Positions 1 to 32,000 of a stretch of 32,000 nt of DNA are shown piece after piece. The translations under genes and the position numbers were made by a program. The notes under the pieces are model-generated. The model did not search any database and was not told where the DNA came from. It saw only the letters and a program-made list of their open reading frames with translations. The stretch comes from Geobacter metallireducens GS-15. Lineage in GTDB: Bacteria; Desulfobacterota; Desulfuromonadia; Geobacterales; Geobacteraceae. Positions within the stretch are counted from its first letter, which is position 1, and every line of letters starts with the position of its first letter. The stretch is from NCBI RefSeq assembly GCF_000012925.1, contig NC_007517.1, forward strand, positions 2,340,001-2,372,000, in the 5' to 3' direction.

Positions 1-1138
1 TCTTCCCCACCAGGGAGAAGATCTTGGTCCCCGTGCTCCCCGCGGTGCCGTACGAGGTGAACCAGTCCGCCCCCTTGGTGATGATCTGGGTAACGTTTGC
101 CCAGGTCTCTACGTTGTTCAGGACGCTCGGGTGGTCCCAGACCCCCTTGACAGCGGTATGAATGTACTTGGGCCGCGGCTCGCCGGCTCGCCCCTCCAGA
201 GCCGTCATGAGTGCCGAGGATTCGCCGCAGACAAAGGCGCCGGCACCCATGTGGACCTTGACGGTGAAATCAAAACCCGACCCGAGGATATCCTTGCCGA
301 CGAACCCGCGCTCACTGGCCTGCCGGATAGCGAGGTTGATGTTCTCGACGGCCAGGGGATATTCCTGGCGGACGTAGATGAACCCCTCATGGGCACCGAC
401 CGCATAGGCGCCGATGATCAGGCCTTCGAGGATCGAGTGGGGATTCCCCTCGATGAGCGCCCGGTCCATGAAGGCGCCGGGGTCACCCTCGTCGGCGTTG
501 ACGATCACGTACTTGATCGGGTCCGGGGCATTGCGGGACTCTTCCCACTTGCGCCAGGCGGGGAATCCGCCCCCTCCCCTCCCCCGCAGGTTCGACTTCT
601 TGATCTCCCCCATCACGTCTTCCGGGGTCATCTGGAAGAGAACCTTGGAGAGGGCCGAGTAGCCGCCGATGGCGAGATAGTCGTCCATGCTCTTGGAATC
701 GAGCCGGAGGTTCTCGCTGAGGATGTTGCGCTGCTGGTTCTTGTAGAAGGGAATATCCGACTCCCGCAGCGCCCTTGTTCCCGTGGCCGGATCCTCGTAG
801 AGGAGGCGGTCCACCACCTTTTTCTCCTTGATGGTGTGGGAGACGATCTCGGGTACGTCCTCGGGCTTCACCTTGAGATAGCAGATCCCCTCGGGGTAGA
901 TCATCACGATGGGCCCGCGTTCGCAAAAGCCGGGACAGCCGGTTCCCTTGGTGTTCACTTCAGTCGTCAGGCCATGGAATTCAAGCTCCGTCTTGAAGGC
1001 CGCGATGACCTCGGCTGCCCCGGAGGCGAGGCAGCCGGCACCGGCGCATACCGAGATGCACGGCTTGGTCGGGTCAATGCGGGAGACGATGTCCTTCCTG
1101 GCACATTCCAATTTTTCAGGGGAGCTTAACCTTGTCAT
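1..1138 (-). CDS. bamH: NuoF/HoxF-like NAD(P)H-binding FMN/FeS flavoprotein subunit of class II benzoyl-CoA reductase (BamH-like). The N-terminal 379 codons are present; the 3' end runs off the window.
   Basis: Not in the ORF track because it is open to the window edge. My reverse-strand translation from ATG 1138..1136 (GGGTGA 4 nt upstream) reads MTRLSSPEKLECARKDIV... It has a thioredoxin-like 2Fe-2S region (CISVCAGAGC...GCPGFCERGP). It also has NuoF hallmarks GRGGGGFPAWRKW, NADEGDPGAF and GAGAFVCGESSAL. It starts 10 nt after the bamG stop. Confidence 0.85.
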   Translation of the reverse strand, partial: MTRLSSPEKLECARKDIVSRIDPTKPCISVCAGAGCLASGAAEVIAAFKTELEFHGLTTEVNTKGTGCPGFCERGPIVMIYPEGICYLKVKPEDVPEIVSHTIKEKKVVDRLLYEDPATGTRALRESDIPFYKNQQRNILSENLRLDSKSMDDYLAIGGYSALSKVLFQMTPEDVMGEIKKSNLRGRGGGGFPAWRKWEESRNAPDPIKYVIVNADEGDPGAFMDRALIEGNPHSILEGLIIGAYAVGAHEGFIYVRQEYPLAVENINLAIRQASERGFVGKDILGSGFDFTVKVHMGAGAFVCGESSALMTALEGRAGEPRPKYIHTAVKGVWDHPSVLNNVETWANVTQIITKGADWFTSYGTAGSTGTKIFSLVGK

Positions 1139-1147
1139 AAATCACCC

Positions 1148-1600
1148 TTACTCGCAGTTATTCAGCACGGATGCAATCTGGGACGGGGCAATGTTGCCAT
1201 GGTGTTTGCCGTCCACTTCCATAACCGGCCCGAGGGCGCAGCAGCCGAGACAGTTAACGGTTTCGACGCTGAACTTCAGGTCGGAGTCCGTCTCGCCGGA
1301 CTTGACGCCGGTCACCTCCTGCACCGTGTCGAGGACCCGCTGGGCGCCCCGGACGTGGCAGGCAGTCCCCATGCAGACGTGAACCTGATGACGCCCCTTC
1401 GGAACGAGGCTGAAGGCCTTGTAAAACGTGGCAATGTGCGTGATGCGGCTCATGGGCACCTGCAGTCTCTCACAGACTCTTTTCAGCGCCTCCTTGGGCA
1501 ACCAATTGTGCTCGCTCTGGATATCCAGCAGGATCTGTATGAGCGAACTGGCTTCACCGTCATGCTTGTCAATAATCTGGTCTATTCTAGAGATATCCAT
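1148..1600 (-). CDS. bamG: NuoE/HoxE-like thioredoxin-fold [2Fe-2S] ferredoxin subunit (BamG-like)
   Basis: The ORF 1148..1633 contains CMGTACHVRGA...CLGCCALGP, the NuoE 2Fe-2S pattern. I prefer the internal ATG at 1600 (MDISRIDQII) because GGAGGAAAAGGAAGG lies just upstream. The start at 1633 is an alternative. Confidence 0.85.
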   Translation of the reverse strand: MDISRIDQIIDKHDGEASSLIQILLDIQSEHNWLPKEALKRVCERLQVPMSRITHIATFYKAFSLVPKGRHQVHVCMGTACHVRGAQRVLDTVQEVTGVKSGETDSDLKFSVETVNCLGCCALGPVMEVDGKHHGNIAPSQIASVLNNCE

Positions 1601-1788
1601 GGTCGCCTTCCTTTTCCTCCGAGGCACTTGCAAAACTATTGCGGGTCCGGTCTGCGTTGTTGCCGCTTGCTCGAAAGCTCAACGTACCAACGGGTACGCT
1701 TCACTTCCTCGCTCGCTTGCGCCTAGCATCCCGGCCTCCTCATCACGTTTTGCACGTGCCTCTTCCGTAGTCCGCATCCGCCTTTGTA

Positions 1789-2556
1789 TCAGGCCAGTGC
1801 GTACCGCTTCAGCTCTTCGTCGAACCTGACCAGCCCGTGCATGGTCGCGCTCTTCAAGTGCCGTGATACTTCAGATGCGTTCATGCCGAGAGTTGTTACG
1901 ATCTCTCCCGTGTTCAGGGGCTTGTCCTGCAGGAGCAGCGTAATCTGGCTCACCGCCAGCTTGTTTGCCACCAGTTCGTCAAAGAGCTTTTTCAGCTCAT
2001 CACTGGCGAAGAAATCAGTGTACTCCTGCTCCGTCTTGAAGCGCTGCCGCAGCCGTTCCCGTTCCACCAGCTTCACATAGGGGACCAGCTTGTTGGCTGC
2101 TTCCAGCCTGAGCTTCAGGGCGCCCGGCTCTATTCCTTCCCCTTTGCCCAACGGCCCCAGTTCCTTCAGCCTCTTGCCGAAGTCGTTCATCACCTCGGCG
2201 TACCGCATCCCCTCCGAGGCGGCGATCCATTCGAGCCGCAGCCGGTCAGGATTGATGCCGATCCGCTCCAGGATCTTCTTGGCGATGTGCACGTTCTTCA
2301 GCACATCGTAGTTGCCTTCGGTGACATAGTGGCATTCGCCGGGCCAGCAGCCGCCGATGAACACCCCGTCCGCCCCCTTGGAGAATGCCCTGAGCACGAA
2401 TGCCAGGTCCACTCTGCCGGTACACATTACGCGGATAATCTTTGTTTCAGTTGTATATTGCAGTCTGGAAACTCCAGCCAGGTCGGCAGCGCCGTACGCT
2501 CACCATGTGCACAGAAAACCGACTACGCTGGGTTTATGATCTCGTCCGGTACTCAT
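1789..2556 (-). CDS. bamF: MvhD/VhuD-like iron-sulfur subunit (BamF-like), predicted selenoprotein with an in-frame TGA at 2502..2500
   Basis: The track ORF (1789..2427) starts at MCTGRVD, which lies inside the conserved MvhD fold. The same frame continues upstream as MSTGRDHKPSVVGFLCTW-TGA-AYGAADLAGVSRLQYTTETKIIRV. Its ATG at 2556 is preceded by GGAAGGAGA. The TGA sits where MvhD-type proteins carry a Cys of the C-x-W-C-x-x-G-A-D-x-A-G motif. Confidence 0.8.
2461..2502 (-). other. Selenocysteine recoding site: UGA (2502..2500) plus a SECIS-like hairpin (2481..2461)
   Basis: On the mRNA, 18 nt after UGA, lies CUGGCUGGAGUUUCCAGACUG. It folds as CUGG(A)/(U)CCAG with a G/U-containing apical loop and a bulged A. 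The loop is about 30 nt from UGA, within the range described for bacterial SECIS elements. Confidence 0.6.
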
Positions 2557-2606
2557 CTGTACTCTCCTTCCCGGGCAACAGCCGCTGCCCTCTGTGTAGT
2601 GCCTTC

Positions 2607-5600
2607 CTAGTGCTCAGGAAAGGCCGCGTCGATCTGGGCACATATCTCGTCGTCCGTGTAGTGTTTCAGATAAATGGCCCCGGTCGGGCATTTAGCGTTG
2701 CAGAGACCGTCACCCTTGCAGAGGATCGGTTCAACCCGCGCCTTTTTACCGTTGGGCGTGTCGACAAAGCTGATTGCACCGTACTTGCAGGCGGTGATGC
2801 AGGCCCCGCAGGAGACGCAGTCGCTCTCGGTCACATCGCATACGGCCCCGGAGGCGGTGACGGTTTCGCGGGAGAGGATCCCCACGGCGCGCCCCGCTGC
2901 GCCGTAAGCCTGGCTGATGGTTTCCGACAGGTGCTTCGGATAGTGGGCCGTGCCGCAGAGGAAGACCCCGTCCGCCGCAAAATCCACCGGCCTGAGCTTC
3001 ACGTGGGCTTCCTGGAAGAAGCCGTCCGGGTTGTTGGAGACCTTGAATAACTTACCTGCATCCTGGCTCGATTCGGCCGGGATGACCGCGGCGGCGAGCA
3101 CCACCAGGTCGGCCTCCAGCTCCATCATCTGCCCCAAGACCGGATCGGGGACCGTTACCTTGAAGCCATCCCCCGCGGCCTCCACCACCGGCTTGGTCTC
3201 CGCCTCGTAGCGGATGAACTTCACGTTCTTCTCCGACGCCTCGCGGTAGTAGGTCTCCTTGAGGCCATAGGTCCGCATGTCCCGGAAGATGATCTGGATC
3301 TCCATCTCCGGATTGATCTCCTTGAGTTTATGGGCGTTCTTGATGGCCTGGCTGCAGCAGACGCGGCTGCAGTAGTTGCGGTCAGCCTGGCGGCAGCCGA
3401 CGCACTGGATCATCACCACGCTCTGGGCGCCCGTCACCTTCTCGCTCTGGCTGACAATCTCCCCTTCCAGCTCCAGCTGGGTCAGGACCCGGTCGCTCTC
3501 GCCGTAGAGGTATTCAGTCGGCTTGTATTCCTGGGCGCCGGTGGCGATCACGGCCACGCCATGCTTCACTTCCCGGTTGCGACCCTGGGAGGTCACCGTG
3601 GTGACGAAGTTCCCCACGTAGCCGGAGACATCGGTGATGTTCGCATCGGTCCAGACATGGACCCGCGGGTGCCGGTAGACCTTTTTGACCAGGTCCGCAA
3701 GGAAGGACTGGACATCCATCCCCTCCAGGGTGTAGTGGAGGCGCCGCGCCATACCGCCCAGGTCATCATCCTTCTCGATGAGGTAAACCTCGAAACCCTG
3801 CTCGGCCATGTTGAGGGCGGCGGTCATGCCGGCCACCCCGCCGCCGACCACGAGTCCCGTGTGGTCCACCGGCAGCTGGAACTCCTGCAGCGGCTCCAGG
3901 TGCGCGGCCCGGGCAACGGACATCCTGACGATCTCTTTTGCCTTCTGGGTGGCGCTCTCCTTCTCGCGGGAGTGGACCCAGGAGCAGTGCTCGCGGATGT
4001 TGGCGAACTCGAAGAAGTACTGGTTGAGCCCCGCTTCCCGGCAGGTATCCCGGAAGAGCGGCTCGTGGGTCCGTGGCGTACAGGCGGCCAGGACGACCCG
4101 GTTGAGCCCCTTTGCCACGATGGCGTCCGAGATCTGCTTGGCGTTCTCCGTGGAGCAGGCGAACAGGTTCTCACCGGCCCAGGCGACGTTGGGGAGCGTG
4201 GCCGCGTATTCAATCACTTCGGGGATATTGACGACCCGGCCGATGTTGGCGCCGCAGTAGCAGACGACGACCCCGATCTTCAACTCCTCCTGGGAGACAT
4301 CCTTCTCCGGCGGGTAGACCCGCTCCCGCTCCAGCCGGCCGCGCCGGTAGGAGAGAAGCTGGCCGCAGAGGGCGCCGGCGCCGCTGGCGGTCACGACCGA
4401 CTCGGGGATGTCGAGGGGGCCCTGGAACGCGCCGCTGACAAAGACCCCTTTGCGGGAGGTTTCGATGGGATTGTACGGATTGTTCTTGCAGAATTTCTGG
4501 TCGGTGAGCTCAATGCCGATCTTGCTCGCCAGGGCCTCCACATCCTTCGGCGGGTTGAGCCCCACCGACAGGACCACCATGTCGAATTCTTCTTCCTTCA
4601 CCCCGTCGTCAACGGTGGAGTAGCGGATGGTGACGTTCTTGGTGCTCTCGATCTCCCGCCCGATGGTCACGTAACTCCGGACAAAGCGCACGTCGGAGAG
4701 CTTTTCCGCCCGCTGGTGGAAGCGCTCGAAGTCCTTGCCATAGGCCCGAACGTCGTTATGGAAGATGGTGGCCTGGAGGTCGGCGTCGTGGTCCTTGGCC
4801 AGGATCACCTGCTTCTGGCTGTAGGCGCAGCAGACGGCCGAACAGTAGTTGTTCCCCCCCTCGTTCACCTGCCGGGAGCCGACACACTGAATCCAGGCGA
4901 TCTTGTGGGGATGCTTCTTGTCCGAGGGGCGCAGGATCTCACCCTCGTAGGGACCGGTGGCGCAGAGAATCCGCTCGAAGTCGAGGCTGGTGACCACGTT
5001 CTGCATCCGGCCGTAGCCGAAATCGCCCCGAAGCTTCGGGTTGAAGGTCTCGTAGCCGGGGGAGAGGATGATCGCCCCCACCTCCACCACCATGGTCTCC
5101 GGCTTCTGGTGGAGATCGATTGCCTTGGTCTTGCAGGCGCCGACGCAGATCTGGCATTTCCCCTCTTTGAGGTAGAGACAGGTCTCCGGGTCCACGTAGG
5201 TGACCAGCGGCACCGCCTGGGAGAAGTAGATGTGAACCGCCTTGTTCTCGGACAGGTTCTGGTTGAACGGATCGGGGATCTTGACCGGGCAGTAGTCCAC
5301 GCAGATGTTGCAGCCGGTGCACTTCTCTTCCGAGATATACCGGGGCTTCTTGGTCAGCGTTACCCGGAAATCTCCCGCCTCGCCGTCGACCCGCTCCACT
5401 TCCGTATAGGTGATGATCTCGATGTTGGGGTTCCTGGCGCATTCGATGAACTTCGGCGACTCGATGCACATGGAACAGTCGTTGGTGGGGAAGGTCTTGT
5501 CCAGCTGGGACATCTTGCCGCCAAGGGCCGGCGATTTGTCGACCAGGAAGACCCGGAACCCCGAATTGGCGAGATCGAGAGCGGCCTGAATACCGCTGAT

Positions 5601-5651
5601 CCCTCCGCCGACAATAAGTACGTCACCAATATTTCTGTCTGAGGTATTCAT
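2607..5651 (-). CDS. bamE: Tandem double HdrA-like FAD/FeS oxidoreductase subunit (BamE-like), 1014 aa
   Basis: There are two Rossmann FAD motifs (VGGGISGIQAA near the N-terminus; VGGGVAGMTAA near residue 610). Each is followed by a CVG(S/C)RQ...YCS.VCC module. 4Fe-4S ferredoxin motifs are present (CTGCNICVDYCP, CQICVGACK, CVSCGACITACK, CKGDGLCNAKCP). Confidence 0.9.
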   Translation of the reverse strand: MNTSDRNIGDVLIVGGGISGIQAALDLANSGFRVFLVDKSPALGGKMSQLDKTFPTNDCSMCIESPKFIECARNPNIEIITYTEVERVDGEAGDFRVTLTKKPRYISEEKCTGCNICVDYCPVKIPDPFNQNLSENKAVHIYFSQAVPLVTYVDPETCLYLKEGKCQICVGACKTKAIDLHQKPETMVVEVGAIILSPGYETFNPKLRGDFGYGRMQNVVTSLDFERILCATGPYEGEILRPSDKKHPHKIAWIQCVGSRQVNEGGNNYCSAVCCAYSQKQVILAKDHDADLQATIFHNDVRAYGKDFERFHQRAEKLSDVRFVRSYVTIGREIESTKNVTIRYSTVDDGVKEEEFDMVVLSVGLNPPKDVEALASKIGIELTDQKFCKNNPYNPIETSRKGVFVSGAFQGPLDIPESVVTASGAGALCGQLLSYRRGRLERERVYPPEKDVSQEELKIGVVVCYCGANIGRVVNIPEVIEYAATLPNVAWAGENLFACSTENAKQISDAIVAKGLNRVVLAACTPRTHEPLFRDTCREAGLNQYFFEFANIREHCSWVHSREKESATQKAKEIVRMSVARAAHLEPLQEFQLPVDHTGLVVGGGVAGMTAALNMAEQGFEVYLIEKDDDLGGMARRLHYTLEGMDVQSFLADLVKKVYRHPRVHVWTDANITDVSGYVGNFVTTVTSQGRNREVKHGVAVIATGAQEYKPTEYLYGESDRVLTQLELEGEIVSQSEKVTGAQSVVMIQCVGCRQADRNYCSRVCCSQAIKNAHKLKEINPEMEIQIIFRDMRTYGLKETYYREASEKNVKFIRYEAETKPVVEAAGDGFKVTVPDPVLGQMMELEADLVVLAAAVIPAESSQDAGKLFKVSNNPDGFFQEAHVKLRPVDFAADGVFLCGTAHYPKHLSETISQAYGAAGRAVGILSRETVTASGAVCDVTESDCVSCGACITACKYGAISFVDTPNGKKARVEPILCKGDGLCNAKCPTGAIYLKHYTDDEICAQIDAAFPEH

Positions 5652-5702
5652 AGAGTTCGCCCTTCGACTGGAATGCTGTTCAATGCTCTGCTTCCGTTGT
5701 TC

Positions 5703-6866
5703 CTAGATCACTTCCAGGATAATTTCCGCCAGGTCCTTCACCTCGACCTTCTCGTGATCCGCCAGATCCAGGCTGCTGTCCGTGAAGTTCGTGATGCAGT
5801 AGGGGCAGGAGGTGGCCAGCACCGTAGCCCCCACGTCTACCGCCTGCCTGATTCTCAGGTCGGCGAACCGCTCTTCCTTCGGCGTTTCCATCCAGATCCG
5901 GCCGCCGCCGCCGCCGCAGCAGAGGCTGCTTTCCCGGTTGTCCGCCATCTCCAGCAGTTCGAGGCCCGGGACCTGCTGCAGCACTTGCCGGGGCTCGTCG
6001 TAGATGCCGTTGTGGCGCCCCAGGTAGCACGGGTCGTGATAGGTCACCTTCTTCGCGAACTCGCCGGTGATCTGGAGCCGCCCCTCGTTGATGAGCTGGC
6101 CGATGTACTGGGAGATGAAGACCACCTCGAAGTTCACCTTGAACTCGGGATACTCGTTCACGAAGGTGTGGTAGCAGTGGGGTGAGGAAACGAGAATCTT
6201 CGTGACGCCGTTATCGATGAACTGCTTGATGTTCTCCTTGGCCAGCCGCTTGAACAGCTCTTCGTTACCGGTCTTGCGGATACTCTCCCCGCAGCAGCTC
6301 TCCTTGGAACCGAGGATGCCGAAATCAACCCCGGCCTTGTTGAGAATGGCGGCGGTAGCAGCGGCCACCTTTCTCATCCTCGGGTCGTAGCTCAGGTAAC
6401 AGCCGGTGAAGTAGAGAAGCTCCATCCCCTCGGCATAGGGCTTGACCGGCAGGTCCTTGGCCCAATCGCCCCGCTGGGTCCGATCGCCCCCCAGGGAGTT
6501 ACCCTCGGAGGTGAGGCTCGCCACCACGTTGCGGATAGTCCCCACGTGGCCGGGATAGACATCGTATTCTGCGCCGATCCGGCGCATGGCGACCCCGGCC
6601 TCAATCTGGTTCACCCCCCTGGGGCAGCGGCTGGGGCAGGTTCCGCAGGTGCTGCAGCGCCAGATGTCTTCCTGTTCGATCTCGGTCAGGCCGAACGTCC
6701 CCTGACGGACGATCTTGCGCATGCTGAACTGCCGTACCCGGTTCCAGGGGCAGACCGAATCGCACAGACCGCACTGGTAGCAGTACTTGAGCGAGTCGCC
6801 CCCCTTCTCTTTGATGACGTCGATGATCTCTTTGTATGGAGTAACGGTTTCCACGATGGCACCCAT
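5703..6866 (-). CDS. bamD: HdrD-like heterodisulfide-reductase-type subunit with 2x[4Fe-4S] and two CCG domains (BamD-like)
   Basis: CYQCGLCDSVCP and CSTCGTCPSRCP ferredoxin motifs are followed by CCG-domain signatures (ESCCGES, SSLCCGGGGG, PYC). Confidence 0.9.
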   Translation of the reverse strand: MGAIVETVTPYKEIIDVIKEKGGDSLKYCYQCGLCDSVCPWNRVRQFSMRKIVRQGTFGLTEIEQEDIWRCSTCGTCPSRCPRGVNQIEAGVAMRRIGAEYDVYPGHVGTIRNVVASLTSEGNSLGGDRTQRGDWAKDLPVKPYAEGMELLYFTGCYLSYDPRMRKVAAATAAILNKAGVDFGILGSKESCCGESIRKTGNEELFKRLAKENIKQFIDNGVTKILVSSPHCYHTFVNEYPEFKVNFEVVFISQYIGQLINEGRLQITGEFAKKVTYHDPCYLGRHNGIYDEPRQVLQQVPGLELLEMADNRESSLCCGGGGGRIWMETPKEERFADLRIRQAVDVGATVLATSCPYCITNFTDSSLDLADHEKVEVKDLAEIILEVI

Positions 6867-6880
6867 CCTGTTCTGTCGAG

Positions 6881-7441
6881 TTAGCGTTTTTTGGTGAGCT
6901 GCTCAACCGTATCGGCGACCACGTCTGCGCCAAATCTGCTGATGAGGGATTCCAGACCTATTTCCATCTCGGTTCTCTTTACGCTCTCGTCGGGCTCTTC
7001 CACTTCCCGCTCCGTGACGCTCAGGGCGCCCACGAGGCACCACTTGACGCAGAGGGGCTCGGGCTCGCCGTCGCAGAGGTCGCACTTGAGGGGAAGGCCC
7101 GAATCGGGCTCCCGGAACAGGTCCCGGGAGGGGCAGGAGGCACGGCAGAACCCGCACTCGTCGTACTCCTTGCCGTCAATGATGAACTTGTCCCTGCCGA
7201 TGCACTCCGACTCGGTGTACTCCCCGGCATAGAGCGGCACATAGATGTCTCTCAGGGGATCGCGCACCACCCTGACCCGGGAGCGTGCCGGATTGTTGCT
7301 GCTGTACGGCGGCATGGCGTGGAAGGCGGAGCAGATCACTTCGCAGGCCCGGCAACCATTGCACTTGTCGGCATCGATATTTATGGTCTTGACTATTCTC
7401 TTCTTCGTCTCGCTGTTCAAGTTCTCGCCCTCCACTCTCAA
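6881..7441 (-). CDS. bamC: Poly-[4Fe-4S] ferredoxin subunit partnering the AOR-like enzyme (BamC-like)
   Basis: Cys clusters are CNGCRACEVIC, CGFCRASCP and CDLCDGEPEPLCVKWC. The start is uncertain. The track start at 7441 is TTG with a poor SD. A TTG at 7420 (MNSETKK) has GGAGGG 7 nt upstream. Confidence 0.85.
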   Translation of the reverse strand: MRVEGENLNSETKKRIVKTINIDADKCNGCRACEVICSAFHAMPPYSSNNPARSRVRVVRDPLRDIYVPLYAGEYTESECIGRDKFIIDGKEYDECGFCRASCPSRDLFREPDSGLPLKCDLCDGEPEPLCVKWCLVGALSVTEREVEEPDESVKRTEMEIGLESLISRFGADVVADTVEQLTKKR

Positions 7442-7468
7442 GTATCGCTGTTGCCCCGGAAGCCTTTT

Positions 7469-9430
7469 TCAACCGGCCGACAGAATCCCGCGCTTGATGA
7501 ATTCATCGCCCACGTAGCCCAGACCCAGATCGTCCAGGGTTTCCTTCGTCGGGATGCCGTCATCGTTCCACCCCTTGAGTTTGTAGTAGGAATCCAGAAG
7601 CTCCTTCTCAAGCTCGGGGAACCTGTTTTTCCAGTGGTTTGCGGGGGGCTGCTCGTCGACCCGCCTCATCCCCCTTCTGATGTTGAAGGCCCGGACCAGG
7701 GTGCGGTAGCGCTTCGCCGCCTTCTTGAGCTTCTCCGTGTCCATCTCGATGCCGGCGCCGGCCGCGATGAACTTGGGATAGTTGTGGATGTGGTACGGCG
7801 GCTTCAGGGGGAATGAGGAGAGGCCGGCGCATTGCCCGAGAGCGTCGTCGATGTAGTGCATCATCTCCTGCCAGTCGACGATGTCGCAGCACATGTCGAC
7901 CGTGGGGAAGTTGGGCATCGACTTCTCGCCGCGGGGCTCCCACTCCAGGAAGATCTTCTTGAACTTCTCGTCCGGCACCTGGATCCAGTCCTCGACAAAG
8001 GCCTCCCGCTGCTCCAGCTTCGGATACGGAGCCTGGGGGAACTGCCCTTCGATCTGGGTGATGTTGATCTTCTCCCCGGTGCAGTACATGAGATAGTAGA
8101 TAGGGTTCAGCATGGAAAGCTTGAGCGGCAGCTGCTCATGCTTCTTGATGTTGTTGTGGGCGTAATCCTCGGCCCCGTTGCCGATCTCCTGCGCCGCCCA
8201 GTAGGTGCCGTTGGCCAGGATGTCGCCGATGCCGTCGCGATTGACGATTTTGTCGAGGAGGTAGAAGAATCTTTCTTCGTTCCCCTCGGGCAGGCCCGGG
8301 AAGTCGGAATCCTTGAGGATTCCCTTTTCCAGGAGTTCGAAGGCAAAAGCCATGACCTGCGGAGCGGAGAAGCCGTCAAGCCCGTACTCGGTGGCCTTCT
8401 GGGCGATCCGCAGGCCGAAATCCAGGTCCGAGTAGGCGGCCATGGTATAGGTGAGCTTGGTGAAGCACTTCATCATATAGGTGGGGAGCCCCTCCATGGA
8501 AATGGTGGCCCCGCACTTCATGGGACAGTTGTAACAGCTGATGAGGCGCGTGCGGGCCTTATCCATGGTTTTTTCCCAGGCGTGCGACACCTCGTCGGTC
8601 CAGAAGTCCTTCCGGCGGGTACGGGCGTTCCCCCAGTTGAAGTTCTCGGTGTGCCACTTTTCGTCATGGACCTTCATCTCCTGGGGCGACCCGAGGCCGG
8701 CCAGGATGGGCATCACGTCCGGAATCGGATTCTCTTCCCGGTGCTTGATGTAGTCGAGCACCTCGTTGCAGAGACCGATGTACTCCTCCGGCTTGGCCAC
8801 ACAGAGGTCCTTGGTCCCGCGCACCACGACGGCCTTGAGCCCCTTGTCCCCCATGACGGCGCCGATCCCGCCGCGGCTGGCGCTGGACCGCCCCTGCTCA
8901 ATGGAGGCATAGAAGACCCGGTTCTCCCCGGCCTTGCCGATGGCGGCCACCTGGGCCCGCGGCTCGTTCAGCTCCTTCTTGATGATCTCCGCCGTTTCGA
9001 TAGCCCCCTTCCCCTTCAGATGGGAGGCGTCACGGATCTCAACCTTGTCGTTGTTGATATAGAGATAGACCAGTTCCGGCGACTTACCGCGGAAGATAAT
9101 CTTGTCGTAACCGGCATACTTCAGTTCCGGCGCCCAGAACCCCCCCATCATCGAGAAAGCCATCAACTTGGTCTGGGGAGAAACGGTGGAGACGATGGTG
9201 CGGTTGCATCCGGTTGCCGGCGTCCCGCACAACAGGCCTGCGGCGAAAATCAGGAGATTCTCCGGCGAGAATGGCTCGACCTCAGGGGGAACCCTGTCCC
9301 ACAGGATCTTGGCATTGGTTCCCAGCCCACCGAGATACAGCTCGGTATCCCTCGGATCAGTTGCCACCCTCTCTATGCTTCCCTTGGTCAGATCAACTTC
9401 CAGCACATATCCGGTCTCTGCATACCTCAT
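7469..9430 (-). CDS. bamB: Aldehyde:ferredoxin-oxidoreductase-family tungsten-pterin catalytic subunit of class II benzoyl-CoA reductase (BamB-like), 653 aa
   Basis: An AOR-family N-terminal and catalytic layout runs the full length. I place the start at ATG 9430 (MRYAETGYVLEVDL), which has GGGGTGA upstream. This also matches the BamB N-terminus as I remember it. The 23 codons upstream in the track ORF overlap the predicted promoter region. Confidence 0.9.
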   Translation of the reverse strand: MRYAETGYVLEVDLTKGSIERVATDPRDTELYLGGLGTNAKILWDRVPPEVEPFSPENLLIFAAGLLCGTPATGCNRTIVSTVSPQTKLMAFSMMGGFWAPELKYAGYDKIIFRGKSPELVYLYINNDKVEIRDASHLKGKGAIETAEIIKKELNEPRAQVAAIGKAGENRVFYASIEQGRSSASRGGIGAVMGDKGLKAVVVRGTKDLCVAKPEEYIGLCNEVLDYIKHREENPIPDVMPILAGLGSPQEMKVHDEKWHTENFNWGNARTRRKDFWTDEVSHAWEKTMDKARTRLISCYNCPMKCGATISMEGLPTYMMKCFTKLTYTMAAYSDLDFGLRIAQKATEYGLDGFSAPQVMAFAFELLEKGILKDSDFPGLPEGNEERFFYLLDKIVNRDGIGDILANGTYWAAQEIGNGAEDYAHNNIKKHEQLPLKLSMLNPIYYLMYCTGEKINITQIEGQFPQAPYPKLEQREAFVEDWIQVPDEKFKKIFLEWEPRGEKSMPNFPTVDMCCDIVDWQEMMHYIDDALGQCAGLSSFPLKPPYHIHNYPKFIAAGAGIEMDTEKLKKAAKRYRTLVRAFNIRRGMRRVDEQPPANHWKNRFPELEKELLDSYYKLKGWNDDGIPTKETLDDLGLGYVGDEFIKRGILSAG

Positions 9431-9510
9431 ATTCTCACCCCTTCGTAGGTCACCTTGATACGGGCTCCGCTTATCGGGACCGAAGCCAACATTTGCCACA
9501 CTTTAGTAAT

Positions 9511-9540
9511 TTAGTACCACAATACCTATTTTACTGTCAA
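9511..9540 (-). promoter_or_regulatory. Putative sigma70 promoter of bamB: TTGACA (9540..9535), 18-nt spacer, TACTAA (9516..9511)
   Basis: A consensus -35 is read directly on the minus strand. The module is almost identical to the one upstream of bamA (see findings). Confidence 0.45.
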
Positions 9541-9586
9541 ACGTTATTTGATTAGCATTTTTTAAACGCTATTTACAGCTGCCTAC

Positions 9587-9619
9587 GCCCGGTGCCCCAC
9601 CGGAGTAAGGGCACCGGGC
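9587..9619 (-). terminator. Perfect 11-bp GC-rich hairpin just downstream of the bamA stop; possible terminator or attenuator between bamA and bamB
   Basis: GCCCGGTGCCC (9587-9597) pairs with GGGCACCGGGC (9609-9619) around an 11-nt loop. There is no clear U-tract after it on the minus strand. Confidence 0.45.
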
Positions 9620-9628
9620 GCGCTGCCG

Positions 9629-10774
9629 TTACTTCTGCGCCGTCGGCATGAGGCTCTCGATCAGCTCCTCGGTCCAGGGCGTCCCCTTGGCCAGACCCTG
9701 GCGCAACTTCACAAAGTCGATCTCGCGGCCGGTCTCCTTGGTCCCCTCGTTGAAGGCCCGGAAGCCGGTGCGGGCCTCATTCATCATGTTGAGGGCCAGC
9801 CAGGCGCGGGAGTTTTCCTTGTTGAGGTTCCATGCATGGAGCTTCGGCTTGCGCAGCTCCTCCAGGCTCTTGGTCATGCACTCCGGGAAGGTCTCCAGCA
9901 GCTTCGTGCAGAGCGACTCAACCTTCTCGTCCAGCAGACTGAGATCAATCTCCCCTTCCTTGATCTGCCCCTGCCCTTCCTTGAAGGCGGCGCCGGCCTT
10001 GAACTCGCCATGAACGACCCGGCCGTACTCGTCCAGATAACGGTCGGTGACCACGGTCGGGTTGGCGACGAATTTGCCACCCACCTTGAGGGCCGGCACC
10101 ACGTCACAGATGATCCCCAGGCGGGCGGCCTTGTGGGCCGAGAACGGCTCGCACAGCGTACCGGACACCATGGCCTGCTCGCAGCCGACCATCAGCGGCA
10201 GGAAATCGGTCGCCCCGCCGATGGCGGCAGAGCCATGCTTGGGACCGGCCTGACCGAAGTTGGCCAGGTCCTGGGCGATGGAGAAGTCGCAGGCCATGCC
10301 GATTTCCTGGCCGCCGCCGATCCGCATCCCGTTCACCCGGCTGATCACCGCCTTGTCGCAGCCGAGGATGGCGGAGACCATGTCGTTGAACAGCCGCATG
10401 TACTGGCGATACTCTTGGGGGTTACCGGCATAGTACTCTGCGTATTCCTTGGTATTGCCGCCGGTGCAGAACGCCTTGTCGCCAACACCGGTGAAGACCA
10501 CGGCATTCACGGAGCGGTCGACCGAGGCCCGCCGGAAGGCGAGGATGATTGCCTTGACCATGTCAGTGGTGTAGGAGTTGTACTGCTTGGGGTTGTCCAG
10601 GATGATCCAGGCGTTGTAAATCCCCTCTGCCACACTGCCGTCATGACGCTTTGCCGGCCGCTTCTCGTACTTCACCATGCCGTCGCAGAGGCTCTCAACC
10701 TCACGGTCGATCAAATTGTGGTCGTTCAGGTGCCCCGGTGCGGTTCTTGCGATTATCTCGTCTGTTCTCGCCAT
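9629..10774 (-). CDS. bamA: 6-oxocyclohex-1-ene-1-carbonyl-CoA hydrolase (ring-cleaving crotonase-superfamily enzyme, BamA/Oah type), 381 aa
   Basis: Crotonase-fold motifs are present (VVFTGVGDKAFCTGGN, RIGGGQEIGMACDFSIA). The size and the extended C-terminus are typical of BamA/Oah. I prefer the start MARTDEII at 10774, which has GGGGGAGGAAAAG upstream, over the track start at 10822. Confidence 0.88.
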   Translation of the reverse strand: MARTDEIIARTAPGHLNDHNLIDREVESLCDGMVKYEKRPAKRHDGSVAEGIYNAWIILDNPKQYNSYTTDMVKAIILAFRRASVDRSVNAVVFTGVGDKAFCTGGNTKEYAEYYAGNPQEYRQYMRLFNDMVSAILGCDKAVISRVNGMRIGGGQEIGMACDFSIAQDLANFGQAGPKHGSAAIGGATDFLPLMVGCEQAMVSGTLCEPFSAHKAARLGIICDVVPALKVGGKFVANPTVVTDRYLDEYGRVVHGEFKAGAAFKEGQGQIKEGEIDLSLLDEKVESLCTKLLETFPECMTKSLEELRKPKLHAWNLNKENSRAWLALNMMNEARTGFRAFNEGTKETGREIDFVKLRQGLAKGTPWTEELIESLMPTAQK

Positions 10775-10851
10775 TGCTTTTCCTCCCCCGTTGGATATTT
10801 TCGTACAAGCCCTACTATTCAAAACAACGTTTCATGCTCTATTTATGTAAA

Positions 10852-10880
10852 TTAGTACTTCATTACCGATTTACTGTCAA
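10852..10880 (-). promoter_or_regulatory. Putative sigma70 promoter of bamA: TTGACA (10880..10875), 17-nt spacer, TACTAA (10857..10852)
   Basis: Read directly from the sequence. It shares about 30 of 38 positions with the bamB promoter module. Confidence 0.45.
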
Positions 10881-11074
10881 GCACTTTTTTCTTCACGCTC
10901 CGGCCACGTCGGTGCCACCTGAAGCGGAATCGTGAAATTACCGGATGTTGTGGAGAAGTTCGGGGAATCGGGAGAAAACCTGGTGTGAGCACGGCGTCAC
11001 ACATTCATGATTTTTAATTTCTATTTCATCAAAAGTTGCGTATAGTTGCCGAAATTCCCTGCCCCGAGAGAACA

Positions 11075-11425
11075 ATGAAAACCCGCCTCATTCTCAAACC
11101 CGGTCAACGTGGCACCAAACGTCTCTCCGATAAATACGGCGACAACCTTGTCTGTGTGCGCTTCAGATATGATGCTGCAACTCGACAACGGATCAAAACG
11201 GTTGAACTTATTGTCGAGCGCATAGACTGGAACCCACCACCAGAGAAATTTTCCGCAGATACCCTTGTTGCGGTAAAAATTGAAGGCTATGAAATCGACC
11301 ACCGTAAAAAGATCAAAGAAGCCGGAGGGAAATGGAACCCGGACAAGCGTCTCTGGTACGTCAGATATGGCGCAATTGCGGGAACAGAACTAGAAAAGCA
11401 TATATATGTAGATACAACAGGATAA
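11075..11425 (+). CDS. Small hypothetical protein (116 aa). The C-terminal IKEAGGKWNPDKRLWYV resembles the DUF5710-type motif seen on some plasmid or phage primase and topoisomerase tails.
   Basis: The ORF has an ATG at 11075; the track start at 11036 is TTG. It is the first gene of the AT-rich islet. The family resemblance is from memory only. Confidence 0.5.
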   Translation: MKTRLILKPGQRGTKRLSDKYGDNLVCVRFRYDAATRQRIKTVELIVERIDWNPPPEKFSADTLVAVKIEGYEIDHRKKIKEAGGKWNPDKRLWYVRYGAIAGTELEKHIYVDTTG

Positions 11426-11526
11426 GTGGCGAAACGTATCGAAGCATCTATATGTAAATGCATCACAGTCATATACCGGTAGATGCAAGCATCTACATAT
11501 ATATGCAGGCATCTACCGTTAGATGC
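11398..11526. repeat. Dense array of direct and inverted GCATCTA / TAGATGC motifs and nested palindromes
   Basis: GCATCTA occurs at 11444, 11489 and 11509. TAGATGC occurs at 11480 and 11520. There is a perfect 16-bp inverted repeat: GCATATATATGTAGAT (11398-11413) with ATCTACATATATATGC (11491-11506). Palindromes are TAGATGC-AA-GCATCTA (11480-11495) and GCATCTA-CCGT-TAGATGC (11509-11526). Confidence 0.7.
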
Positions 11527-11604
11527 ATTACTCTAACTGCTCAATAACGGGTTACCGAATAAAAAACAGACTGCTCGGACCCAATCTGATCCGGAGGATT
11601 ACAA

Positions 11605-12078
11605 ATGGGAAAATCTGAAATGCTGAGAGAGGTGCTGCTTAAAGAATATGACACTATGCGAACAGAGATTAGATTGTATATTGGTAAATACTACATCGCC
11701 ATAACGCTAATTTATACCATATTATCAGCTGGATTATTAAAAGAAAATCCGACCGAAAACAATGGGATGATATATATATGGATACCCTACATAATAGCTG
11801 CCATCATCGGCTTTATGACAATGATAACGTTTTACGTTAGCAAGATGGTTGGATACGTCCGCCTCATCGAACTTAGGATTGCCAAGAGCTTCGGTACAGA
11901 ACCACCCCAAAATAAAGCAGCGGTTCCTAAGAAAATACTGCTAGCACCTCTGTTCTGGGAATCTACTTACGCAGATATCGACATGAATCGTGATAGCGGA
12001 AGGCAATTAGTAAGTCCATTCTTTCTATCAGTATCTGTAATGGTAATATCTGCTTTGACAGCCTTAGCAGGTTGTTGA
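11605..12078 (+). CDS. Small membrane protein (2-3 predicted TM helices); its 3' end is replaced by the IS5 insertion
   Basis: GGAGGA lies 8 nt upstream of the ATG. Hydrophobic stretches are YYIAITLIYTILSAGLL, MIYIWIPYIIAAIIGFMTMITFYV and LVSPFFLSVSVMVISALTALA. The last three codons and the stop (GCA GGT TGT TGA) lie inside the IS left inverted repeat. Confidence 0.6.
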   Translation: MGKSEMLREVLLKEYDTMRTEIRLYIGKYYIAITLIYTILSAGLLKENPTENNGMIYIWIPYIIAAIIGFMTMITFYVSKMVGYVRLIELRIAKSFGTEPPQNKAAVPKKILLAPLFWESTYADIDMNRDSGRQLVSPFFLSVSVMVISALTALAGC

Positions 12079-13408
12079 AAAACTAAACCTTTTTGATTCA
12101 ATAAGTTAGCGAACTGTGCTATATTTTTACGCGTAACAATCTGAATTTACAGGAGAAAAGTTATGCGCGGCGCCGAGACAAAAACCGAAGCTCTGTTCTG
12201 TTATCTCTCCCCTGAGTCGTACGTCCCGAAGGACCACCCCTTGCGGTCGATCAGGGCGATGGTGGATAAGGCCCTTGCAGAGCTCAGCCCGCAATTCGAG
12301 GCCATGTACTCCCACACCGGCCGGCCCTCGATTCCTCCTGAGCAGTTGCTTAAAGCACTTCTGCTTCAGGCGCTGTACACCATCAGGAGTAACCGTCTGC
12401 TGGTGGAGCAGATCAGCTACAGCATCCTGTTCCGCTGGTTTGTGGGATTGGCCCTGGACGAGAAGGTCTGGGACCACTCCTCGTTTTCCACCAACCTGGA
12501 GCGGTTGATCGATACCGACGTGGCACGGCTGCTCTTGGCAAAAGTAGTTGAGCAGGCCCGAAGGGCAAAGCTGTTGTCCGACGAGCACTTCAGCGTTGAC
12601 GGCACCCTCATCGAGGCGTGGGCTTCTATCAAGAGCTTTCGGCCCAAGGATGGACCAAAGCCTCCAGTGGGTCGTAACACGGAGCGTGATTTCCACGGCG
12701 AAAAGCTCAAAAACGACACCCATGCCTCCACCACCGATCCGGATGCGCGGATTGCCAGGAGAAGCTCGGGCAAAGAGGCGAAGCTCAGTTACCACGGGCA
12801 CGCTCTCATGGAGAACCGCAACGGGATCATCGTCGATGCCAGAATCACCCACGCAACCGGTACCGCTGAGCGGGATACCGCAGTCGAGATGATCGCAGAC
12901 GTCGCCGGTAACAAGCGGATCACCATGGGCGGCGACAAGGGCTACGACACCAAAGAGTGCGTCAAAGATCTGCGAGCACTCAAGGTAACCCCTCACATTG
13001 CTCAGAACACCGCTAACCGCCGCTCAGCCATCGATGGCAGGACTACCCGCCACGAAGGCTACAAAACCAGCCTGAGGATTCGCAAGCGGATCGAAGAGGC
13101 CTTCGGCTGGCTCAAGACTGTCGGCAATCTCCGCAAGACCCGGCATCGGGGAATAGCGAAAGTCGACTGGTACTTCACCATGGCCATTGCGGCATACAAT
13201 CTGGTCCGGCTGCGCAATCTCGGGACGAAAACGGCATAATCAGGGGAATAATGCGACTCTTGGTGGCAAAGCCCGCCCGAAAAGGCCAAATCAAGGTAAA
13301 AAGCAAAGTTTCAAAGAACGAATAGGGCGAGATCAATGCAACTATCGGCCTAAAATGATCTCCTTGAAGGGGATTGCCCTGGAAATGAAGGAGTTTTTCA
13401 ACGGCCTG
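12068..13408 (+). mobile_element. IS5-family insertion sequence, 1341 bp, complete
   Basis: Terminal inverted repeats are CAGGTTGTTGAAAAACT (12068-12084) and the reverse complement of AGTTTTTCAACGGCCTG (13392-13408), matching at 15 of 17 positions. They are flanked by a direct TTAG (12064-12067 and 13409-13412). The element has a single transposase gene and a higher GC content than the surrounding islet. Confidence 0.8.
12163..13239 (+). CDS. IS5-family DDE transposase (358 aa)
   Basis: The N-terminal InsH-type domain is present (SIPPEQLLKALLLQALYTIRSNRLLVEQISYSILFRWFVGL). A C-terminal DDE region is present (DKGYD..., EEAFGWLK). AGGAGA SD. Confidence 0.9.
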   Translation: MRGAETKTEALFCYLSPESYVPKDHPLRSIRAMVDKALAELSPQFEAMYSHTGRPSIPPEQLLKALLLQALYTIRSNRLLVEQISYSILFRWFVGLALDEKVWDHSSFSTNLERLIDTDVARLLLAKVVEQARRAKLLSDEHFSVDGTLIEAWASIKSFRPKDGPKPPVGRNTERDFHGEKLKNDTHASTTDPDARIARRSSGKEAKLSYHGHALMENRNGIIVDARITHATGTAERDTAVEMIADVAGNKRITMGGDKGYDTKECVKDLRALKVTPHIAQNTANRRSAIDGRTTRHEGYKTSLRIRKRIEEAFGWLKTVGNLRKTRHRGIAKVDWYFTMAIAAYNLVRLRNLGTKTA

Positions 13409-13431
13409 TTAGAAATTGGTTATCTGAAAGA

Positions 13432-16400
13432 TTGCAATTTAAAGACGAATCCATGCAACAATTCGTTGCTGAGATCATTTCAGAAAATGACATCCTTCCT
13501 TTTTGGAACGATGAACTTTGGATATCCATTCTTCTTTCAGATCATTCAGCAACGTTTTTTGTATTATTCAAAGAAGAATTGCTCAGCAATGATCAGGCAC
13601 TATTAAAAAGACTGACCTTTCTGTTAAGGCTTGCCTGTAAGGATGTTGACAATGACTTGCTCAAGCTACTAGGGGTAGACGACTTAAATCTGTTATCAAT
13701 TAAATATGTGCTGACCAAACCTAAGGGTTCAGGCTGGCAAAATGCCATACGATTTATACATGATAATTTGGAAAAAATAGGCATTAAGAATATTCATTTT
13801 GCTCTCCCATTAATCCATGAATGGAATCAAAAGAATAGGCAGGGAGAGACAACAAAATCATCGAGCCTGATAGCCCTTAAATATTATCAATGGACAATTG
13901 AAGAGGATGTTTACCTGTCGAGAGGCGATGATAAAGAAAAGATATTGCAAACCATTCTCAGCGGAGCTTCCGAAATTAAGACTGAATTGGAGGGGATATT
14001 CAAGGAAGTTCTAGAAAATAAGTGGAACAATCATAGAGACCCTTATTATGATCTGATGAAAGTAATTCTGAAGGAGATGGATGCTCTTCCAGTTTGGGCT
14101 ATTTTCCCGGAACATGTCTTGGAAATAGCCGACTTATTTTGGTTCTATATTCCTCAAAAATATAACCATTACTACCATCGGATGGATATTGAAGACGAAT
14201 TTTGTTTAAATCATAGTCATTACGATTATTTCCCATCAAGTCCGTATCAAACACCCATCTATTGGCTACTTCAGTGTTCGCTCCAAAAAACCGTGGACTT
14301 CATCTTATCTTTCACAAACAAGACTGTTGAATGTTTTGCTAGTTCTAGTGTTGGAAAGAATGAAATAGAAGAAGCTGTCGTTATTATTGATGATCTTTCA
14401 ATAAAACAATACATATGCAACAAACTTTGGTGTATGTACAGAGGCACACAGGTTTCCACGCAGCTTCTTGAATCAATTCACATGGCTTTAGAAAAGTTCT
14501 TCCTTGAATCAGCCAAGAAGCAAGATTCAAAAATACTCGAAAGCTGGCTGATATATATTTTGAAGAACTCAAAATCTGCTTCGCTGTCAGCAGTAGTTAC
14601 CAGCATAGTATTAGCGTATCCAGAAAAGACATTTAATGTCGCTAATATACTTTTCCAGACAAAGCTTTTCTTTCTATATGATGTGAATAGGTTCAGTTTG
14701 GATCAGTCTCATAAAAGCTCTCTTCTCATGCTGAAAAAGAATTTTGGAGGAGGTAACTATAAAAATGCTCCCCATGAAGAAGAGAGAATAAAATCTTGCG
14801 ATGAACCACATAGAAAAGTGCATCTTGAAAATTTGGCATTAAATTATCAGTTTTTCAGGAGCGAAGAAACAAGCGAGGACGAGGCCAACGAGAGACAACG
14901 GGTCATTTGGTCTGTCTTCGACAAATATTATAGCGAGTTGCCCGATGAGACTAAAGAGAATGATGGCGATAAGACATGGAGACTCTTTCTTGCAAGAATG
15001 GATCGACGCAAGATGAAGCCAACAACCGAAGCGACAAATGATGGAGTTCTGATCAATTTCAATCCTGAAATTGATCCAAGGCTTAAGGAATATAGCGAAG
15101 AGGCTGTTAAGAAAAGTTCCGAGCCAATGAAATACATGTCGTTGAAATTATGGGCAAGTTACAAGAAGGACAAGGATGAACGCTTTAAGCAATATGTGCA
15201 GTATGAAAACAGCCCTCAACTCGCTTTAAAGGAAGTGAAGGAAATAATCGACAGGTTTAAAAAAGGAGAGGATGAAAGCTTCCATCTTTTCAATCGTTCC
15301 ATACCGGGAGAAGTTTGCTCTATCTTAGCTAAACATCATTTCGACAAACTTTCTGAAGATGAAAGAAATTTTTGCAAAGATGTTATTCTGGAGTATGCGC
15401 AAGCCTCACTAACGCCTAATTATCATTACCAGATTTCTGATGGAACCGACTCGGCTATTTCGGCATTGCCGACACTTCTGCAATATTATCCAGAAGAACG
15501 CGACGGCATAAAAATGATTCTGCTCCTTACCTTGTTTGATAATTCCTCGATTGGGATGTGGGGAGGCCATTATAGCGTTTTCCCCAGCATGGCAATTCAT
15601 CAATTGTGGGAAAGCCATTTTGATGACATGCAATCCTTGCTTATCGGATATCTGCTGCTTAAGCCCAGGCATGTAGAGATGAGGAGGAAGCTTCAACTGG
15701 ATGGCTACGAGAACGGGGTATATGAGATTCCCGATGGGCAGGACCTCCGGAACTTCTTTCAAGAATATGAGCCTGTTCTGGAAAGAGTTGCGGAGAACAA
15801 GGTATCAATATCTGATCTGAAGGATATTGAGCAAACAGATTTATACATCCTGAACACAGCCTTTCAACTTATTCCCTTGAAGACAATCCACGCCGAACAT
15901 ATAAAGTTAGCACTGACCATAATTGCAATCTTCGCCAGCCATCTATTGTCTCGCGATAAAAAGGACAAGGTTGACTATTCTGTCCGGCATTCATTCTTGG
16001 AAAGATTTACTTACCTTGTTCTGAATTCTTCCGAACAAGATGTTTCGGAATATCTGAAACCGTTCCTGGATAATTTCAACGGTTCAGAAACGGCGGCTGA
16101 GCTACTAGAGCAATTTGTTTTAGCCCAAGACCGGATAGATGCTTATGACCGGTTTTGGCAAGTTTGGACCCTATTTTTTGGGAAAATAGTCGCTCTGTGC
16201 AAAGATGGCGATGGATATTGGTACGTCGACAGGATTGTAAGGAGCTATCTATTCGCACAAACTCAATGGAAAGAAACGGCGACGGATTGGCATACTTTTA
16301 AGGACGGCAATAGCAAATTTTTCGCGGATGTTGCTAAAAATATCGGTCATTGTCCATCAGTCTTATACTCGCTTGCGAAATCGTTAAACGATATAGCAAG

Positions 16401-16647
16401 CAGATATCTTAATTTTGGAATTTCGTGGCTGTCAGGGATGATGACCGCCCATAAGCAATTGTGGACTTCAAAGTTGGAAACTAACACTCAATACTATCTT
16501 GAAAATCTTGTTAGGAAATATATCTACAAAGAACGCGAAAAAATAAGAAGGACTAAGCAGTTAAAAGAAGAGGTTTTGGTAATATTAGAATTTCTAATTG
16601 AGAGAGGCTCCGTTGTTGGATATATTCTGCGAGAAAATATCCTATAA
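13432..16647 (+). CDS. Large (1071 aa) AT-rich orphan protein, predicted all-alpha/helical-repeat, no recognisable catalytic motif
   Basis: A long uninterrupted ORF in 40%-GC DNA is unlikely to be a shadow ORF. The start is unclear: TTG 13432 or ATG 13453, neither with a convincing SD. I found no Walker A, HxH, DxD or Cys-cluster motifs by eye. Confidence 0.7.
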   Translation: MQFKDESMQQFVAEIISENDILPFWNDELWISILLSDHSATFFVLFKEELLSNDQALLKRLTFLLRLACKDVDNDLLKLLGVDDLNLLSIKYVLTKPKGSGWQNAIRFIHDNLEKIGIKNIHFALPLIHEWNQKNRQGETTKSSSLIALKYYQWTIEEDVYLSRGDDKEKILQTILSGASEIKTELEGIFKEVLENKWNNHRDPYYDLMKVILKEMDALPVWAIFPEHVLEIADLFWFYIPQKYNHYYHRMDIEDEFCLNHSHYDYFPSSPYQTPIYWLLQCSLQKTVDFILSFTNKTVECFASSSVGKNEIEEAVVIIDDLSIKQYICNKLWCMYRGTQVSTQLLESIHMALEKFFLESAKKQDSKILESWLIYILKNSKSASLSAVVTSIVLAYPEKTFNVANILFQTKLFFLYDVNRFSLDQSHKSSLLMLKKNFGGGNYKNAPHEEERIKSCDEPHRKVHLENLALNYQFFRSEETSEDEANERQRVIWSVFDKYYSELPDETKENDGDKTWRLFLARMDRRKMKPTTEATNDGVLINFNPEIDPRLKEYSEEAVKKSSEPMKYMSLKLWASYKKDKDERFKQYVQYENSPQLALKEVKEIIDRFKKGEDESFHLFNRSIPGEVCSILAKHHFDKLSEDERNFCKDVILEYAQASLTPNYHYQISDGTDSAISALPTLLQYYPEERDGIKMILLLTLFDNSSIGMWGGHYSVFPSMAIHQLWESHFDDMQSLLIGYLLLKPRHVEMRRKLQLDGYENGVYEIPDGQDLRNFFQEYEPVLERVAENKVSISDLKDIEQTDLYILNTAFQLIPLKTIHAEHIKLALTIIAIFASHLLSRDKKDKVDYSVRHSFLERFTYLVLNSSEQDVSEYLKPFLDNFNGSETAAELLEQFVLAQDRIDAYDRFWQVWTLFFGKIVALCKDGDGYWYVDRIVRSYLFAQTQWKETATDWHTFKDGNSKFFADVAKNIGHCPSVLYSLAKSLNDIASRYLNFGISWLSGMMTAHKQLWTSKLETNTQYYLENLVRKYIYKEREKIRRTKQLKEEVLVILEFLIERGSVVGYILRENIL
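13438..13466 (+). other. Candidate -1 frameshift site: T_TTA_AAG heptamer (13438-13444) followed by hairpin ACGAAT-N10-ATTCGT (13445-13466)
   Basis: The heptamer is in the X_XXY_YYZ phase of the IS-restored TM ORF frame. A -1 slip enters the 1071-aa ORF frame. The hairpin starts with no spacer, which is atypical. Confidence 0.3.
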
Positions 16648-16688
16648 ACATAACTGGGAATAAAGAATATAAATTTGTTCAACCAAGC

Positions 16689-16712
16689 GCACCACCGGTC
16701 AAGCCGGTGTGC
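16689..16712 (+). terminator. Hairpin about 40 nt downstream of the 1071-aa ORF stop; possible terminator
   Basis: CACCGG (16693-16698) pairs with CCGGTG (16704-16709) around a 5-nt loop. A 1-nt bulge then allows 3 further bp. No U-tract follows. Confidence 0.3.
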
Positions 16713-16785
16713 TCTCCCCCGTTGGGCAATAAAAATGACAATTAAAGAACTCCATAAAATTCTTCTATTAATCGGCTTTGAAAAA

Positions 16786-16881
16786 TGACCCTACATAGGC
16801 AGTGGGTCAATCTTCCTTGGTAGCCTGATATCAATTAGTTATCAATGCTGGTGGGTCACCCTTAGACGCCGAAAAGGGTCA
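16786..16881. repeat. Four GGGTCA/TGACCC motifs clustered at the right edge of the AT-rich islet
   Basis: TGACCC is at 16786-16791. GGGTCA is at 16804-16809, 16853-16858 and 16876-16881. A direct ATCAAT...ATCAAT pair lies between them. Confidence 0.5.
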
Positions 16882-16897
16882 AAATTGGATGCCGATC

Positions 16898-18211
16898 CAC
16901 TACTGTCCGGTTAATAGTTGAATAAGTTCAGTTGGTTGCGCTCAGGATAATCAGCATTTCGCTTGAGAGCCTCCGCAACCAGCGATGAAATGGGCTTTTT
17001 CTCGAACAAGTTGACCTCCAGAATCTGTAGAAAAGTGTAGAGCGAACACGGAACCCCCAACTTCTTTTTCGTGATCGCCACCAGCAGATAGATGCACAAG
17101 GCAACCCATATCTGGCTCTTCACGGCATTGACTGACGTTCCGATGAACGACTTGATCCGCAGGTGCTGTTTGATCCATTTGAAAAACAGCTCCACCTGCC
17201 AGCGCTGCTTGTAAATCGCAGCCACCGTCGCTGCCGGAATCTCGAAGTTGTTCGTGAGAAATACGAGTCGCTTGTTCCGTTCTTTGTCAACATAGCTGAC
17301 CCGGCGCAGTTTCTCCGGATACCCCTTTTTCGACTTCTGCGTCACCAGGGTGATAATCTGGTCTGCCCGTACACCTGATTCCTTGTCCTTCGGATGGGAA
17401 TATAACCGCTGGCATTTCAGGTTGTCCTTTGCCCGAACTACGAAGAATGCTCCCTGCTTGTGGATGGAGTGGAGCCGGGCAAAATCGACATACCCTCTGT
17501 CCATCGTGTAAATGGCATCCTTTGCAACCGGCAGATGGTCCAGCATCCTGACATCGTGGACCTTGCCAGTGGTAATAGTGACCCAGGTCGGAATGGGACC
17601 ACGCAGATCAATGAGCGTATGCATCTTGACCGCCGCCTTGGTTTTGCGGAACTCGGCCCATGGGAACAGCGTAAGGCACAGGTCGATAGTGGTCGAGTCA
17701 AAGGCGTAGAGCGGTTGCGTAAGCTCAACGGAGATGGCATCAGCCTGGTACAGCTGCTGAGCTATGCCGATCAGTACATGACCGAAGTCTTGGAAGATAC
17801 GCCAGTCCCTGCGCTCGTTCGCGTCGGCAAGGGTCGTGCGGGAGACATCACCACGAAAGCCGATGTGGTACAGCTTCTCCTGGTGGGAGTTCAGGCAGGT
17901 CTCGATATCCCGCAAGCTCTCACGGCCAGCCATCTGGGCATAAGCCAGGCAGAGGAACTGGTCATAGGTCGAGAACTTCTTCTCCCGATACTCGCCACGG
18001 TGTCGGCGAACGCAGAGATTGAATTCGTACCGGGGCAGAAACTGCAGAAGTTGTTTGAAAACGGTCGGACCGGTGTGCATTGCTCCCCTCCTGTAAAGGG
18101 AGGAAGGCTACACTCAGAACGAATTCATGTCGAAAAAAGAACAATTGTGCCAAAGAGCAATAAAGTTCAACAAGTTACAGCTGTACAATCAAAGTTTACC
18201 GGACAGTAGTA
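16898..18211 (-). mobile_element. IS4-family insertion sequence, 1314 bp, complete
   Basis: The ends are CACTACTGTCCGGT (16898-16911) and ACCGGACAGTAGTA (18198-18211), an inverted match at 13 of 14 positions. They are flanked by a perfect 9-bp direct repeat ATGCCGATC (16889-16897 and 18212-18220). The transposase stop codon lies inside the left end. Confidence 0.8.
16911..18080 (-). CDS. IS4-family DDE transposase (389 aa)
   Basis: The N-terminal DUF4372-like region is present (FKQLLQFLPRYEFNLCVRRH...YDQFLCLAYAQMAGRESLRDIE). A DDE_Tnp_1-type core is present (AFDSTTIDL, YTMDRGYVDF, YKQRWQVELFFKWIKQ). AGGAGGGGAG SD. Confidence 0.9.
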   Translation of the reverse strand: MHTGPTVFKQLLQFLPRYEFNLCVRRHRGEYREKKFSTYDQFLCLAYAQMAGRESLRDIETCLNSHQEKLYHIGFRGDVSRTTLADANERRDWRIFQDFGHVLIGIAQQLYQADAISVELTQPLYAFDSTTIDLCLTLFPWAEFRKTKAAVKMHTLIDLRGPIPTWVTITTGKVHDVRMLDHLPVAKDAIYTMDRGYVDFARLHSIHKQGAFFVVRAKDNLKCQRLYSHPKDKESGVRADQIITLVTQKSKKGYPEKLRRVSYVDKERNKRLVFLTNNFEIPAATVAAIYKQRWQVELFFKWIKQHLRIKSFIGTSVNAVKSQIWVALCIYLLVAITKKKLGVPCSLYTFLQILEVNLFEKKPISSLVAEALKRNADYPERNQLNLFNY

Positions 18212-18232
18212 ATGCCGATCAACAAACGAAGT

Positions 18233-18691
18233 TCAATCGGATAGCCGGGGGTTGTTCACAGGCTTTACGACTTCGATGGCATCCCCCGGCCGTATCCCGC
18301 CACCGCGCACGACTCTTGCGAAGATACCTTCCTTCGGCATGACGCAGTCGCCGGCCTGGTAATAGATGGCACAGCGCGTGTGGCATTCCTTCCCTATCTG
18401 GGTAACTTCCAGGGTCGTCTCTCCCACGTTGAGCCGTGTTCCGATCGGCAGGCCGGGGAGATCGATTCCCACGGTGGTGATGTTCTCGGCAAAATCCCCC
18501 GCCTGCACCGAGAGTCCCATACGCTGCATTTTCTCAATGCTTTCCTGCGCCAGGAGGCTTACCTGGCGATGCCAATCCCCCGCGTGGGCATCGCCGTCGA
18601 TGCCATGGTTCGGGACCAAGCGGACACTGTCCACCGGGGTCTTCCGTTCGCCTTTGTTCTTGCTCAGGCAGACTGCCATGACTTTACCCAT
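18233..18691 (-). CDS. MOSC-domain protein (152 aa)
   Basis: The beta-barrel MOSC pattern is present (RQVSLLAQESIE..., GDFAENITTVGIDL, conserved Cys in ECHTRCAIY). AAAGGAGA SD. It starts 27 nt downstream of moaA. Confidence 0.8.
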   Translation of the reverse strand: MGKVMAVCLSKNKGERKTPVDSVRLVPNHGIDGDAHAGDWHRQVSLLAQESIEKMQRMGLSVQAGDFAENITTVGIDLPGLPIGTRLNVGETTLEVTQIGKECHTRCAIYYQAGDCVMPKEGIFARVVRGGGIRPGDAIEVVKPVNNPRLSD

Positions 18692-18718
18692 CGGATTCTC
18701 CTTTGGTCTTCACGTCTG

Positions 18719-19699
18719 TTACCCGCCAATCTGCGACATGGTGAACGAGTGGTTATCGGCTTCCCGGGACATGAACATGTGCCTGTGGGGTTTCGTGCCG
18801 GCAACCTGGCGCAGTGTTTCCCGCAGTCCGGCGTCGTCGCCATTTTCAAGATACGGTTTGAGGCTCGTTTTCCCATCGTCAAACAGACAGCTTTTTACCG
18901 TTCCCGAAGAGGTGACCCTGATCCGGTTGCAGTTCTGGCAAAAATGGCTGGACATCGGCGTTATGAAACCGAGCGTTCCCGCGGCTCCGTCAATCCGGTA
19001 GTAGACGGCCGGCCCGTCAAGTGCGTCATTGGTCACTTTCCGCAGTGGATACCGTTTTGAAAGCCGGGACAGCAATTCGTCCCCGGGAACCATGAAGGAT
19101 TGCCAGTTCCGTTCCTTCAGCGTCGGCATATACTCGATGAATCGCACCTTCAATGGCCTATCGAGGGTCAGCGCGGCGAAATCCAGCACCTCGGCGTCGT
19201 TGACCCCGCGCATCACCACCATGTTCAGCTTGATATGCTCGAACCCGGCATGCTCGGCAGCGGCGATTCCTTCCAACACCTTGGACAAATCGCCGCGCCG
19301 GGTAATCCGGGAAAACACTTCGGGACGCAGCGAATCCAGGCTTATGTTGACACTTTCAACACCGGCGTCTCTCAATTCACCGGCCATACTCCCCAGAAAC
19401 ACGCCGTTTGTGGTCAGGACGAGTTTCTTCAGGCCGGGAATCCGCTTCAGGCCGGCAAGAAAGCCGGGCATTCCCTTTCTGACCAGCGGTTCACCACCGG
19501 TTATCCGGATCTTCTCGACACCGATGGCAACTGCCGCCTCCGCAATCCGATGCAGCTGCTCGTAGCTCAGAATGTCAGAGTGTGCGCGCTTCTTGATGCC
19601 AGAGGCCGGCATACAGTACGTGCACCGGAGATTGCAGCGATCCGTTACCGACAACCGCAGGTAATTTATCTTTCTCCCATAGATATCTGACGGGGACAT
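18719..19699 (-). CDS. moaA: GTP 3',8-cyclase MoaA (radical-SAM molybdopterin/tungstopterin biosynthesis step 1)
   Basis: The CNLRCTYCMP radical-SAM cluster, the GGEPL motif and the C-terminal FCQNCNRIRVTSSG auxiliary-cluster motif are present. I prefer ATG 19699, with GAGGTG 5 nt upstream, over the TTG at 19717 used in the track. Confidence 0.9.
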   Translation of the reverse strand: MSPSDIYGRKINYLRLSVTDRCNLRCTYCMPASGIKKRAHSDILSYEQLHRIAEAAVAIGVEKIRITGGEPLVRKGMPGFLAGLKRIPGLKKLVLTTNGVFLGSMAGELRDAGVESVNISLDSLRPEVFSRITRRGDLSKVLEGIAAAEHAGFEHIKLNMVVMRGVNDAEVLDFAALTLDRPLKVRFIEYMPTLKERNWQSFMVPGDELLSRLSKRYPLRKVTNDALDGPAVYYRIDGAAGTLGFITPMSSHFCQNCNRIRVTSSGTVKSCLFDDGKTSLKPYLENGDDAGLRETLRQVAGTKPHRHMFMSREADNHSFTMSQIGG

Positions 19700-19775
19700 A
19701 GACACCTCACATATCAAACGATCTGTTCAAGAACGTGCCGTCTACCTGGCCACCGGGGCGAGTTATTATAGTATT

Positions 19776-19805
19776 TTGGTACCATTTTAATATTTTAGAT
19801 GTCAA
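19776..19805 (-). promoter_or_regulatory. Putative promoter of moaA: TTGACA (19805..19800), 18-nt spacer, TACCAA (19781..19776). An alternative perfect TATAAT lies at 19770..19765.
   Basis: Read directly from the sequence. The architecture resembles the bamA and bamB promoter modules (TTGACA ... GGTAC[CT]AA). Confidence 0.35.
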
Positions 19806-20063
19806 GACAATTCCGGCGCACTTGGCACGAAGCAGCTCACACGCAACATACAGCAGTGTTTTCATAGAGTTACCACCAGTAATGACGAGATCAACAACAA
19901 TCTACGGAAATATCCTTGAATCCACCGATCCATTACGGTATTATGGTACCACTTTTACCAAGAGGATCATCAAGCACGGAAAATATTTTTGGGCTATTTC
20001 GCACACCGGGCCACAGAAAGAGCACTGACCCGGTTCCAGATGCGAGTGCCGGCAAGGTCACGA

Positions 20064-20510
20064 ATGAGCGATCAATTATCCATCCGTAACGCAAAGCCAA
20101 GCGATCTCAACGATGTAATCTCCTTGGACACCGTCACTTCCAAGACGGAAAAGGCTGATTACTGGCGCGGGATATTTGACCGTTTTGTTACCGGCGGCAA
20201 AAGCGATCGGATCTTCCTCGTGGCAGAATCGAACGGCAGGGTTGTCGGATTCATTGCCGGCGAGGTTCGCGCTTGGGAGTTCGGTTCACCACCCTGCGGG
20301 TGGGTGTTTGCCATTGCCGTCTCGCCGAAAGCGCGTGAGGGAGGCATCGGTCGGCGCATGTTCGACGAAATATCCGCCCGTTTGAAACAGGCCGGGGTCA
20401 CCACGGTACGCACCATGGTTGATCGCGATAACAAGTTGACCTTGTCCTTCTTTCGCAGCATGGGCTTACGGACGGGCAGATATATCGAGTTGGAAAAACC
20501 GCTCGACTGA
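20064..20510 (+). CDS. GNAT-family N-acetyltransferase (148 aa)
   Basis: The acetyl-CoA binding motif region is present (VFAIAVSPKAREGGIGRRMFDE). The start is placed at MSDQLSIRNAKPSDL (ATG 20064). The upstream part of the track ORF looks non-coding. Confidence 0.8.
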   Translation: MSDQLSIRNAKPSDLNDVISLDTVTSKTEKADYWRGIFDRFVTGGKSDRIFLVAESNGRVVGFIAGEVRAWEFGSPPCGWVFAIAVSPKAREGGIGRRMFDEISARLKQAGVTTVRTMVDRDNKLTLSFFRSMGLRTGRYIELEKPLD

Positions 20511-20591
20511 CTGAAAGGTTGCCGGCAGCCCTCTGCAATACAAAGTGCATGGCAAAACTCTACATACGTTTTACCCTGGAGAGGGAATACC

Positions 20592-21023
20592 ATGAGACTC
20601 AATAAAGCCAGCCTTTTCGCCCTGTTTGCCGTACTGGAACTGGCCAGCGACCCTGAGCGGCAATTGTCGACCGGCGAGATCGCTTCCAAATACGGCGTCT
20701 CTCCCCATCATCTCGCAAAAATCATGCGCGACCTGGTCCACGAAGGACTGGTGCAGGCAGTACGCGGCGTTGGCGGCGGCTATCGGTTTTCAGGCAATAT
20801 CCAGCGAACGACGTTGCTGGATATAATTCAGATGTTCGAAAATCTGGAATCCGAGCTTGATGTGCCCCACGGAAGCCCTTTAGACGTCCCGATACTTGAG
20901 GAACTGAAGAGCATCGCAAACGAAATCGACGACCTCACCAAAGCAGTTCTGGACACAATCACCCTGGAAACCGCTCTGAAGGGCGCACGCCAGCGGGTTG
21001 AGATCAGAACCCAGAACAACTGA
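20592..21023 (+). CDS. Rrf2-family winged-helix transcriptional regulator (143 aa), cysteine-free
   Basis: The N-terminal Rrf2 wHTH is present (LSTGEIASKYGVSPHHLAKIMRDLVHEGLVQAVRGVGGGYRF). GGAGAGGG SD. The whole protein contains no Cys, so it is not an Fe-S sensing type. Confidence 0.85.
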   Translation: MRLNKASLFALFAVLELASDPERQLSTGEIASKYGVSPHHLAKIMRDLVHEGLVQAVRGVGGGYRFSGNIQRTTLLDIIQMFENLESELDVPHGSPLDVPILEELKSIANEIDDLTKAVLDTITLETALKGARQRVEIRTQNN

Positions 21024-21246
21024 ACCCTTTGCCTCAACGAACGGTCCGGCACCGTCCCGTCAATCGTTTACCACCCTGCCCCGCCCCTTCTTCAGTGCAG
21101 CACCCTTTCCCCTTCACTCCCCGGCACATTCATGCCGGCGGCCGAGCCTCGCGCAACCGCCTCCCCTTGCGGGAGACGAGATGGCTTTTGCACGAAGCCC
21201 GGCTGCCTGTTTCACACCTCCAGTGACCGCCGGAACGCTCCCTTGT

Positions 21247-22152
21247 TCAGGATATGTACGCTGCCAGGGCAATGGTAAGGAGCATGGTTTCGGCCGAATC
21301 GGAGCGGGACGTGAGCACGATCGGCGCTTTCGCCCCCATCACCGCGGTGGCGATCCGCTGCTGGGTGTAGTAGACCAGGCATTTGCGCAGGGGATTGGCC
21401 GAGAGGAGGTTGGGGGCCATGATGATATCCGCCTGGCCGGCCACCTCGCCTTTGATCTTCTTGTACTTGGCCGCCTCCTGGGATATGGCGTTGTCAAAGG
21501 CCAGCGGCCCCTCGACAAGACACCCTTCGATCTGGCCCCGCTCTGCCATCTTGCTCAAGGCCGCAGCCTCGATGGTGTCGGGCATGGCGGGATTGACCAC
21601 CTCGACGGCCGAGATGACCGCCACCTTCGGCAGCGTGTTTCCCAGCTTATGGGCCAGATCGACGGCGTTTTCGATGATCTGCTTTTTCTCGTCCAGGGTC
21701 GGCTGCACGTTGATGGCGCAATCGGTGAGAAAGCGGAACCCGCCTCCCGGTGCGTCGACGATCTTTTCGTAGATGGTGATCTCGCTGATTACCCTGTTGT
21801 CGTTCAGCCCCTTCTGCTTGTCCAGGATTGCCCGCATGAAGGTGGCGGTGGGAAGGTTCCCCTTCATGATGGCGTTGGCGCTTCCCACAACCACCAGCCT
21901 GACCGCCTCTTCCGCCGCATCCTTCTGGTTCGGAATATTGATTATGTTGATGAGGTTCGAATCAAAGCCGGCCTCGGCCGACATGGTCTTTATCTTCCCT
22001 TCGTCACCCACAAGGATGAATTCGGCCAGTTTCGCATCCAGCGCCTGCTTGACCAGCTTCATCACCGTCGTCCCCTCCGGGGAGACGATGGCTATTTTCT
22101 TCTTCGGTTTTTCCTGTACGGCAGCGATCAGTTCATCGAATGATTTGATCAT
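21247..22152 (-). CDS. Phosphate acetyl/butyryltransferase (Pta/Ptb) family protein (301 aa)
   Basis: The PTA_PTB layout is present (KIAIVSPEG..., AIMKGNLPTATFMRA, VISAVEVVNP, APIVLTSRSDS). The start is at MIKSFDE (ATG 22152) with AAGGAGA SD. The 26 upstream codons of the track ORF were discarded. Confidence 0.85.
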   Translation of the reverse strand: MIKSFDELIAAVQEKPKKKIAIVSPEGTTVMKLVKQALDAKLAEFILVGDEGKIKTMSAEAGFDSNLINIINIPNQKDAAEEAVRLVVVGSANAIMKGNLPTATFMRAILDKQKGLNDNRVISEITIYEKIVDAPGGGFRFLTDCAINVQPTLDEKKQIIENAVDLAHKLGNTLPKVAVISAVEVVNPAMPDTIEAAALSKMAERGQIEGCLVEGPLAFDNAISQEAAKYKKIKGEVAGQADIIMAPNLLSANPLRKCLVYYTQQRIATAVMGAKAPIVLTSRSDSAETMLLTIALAAYIS

Positions 22153-22246
22153 TTCTACTCTCCTTTTGAATTGAAATCCCTCTCCCTCCCCGCACCTACG
22201 GGACCGGCGGCAACGGCACCCATCGCACATTCATAAAATATTGTTT

Positions 22247-22262
22247 TGCAATTATCGGTCCA
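22247..22262 (-). promoter_or_regulatory. Sigma54 (-24/-12) promoter upstream of the Ptb-like gene: TGGACC-GATAA-TTGCA
   Basis: The minus strand reads TGGACCGATAATTGCA, with GG and GC at canonical spacing and a full TTGCA -12 box. It lies about 85 nt upstream of ATG 22152. Confidence 0.5.
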
Positions 22263-22457
22263 TTTGCGCGATGCAATTCAACCAGCAAAAACATTCGCCA
22301 GCATGCTGAAATCATTGATTGCTATTTTTTCTGAAAAACCGGTCTTGTTACGACTTGGGCCGGCTGCGGACACACCAAGGAGGGGATAAGCGGCATCAGA
22401 CAAGCGTTCTTGGAGGTAACCGGACTTGATGCATTGATCGGCGAGCAAAGGCAAGGC

Positions 22458-22516
22458 ATTTGATCATATAATCAAATGATCGTGTAACCATGTTTTATCG
22501 ATTAATCAATTGATAA
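22458..22516. promoter_or_regulatory. Two AT-rich palindromes about 200-270 bp upstream of the 22247 sigma54 promoter; candidate enhancer (UAS) sites
   Basis: ATTTGAT-CATATA-ATCAAAT (22458-22477) has perfect 7-bp arms. TTATCGATTAATCAATTGATAA (22495-22516) pairs at 9 of 11 positions. Confidence 0.35.
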
Positions 22517-22535
22517 GACAGTTCGTTCCGATTGC

Positions 22536-22558
22536 GGGCAGGTTTGTCCCGCCTGCCC
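22536..22558 (-). terminator. Hairpin immediately downstream of the activator gene stop; possible terminator
   Basis: GGGCAGG (22536-22542) pairs with CCTGCCC (22552-22558) around a 9-nt loop. No U-tract follows. Confidence 0.3.
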
Positions 22559-22564
22559 CATGGA

Positions 22565-24289
22565 TCAAGCATTGCCCCCTATTACCGCCACCTCTCCTTC
22601 ATGCAGCCGGTTCAATCGGTAGGCAAACTGACGCCGGGTCAGGCCGAGTTTCCTGGCAGCCGAGGCAAGATTGCCGCCGGTCTTGCTCACAGCGGTTTCA
22701 ATCAACATGGCCTCCAGCTGATCCAGCGTCATGGCGCCACTGAAAACCATCTCGCAAATTTCTTCAGCGCCTTTCCCGCGCCTGCCGTTAAGATCGCCGT
22801 TGCCGTCGAGCCCGAGTTCATGGGCATGCTCGTCGCCGCTGGCCGAAAACATATGCTCCAGCTCGATGCGGGTGCCGCTTGGGGCAAGAATGACGCCACG
22901 CTCAATCATGTTCTGCAGTTCGCGAATGTTGCCCGGCCAGGGATATGCCAGGAGCGAGCGTTTGGCCTTATCGGTGAAGCCACGCAGTTTCTTGCCGTGG
23001 ATCGCGGAATATTTTTCCAGGAAACGTCGGGCAAGCAGTGAAATATCCTCCTTGCGCTCCCTGAGAGGGGGGATGTTGATCTGGAAGGCATTGAGCCGAT
23101 AATAGAGGTCCGACCGGAACCTCCCCTCCTGGACCAGTTGCTTCAGATCGATGTTGGTCGCTGCCACCAAGCGCACATTGACCTTACGGGTTTTATGGTC
23201 GCCGACGCGTTCGAGCTCACCTTCCTGCAAGACACGCAAGAGCTTGGCCTGCGCCGAAAGGGGCAAATCACCCACCTCGTCGAGAAACAACGTACCGCCG
23301 TTTGCCCGTTCGAAGCGCCCGGCACGGGCCGTTACTGCCCCGGTATAGGCACCCTTTTCAACGCCGAACAACTCGGATTCCACCAGATCATGGGGAATTG
23401 CCGCACAGTTTATGGCGATGAAGGGTTCTTTGTTGCGGGCACCACTGGCGTGGAGGGTCCGGGCGAACACCTCTTTGCCAACGCCGGTCTCCCCCAGGAG
23501 CAGCACCGTAATCTGACTTTTGGCCGCCTGCTGGAGCAAATCATAGGCCGCCCGGAAGACCTTTGAATTGCCGACAACGTCTTCGGGAAGCTTTTCCTTT
23601 TTGTTTATGGCGGAGCGGAGCTGTATCACCTGGGTCTGCAGGTCAATGAGCTGCTCGGCAATGGACTCCCGACTGAAAAGACGCGCATAGTCACGTGCGT
23701 CATCCCATTCATCGATCGGCTTGCCGATGATGCGGCAATGAGTATCTCCCATCCCTATGCATTCCACTTCCTTGTACAAAATCGGTCGTCCCATGAAGGC
23801 CGTCGAGTAGCCGCAGGCGTAACCGATCTGACTCCAGCAGACCGGCTCGGAACAGGCTCCATAGTGGCGCTTGTGCCATTGGCCTTCCCATGAGTTCTCC
23901 CAGATAAATTCGCCGTAGAAGCTTCCTGTTGTTCGATCAAAGTCAACCTTGACCGGTGTTACATTTGCTTCTCCCTCCAGCTTATGGAGCATTGGCCCGG
24001 TCATAAAAAGTTCCACATCCGTCGCGCCCTCAACGCGCGTACAGACGAGTTCGGCATCGTGCATGCCGGCCGCGTACCCCATGCGCGTGAGCAGCCCCTG
24101 TACGCGCTCTATGCCGAGCGTATCAATCAGCTCCCTCCGCAGAGTGGCCTGCGCCTCGGCATGCACCAGGAGCATGCGATGCTCGTGCAGCCAAATATTC
24201 CCTGATTCCCTACAGAAATGCACCCGTCCGAGGAGATCGCCGTCCGTCAATGTGCAGCCAGGCTTATCGGAACGTCGCTGTTTAGTCAT
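22565..24289 (-). CDS. Sigma54-dependent transcriptional activator of the XylR/DmpR (NtrC-family, aromatic-sensing) type, 574 aa
   Basis: The N-terminal XylR_N/V4R-like sensing region has conserved Cys and Trp ([12 protein letters not shown]...[11 protein letters not shown]). The AAA+ sigma54-interaction core carries [14 protein letters not shown] (a GAFTGA variant) and ESELFG. The C-terminal Fis-type HTH reads [16 protein letters not shown]. Confidence 0.9.
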
Positions 24290-24694
24290 TTTCCCACCTC
24301 ACCGCAAATTGGCACCAGAATCACTTTTTGAACCGTCATTTCATAACGATATTTTATTATCATTGCCTAATTTGATAGATTGTCAGATGAACCAGTTTCG
24401 TACCATACAAAAACGTCGTTATACATTTTACATGTACATGACGAATATGTCACGGCGAAATCCACCACACTGCCCGCCTCTCACCCAAGCCAGGGGCAAC
24501 AAACTACCGCCAAATCTCCGTTCCATCGCATTATGCACCGTTACCGCGGGGCCATGGCAAACGGTATCCCTGCCACGAGTTGACAAAATTGTCCAATTCC
24601 CGGCCGAGTAAACGAGAATAGTTACAAAATGGTCGACTGCCGAAAACAGGGGTCTGATCACCACTGACGATTCAGCCTGGGTTTCTTGCAGGCA

Positions 24695-24713
24695 ATTTGC
24701 GAAGCGCGCAAAT
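24695..24713. promoter_or_regulatory. Palindrome ATTTGCG-AAGCG-CGCAAAT about 95 bp upstream of the pps sigma54 promoter; candidate UAS
   Basis: The 7-bp arms are perfect. It is flanked by a direct TCAGCCTG repeat (24672-24679 and 24733-24740). Confidence 0.35.
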
Positions 24714-24797
24714 CGCTCATTAGCCAGATAAATCAGCCTGATTCGCTTAACACGTTCGATAGACCTGTTCGCCCCCCACTCATTACAAAACACTGTT

Positions 24798-24813
24798 TGG
24801 CACAGAGCATGCT
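24798..24813 (+). promoter_or_regulatory. Sigma54 (-24/-12) promoter of the pps/ppc operon: TGGCAC-AGAGC-ATGCT
   Basis: TGGCACAGAGCATGCT matches TGGCAC-N5-TTGCW at all core positions except one T. The predicted TSS is near 24824, about 100 nt upstream of ATG 24923. It is divergent from a sigma54 activator gene. Confidence 0.6.
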
Positions 24814-24922
24814 CATACCCCTCCCAAATGTCACACTCACCACAAACCAGAACCTTCGTCGACGGCAACGAGGCCTCGCATCACTAACCATGGAGCATCA
24901 ACGTACATTCGGGAGACACGCG

Positions 24923-26752
24923 ATGAAATTTCCAAAACCACATGATGTCAGGACAATCCCTGGAACAGAAGGTTGGGAGAGAATGTATCCGTACCAGTAC
25001 CAGTTCGTCACTGACGACCCGGAACGGATGACGTACGAGGCGCAATCCTTCTGGTTTTATGATGGACTCCACTATCCCGAACCGATCTACCCCTTCGACA
25101 CGATCTGGGATGAGGCCTGGTACCTGGGGTTGTCCCAGTACAACAACCGCATCTTCCAGGTGCCGCCGGTGCGCGGCGTCGACCACCGGATCATCAACGG
25201 CTACGTGTATATCTCGCCGGTTCCGGTAACAGACCCGGAAGAGGTAGGGAGCCGCGTACCCAACTTCATGGAGCGCGCGGGCTATTACTACAAAAACTGG
25301 AATGAGCTGGAGGCCAAGTGGGAACTGAAGATGAAAGGGATCATCAAGCAGATCGAAGAACTGCCGATCCCCAGCCTCCCCGATCTTGAAGATATCAGCG
25401 TGGTCACTGAAGGAATCGGCGAATCAAAGGGATTCCATCTGATCAAAGCCTACGACGACCTGATCAACCTGGGTATCCAGTGCTGGCAGTACCACTTCGA
25501 ATTCCTCAACCTCGGCTATGCCGCCTACGTCTTTTTTCTCGACTTCGTGCAAAAGCTCTTCCCGAGCATCCCGCTGCAGCGGGTGACCCAGATGATCGCC
25601 GGTATCGACGTGATCATGTACCGCTCCGACGACGAGCTGAAAAAACTGGCCAAGAAAGCCATCGAACTGGGGGTCGACCTGATCCTGACCAACTGCGGGG
25701 AGTGGCAGGATGCCGAGACCGCGCTGAAGGCGCATCCGAAGGGGAGGACCTGGCTGGATGCCCTGGAAGAGGCCCGGTATCCCTGGTTTCACGTCTCCAC
25801 CGGCACCGGCTGGTCCCACAGCGACAAGTCGTGGAACGACGACCTGAACATTCCGCTTTCCGGCATCGCCACCTATATCAATCAGCTCAGGCAGGGGATG
25901 GACATAGAACGGCCGATGGAAAAGGTGCGAGCCGAACGGGACCGGATCACCGAGGAGTACCGCGACCTCATTACATCGGACGAGGACCGCAAGACCTTCG
26001 ACGAACTGCTCGGCACCGCCAAGACGGTCTTCCCCTATGTGGAGAACCACCTCTTCTACGTCGAGCACTGGTTCCACACCGTGTTCTGGAGAAAAATGCG
26101 CGAAGTGGCGGCCATCATGAAAGAGCACGGCATGTTCGAGGACGTGGAGGATGTCTGGTATCTGCGCCGGGATGAAATCAAGCAGGGGCTGTGGGACATG
26201 GTCACCGCCTGGGCAACCGGCGTCAAGCCCCGGGGCACCGCGGTATGGCCCAAGGAGATCGCCTGGCGCAAAGGGGTGATGAAAAAGTTCCAGGAGTGGA
26301 GTCCGCCGCCGGCCGTCGGTATCCCCCCCGAAGTGATCCGGGAGCCGTTCACCATCGTGCTCTGGGGGGTCACCAACTCCTCCATCTCGGACTGGTCCGA
26401 AGTACAGGACATCTCCGATCCGGACAGCATCACCACCCTGAAAGGGTTTGCCGGCAGCCCCGGCGTGGTGGAGGGGAAAGCCCGGGTCTGCCGCAGCGCG
26501 GACGACATCCGCCTGCTGCAGGAGGGAGAAATTCTAGTGGCCCCCACCACCTCGCCCTCCTGGGCACCGGCCTTTGCCAGGATCAAGGGGGCAATCACCG
26601 ATGTGGGGGGAGTCATGAGCCACGCGGCAATCGTCTGCAGGGAATACGGCATGCCGGCGGTGGTCGGCACCGGCCACGCGACGAAGATCATCCGGACCGG
26701 CATGATGCTCCGGGTCGACGGCGCCACCGGCGTCGTCACCATAGACCGCTGA
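24923..26752 (+). CDS. ppsA: Phenylphosphate synthase alpha subunit type (PEP-synthase-like, carries the phospho-His swivel domain), 609 aa
   Basis: The C-terminal PEP-utilising mobile domain is present (GGVMSHAAIVCREYGMPAVVG). The N-terminus MKFPKPHDVRTIPGTEGWERMYPYQYQF resembles what I recall for PpsA. GGGAGA SD precedes ATG 24923. The 79 upstream codons of the track ORF cover the promoter and were discarded. Confidence 0.8.
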   Translation: MKFPKPHDVRTIPGTEGWERMYPYQYQFVTDDPERMTYEAQSFWFYDGLHYPEPIYPFDTIWDEAWYLGLSQYNNRIFQVPPVRGVDHRIINGYVYISPVPVTDPEEVGSRVPNFMERAGYYYKNWNELEAKWELKMKGIIKQIEELPIPSLPDLEDISVVTEGIGESKGFHLIKAYDDLINLGIQCWQYHFEFLNLGYAAYVFFLDFVQKLFPSIPLQRVTQMIAGIDVIMYRSDDELKKLAKKAIELGVDLILTNCGEWQDAETALKAHPKGRTWLDALEEARYPWFHVSTGTGWSHSDKSWNDDLNIPLSGIATYINQLRQGMDIERPMEKVRAERDRITEEYRDLITSDEDRKTFDELLGTAKTVFPYVENHLFYVEHWFHTVFWRKMREVAAIMKEHGMFEDVEDVWYLRRDEIKQGLWDMVTAWATGVKPRGTAVWPKEIAWRKGVMKKFQEWSPPPAVGIPPEVIREPFTIVLWGVTNSSISDWSEVQDISDPDSITTLKGFAGSPGVVEGKARVCRSADDIRLLQEGEILVAPTTSPSWAPAFARIKGAITDVGGVMSHAAIVCREYGMPAVVGTGHATKIIRTGMMLRVDGATGVVTIDR

Positions 26753-26773
26753 GAAAACCGGACAGAGGAGGCA

Positions 26774-27928
26774 ATGGACATGAGCACTGCAGTGAACATG
26801 CATGACAAAAGGTGGGGAAACAAGTACGGAACCGTCCGTTCGGCAGGGAAGGTCACGCCGCTGGTCTGCTGGTTCGAGGAGTGCCGGAAGGATTCGGTCC
26901 CCCTGGTGGGTGGGAAGTGTTCATCCCTCGGCGAGCTGATAAGCGCCGGCGTACGGGTCCCTCCCGGCTTTGCGCTCACCACCGAGGGGTATCGCCGCTT
27001 CATGACCGACGCCGGGATCGACCGGGAGATTCAATCCATGGTGTCCGGTCTCGACGCCGGTGACATGGAGGCACTGGAGAATACCAGCGGGGCGATCCGG
27101 GAAATGATCGAGGCCCACCCCTTCTCCGCCGAGATAGAAGACCTGGTGGCGGAGAGATACCGCAAGCTGGCGGTGCGCTCCTGCCTGCCGGCGGTGCCGG
27201 TGGCGGTCCGCTCCAGCGCCACGGCCGAGGACCTGCCCGGCGCGAGCTTTGCCGGCCAGCAGGACACCTACCTCTGGGTCCGTGGTGCGGACGAGGTGCT
27301 GCACAACATGCGGCGCTGCATCTCCAGCCTCTACACCGGCCGGGCGATAGCCTACCGGATCAACCAGGGGTATGCCGACGAGCAGGTGGCGATCAGCGTG
27401 GGGGTGCAGAAGATGGCCAACTCGTTCACCGCCGGGGTGATGTTCACCCTTCACCCGGGCAACGGCGACCGCTCGGTGATCGTCATCGACTCCAACTACG
27501 GGTTCGGCGAGTCGGTGGTTTCGGGGGAAGTGACCCCGGACAACTTCGTGGTCAACAAGATCACCATGGATATCCTGGAGCGGACCATTTCACAGAAGGA
27601 TATCTACTACACGGTGGACCAGAAGACCCAGGTGTCCCGCCCCATCGAGGTCCCGTTCGAGCGGCAGAAGGTACAGTCGCTCATGGACGACGAGATCACC
27701 GAACTGGCCAAGATGGGAAAGCTGATCGAAAAACATTACGGCCGCCCCATGGACATCGAATGGGCAGTGGACAAAGACCTCCCCTTCGGCGGCAACATCT
27801 TCATCCTGCAGGCGCGGCCGGAAACGGTCTGGAGCCAGAAACAGCAACCGCCGGGAGCAGCCAAGGGCGGCGCTTCCGCCATGGACTACATCCTGGCCAG
27901 CATGCTGGAAGGGAAGCGGCTGAACTAA
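26774..27928 (+). CDS. ppsB: Phenylphosphate synthase beta subunit type (PPDK_N / ATP-grasp nucleotide-binding domain), 384 aa
   Basis: The VAVRSSATAEDLPGASFAGQQDTYLWV and DIEWA motifs of the PEP synthase/PPDK N-terminal domain are present. GAGGAGG SD. Confidence 0.82.
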   Translation: MDMSTAVNMHDKRWGNKYGTVRSAGKVTPLVCWFEECRKDSVPLVGGKCSSLGELISAGVRVPPGFALTTEGYRRFMTDAGIDREIQSMVSGLDAGDMEALENTSGAIREMIEAHPFSAEIEDLVAERYRKLAVRSCLPAVPVAVRSSATAEDLPGASFAGQQDTYLWVRGADEVLHNMRRCISSLYTGRAIAYRINQGYADEQVAISVGVQKMANSFTAGVMFTLHPGNGDRSVIVIDSNYGFGESVVSGEVTPDNFVVNKITMDILERTISQKDIYYTVDQKTQVSRPIEVPFERQKVQSLMDDEITELAKMGKLIEKHYGRPMDIEWAVDKDLPFGGNIFILQARPETVWSQKQQPPGAAKGGASAMDYILASMLEGKRLN

Positions 27929-27980
27929 CCCCTCGGAAGCCCACGGTTGCTTCACAAAACCCAACAGATAAGGAGGCAGT

Positions 27981-29525
27981 ATGAGCACAACACAGCTTAA
28001 AGTGAAAGAGATCAACGAAGAACTCGACTCACGGCCCGCGGTACCCCCCATCAACGACATTCGCAGCTACATCGCAGCACTGGAAGCCCATGGGGTACTC
28101 CACCGCGTCAAGGCCGAAGTGGACTGGAAATTCGAACTTGCCCACATCTCCAAGGTGAATGAAGAGCAAAAGGGCCCGGCATTGCTCTATGAGAACGTCA
28201 AGGGGAACACTATCCCGGTTTTCACCAGCGCCTTCACCACCCCCGAACGTATCGCCATCTGCCTGGAACAGGACCCGTCCCTCTCCATGTGCCAGCTTTC
28301 CCGGAAATGGATGGAGCTGACCACCAAGCAGATGATCAAGCCGACCTTTGTCAAGAACCCGCCGGTCATGGAAAACATCATTGAAGAAAAAGATGTGGAC
28401 CTGGAAAACTTCCCCGCCCCCTGGTTCTATCCCGATGACGGCGGCCGCTTCTTCGGCACCTCCGGGTACCTGGTGACCCAGGACCCGGATACGGGCTGGA
28501 CAAACCTGGGCACCTATCGTTCCCAGATCCTGGGCAAGAACATCCTCGGCTCCCAGATCATCAGCGGCAAGCACGGCGACTTCCACATGAAAAAGTACCA
28601 GGAGCGGGGCGAGAAGATGCCGGTCGCCTACGTGGTGGGGGGCGATCCCATACTGTTTTTGGCCTCCTCCACCCTGGTCAGCGCCCAGACCGATGAATAC
28701 GACGTGGGGGGCGCCCTGCGCGGCCGTCCCATCGAAGTATTCAAGTCGGATCTTACCGGACTGACCCTGCCGGCCAACGCCGAGATCATCGTCGAAGGGT
28801 GGATGGATCCCGAGGAGTTGATGGAAGAAGGGCCGTTCGGCGAGTACACCGGCTATTACTCGGGCAACAAGATGAAGGACTATCCCAAGCCGGTCATCCG
28901 CGTGAAACGGATCATCCATCGCAACAAGCCGATCTTCTGGTCAACCACGGTCGGCAAGCCGATCAACGACACCCACATGGTCCAGTCCATCAACCGTACG
29001 GCCACCCTGTGGCACGACTTGGAGACCATGAAAGTGCCGGGCATCCAGAGCGTCTACTTCCCCGCTGCGGCCACCGGCCGTTTCTGGGTCGTCGCCTCGG
29101 TCAAGCAGATGTATCCGGGTCACTCGAACCACGTGGCCGATGCCATCAACGGCAGCACCACCGGTCACTACGGCGTCAAGGGGATCATCATCGTCGACCA
29201 TGACATAGCCGCCGACGACATGGATCGTGTCTGGTGGGCGCTGGCCGTACGTTTCGATCCGAAACGCTCAACCCAGATCATCACCCGCGGACGCTCTACC
29301 CCGCTCGACCCGGGCCTCCCCATCGAGGCGCGCGACGTGGTCAGCCGCATCATCCTGGATGCCACCATACCATACGAGTGGAAAAACAAGCCGAACGAGA
29401 TCTTCATGGATCGGACGGTGCTGCAGAAGGTTTCCGACCGCTGGAATGAATACGGCTTCACCGGCGCAAGCCCGGTCGCCGAGATGATCCCGCGTCTCAC
29501 CCGGCCGGAAGTGAAGAAAAAATAG
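27981..29525 (+). CDS. ppcB: UbiD-family (prFMN-dependent) carboxylase/decarboxylase, phenylphosphate carboxylase subunit type, 514 aa
   Basis: The UbiD signature EGPFGEYTGYY is present and the overall length fits the family. AAGGAGG SD. It lies directly downstream of ppsAB. Confidence 0.8.
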   Translation: MSTTQLKVKEINEELDSRPAVPPINDIRSYIAALEAHGVLHRVKAEVDWKFELAHISKVNEEQKGPALLYENVKGNTIPVFTSAFTTPERIAICLEQDPSLSMCQLSRKWMELTTKQMIKPTFVKNPPVMENIIEEKDVDLENFPAPWFYPDDGGRFFGTSGYLVTQDPDTGWTNLGTYRSQILGKNILGSQIISGKHGDFHMKKYQERGEKMPVAYVVGGDPILFLASSTLVSAQTDEYDVGGALRGRPIEVFKSDLTGLTLPANAEIIVEGWMDPEELMEEGPFGEYTGYYSGNKMKDYPKPVIRVKRIIHRNKPIFWSTTVGKPINDTHMVQSINRTATLWHDLETMKVPGIQSVYFPAAATGRFWVVASVKQMYPGHSNHVADAINGSTTGHYGVKGIIIVDHDIAADDMDRVWWALAVRFDPKRSTQIITRGRSTPLDPGLPIEARDVVSRIILDATIPYEWKNKPNEIFMDRTVLQKVSDRWNEYGFTGASPVAEMIPRLTRPEVKKK

Positions 29526-29537
29526 GACATCCAAGCA

Positions 29538-29563
29538 CTCCCTCCCCCCTGCGGGGGAGGGGG
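29538..29563 (+). other. Strong GC hairpin (11 bp including one G-U) in the 67-nt spacer between the UbiD-like and UPF0261 genes
   Basis: CTCCCTCCCCC (29538-29548) pairs with GGGGGAGGGGG (29553-29563) around the loop CTGC. No U-tract follows. Confidence 0.4.
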
Positions 29564-29592
29564 GACTTCCCGATCCCAAAGGAGTAGACACC

Positions 29593-30849
29593 ATGGCCCA
29601 GAAAAAGGGAATCGTCATCATCTGCAACCTGGACACCCGGGGCGAGGACATCATTTTCGTCAAACAGCTGATCGAGACGCGGGGGCACAACGCCTATTTC
29701 CTCGATTTCAGCATGGAGGAACCCCCTCCCTTTGCTGGCGATATCACCTGCGAGCACGTGGCCGAGCGCGGCGGCATGACCATCGAGGCGGTGCGCGAAT
29801 GCTACCGCTCTGACCGTGACCGGGCGATGGAAAACCAGATCAGGGGCGCCAGCGCCATCGTTGCCGACATGATGAAAGAAGGAAAGATCCAGGGGGTCTT
29901 TGGCGTTGGCGGCGGGACATCATCGCTCGTCGGCACCAGCGTCATGAAAGGGGTCCCCTTCGGGATCCCGAAGCTCATGGCCTCCCCCATGGCGGCGCAT
30001 CCGTCCTACGTGGGCAAATACGTGGGAACCCACGACATCACCATGCACCATACGGTGCTCGACGTGGTAAAAATGAACCCGCTCCTGAAGGCACAGATCA
30101 CCAATGCGGTGGGCGCCATCTGCGGCATGGTCGAGATGACCCAGGGGACGAACATCACCTTTGACAAGCCATGCGTCGCCATCTCCTCGTTCGGTTTCGG
30201 CGAAATGGCCGTGCAGACCGCCCTCGGCATGCTGGACGAGGCCGGTTTCACCCCTATCGTCTGCCATGCGCAGGGAAAGGGGGACAAGGCAATGGAGGAT
30301 ATGATCCGTGCCGGCGCCTTCCATGGCGTGCTGGACATCTGCACCGGCGGCATTGTCGAAAACCTCTTCAAGGGGAACCGGGACCCGGGGCCCGACCGGT
30401 TCATGGCAGCGGTGGAGACCGGCATTCCCATGGTGCTGGCCCCCTGCGGCCTCGATATCCTCTCCTATGGCGGGCGCCCCGACATGCTGGAGAAGACCAA
30501 GGACCGGCCCCAGTACGTGCAGGACTCCCTGAGGGTCCAGGTACGCACCACCGCCGACGAACTGCGCCAGGCCGCCGACGTGATTGCCGAACGGCTCAAC
30601 CGGGCCAACGGGGAGTGGACCTTCCTGATCCCCCTGAAAGGGTGGTCGTCCCAGGACCTTGAAGGACGGATCATCTACGATCCGGCCGCCGATGCCGCCT
30701 TCGTTGCCCGGCTGAAAGAAAAACTGGATGAACCGGAGCGGGTCAAGGAAGTCGATCTGCATCTCTACACGAAGGAATTCGCCCGGGTCGCCGTCGACGA
30801 GTTCGTGCGGCTGTACGAGGGAACGCCGGCCCAGGCAGTGGCCGGTTAA
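29593..30849 (+). CDS. UPF0261 / Tm-1-like ATP-binding-domain protein (418 aa), function unknown
   Basis: The N-terminal motif is IVIICNLDTRGEDIIFVKQLIE and a glycine-rich motif GVFGVGGGTSSLVGTSVM is present. The family assignment is from memory and needs HMM confirmation. AAAGGAG SD. Confidence 0.65.
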   Translation: MAQKKGIVIICNLDTRGEDIIFVKQLIETRGHNAYFLDFSMEEPPPFAGDITCEHVAERGGMTIEAVRECYRSDRDRAMENQIRGASAIVADMMKEGKIQGVFGVGGGTSSLVGTSVMKGVPFGIPKLMASPMAAHPSYVGKYVGTHDITMHHTVLDVVKMNPLLKAQITNAVGAICGMVEMTQGTNITFDKPCVAISSFGFGEMAVQTALGMLDEAGFTPIVCHAQGKGDKAMEDMIRAGAFHGVLDICTGGIVENLFKGNRDPGPDRFMAAVETGIPMVLAPCGLDILSYGGRPDMLEKTKDRPQYVQDSLRVQVRTTADELRQAADVIAERLNRANGEWTFLIPLKGWSSQDLEGRIIYDPAADAAFVARLKEKLDEPERVKEVDLHLYTKEFARVAVDEFVRLYEGTPAQAVAG

Positions 30850-30863
30850 AAGGAGAGTGCGCG

Positions 30864-31304
30864 ATGATAGTCCGCAACTGGATGCAAAACAACCCTCTTA
30901 CGATTTCGAGCGACACCCTGGCCTCTGAAGCAAAGCGGCTGCTTCTCGACAACAACCTGAATGCCCTGCTCGTGGTGGACAATGGACGTTTGCGCGGCCT
31001 GGTGACGCGGCACAATGTGATGCGCATGGGGCACTATGTCACGCGCACCCAGAATCCGGACGAAGTCAGTTTCTTCGTCAACCGGCTTAAGGTCAGGGAT
31101 TTCATGGTCCGCAATCCGGCCACCGTGGATGCGAACGACACCATGGAACACTGCCTTGAATACGGCAAGGAGCTGATGGTGGCCCAGTTTCCCGTCATGG
31201 AAAACGGTTCGGTGGTGGGAATCATATCCGCCAACGAGATCTTCCAACTGGCGGCCCATCTGTGCGGGACCATGGAAGCGGAGAAAATGCGGAAAGCGCA
31301 GTGA
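30864..31304 (+). CDS. CBS-pair domain protein (146 aa)
   Basis: There are two CBS repeats (VRNWMQNNPLTISSD...ALLVVDNGRLRGLVT and VRDFMVRNPATVDAN...FPVMENGSVVGIIS). AAGGAGA SD. Confidence 0.85.
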   Translation: MIVRNWMQNNPLTISSDTLASEAKRLLLDNNLNALLVVDNGRLRGLVTRHNVMRMGHYVTRTQNPDEVSFFVNRLKVRDFMVRNPATVDANDTMEHCLEYGKELMVAQFPVMENGSVVGIISANEIFQLAAHLCGTMEAEKMRKAQ

Positions 31305-31391
31305 TGCCGGGACCCGGTCCTGACGTCTCGGCAACGATTGCGGGATTATCCCGCCACCCCGTCAACGACAAACGGAGAAAGGAGCAAGACC

Positions 31392-31997
31392 ATGAGCCTT
31401 CCATTGGTAGTGGCAATCACCGGCGCAACAGGCGTGATCTACGGGGTGGAGATGCTGAACGTGCTGAAGGAACTGGGTCAGGAAACCCATCTCATCGTCA
31501 GCGAGGCCGCCGGCAAGAACCTAGAGATCGAGACATCATACTCCCTTGACGAGGTCCGGGCCTTGGCCGACGTCGTCTATGACAACAAGGATATCGGCGC
31601 CTCGGTGGCCAGCGGCTCGTTCCGCACCCGCGGCATGATCGTGGCTCCTTGCACCGTAAAGACGCTTTCGGCCATTGCCAACTCGTTCACCTACAACCTG
31701 GTGATACGCGCCGCCGATGTAACCCTGAAAGAACGGCGCCCCCTGGTGCTCATGGTGCGCGAAACACCTTTGCACAAGGGGCACCTGGAGCTCATGTCGC
31801 GCGCCACCGACTGCGGCGCCCAGATATTGCCGCCAATGCCGGCCTTCTACCACAAGCCGGAGTCAATCATGGACATCGTCCACCAGAGCATCGGCAAGGC
31901 TCTGGACCAGGTGGGGATCGAGCACAATCTCTTCAAGCGCTGGCACGGGGACAACCGGAAGGAGCAGGTTCGGGAGTCCCTCAGAATCGCCAATTAA
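31392..31997 (+). CDS. ubiX: UbiX-type flavin prenyltransferase (makes prFMN for UbiD enzymes), 201 aa
   Basis: VVAITGATGVIYG, MIVAPCTVKTLSAIA and PLVLMVRETPL are flavoprotein/UbiX motifs. ATG 31392 has AAAGGAG upstream. The track start at 31338 is TTG without an SD. Confidence 0.9.
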   Translation: MSLPLVVAITGATGVIYGVEMLNVLKELGQETHLIVSEAAGKNLEIETSYSLDEVRALADVVYDNKDIGASVASGSFRTRGMIVAPCTVKTLSAIANSFTYNLVIRAADVTLKERRPLVLMVRETPLHKGHLELMSRATDCGAQILPPMPAFYHKPESIMDIVHQSIGKALDQVGIEHNLFKRWHGDNRKEQVRESLRIAN

Positions 31998-32000
31998 TGC

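Follow-up and report, generated by a model that had tools for sequence, protein, structure and literature searches.

Selenocysteine in BamF of Geobacter metallireducens: a recoded UGA codon, its candidate SECIS hairpin and the shortened gene calls

The MvhD, VhuD and FrhD proteins (PF02662) are [2Fe-2S] adaptors of Hdr-associated hydrogenases that pass electrons to an HdrA-type bifurcating flavoprotein, and CxxU is a listed motif of the MvhD/VhuD selenoprotein family. The archaeal VhuD gene has an archaeal SECIS in its 3'-UTR. In the bacterial model, for which E. coli fdhF is the standard example, the hairpin follows the UGA closely on its 3' side, inside the coding sequence, and has a small apical loop beginning with G-U. 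The published rules for such bacterial elements (Zhang and Gladyshev model, PMC13188914) call for 3-9 nt in the apical loop, 4-16 bp in the upper stem, a G at loop position 1 or 2, usually followed by G or U, a distance of 16-37 nt from the UGA to the apical loop, and a minimum free energy of -7.5 kcal/mol or lower.

The selenocysteine of BamF is already published and annotated, and the analysis below confirms that it is real and was correctly read. The TGA codon of bamF was reportedly described in 2005, already with the first description of the bam cluster. The locus tag of the gene is Gmet_2083 (Butler et al. 2007). The 2006 selenoproteome survey lists G. metallireducens as selenocysteine-decoding, with SelD and eight selenoproteins, including a member of the FrhD(MvhD) family, and a 2026 cryo-EM preprint names and draws Sec19 of BamF in its model of the class II benzoyl-CoA reductase. 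The initial annotation had likewise stated that selenocysteine had been reported in Bam-type benzoyl-CoA reductase components of Geobacter. The preprint describes BamF as a single-electron relay that links the BamGHI module with the bifurcating FAD of BamE.

The analysed stretch of the G. metallireducens GS-15 genome (32 kb, below called the window) contains the same gene in the same order, bamB-C-D-E-F-G-(H), with selenocysteine at residue 19. The 255-aa product is 100% identical to RefSeq WP_004514583.1 / EHP84198.1. The database copy of WP_004514583.1 has C, not U, at position 19, which we take as a substitution for U. The sole difference from the described gene is in the ORF track of the window, which gives a mechanical ORF of 212 aa against the curated product of 255 aa. 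On the minus strand, the bamF frame runs from ATG 2556 through 255 codons to the stop codon TGA at 1791..1789. The elements of the frame are as follows.

1789..2556, minus strand: full bamF coding sequence, including one UGA (Sec19) and the stop codon (translation, Pfam, RefSeq match)
2564..2569, minus strand: Shine-Dalgarno core AAGGAG with a 7-nt spacer to the bamF ATG (sequence)
2554..2556, minus strand: true start codon ATG of bamF (sequence, translation, Met in related loci)
2500..2502, minus strand: UGA codon 19, selenocysteine, forming a CxxU motif with Cys16 (aligned TGA/Cys codons, family motif, preprint)
1789..2427, minus strand: short ORF of 212 aa starting with MCTGRVD, as given by ORF and gene callers (ORF list)

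The initial annotation had proposed that the frame stays open upstream to an ATG with a strong Shine-Dalgarno sequence and that one TGA is its only interruption. All coordinates hold on the minus strand, and translation verifies TGA 2502..2500 as the sole in-frame interruption. The start codon is preceded by GGGAAGGAGAG, and a Met about 18 codons ahead of the Sec/Cys codon is present in related bamF loci as well. The track ORF is the same frame minus its first 43 codons. No Shine-Dalgarno sequence was found before its ATG at 2427, where the upstream sequence is AAGAUUAUCCGCGUA.

Two domains were identified in the 255-aa product.

2155..2526, minus strand: MvhD/FlpD [2Fe-2S] domain, aa 11-134 (Pfam PF02662 and PDB MvhD matches)
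1852..1950, minus strand: C-terminal winged helix-turn-helix, aa 203-235 (Pfam HTH_5, 28 bits)

The FlpD profile (PF02662) is matched in full, from position 1 to 123 of 123, with a score of 167.7 bits against a gathering cut-off of 22.3, and the PDB MvhD chains 8rvu_F, 5odc_D and 7bkb_F match BamF with E-values of about 1e-41 to 1e-43. The complete match needs the N-terminal extension. The track ORF had been described as beginning in the middle of an MvhD-type fold; indeed, the first 33 residues of the domain are absent from it. Since the FlpD match is full and the peptide upstream of the TGA is conserved in 80 related loci, the 255-codon frame is beyond chance. The domain core of BamF is 40-50% identical to those of the solved MvhD chains, and with the MvhD/VhuD/FrhD proteins BamF shares the place of the CxxC/CxxU motif and the role of electron adaptor to an HdrA-type flavoprotein. 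Unlike these proteins, BamF has a specific C-terminal extension of approximately 120 aa, which includes the winged helix-turn-helix, and docks to a NuoEF/HydBC-like module (BamGHI), whereas the MvhD family docks to a hydrogenase. In the 2026 cryo-EM preprint the winged helix-turn-helix of BamF contacts BamI.

The genes on both sides of bamF are conserved together with it.

2607..5651, minus strand: bamE, fused double HdrA-like flavoprotein, directly upstream of bamF (Pfam)
1148..1633, minus strand: bamG, thioredoxin-like [2Fe-2S] protein of the NuoE/HoxU type, directly downstream (Pfam PF01257, 171.9 bits)

Of 79 loci in other genomes, 76 have bamE upstream of bamF and 75 have bamG downstream of it. 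The next gene, the NuoF-like bamH, extends past the start of the window. The HdrA protein of methanococci contains selenocysteine. In bamE, a selenocysteine was ruled out: its ORF of 1014 codons is unbroken and takes up the whole interval from bamD to bamF. Elsewhere in the cluster, the mechanical start of the bamB ORF at GTG 9499 is probably too early. No genes for the selenocysteine machinery and no tRNA-Sec were found in the 32-kb window.

We compared codon 19 across 80 loci of bam clusters in other genomes. It is TGA in 57 of them and TGC or TGT in the remainder; counted by gene copies, there are 59 TGA and 23 TGC/TGT codons at the aligned position. The flanking peptide, before and after this codon, is conserved throughout the 80 loci. 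Cysteine stands opposite the BamF TGA in every aligned 255-aa database homologue and in all five of the solved MvhD chains that had a printed alignment. The alignment suggested in the initial annotation gives Cys or Sec as the counterpart of U in all full-length homologues. These data support the reading of bamF as a UGA-recoded selenoprotein gene from which gene callers drop the first 43 codons.

Sec-type and Cys-type bamF genes form essentially two clades. The Cys-type proteins, found in Dehalococcoidia, Betaproteobacteria, Acidobacteriota and other MAGs, have the same 255-aa architecture and bamE-bamF-bamG context and are 58-65% identical to BamF. They differ from the Sec-type in the TGC/TGT codon, the absence of a conserved hairpin, the choice of arginine codon and, usually, an additional Cys at +1 (W-C-C).

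A stem-loop at 2481..2461, beginning 18 nt after the UGA, had been noticed at first reading. Its position is confirmed, and comparative data back the hairpin.

2461..2481, minus strand: bacterial SECIS hairpin (predicted), 21-nt element CUGGCUGGAGUUUCCAGACUG (folds, conservation, published bSECIS rules)

The core stem is formed by five pairs between CUGGA (2477..2473) and UCCAG (2469..2465) and closes the loop GUU (2472..2470). Below the core the lower stem is weak, with A2464 bulged or mismatched. The distance from the UGA to the apical loop is 27 nt (2499..2473, between A2500 and G2472), and this spacing is the same in all Sec-type loci. The hairpin thus agrees with the bSECIS rules for stem (5 bp), loop (3 nt), loop G followed by U, and spacing (27 nt). 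Like the fdhF element it lies in the coding sequence, although the two sequences are unrelated. The energy depends on the segment that is folded. The isolated hairpin, at -6.0 kcal/mol, is weaker than the cut-off of the rules; the segment from the UGA to +45 gives -11.6 to -13.1 kcal/mol, and for orthologues whose lower stem is complete the values are -11 to -12 kcal/mol. The 71-nt region around the UGA has no better fold energy than its shuffles (z = 0.27), and therefore the support for the SECIS is comparative, not thermodynamic. A scan of the whole window at Rfam gathering thresholds gave no match. A curated family for bacterial SECIS elements is not known in Rfam, and the empty scan is thus uninformative.

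The comparative signal was derived from 49 distinct Sec-type sequences. The loop nucleotides G34 and U35 do not change in any of them, and the five core pairs are formed in 49/49, 49/49, 49/49, 49/49 and 45/49 sequences. No compensatory covariation was observed in the core stem of this set, its pairs being invariant. The lower stem is paired in about 40-90% of the sequences, depending on the pair, with two-sided changes at one pair (4 cells), and it has two alternative registers set by Ala (GCU) or Ser (UCU) at codon +8.

In Sec-type genes there is almost no variation in the hairpin codons GCU/UCU-GGA-GUU-UCC-AGR. The third-position entropy is 0-0.2 bits in four of the five codons and 0.74 bits at Arg (AGA/AGG), versus 1.4-1.7 bits at four-fold sites flanking the hairpin in the same genes. 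The Cys-type genes encode the same A-G-V-S-R peptide with 1.2-1.85 bits and have no conserved hairpin; as the two types form essentially two clades, this control is not phylogenetically independent of the Sec-type comparison. The arginine codon is AGR in 58 of 58 Sec-type genes and always CGN in Cys-type genes. Together, these codon patterns support selection at the RNA level, probably acting only in genes that carry the TGA. The Cys-type genes still prefer GGA-GUU-UCC (14-17 of 23), which hints at their descent from a Sec-type ancestor.

The 13-nt core CUGGAGUUUCCAG shows virtually no variation across the bamF genes of at least eight phylum-level lineages: Geobacterales, Desulfobacterales, Myxococcota, Chloroflexota, Syntrophorhabdus, Gemmatimonadota, Latescibacterota and Thermoanaerobaculia. 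We found no published description of this cross-phylum invariance in the literature. It may define a BamF-specific class of SECIS, an interpretation that we offer tentatively and with some doubt. One possible sense of such a class is that the bam cluster was transferred together with a SelB-compatible element; another is an additional role of the hairpin or of the A-G-V-S-R peptide.

Several other explanations of the TGA were weighed against these data. Under one of them bamF is a pseudogene, its TGA being due to an error in sequencing or to a nonsense mutation of this strain. Nothing beyond the stop codon itself speaks for this, and the conservation of the TGA across genomes already refutes it: the same TGA occurs at the same codon in 57 independent genomes and MAGs, the identical gene is present on at least 24 independently assembled contigs, and both bamF, apart from this codon, and the operon are intact. 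Under another, the TGA is a real stop, bamF starts at ATG 2427 (MCTGRVD), and the 18 codons upstream are a decayed remnant or a mini-ORF. The 212-aa form is indeed the output of the ORF listing and of automated gene callers, and calls of this kind have been deposited for G. hydrogenophilus and G. pickeringii. However, such a protein would be without 33 FlpD residues and two of the five conserved Cys/Sec positions, and its ATG has no Shine-Dalgarno sequence. Moreover, the 80 loci show strong conservation of the amino acids from the TGA to Met44, unlike what would be expected of an untranslated spacer, the Cys-type orthologues are continuous 255-aa proteins, and the presence of Sec19 in the cryo-EM model implies that residues 1-43 are translated. 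A real stop thus has next to no probability.

It is also very improbable that the UGA is read without selenium, by near-cognate insertion of Trp or Cys or by SelB-delivered Cys, so that residue 19 is mainly a standard amino acid. Sequence alone gives no proof of selenium incorporation, and cysteine is functional at position 19 in an entire BamF clade and in every MvhD structure. On the other hand, wherever there is a TGA there is also a strongly selected SECIS-type hairpin, and the Cys genes lack it. Work of 2004 is said to have found selenium-dependent benzoate metabolism and 75Se-labelled proteins in Desulfococcus multivorans, which has a related enzyme; this too argues against read-through without selenium. 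Finally, the species is recorded as selenocysteine-decoding, with SelD and an FrhD/MvhD-family selenoprotein, and the cryo-EM preprint assigns selenocysteine at this residue.

The reading that remains is almost certainly correct: bamF of the class II benzoyl-CoA reductase cluster encodes a 255-aa MvhD-type adaptor, with selenocysteine inserted at the UGA by means of an in-frame SECIS. The gene is assigned to bamBCDEFGHI, the cluster of the class II (tungsten, ATP-independent) enzyme of G. metallireducens GS-15. Translation would begin at ATG 2556, and at UGA 2502..2500 the ribosome would insert selenocysteine and not terminate. The mRNA hairpin CUGGA-GUU-UCCAG (2477..2465) would act as the bacterial SECIS and, by analogy with the general bacterial pathway, recruit SelB-GTP and Sec-tRNA(Sec) to the A site. 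The predicted product is a [2Fe-2S] adaptor with a C16-x-x-U19 motif and a C-terminal winged-helix extension. The present analysis establishes the frame, the completion of the domain, the Sec/Cys pairing in the 80 loci, the UGA-specific conservation of the hairpin, the gene context and the RefSeq identity.

The initial annotation had placed U at the site of a cluster-ligand cysteine. This is probably wrong. In the 2026 cryo-EM preprint, the MvhD cysteine equivalent to Sec19 lies near the [2Fe-2S] cluster, is redox-active and forms a disulfide, which argues against a ligand role of position 19; Sec19 itself is proposed there to form a selenenylsulfide. The homologue alignment contains five conserved Cys/Sec positions in the domain (C16, U19, C45, C70 and C75) for a cluster with four ligands, a pattern that would be consistent with one of the five being a non-ligand residue. 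No second statement on which MvhD cysteines ligate the [2Fe-2S] cluster was found in the literature, and the ligand question rests on one sentence of the preprint. Beside the [2Fe-2S] cluster, Sec19 may act in the one-to-two-electron hand-over to the bifurcating FAD.

The gain for the biology is small, as selenocysteine in BamF is established; what matters in practice is the 212-aa call, which many deposited genomes still carry. The exact 212-aa product of G. metallireducens was found only as automated calls (Logan assemblies), the same short form has been deposited for G. hydrogenophilus (GLI39308.1) and G. pickeringii (AJE03540.1), and nearly all of the nearest homologues that automated pipelines have added to databases are 212 aa long. 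The expectation that gene callers would shorten BamF is thus borne out, both in pipelines and in several GenBank records. Unless the TGA is read as selenocysteine, the 212-aa form misleads the modelling and comparison of class II benzoyl-CoA reductases from metagenomes. If CUGGAGUUUCCAG does mark a BamF-specific class, it could be a simple DNA marker for the repair of short bamF calls, and in metagenomes it could separate class II benzoyl-CoA reductases that depend on selenium from those that do not.

bamF lies in the bamBCDEFGHI cluster of the class II benzoyl-CoA reductase. The genes surrounding bamF are as follows.

7469..9499, minus strand: bamB, aldehyde:ferredoxin-oxidoreductase type
6881..7441, minus strand: bamC, ferredoxin-like
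5703..6866, minus strand: bamD, HdrD-like, with CCG domains
2607..5651, minus strand: bamE, double HdrA-like flavoprotein
1148..1633, minus strand: bamG, NuoE-like [2Fe-2S] protein
1..1135, minus strand: NuoF/HoxF-like frame with the motif GAGAFVCGESSALMTALEG, running off the window start

The last frame is presumably bamH; it is missing from the ORF list because the window edge cuts it. The mechanically called bamB ORF has a GTG start at 9499 (minus strand) and encodes 676 aa. No record of this exact product was found on look-up, and the true start is probably downstream. A transposase block (12163..18080) is inserted between a bamA-like enoyl-CoA hydratase gene (9629..10822, minus) and MOSC and MoaA genes (18233..19717, minus). 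Its two DDE transposase genes (12163..13239, plus; 16911..18080, minus) lie on either side of a 1071-codon ORF (13432..16647, plus) with no Pfam match. The region 22565..31997, adjoining the bam cluster, looks like a phenol or aromatic-acid degradation module. It contains genes for a XylR-type sigma-54 activator (22565..24289, minus), two PEP-utilising/PPDK-like proteins (24686..27928, plus) and a UbiD-family carboxylase (27981..29525, plus), as well as UPF0261, CBS-domain and flavoprotein (UbiX-like) genes.

Reading of the minus strand of 1700..2700 and translation of 2580..1789 gave the following features of bamF.

2569..2564, minus strand: Shine-Dalgarno core AAGGAG, 7-nt spacer to the ATG
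2556..2554, minus strand: ATG start, preceded by GGGAAGGAGAG
2502..2500, minus strand: the sole in-frame TGA within the frame
2481..2461, minus strand: 21-nt element CUGGCUGGAGUUUCCAGACUG, starting 18 nt past the UGA
1789..2427, minus strand: mechanically called ORF of 212 codons, in the frame of the ATG at 2556
1791..1789, minus strand: terminal stop TGA

The start, Shine-Dalgarno box, TGA and 21-nt element are all where the initial annotation had placed them, and its observation of an in-frame extension upstream of the called ORF is confirmed. The conceptual protein has 255 residues, MSTGRDHKPSVVGFLCTW-U-AYGAADLAGVSRLQY... No Shine-Dalgarno box was found upstream of the ATG at 2427.

A Pfam search with cysteine substituted for the TGA produced a match to FlpD/MvhD (PF02662; 167.7 bits) at residues 11-134, covering positions 1-123 of the 123-position profile, and a weaker match to an ArsR-type HTH at residues 203-235. 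Since the domain spans residues 11-134, the 212-aa version would lack its first 33 residues. BamF is best described as a [2Fe-2S] adaptor of the MvhD type that has gained a winged-helix extension specific to BamF. Prokaryotic selenoproteins with a CxxU motif are well established in the MvhD/VhuD/FrhD family, and C16-T-W-U19 of BamF is this motif.

In protein databases, the closest relatives of BamF (78-92% identity) all appear as 212-aa calls with the same truncation, and those at 62-69% identity are continuous 255-aa proteins. The cysteine that pairs with the TGA is invariant in the aligned 255-aa relatives and belongs to the motif FLC-x-W-C. The same pairing is observed in the alignments with five MvhD chains of solved structure, 8rvu_F, 8rvv_F, 5odc_D, 7bkb_F and 9sw2_D.

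We then considered 80 related loci, with one representative genome per species. At the aligned codon, 57 loci carry TGA (59 copies; Sec-type) and the others carry TGC or TGT (23 copies; Cys-type), and the peptide is retained on either side of the TGA. These are true bam clusters: bamE is upstream and bamG downstream in 54 and 54 of the 57 Sec-type loci, and in 22 and 21 of the 22 Cys-type loci. On a neighbour-joining tree the two types separate essentially into two clades, and at least two state changes are needed.

The residue at codon +1 (2497..2499), immediately after the TGA or cysteine codon, follows the Sec/Cys state. In Sec-type genes it is Ala or Gly (first base G in 58/58); in Cys-type genes it is Cys in 20 of 23, yielding W-C-C, and otherwise Ser. 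This could reflect a UGA context requirement or functional compensation by a vicinal cysteine. One Thermoleophilia MAG (L055) has two Sec-type bamF-like N-termini on one contig (Sec codons at 2810 and 3749). Lying about 940 nt apart, they look like a tandem duplication, and one of the two copies is the long-branch outlier of the tree.

The sequence CUGGA-GUU-UCCAG downstream of the TGA is near-invariant in all Sec-type genes, with proteins diverging to about 60% identity. The hairpin falls in codons for A/S-G-V-S-R. Codon usage is a natural comparison, as Cys-type genes encode the same peptide.

Third-position entropy in hairpin codons (58 distinct Sec-type and 23 Cys-type sequences)
+8, Ala/Ser (Ala/Cys in Cys-type): Sec-type GCT or TCT 58/58, 0 bits; Cys-type 1.26 bits
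+9, Gly: Sec-type GGA 57/58, 0.13 bits; Cys-type 1.21 bits
+10, Val: Sec-type GTT 56/58, 0.22 bits; Cys-type 1.19 bits
+11, Ser/Thr: Sec-type TCC or ACC 58/58, 0 bits; Cys-type 1.44 bits
+12, Arg: Sec-type AGA or AGG 58/58, 0.74 bits; Cys-type always CGN, 1.85 bits

CGN is unable to complete the stem. Given the two-clade split, the contrast between the types is not independent at every node. The contrast within Sec-type genes is free of this problem: four-fold sites just upstream of the hairpin have 1.4-1.7 bits. Of 49 aligned sequences, 49, 49, 49, 49 and 45 can form the five core pairs, and 19-46 the four outer pairs. There is no compensatory covariation in the core, because it never varies. 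Judged from these alignments, what supports the candidate hairpin is that it is conserved more than the coding function requires, and only in genes with the UGA.

The stem-loop that the initial annotation called SECIS-like fits the published bacterial constraints (the bSECISearch model of Zhang and Gladyshev, as summarised in PMC13188914) on apical loop (3 nt, GUU; 3-9 required), loop G (first loop position, followed by U), upper stem (5 bp; 4-16) and UGA-to-loop spacing (27 nt; 16-37). Against the required -7.5 kcal/mol or lower, the hairpin alone has an MFE of -6.0 and the segment from the UGA to +45 has -11.6 to -13.1. The fold energy of the UGA region is not unusual compared to shuffles, and no Rfam match was found for the element.

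Thus cysteine pairing, the recurrent TGA and selection on the hairpin agree that bamF is a recoded selenoprotein gene. A genuine stop with translation starting at Met44 is excluded: the FlpD domain is complete only with the extension, the Met44 ATG lacks a Shine-Dalgarno box, residues 1-43 are conserved, and the cysteine orthologues are continuous. The recurrence of this TGA in 57 genomes likewise excludes a sequencing error or pseudogene. Selenium-free read-through is unlikely to be the main route, given the selection on the SECIS and the literature.

In the best-supported account, ribosomes start at the ATG at 2556; by analogy with the general bacterial mechanism, the in-frame hairpin would then bring SelB with Sec-tRNA(Sec) to UGA-19. 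Selenocysteine is inserted there, and translation continues to the 255-aa BamF. In a cryo-EM preprint of 2026 on the enzyme of G. metallireducens, BamGHI is joined to BamE/D via BamF, and Sec19 is modelled. [quoted passage not shown] Conserved Cys/Sec residues number five in the BamF-homologue alignment, one more than a four-ligand cluster needs, which is consistent with one being a non-ligand. Apart from this detail, the initial interpretation is supported.

The selenocysteine of BamF was already known from the CxxU family, the preprint, the listing of G. metallireducens as Sec-decoding, with SelD and an FrhD-family selenoprotein (Zhang et al. 2006), and the full-length RefSeq protein. The latter (WP_004514583.1, G. 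metallireducens, 255 aa) is identical to our translation with the TGA read through, and falls in the same protein cluster as truncated BamF. Truncation by gene callers, also suspected initially, is widespread. Automated Logan assemblies have a 212-aa bamF, so that about 180 nt following bamE are left uncalled. GenBank has 212-aa forms from cultured species, GLI39308.1 (G. hydrogenophilus, "hypothetical protein") and AJE03540.1 (G. pickeringii), and despite the 212-aa deposit the G. hydrogenophilus locus (L001, 6001..6759) shares the TGA, the hairpin and the conserved N-terminus.

Three points are mildly new, at a descriptive level only: many phyla share a near-invariant 13-nt SECIS core, Sec-type and Cys-type genes separate cleanly into two clades, and bamF is mis-annotated on a wide scale. 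Cys-type genes (e.g. L031, L033, L036, L048) favour the hairpin codons (GGA 17/23, GTT 16/23, TCC 14/23). An ancestral SECIS may have left this bias behind; comparable SECIS-like remnants have been described (Zhang et al. 2006). If so, it would suggest that the change was from selenocysteine to cysteine.

Follow-up and report, generated by a model that had tools for sequence, protein, structure and literature searches.

In Avs proteins the N-terminal effector varies, the NTPase lies in the centre and the C-terminal sensor is extended, and in the case of Avs4 it is the phage portal protein that activates the protein, tetramers then forming and the N-terminal nuclease becoming active (PMC11897194). 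Tetramerisation is driven by the ATP-bound ATPase, which brings the N-termini together (PMC13601566), and the tetrameric active arrangement of Avs4 is mediated by the Mrr nuclease (bioRxiv 10.64898/2026.08.25.746987). In 13 further Avs families, Avs4 not among them, deletion or mutation of the effector abolished cell death (PMC13581612). Intact Avs4 thus acts as an antiphage receptor made of a single protein: the portal protein is bound by the long helical sensor, and four Mrr-like nuclease domains, once assembled, cut DNA and so abort the infection. The Escherichia coli protein, EcAvs4 (AVAST type 4), was reportedly described in Gao et al. 2022 (Science 377:eabm4096), and the solved structure PDB 8DGF is of this protein in complex with the portal protein of phage PhiV-1.

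Here we analyse a window of 32,000 nucleotides from the genome of Geobacter metallireducens GS-15, in which a long open reading frame of low GC content lies between two insertion sequences (Table 1). We consider it highly probable that this frame represents the 3′ two-thirds of an avs4 gene gained by horizontal transfer, cut by a deletion with an insertion sequence at its joint, and that it is now a non-functional, recent pseudogene fragment.

Table 1 Features of the low-GC islet, with coordinates given in the window.
Feature	Coordinates	Strand	Description
3′-truncated small membrane protein gene	11605..12067	+	First ~153 of about 215–250 codons kept
IS5-family insertion sequence	12064..13412 with flanking TTAG; core 12068–13408 (1341 bp)	+	Pfam DUF772 and DDE_Tnp_1; inverted repeat I6
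IS5-family transposase gene	12163–13239	+	DUF772 and DDE_Tnp_1
avs4 remnant (assigned by homology)	13409..16647	+	Residues ~487/488–1567 of full-length Avs4; helical sensor region, without nuclease and STAND NTPase
IS4-family insertion sequence	16889..18220 with duplication; core 16898–18211 (1314 bp)	−	DUF4372 and DDE_Tnp_1; terminal inverted repeat I12
IS4-family transposase gene	16911–18080	−	Pfam DUF4372 and DDE_Tnp_1

Identity of the open reading frame

The open frame (13432–16647, forward strand) is 1071 codons long, far above chance length, as shuffling the same bases 200 times gave a longest stop-free run of only 148 codons. Its GC content (0.39) is below that of the window outside the islet (0.59), and it is flanked by an IS5-family element upstream and an IS4-family element downstream; the foreign composition and the two flanking elements described in the first-pass annotation are thus both borne out. 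The same holds for its observation that the product carries no assignable motif: the P-loop motif (G-x4-GK[ST]) is absent from the 1071-aa product and a Pfam search of it returned zero matches, the latter being uninformative because the Avs4 sensor is not modelled in Pfam.

Defence-specific profiles gave a clear assignment. The PADLOC Avs4 model aligned residues 1–1071 of the product with profile positions 500–1570 of 1570 (1491.8 bits), and the NCBIfam equivalog NF041815 ("AVAST type 4 anti-phage nuclease Avs4") was matched at positions 511–1579 of 1579 (1379 bits), a score that misses the curated cut-off of 1500 bits only on account of the uncovered third of the model. In the E. coli Avs4 structure (PDB 8DGF), chain residues 518–1587 align to residues 3–1071 of the product (1501.7 bits). 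The nearest relative found, which we refer to as P0002, is a full-length Avs4 of 1567 aa from a public metagenome assembly; its residues 497–1567 align to all 1071 residues with 91% identity and zero gaps, and it scores 2142.9 bits against NF041815, above the cut-off. A database search in which 8000 candidates were scored yielded 1333 relatives at E ≤ 0.001. Most of the best 120 are 1560–1590 aa long, many relatives of ~1567–1587 aa carry the NCBI name Avs4, and the Avs4 proteins of E. coli, Yersinia and Citrobacter share ~61–64% identity with the product. A search for longer homologues (1876–5000 aa) gave none.

On the strength of these alignments the 1071-aa frame can be assigned to the C-terminal sensor portion, the back two-thirds, of Avs4, and is not an orphan. 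The first-pass annotation had proposed an orphan with an undescribed function, a view that it set against clear homology to a characterised housekeeping family; with 1333 relatives, the best of them 91% identical, and with PADLOC, NF041815 and 8DGF all naming Avs4, homology to a characterised family is what was found, although that family is one of immunity and not a housekeeping one. Its remark likening the protein to the sensor or repeat regions at the C-terminus of large STAND conflict proteins, but without the NTPase, was well founded, as the region in question is the Avs4 sensor part. The frame is thus an already-known kind of feature, a broken copy from a known family.

Relative to EcAvs4, whose C-terminal ~1070 residues match the product end to end, ~488 residues are missing from the product, namely the Mrr-like nuclease at the N-terminus and the entire core of the STAND NTPase, so that it cannot be a working Avs4. 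P0002 in contrast is intact: it has a single Walker A motif (GIGGVGKT) at residue 214 and STAND and AAA Pfam matches at residues 192–345, with the effector located N-terminal to that region, whereas the window copy begins at the equivalent of residue ~488 (Avs4 domain boundaries were taken from Pfam matches and later papers). No NTPase match was returned by Pfam for the product, so that neither motif nor profile places an NTPase in it, and the N-terminal effector region of Avs4 was left unmatched both in the PADLOC model (positions 1–499) and in the NCBIfam model (positions 1–510). When the whole 4.01-Mb genome was searched in six frames with P0002 (E ≤ 1), no Avs4 N-terminus was found elsewhere and the window locus alone was returned, at residues 486–1567; the N-terminal third of Avs4 has therefore been lost and not moved. 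Some 488 codons of the 5′ part of avs4, encoding the nuclease and the NTPase, are gone from the genome.

The apparent start of the frame is consistent with this. The TTG at 13432 is merely the first permissible start codon within the fragment, and the frame is not a whole gene. No Shine-Dalgarno-like sequence was seen before TTG 13432 or ATG 13453 when the sequence was inspected by eye, and a consensus scan found no promoter-like site 5′ of the 1071-codon frame.

The junction at the IS5-family element

The upstream element has the DDE transposase with DUF772, the terminal inverted repeats and the 4-bp YTAR duplication of the IS5 family (IS5/IS1031-like, YTAR target). Six other full copies are present in the genome, all 100% identical to the window copy, and the duplications at the other five copies for which both flanks were read are CTAG, TTAA, CTAG, TTAA and CTAA. 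In the window, TTAG stands on both sides of the element (12064–12067 and 13409–13412). Matching copies on the two sides of an IS are, as such, what a simple insertion leaves, in contrast to a deletion mediated by the IS.

Homology to Avs4 begins at the right end of the element, at 13409–13413. When the element and one TTAG were removed in silico, the flanks formed a continuous sequence whose Avs4 frame is ...FDSLRNWLSERLQFK where P0002 has ...RRSFRNWLSERLQFK, so that no more than two codons separate the IS end from the start of the homology. Across all frames of this IS-free reconstruction, the sequence 5′ of the element yielded junction residues only in place of an Avs4 N-terminus.

On the other side of the element, the small membrane-protein gene (which we take to be Gmet_2090) is cut as well. 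The 157-aa frame listed for it (11605–12078) takes its last three codons and its stop from the IS end. Its family is small and uncharacterised, with 25 representatives among the 1.84 billion proteins of the library searched (E ≤ 0.001); these homologues are mostly 215–250 aa long, residues 6–155 of the query align to their residues 1–150, and the match ends at residue ~153–155, exactly at the IS. Measured against its homologues, the gene has lost its final ~70–95 codons, and the missing C-terminus was not found elsewhere in the genome. The avs4 gene is thus broken at the IS end and both IS-flanking genes are truncated there; as both are cut at the element, the IS5-family element occupies, and so marks, the joint of a deletion.

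The deletion took the avs4 promoter, start codon, nuclease and NTPase (~488 codons), and the same event removed the 3′ ~70–95 codons of the membrane gene together with anything that lay between the two genes. How it came about we infer from this arrangement, and there are two likely routes: homologous recombination between two directly oriented copies of the element, each inserted at a TTAG, or intramolecular transposition of the element to a further YTAR site. That the TTAG copies match weakens the deletion route proposed here and leaves the truncation itself untouched.

The match is the one observation that speaks for an older joint: avs4 and the membrane gene would already have been truncated and fused at a TTAG microhomology, perhaps before the islet's arrival in this genome, and the IS5-family element would have inserted there later by simple transposition. 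The identical TTAG on both sides, like the duplications at the five other copies read, and the continuous sequence left when the element and one TTAG are taken out, are what such a history would leave. It demands however that the element struck the exact joint of a prior deletion, to within two codons. Moreover both TTAG copies can be explained as native sequence, the left one by a TTA leucine codon that is conserved in the membrane-gene homologues, the right one by the Phe/Leu-Arg codons of Avs4, as two YTAR insertions followed by IS–IS recombination would leave them, and a chance match of two independent YTAR sites is expected a priori in ~1 in 4 cases. We therefore regard the older joint as improbable, and favour a deletion with the IS5-family element at its joint.

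State of the remnant and possible expression

The avs4 remnant presents no detectable decay. In a relative-rate test against P0002, with eight ~75–79% identical relatives as the outgroup, 41 changes fell on the window branch and 29 on the P0002 branch (p = 0.19). In an alignment with 99 other near-full-length relatives, 242 columns show ≥95% conservation, and the remnant departs from only 2 of them, each time by a conservative change (R to K, I to V). Together with IS copies that are 100% identical, this lack of decay argues for a recent event, and selection need not be invoked. An intact frame of 1071 codons without accelerated change also fits continued selection on a sensor-only product; the recency of the IS event explains the intactness of the frame equally well as selection does. 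The transposase gene of the IS5-family element is co-directional with the remnant, and read-through transcription may reach it.

If the remnant is made, it might still fold and might bind the portal protein. With neither ATPase nor effector it would be unable to signal or kill, and, judging by the mechanism of the family, it would have no means of oligomerising; it is from this that we infer the loss of function.

That a sensor-only product is nevertheless made, for example by read-through from the transposase, and has a function of its own as a portal-protein sponge or as a modulator of another Avs, seems to us very unlikely. Such a product would be in keeping with the intact, not measurably decaying frame, with the transposase gene upstream on the same strand, and with the N-terminally shortened Avs4 entries in databases, which likewise consist of the sensor region without the N-terminus. 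The short entries, however, start at a dozen positions scattered between residues 82 and 678, a pattern of breakage or contig ends and not that of a defined isoform; in the window copy, by comparison, the IS-marked deletion joint is directly readable. The frame has neither a promoter-like site nor a visible Shine-Dalgarno-like sequence ahead of it, the genome holds no other Avs4 to modulate, and the effector was needed for activity in the 13 other Avs families (PMC13581612). Finally, since the IS copies do not differ from one another, the event was probably recent, and the frame would be intact without selection. A more far-reaching version, in which the IS-transcribed Avs4 sensor region acts as a non-lethal portal-binding sponge, or serves as raw material for a new sensor-only immune factor, is a long shot, rated by us lower again; if true, this would give bacteria a counterpart to truncated NLR-derived decoys. 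Our preferred reading remains that of a recent, non-functional fragment, and as such the avs4 remnant raises no new immunity question.

The neighbouring membrane-protein gene

With the IS5-family element removed, the membrane-protein and avs4 frames are out of phase, and the membrane-protein frame, continued past the joint, traverses out-of-frame avs4 sequence. Homologues of the membrane protein were found in none of 7 other Avs4 loci (isolate genomes or MAGs), Avs4 was found in none of 8 metagenome loci with the membrane gene, several of which have 2–6 kb of downstream flank, and a search of a plasmid collection for membrane-protein homologues gave none. The two are therefore not neighbours in any of these 15 other loci, which answers the check on their co-occurrence that the first-pass annotation had suggested. 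The undescribed membrane-anchored system which it envisaged, with the 157-aa membrane protein and its 1071-aa neighbour either as two parts or fused by a frameshift, we give a negligible probability: the two genes are indeed adjacent, on the same strand and in one low-GC islet, but the large frame is a fragment of Avs4, the membrane gene belongs to a separate family and is itself truncated, their frames do not join, and the pairing does not recur. An AbiLi-like partner for the membrane gene was considered and rejected, as it occurs at one locus only (L020) and is absent from the other loci and from the window.

Genomic context

A search of 11 genomes of the same genus gave no Avs4, which fits horizontal acquisition, and one contig-end Avs4 fragment was present in a genome of the same order. 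Gmet_2091 and Gmet_2093 have been described as IS elements in a 300-kb aromatics island, beside oah/bamA (Gmet_2088) (Butler et al. 2007, PMC1924859). As the frame is located between these two genes, it is Gmet_2092, and the annotation of G. metallireducens GS-15 should be amended such that Gmet_2092 becomes a 5′-truncated avs4 pseudogene and the upstream membrane-protein gene is marked as 3′-truncated. For annotation in general, large all-helical frames of foreign composition without a Pfam match or P-loop would be worth comparing with defence-specific profile libraries before the label "orphan" is applied.

The locus shows, cleanly and on a small scale, how active IS elements wear down a defence islet that was gained by horizontal transfer. 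On its right-hand margin, the flanking 9-mers of the IS4-family element were read directly and form a 9-bp duplication (ATGCCGATC); this element is a simple insertion which has left the avs4 remnant untouched. The defence islet itself sits inside the "aromatics island", adjoining the bam benzoyl-CoA genes.

Membrane-protein family and the region upstream of the truncated gene

The membrane protein truncated at the IS5-family element is a member of a small, uncharacterised protein family (215-250 aa; 25 representatives). Its nearest relative, P0122 (77% identity), is encoded in a metagenome defence island (L020), where an AbiLi-like AAA_21 ATPase, which matches PADLOC AbiLi at 339 bits, lies directly upstream of the P0122 gene together with a PglX-like type IIG methyltransferase, and a 172-aa open-reading frame follows that gene; the same frame adjoins the membrane gene in a second metagenome locus (L022). 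The family could represent a so far overlooked membrane effector belonging to a small defence module.

Ahead of the membrane gene, just 3′ of a 116-aa open-reading frame, lies a repeat array in which three direct repeats of 21 nt (AAGCATCTATATGTAAATGCA-like), at a spacing of 45-46 nt, are interleaved with the two arms of a perfect inverted repeat of 16 nt (11398-11413 and 11491-11506); the arrangement resembles an array of iterons or operator sites. The segment 10960-11604 occurs only once across the genome. The C-terminus of the 116-aa product gave a weak, below cut-off match to Pfam DUF5710 (E = 7.8e-4), and no match was found in NCBIfam or PADLOC.

Avs4 piece and mobile elements

A C-terminal Avs4 piece in a genome of the same order is 83% identical to residues 1431-1567, contains one in-frame TAA and reaches the contig end.

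Genome-wide, the IS5-family element has seven complete or almost complete copies, all 100% identical, alongside several fragments and an interrupted, diverged copy (87-91% identity); this pattern indicates recent, active transposition in GS-15. At the IS4-family element, the insertion site coincides exactly with the right end of a 134-bp stretch that contains several GGGTCA motifs and has an inverted second copy elsewhere in the chromosome (93% identity); the stretch may mark one terminus of a different mobile element.

Locations of the features described (window positions unless a contig or locus is named; C1, GS-15 contig)
Feature	Location	Remarks
116-aa ORF	11075-11425	GC 0.46
Repeat array	11396-11525	3 direct repeats, 1 inverted repeat
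Truncated membrane gene	11605-12067	
134-bp stretch	16764-16897	
Inverted second copy	C1:2574576-2574709	
IS5-family copies	C1:313990, 1190563, 2532859, 2830624, 3264067, 3692532 and others	
Diverged IS5-family copy	C1:2878311-2881643	
P0122 locus	L020:6690-9246	
Avs4 C-terminal piece	L010, G020:C41:56769-57179	Minus strand; same-order genome

Follow-up and report, generated by a model that had tools for sequence, protein, structure and literature searches.

A UPF0261 protein as candidate partner of the single UbiD-type carboxylase subunit in the phenol-activation operon of Geobacter metallireducens

Operon organization

The window, a 32,000-nucleotide stretch of the Geobacter metallireducens GS-15 genome, carries six genes on one strand between positions 24923 and 31997, which encode PpsA, PpsB, a UbiD-type PpcB, a UPF0261 protein of 418 residues, a CBS-pair protein and UbiX (Table 1), separated by gaps of 14–67 bp. 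The region is best explained as a phenol-activation operon under sigma-54/XylR control, with the divergent XylR/DmpR-type activator as the likely phenol sensor and operon regulator; most related loci also have a homologue of this activator, divergently oriented, in front of ppsA. The match of PpsA to the NF006152 model spans residues 1–609 of 609, with a PEP-utilizer mobile domain (PF00391) at residues 533–603. PpcB scores 549 bits against the TIGR02724 phenyl_P_beta model (cut-off 469) and 182 bits against the alpha model, below the cut-off of 565. These gene calls and family models agree with the first-pass annotation, which had placed a single UbiD gene behind ppsA and ppsB and UbiX at the end, and the 418- and 146-residue proteins now have domain assignments. 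Roughly 40 of 78 related loci have a strong stem of differing sequence at the position of the intercistronic hairpin.

Table 1. Features of the operon and its upstream region
Feature	Position	Strand	Basis
XylR/DmpR-type sigma-54 activator	22565..24289	-	Pfam XylR_N, V4R, Sigma54_activat, HTH_8; divergent
-24/-12 (sigma-54) promoter-like element, TGGCAC-N5-ATGCT	24798..24813	+	From sequence; ~110 nt 5' of ppsA start
ppsA, phenylphosphate synthase protein 1	24923..26752	+	NF006152 equivalog, 1396 bits (cut-off 723)
ppsB, phenylphosphate synthase protein 2	26774..27928	+	ATP-binding PPDK_N, PF01326, 386 bits
ppcB, lone UbiD-family (prFMN-dependent) carboxylase subunit, divergent 'type II'	27981..29525	+	TIGR02724 phenyl_P_beta
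GC-rich 11-bp intercistronic hairpin without U-tract, ppcB/UPF0261 gap	29538..29563	+	RNA fold
P-type UPF0261 protein, 418 aa	29593..30849	+	PF06792 + PF23189
ppsC orthologue (by sequence), CBS-pair, 146 aa	30864..31304	+	Two CBS repeats
ubiX, flavin prenyltransferase	31338..31997	+	NF004685, 254 bits (cut-off 188); TIGR00421, 243 bits

The locus appears to be the published pps–ppc cluster of strain GS-15 (Gmet_2100–2102 and following genes), for which Butler et al. (2007; PMC1924859) and, according to PMC6114531 and PMC7500099, Schleinitz et al. (2009) describe ppsA and ppsB together with a single ppcB as one putative operon. These sources also give the composition 'only a ppc-beta homologue', with no gamma subunit. 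The operon and this composition are already published and the UPF0261 member is unstudied; none of the papers searched links UPF0261 to phenol carboxylation or mentions Gmet_2103, the expected name of its gene.

Search for further carboxylase subunits

In the G. metallireducens genome (100% complete; 3,997,420 + 13,762 bp) no PpcA match above the cut-off was found, and PpcC is absent according to a model that detects it in two classical genomes. For PpcD, the delta model gave a single hit, below threshold, at 1.44 Mb; the protein is taken to be a KdsC-type phosphatase. The gene for the PEP-hydrolase TIM barrel (PF09370), the usual partner of UPF0261, is likewise absent from the complete genome. 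The 18 kb downstream of the operon hold no ppcA, ppcC or ppcD; they contain a butyrate-kinase-like gene, a Phenol_MetA_deg porin, an HD protein, a sigma-54 activator, a second UPF0261 paralogue and a convergent HAD-IA phosphatase. The description of a single UbiD subunit without alpha, gamma and delta genes, and of UPF0261 without its TIM-barrel partner, thus extends from the window to the whole genome, and the possibility raised earlier that such genes lie beyond position 32000 is not borne out over those 18 kb.

Conservation of the cassette

A survey of UPF0261 genes beside UbiD and UbiX genes, which the first-pass annotation had suggested, found the order ppsA-ppsB-ppcB-UPF0261-ppsC-ubiX in about 80 species from the Geobacterales, Burkholderiales, Rhodocyclales, Alpha- and Gammaproteobacteria and Myxococcota. 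Since nearly all of 80 related loci share this order, the arrangement is not due to chance. Where the flank is long enough to judge, 68 of 69 loci have ppcB, 57 of 59 ppsA, 72 of 76 ppsC and 64 of 69 ubiX. UPF0261 and PpcB are equally conserved, with median identities to the window's proteins of 79 and 80%, respectively. None of the 80 cassette loci contains ppcA, ppcD or ppcC, and an HAD-like ORF of any kind occurs within 10 kb in only 12 of them. Seventeen of 151 Rhodocyclaceae genomes encode PpsA: 11 have PpcA, five have a cassette UPF0261 adjoining ppsA and the last is a probable cassette UPF0261 case split over small contigs; PpcA and the cassette UPF0261 occur together in none of the 17. 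Three loci without ppsC keep ppcB-UPF0261-ubiX as far as the contig extends, and also lack ppsA and ppsB wherever upstream flank exists. In the UPF0261 tree these pps-less loci occupy two separate positions. One comes from a genome that is 100% complete and lacks PpsA, and each has nearby a UPF0261 paralogue of the K-type described below, these paralogues forming one clade.

The CBS-pair protein is identified by sequence comparison as the orthologue of PpsC, the stimulating subunit of phenylphosphate synthase, relocated and shortened. Over 138 residues it shares 61% identity with the 223-residue product of the gene directly behind ppsB in classical clusters; the two are reciprocal best hits, and it is the sole significant match in the Geobacter genome. 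It lacks the C-terminal ~75 residues, while most cassette loci carry a full-length form of ~217 residues. The earlier statement that a ppsC-like subunit is not visible is therefore wrong. The CBS protein had been put forward as a candidate for a missing carboxylase subunit, structural or regulatory; as the PpsC orthologue it belongs to the synthase, not the carboxylase. The position of its gene, between the UPF0261 gene and ubiX instead of after ppsB, speaks for a carboxylase role, which we nevertheless find barely credible given its relationship to classical ppsC and its loss from all three pps-less modules, which retain ppcB, UPF0261 and ubiX.

Comparison with characterized systems

The cluster of the Thauera aromatica/Aromatoleum type is organized as ppsABC-ppcBDAC-ubiD-like-ubiX and shares with the Geobacter operon a divergent sigma-54 activator. 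Identities between the two are 75–78% for ppsA, 71–74% for ppsB, 59–61% for ppsC and 51–55% for ubiX. The classical PpcB passes the same TIGR02724 equivalog model with 1134 bits, and the Geobacter PpcB is 50–53% identical to it. In contrast to the classical arrangement, Geobacter lacks the alpha, gamma and delta subunits and the extra UbiD gene, and its shortened ppsC lies behind the carboxylase gene. Classical clusters run ppcB-ppcD-ppcA-ppcC with no UPF0261; in Geobacter the UPF0261 gene occupies the place adjoining ppcB that ppcD has there. Desulfatiglans anilini, in which a pair of UbiD-like beta subunits suffices to carboxylate phenylphosphoamidate (PMC7500099), is likewise a strict anaerobe without a gamma subunit and combines a PpsAB-type synthase, a UbiD-type carboxylase and UbiX in one cluster; it differs in having two such UbiD-like subunits, drawn from separate loci, and a cluster described without a UPF0261 gene (PMC6114531, PMC7500099).

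MarK (Saro_1862; PDB code 9MPY) from Novosphingobium aromaticivorans, a UPF0261 member, is a proven ATP-dependent, ADP-forming kinase of the phenolic hydroxyl groups of acetovanillone and other phenolics (PMC12624787). The Geobacter protein matches 9MPY over its full length (E 8.5e-49) with the same two-domain architecture, but at 170 bits, compared with 236–451 bits for true MarK-like paralogues. It belongs to one tight clade of 86 sequences, here called P-type; the branch between it and the MarK-like K-type aryl kinases is 2.9 substitutions per site long. Asp14, Thr15, Gly201 and His225 are invariant in 86 of 86 P-type sequences; the first two are shared with MarK, and Gly201 and His225 correspond to its phenolic-oxygen ligands Gly195 and His219. 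Lys16 of MarK is replaced by Arg in the Geobacter protein, as are, by other residues, all of the ring and ketone contacts Thr196, Phe283, Ile285, His304 and His348. K-type proteins all keep Lys16, Thr196, Phe283 and His304, with Val for Ile285, whereas all P-type proteins are changed at these positions. The P-type thus appears to keep the nucleotide site and both phenolic-oxygen ligands, with altered ring-contact residues.

Unlike MarK, P-type proteins always stand beside a separate kinase (PpsAB, a K-type paralogue or a MarK orthologue), and the partner carboxylase in Geobacter is UbiD-type, not biotin-dependent. P-type copies nested within the clade also occur in biotin-carboxylase clusters that have neither UbiD nor UbiX, one of these in a genome that is 100% complete and without the Geobacter-type (type-II) PpcB. 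The four clusters of this kind also carry a NagD-like HAD phosphatase resembling AcvF, so the P-type protein is not simply 'the phosphatase' there.

Functional interpretation

Homology to the Thauera enzymes establishes that PpsA, PpsB and PpsC phosphorylate phenol to phenylphosphate, with ATP converted to AMP and phosphate, and that UbiX makes prFMN for the single PpcB. The UPF0261 protein, presumably a specialized offshoot of the MarK aryl-hydroxyl kinase family with a predicted nucleotide site (Asp14-Thr15-Arg16) and two putative phenolic-oxygen ligands (the Gly201 backbone and His225), is the best candidate for the missing part of the one-subunit carboxylase; the first-pass annotation had named it among the candidates, and it is a serious one. 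We tentatively propose that it serves PpcB by handling the phosphoryl group of phenylphosphate. It would bind phenylphosphate, remove or transfer the phosphoryl group and pass phenolate to PpcB, replacing the HAD-type delta subunit PpcD and with PpcA and PpcC dispensable; phenol itself would be phosphorylated by a separate kinase, PpsABC here and the MarK-like K-type paralogue in pps-less clusters. Such a role, dephosphorylating an aryl phosphate in concert with the carboxylase, resembles that of the HAD-type phosphatases of carboxylation pathways, PpcD and AcvF/HpeD (bioRxiv 10.1101/2022.04.28.489975; PMC12624787). The UPF0261 fold is unrelated to theirs, the P-type coexists with NagD-like HAD proteins in Geobacterales biotin-carboxylase clusters, and the retained nucleotide site suggests transfer rather than plain hydrolysis. 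The proposal draws on the conserved order, the conservation on a par with PpcB, the absence of ppcA, ppcC and ppcD, the Rhodocyclaceae distribution, the lack of UPF0261 in classical clusters, the pps-less modules, the kinship with MarK, the invariant residues and the divergence of PpcB (~50% identical to classical PpcB, compared with 71–78% for PpsA and PpsB). Against it count the HAD-IA phosphatase ~7 kb downstream in Geobacterales, the NagD-like HAD phosphatase beside the P-type copies of the four biotin-carboxylase clusters, as weak evidence a search that found no UbiD–UPF0261 fusion, a nucleotide site whose invariance is unexpected for a pure phosphatase, and beta-only carboxylation in D. 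anilini, according to which a lone UbiD-type enzyme may need no partner; the mutual exclusivity with PpcA, PpcC and PpcD may also stem from one or a few evolutionary events, not functional replacement.

The same kinship with MarK would fit an ADP-forming phenol kinase that makes phenylphosphate at lower cost and in addition to the AMP-forming PpsABC, with PpcB alone sufficing. The full-length homology, the invariant nucleotide-site and phenolic-oxygen residues, the modules without pps genes (one in the 100% complete genome without PpsA) and the functional beta-only carboxylases of D. anilini (PMC7500099) are in keeping with such an enzyme. We consider it unlikely, however, as the P-type is never the sole kinase candidate, differs from the K-type at the Lys16, Thr196, Phe283, His304 and Ile285 positions and lies 2.9 substitutions per site away from it, and the absence of PpcA, PpcC and PpcD would be left unexplained. 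A non-catalytic protein, whether ligand-binding regulator, sensor or dispensable passenger, with PpcB and a phosphatase encoded elsewhere sufficing, seems improbable: identity of ~79% across phyla, equal to that of the catalytic PpcB, its retention with ppcB and ubiX where pps genes are lost, and the lack of an HAD gene at most cassette loci all oppose it, although the relative Tm-1 works by binding and not catalysis (PMC12624787), an HAD-IA phosphatase is nearby in Geobacterales and the carboxylase of D. anilini takes subunits from other loci (PMC7500099).

A service to the cofactor, either phosphorylation of prenol to dimethylallyl phosphate for UbiX or loading or maturation of prFMN on PpcB, is suggested by the location of the gene two genes before ubiX, by the kinase ancestry and by neighbours in some loci (NUDIX, RibBA, HD domain) that fit cofactor supply. 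The first-pass annotation had considered prFMN maturation or insertion, which now appears highly improbable: classical clusters combine two or three UbiD genes and UbiX without UPF0261, Rhodocyclales cassettes have both a NUDIX gene and UPF0261, and copies nested within the same clade lie in biotin-carboxylase clusters without UbiX, including that of the complete genome without type-II PpcB. The conserved phenolic-oxygen ligands also speak against a cofactor role.

Gene content and carboxylase subunits

The six genes of the operon named in the first-pass annotation (ppsA, ppsB, a UbiD-family gene, a UPF0261 gene, a CBS-pair gene and ubiX) are confirmed by position and by profile matches, and profile assignment of the 418-residue and 146-residue products gave PF06792 with PF23189 and two CBS repeats, respectively. 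Spacers within the operon measure 14-67 bp, and the sole plus-strand terminator-like match lies inside ppcB at chance level. The placement of ppsA, ppsB and ppcB as Gmet_2100-2102 (PMC1924859) identifies the locus as the one already published, so the phenol operon and its minimal carboxylase are already known. Homology shows PpsABC to be the source of phenylphosphate, UbiX that of prFMN and PpcB the carboxylase. The question since 2009 has been how a single-UbiD carboxylase converts phenylphosphate to 4-hydroxybenzoate without alpha, gamma and delta subunits; a second is how energy-poor iron and sulphate reducers pay for anaerobic phenol degradation.

Features of the phenol locus and of the related loci discussed in the text (positions refer to the window unless a fetched locus, L, is named)
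Feature	Position	Strand	Evidence or remark
ppsA	24923-26752	+	NF006152 equivalog full length, 1396 bits vs cut-off 723; PF00391 (mobile His domain) at residues 533-603
ppsB	26774-27928	+	PF01326 PPDK_N, ATP-binding, 386 bits; 71-74% identical to classical ppsB
ppcB (UbiD family)	27981-29525	+	TIGR02724 phenyl_P_beta, 549 bits vs cut-off 469
GC hairpin without U-tract	29538-29563		between ppcB and UPF0261 gene
UPF0261, 418 aa	29593-30849	+	PF06792 168 bits, PF23189 227 bits
ppsC (CBS pair, 146 aa)	30864-31304	+	two CBS repeats
ubiX	31338-31997	+	NF004685 254 bits vs cut-off 188; TIGR00421 243 bits vs 109
XylR_N/V4R/sigma-54 activator, divergent	22565-24289	-	domain content
TGGCAC-N5-ATGCT element	24798-24813	+	read from sequence
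PTA_PTB phosphate acyltransferase-like gene	21247-22230	-	just upstream of regulator
Low-GC island	11000-17000		37-44% vs about 60%
DDE transposase genes	12163-13239; 16911-18080		in low-GC island
ORF, 1071 aa	13432-16647		in low-GC island; no Pfam match
Butyrate-kinase-like gene	L004:1028-2107	+	downstream DNA, directly after ubiX
Second UPF0261 paralogue, 466 aa	L004:5468-6868 (genome C1:2376468-2377865)		5.6 kb downstream, after sigma-54 activator
pps-less modules	L009:8353-14725; L030:8387-11910		ppcB-UPF0261-ubiX
K-type gene beside L030	L104:6211-7470		same contig as L030
NUDIX, RibBA, H+-pyrophosphatase genes	L030:12017-17094		beside ubiX
Riboflavin-kinase-like and NUDIX genes	L092:14266-15284		classical cluster, near ubiX
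Biotin-carboxylase cluster	L100:4834-14020		example of L099-L102

Searches for the missing subunits covered the whole genome, which is 100% complete. The best genome-wide match to the PpcA model (TIGR02723) was PpcB itself (182 bits versus a cut-off of 565), and the model for the gamma subunit PpcC (TIGR02725, about 10 kDa) gave zero matches in the genome; since it detects PpcC in two classical genomes, that is, those with Thauera/Aromatoleum-type clusters, its silence in G. metallireducens is meaningful. For the KdsC-like HAD subunit PpcD (delta, TIGR02726) the sole genome match, at 1.44 Mb (157 bits versus 282), is taken to be a KdsC-type phosphatase. The claim of a single UbiD subunit without alpha, gamma or delta partners thus stands genome-wide at the model cut-offs. 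Genes beyond the window encode a butyrate-kinase-like protein, a porin (Phenol_MetA_deg), an HD-domain protein, a sigma-54 activator and another UPF0261 protein (the second paralogue), together with a HAD-IA phosphatase in convergent orientation and two MobR-like activators; ppcA, ppcC and ppcD are not among them. Within 10 kb of the related loci, alpha- and delta-like genes (PpcA, PpcD) occur at 0/80, a PpcC-like gene at 0/80 (tblastn) and any HAD-like ORF at only 12/80. The window PpcB belongs to a divergent clade, scoring 549 bits on TIGR02724 against 1134 for classical PpcB. The PEP-hydrolase-like partner of UPF0261 that had been reported missing (PF09370) is indeed absent from the complete genome; among longer UPF0261 relatives, which offer weak evidence, the one fused protein carries an ABC-ATPase domain and neither PF09370 nor UbiD.

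The hairpin between ppcB and the UPF0261 gene has a folding energy that is ordinary against shuffles because of its composition (z = -0.7). A strong stem occupies the same intergenic position in ~40 of 78 loci (L005-L084), and this recurrence is a better argument for the element than its energy; the stem sequences differ between loci, many having a GGCAGGCGGC...GCCGCCTGCC stem in common, and in many Burkholderiales the two genes overlap or abut instead.

Conservation and exclusivity of the gene order

Close relatives of the UPF0261 protein (78-92% identity) come from Geobacter, Geotalea, Georgfuchsia, Rhodocyclaceae and Burkholderiales. A survey of its neighbourhood, with one genome per species, started from 121 relatives and kept 80 loci; synteny was scored by tblastn with the window proteins, and counts are limited to loci with enough flank. 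The association of UPF0261 with UbiD and UbiX genes recurs over these 80 loci, throughout which the order ppsA-ppsB-ppcB-UPF0261-ppsC-ubiX is seen. The ppcB gene lies immediately upstream of UPF0261 in 68/69, the odd one out having a porin gene inserted between them, and ppsB, ppsA, ppsC and ubiX are present at 60/63, 57/59, 72/76 and 64/69, respectively. Median identity to the window is 80% for PpcB, 79% for UPF0261 and UbiX, 76% for PpsA and PpsB and 68% for PpsC. The Geobacter-type cassette is therefore widespread, occurring in at least 80 species, which include many Burkholderiales and Rhodocyclales.

None of the classical clusters contains a UPF0261 gene. Cassette and classical PpcB are 50-53% identical, compared with 71-78% for PpsA and PpsB. 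In a cross-tabulation of 151 Rhodocyclaceae genomes, with the cassette UPF0261 scored by adjacency to ppsA, PpsA was found in 17; PpcA accompanies it in 11/17 and a UPF0261 gene lies ~3 kb from ppsA in 5/17, with one more probable case in which the genes are split over small contigs. PpcA and the cassette UPF0261 occur together in 0/17 of these PpsA-bearing genomes, an exclusivity that may represent few independent events because the sampled genomes are kin. The NCBIfam 'equivalog' NF002676 failed as a marker and does not define the phenol-cassette clade: it scores ~555-594 bits on UPF0261 proteins just 25-27% identical to that of the window, which lie in unrelated contexts (L095-L098).

The CBS-pair gene

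Four classical clusters were fetched from Rhodocyclaceae genomes with true PpcA. The order, resolved on one of them (L092), is a divergent sigma-54 regulator, ppsA, ppsB, a 223-residue CBS-pair gene, ppcB, ppcD, ppcA and ppcC, followed by a further UbiD-like gene and ubiX and then by genes for a riboflavin-kinase-like protein, a NUDIX protein, a PaaK-like ligase and a porin; the remaining three clusters share the core of this order (tblastn). The window CBS protein is 61% identical to the 223-residue protein over 138 residues (E 2e-65) and is its reciprocal best hit and its one significant match in the genome, the runner-up scoring 25 bits. Identity and sole match together identify it as the ppsC orthologue, minus about 75 C-terminal residues. 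The first-pass statement that no ppsC-like stimulating subunit was visible was thus wrong, and the annotation is corrected: the CBS protein belongs to phenylphosphate synthase. Full-length ppsC encodes ~217 residues in most cassette loci. G. metallireducens shares the cut to 146 residues with a few close relatives, Geotalea toluenoxydans among them; the CBS pair is intact and just the C-terminal extension is gone.

The UPF0261 protein

To our knowledge, the kinase MarK represents the only catalytic function in the UPF0261 family. MarK from Novosphingobium aromaticivorans uses ATP to phosphorylate the phenolic hydroxyl of acetovanillone and related compounds, forming ADP (PDB code 9MPY; PMC12624787). 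The window protein has the two-domain UPF0261 architecture of MarK and Tm-1 and matches 9MPY over residues 1-399 (170 bits, E 8.5e-49) and Tm-1 with E 9e-44; against 9MPY the second paralogue scores 315 bits and a Geobacterales protein encoded beside a biotin carboxylase 451 bits. Of the 98 UPF0261 sequences that were taken from the fetched loci and placed in a tree, 86, including that of the window, form a single tight clade (here P-type) with internal branches mostly < 0.3; the branch between this clade and the MarK-like group (K-type) measures 2.9 substitutions per site (SH-aLRT 100).

Site residues of UPF0261 proteins in MarK numbering (86 P-type sequences, 82 cassette and 4 biotin-cluster; 8 K-type sequences)
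MarK residue	P-type	K-type
Asp14, Thr15	kept 86/86	kept 8/8
Lys16	Arg 86/86	Lys 8/8
Gly195 (phenolic-oxygen ligand)	Gly201 85/86 (81/82 cassette, 4/4 biotin-cluster)	kept
His219 (phenolic-oxygen ligand)	His225 86/86	kept
Thr196	Phe202	Thr
Phe283	Ile/Leu289	Phe
Ile285	Ser291/Tyr292	Val
His304	Gln310/Asp311	His
His348 (ketone ligand)	variable, Leu/Ile/Gln354	variable

Lys16, equivalent to Tm-1 Lys20, is required for MarK activity; the P-type has Arg here, retaining the positive charge. The phenolic-oxygen ligands are kept in the P-type, whereas the ring and ketone contacts of MarK (Thr196, Phe283, Ile285, His304, His348) are not. The Gly and His ligands are not specific, since they are also present in Tm-1, which is not catalytic, and in an unrelated third group of UPF0261 proteins. 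The 466-residue paralogue downstream retains Lys16, Thr196, Phe283 and His304 of MarK and is likely to be a true aryl kinase.

Loci without pps genes and biotin-carboxylase clusters

At L009 and L030 the genes ppcB-UPF0261-ubiX stand straight behind the regulator, with ppsA, ppsB and ppsC absent. A 3.5-kb contig, L011, shows just UPF0261, ubiX and a K-type gene with no intervening ppsC and is too short for ppcB or pps genes. The three loci fall in two separate places in the tree: L030 groups with one full cassette as its sister (support 99), L009 with a different one (93). The best match to the PpsA model in the L009 genome (100% complete, 2% contamination) scored 38 bits, and PpsA was not found in the sequence available for the L030 genome. 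The pattern of these three loci indicates that ppsA, ppsB and ppsC were lost together and ppcB, UPF0261 and ubiX kept together. A K-type paralogue accompanies each of these modules, at a distance of 2.2 kb in one, directly adjacent in another and 14 kb off on the same contig in the third; these K-types form one clade (support 100).

A P-type sub-clade, 73% identical and nested within the cassette clade, occurs in four Geobacterales genomes (L099-L102) in a cluster with a MarK orthologue, BCCP, biotin carboxylase, carboxyltransferase, a PNPOx-like gene, an SDR, a thiolase, a NagD-like HAD phosphatase and DUF1302. The cluster resembles the 4-hydroxyacetophenone/acetovanillone pathway, in which the carboxylase substrate is an aryl phosphate (PMC12624787; bioRxiv 10.1101/2022.04.28.489975), and appears to encode an anaerobic pathway of the 4-hydroxyacetophenone/ethylphenol type that has two UPF0261 proteins. 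One of these genomes (100% complete) has neither PpsA nor type-II PpcB, the divergent cassette form, its best PpcB match being 38% identical, so the P-type is independent of UbiD, UbiX and prFMN. This speaks against the earlier suggestion of a role in prFMN maturation or insertion, and a role in prFMN supply is also unlikely. The P-type contexts all combine a separate kinase with an aryl-phosphate intermediate and with a carboxylase. The idea that the P-type displaces a HAD phosphatase in the biotin clusters too was rejected, the NagD-like HAD being conserved in 4/4. Small PNPOx-like/RibK-like proteins were likewise discarded as a common partner, the compared candidates being dissimilar (one frame is possibly wrong).

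Proposed function

The comparative data single out one highly conserved candidate partner of PpcB and set it apart from the family's true kinases. Of the two proteins put forward earlier as substitutes for the missing subunits, UPF0261 therefore remains a candidate, while the CBS protein drops out as PpsC. We tentatively propose, from conservation and gene context, that P-type UPF0261 may be the phosphoryl-removing partner of PpcB. PpsABC phosphorylates phenol to phenylphosphate; the P-type would bind the phenyl-O-phosphate through its conserved Gly/His pair and take the phosphoryl group off, with water or a bound nucleotide as acceptor, and PpcB would then receive phenolate for carboxylation. 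In Thauera, PMC7500099 assigns the removal of the phosphoryl group of phenylphosphate to the delta subunit, which is of HAD type. Several points weigh against such a delta-like role: the biotin clusters also retain NagD-like, AcvF-like HAD proteins, a pure phosphatase would not need an invariant nucleotide site, and in Desulfatiglans anilini two UbiD-like subunits suffice to carboxylate phenylphosphoamidate (PMC7500099). UbiD-UPF0261 fusions were not found among the longer proteins (weak evidence), nor was proteome evidence for the UPF0261 protein in supplements of PMC7324539.

The main rival, in which UPF0261 would itself phosphorylate phenol cheaply, forming ADP, draws on its homology to MarK and on the pps-less modules; we consider it rather unlikely, as another kinase is constantly present beside the P-type and the P-type pocket is remodelled. 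A bolder form of the proposed role, less probable still than this rival, is that the P-type would run the MarK reaction in reverse (phenylphosphate + ADP -> enzyme-bound phenolate + ATP). The overall stoichiometry permits this because the P-type and PpsABC combined would be driven by the net reaction ADP -> AMP + phosphate, and the cost of oxygen-free phenol carboxylation would be halved, to one instead of two ATP equivalents. If true, it would account for the nucleotide site being invariant, for the loss of a delta subunit that wastes phosphate and for the reuse of the P-type beside biotin-dependent carboxylases acting, like PpcB, on aryl phosphates. Should the phosphoryl-removing role proposed here be true, the UPF0261 family would gain a second function after MarK. 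The searched literature mentioning the family yielded no treatment of a role in phenol carboxylation; new here are the assignment of the CBS gene as ppsC, the division into P-type and K-type with the accompanying site residues, the modules lacking pps genes, the occurrence beside biotin carboxylases and the exclusivity counts.

Neighbouring genes

The butyrate-kinase-like gene recurs after ubiX in a few Geobacterales-type loci; with the PTA_PTB gene it could form a pair that activates 4-hydroxybenzoate via an acyl phosphate and not by an AMP-forming ligase. The genes beside ubiX at L030 and in the classical clusters fit a supply of prFMN precursors; Rhodocyclales cassettes carry a NUDIX gene, and G. 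metallireducens has the HD-domain protein nearby. The low-GC island of the window separates the bam (benzoyl-CoA) genes from the phenol operon.
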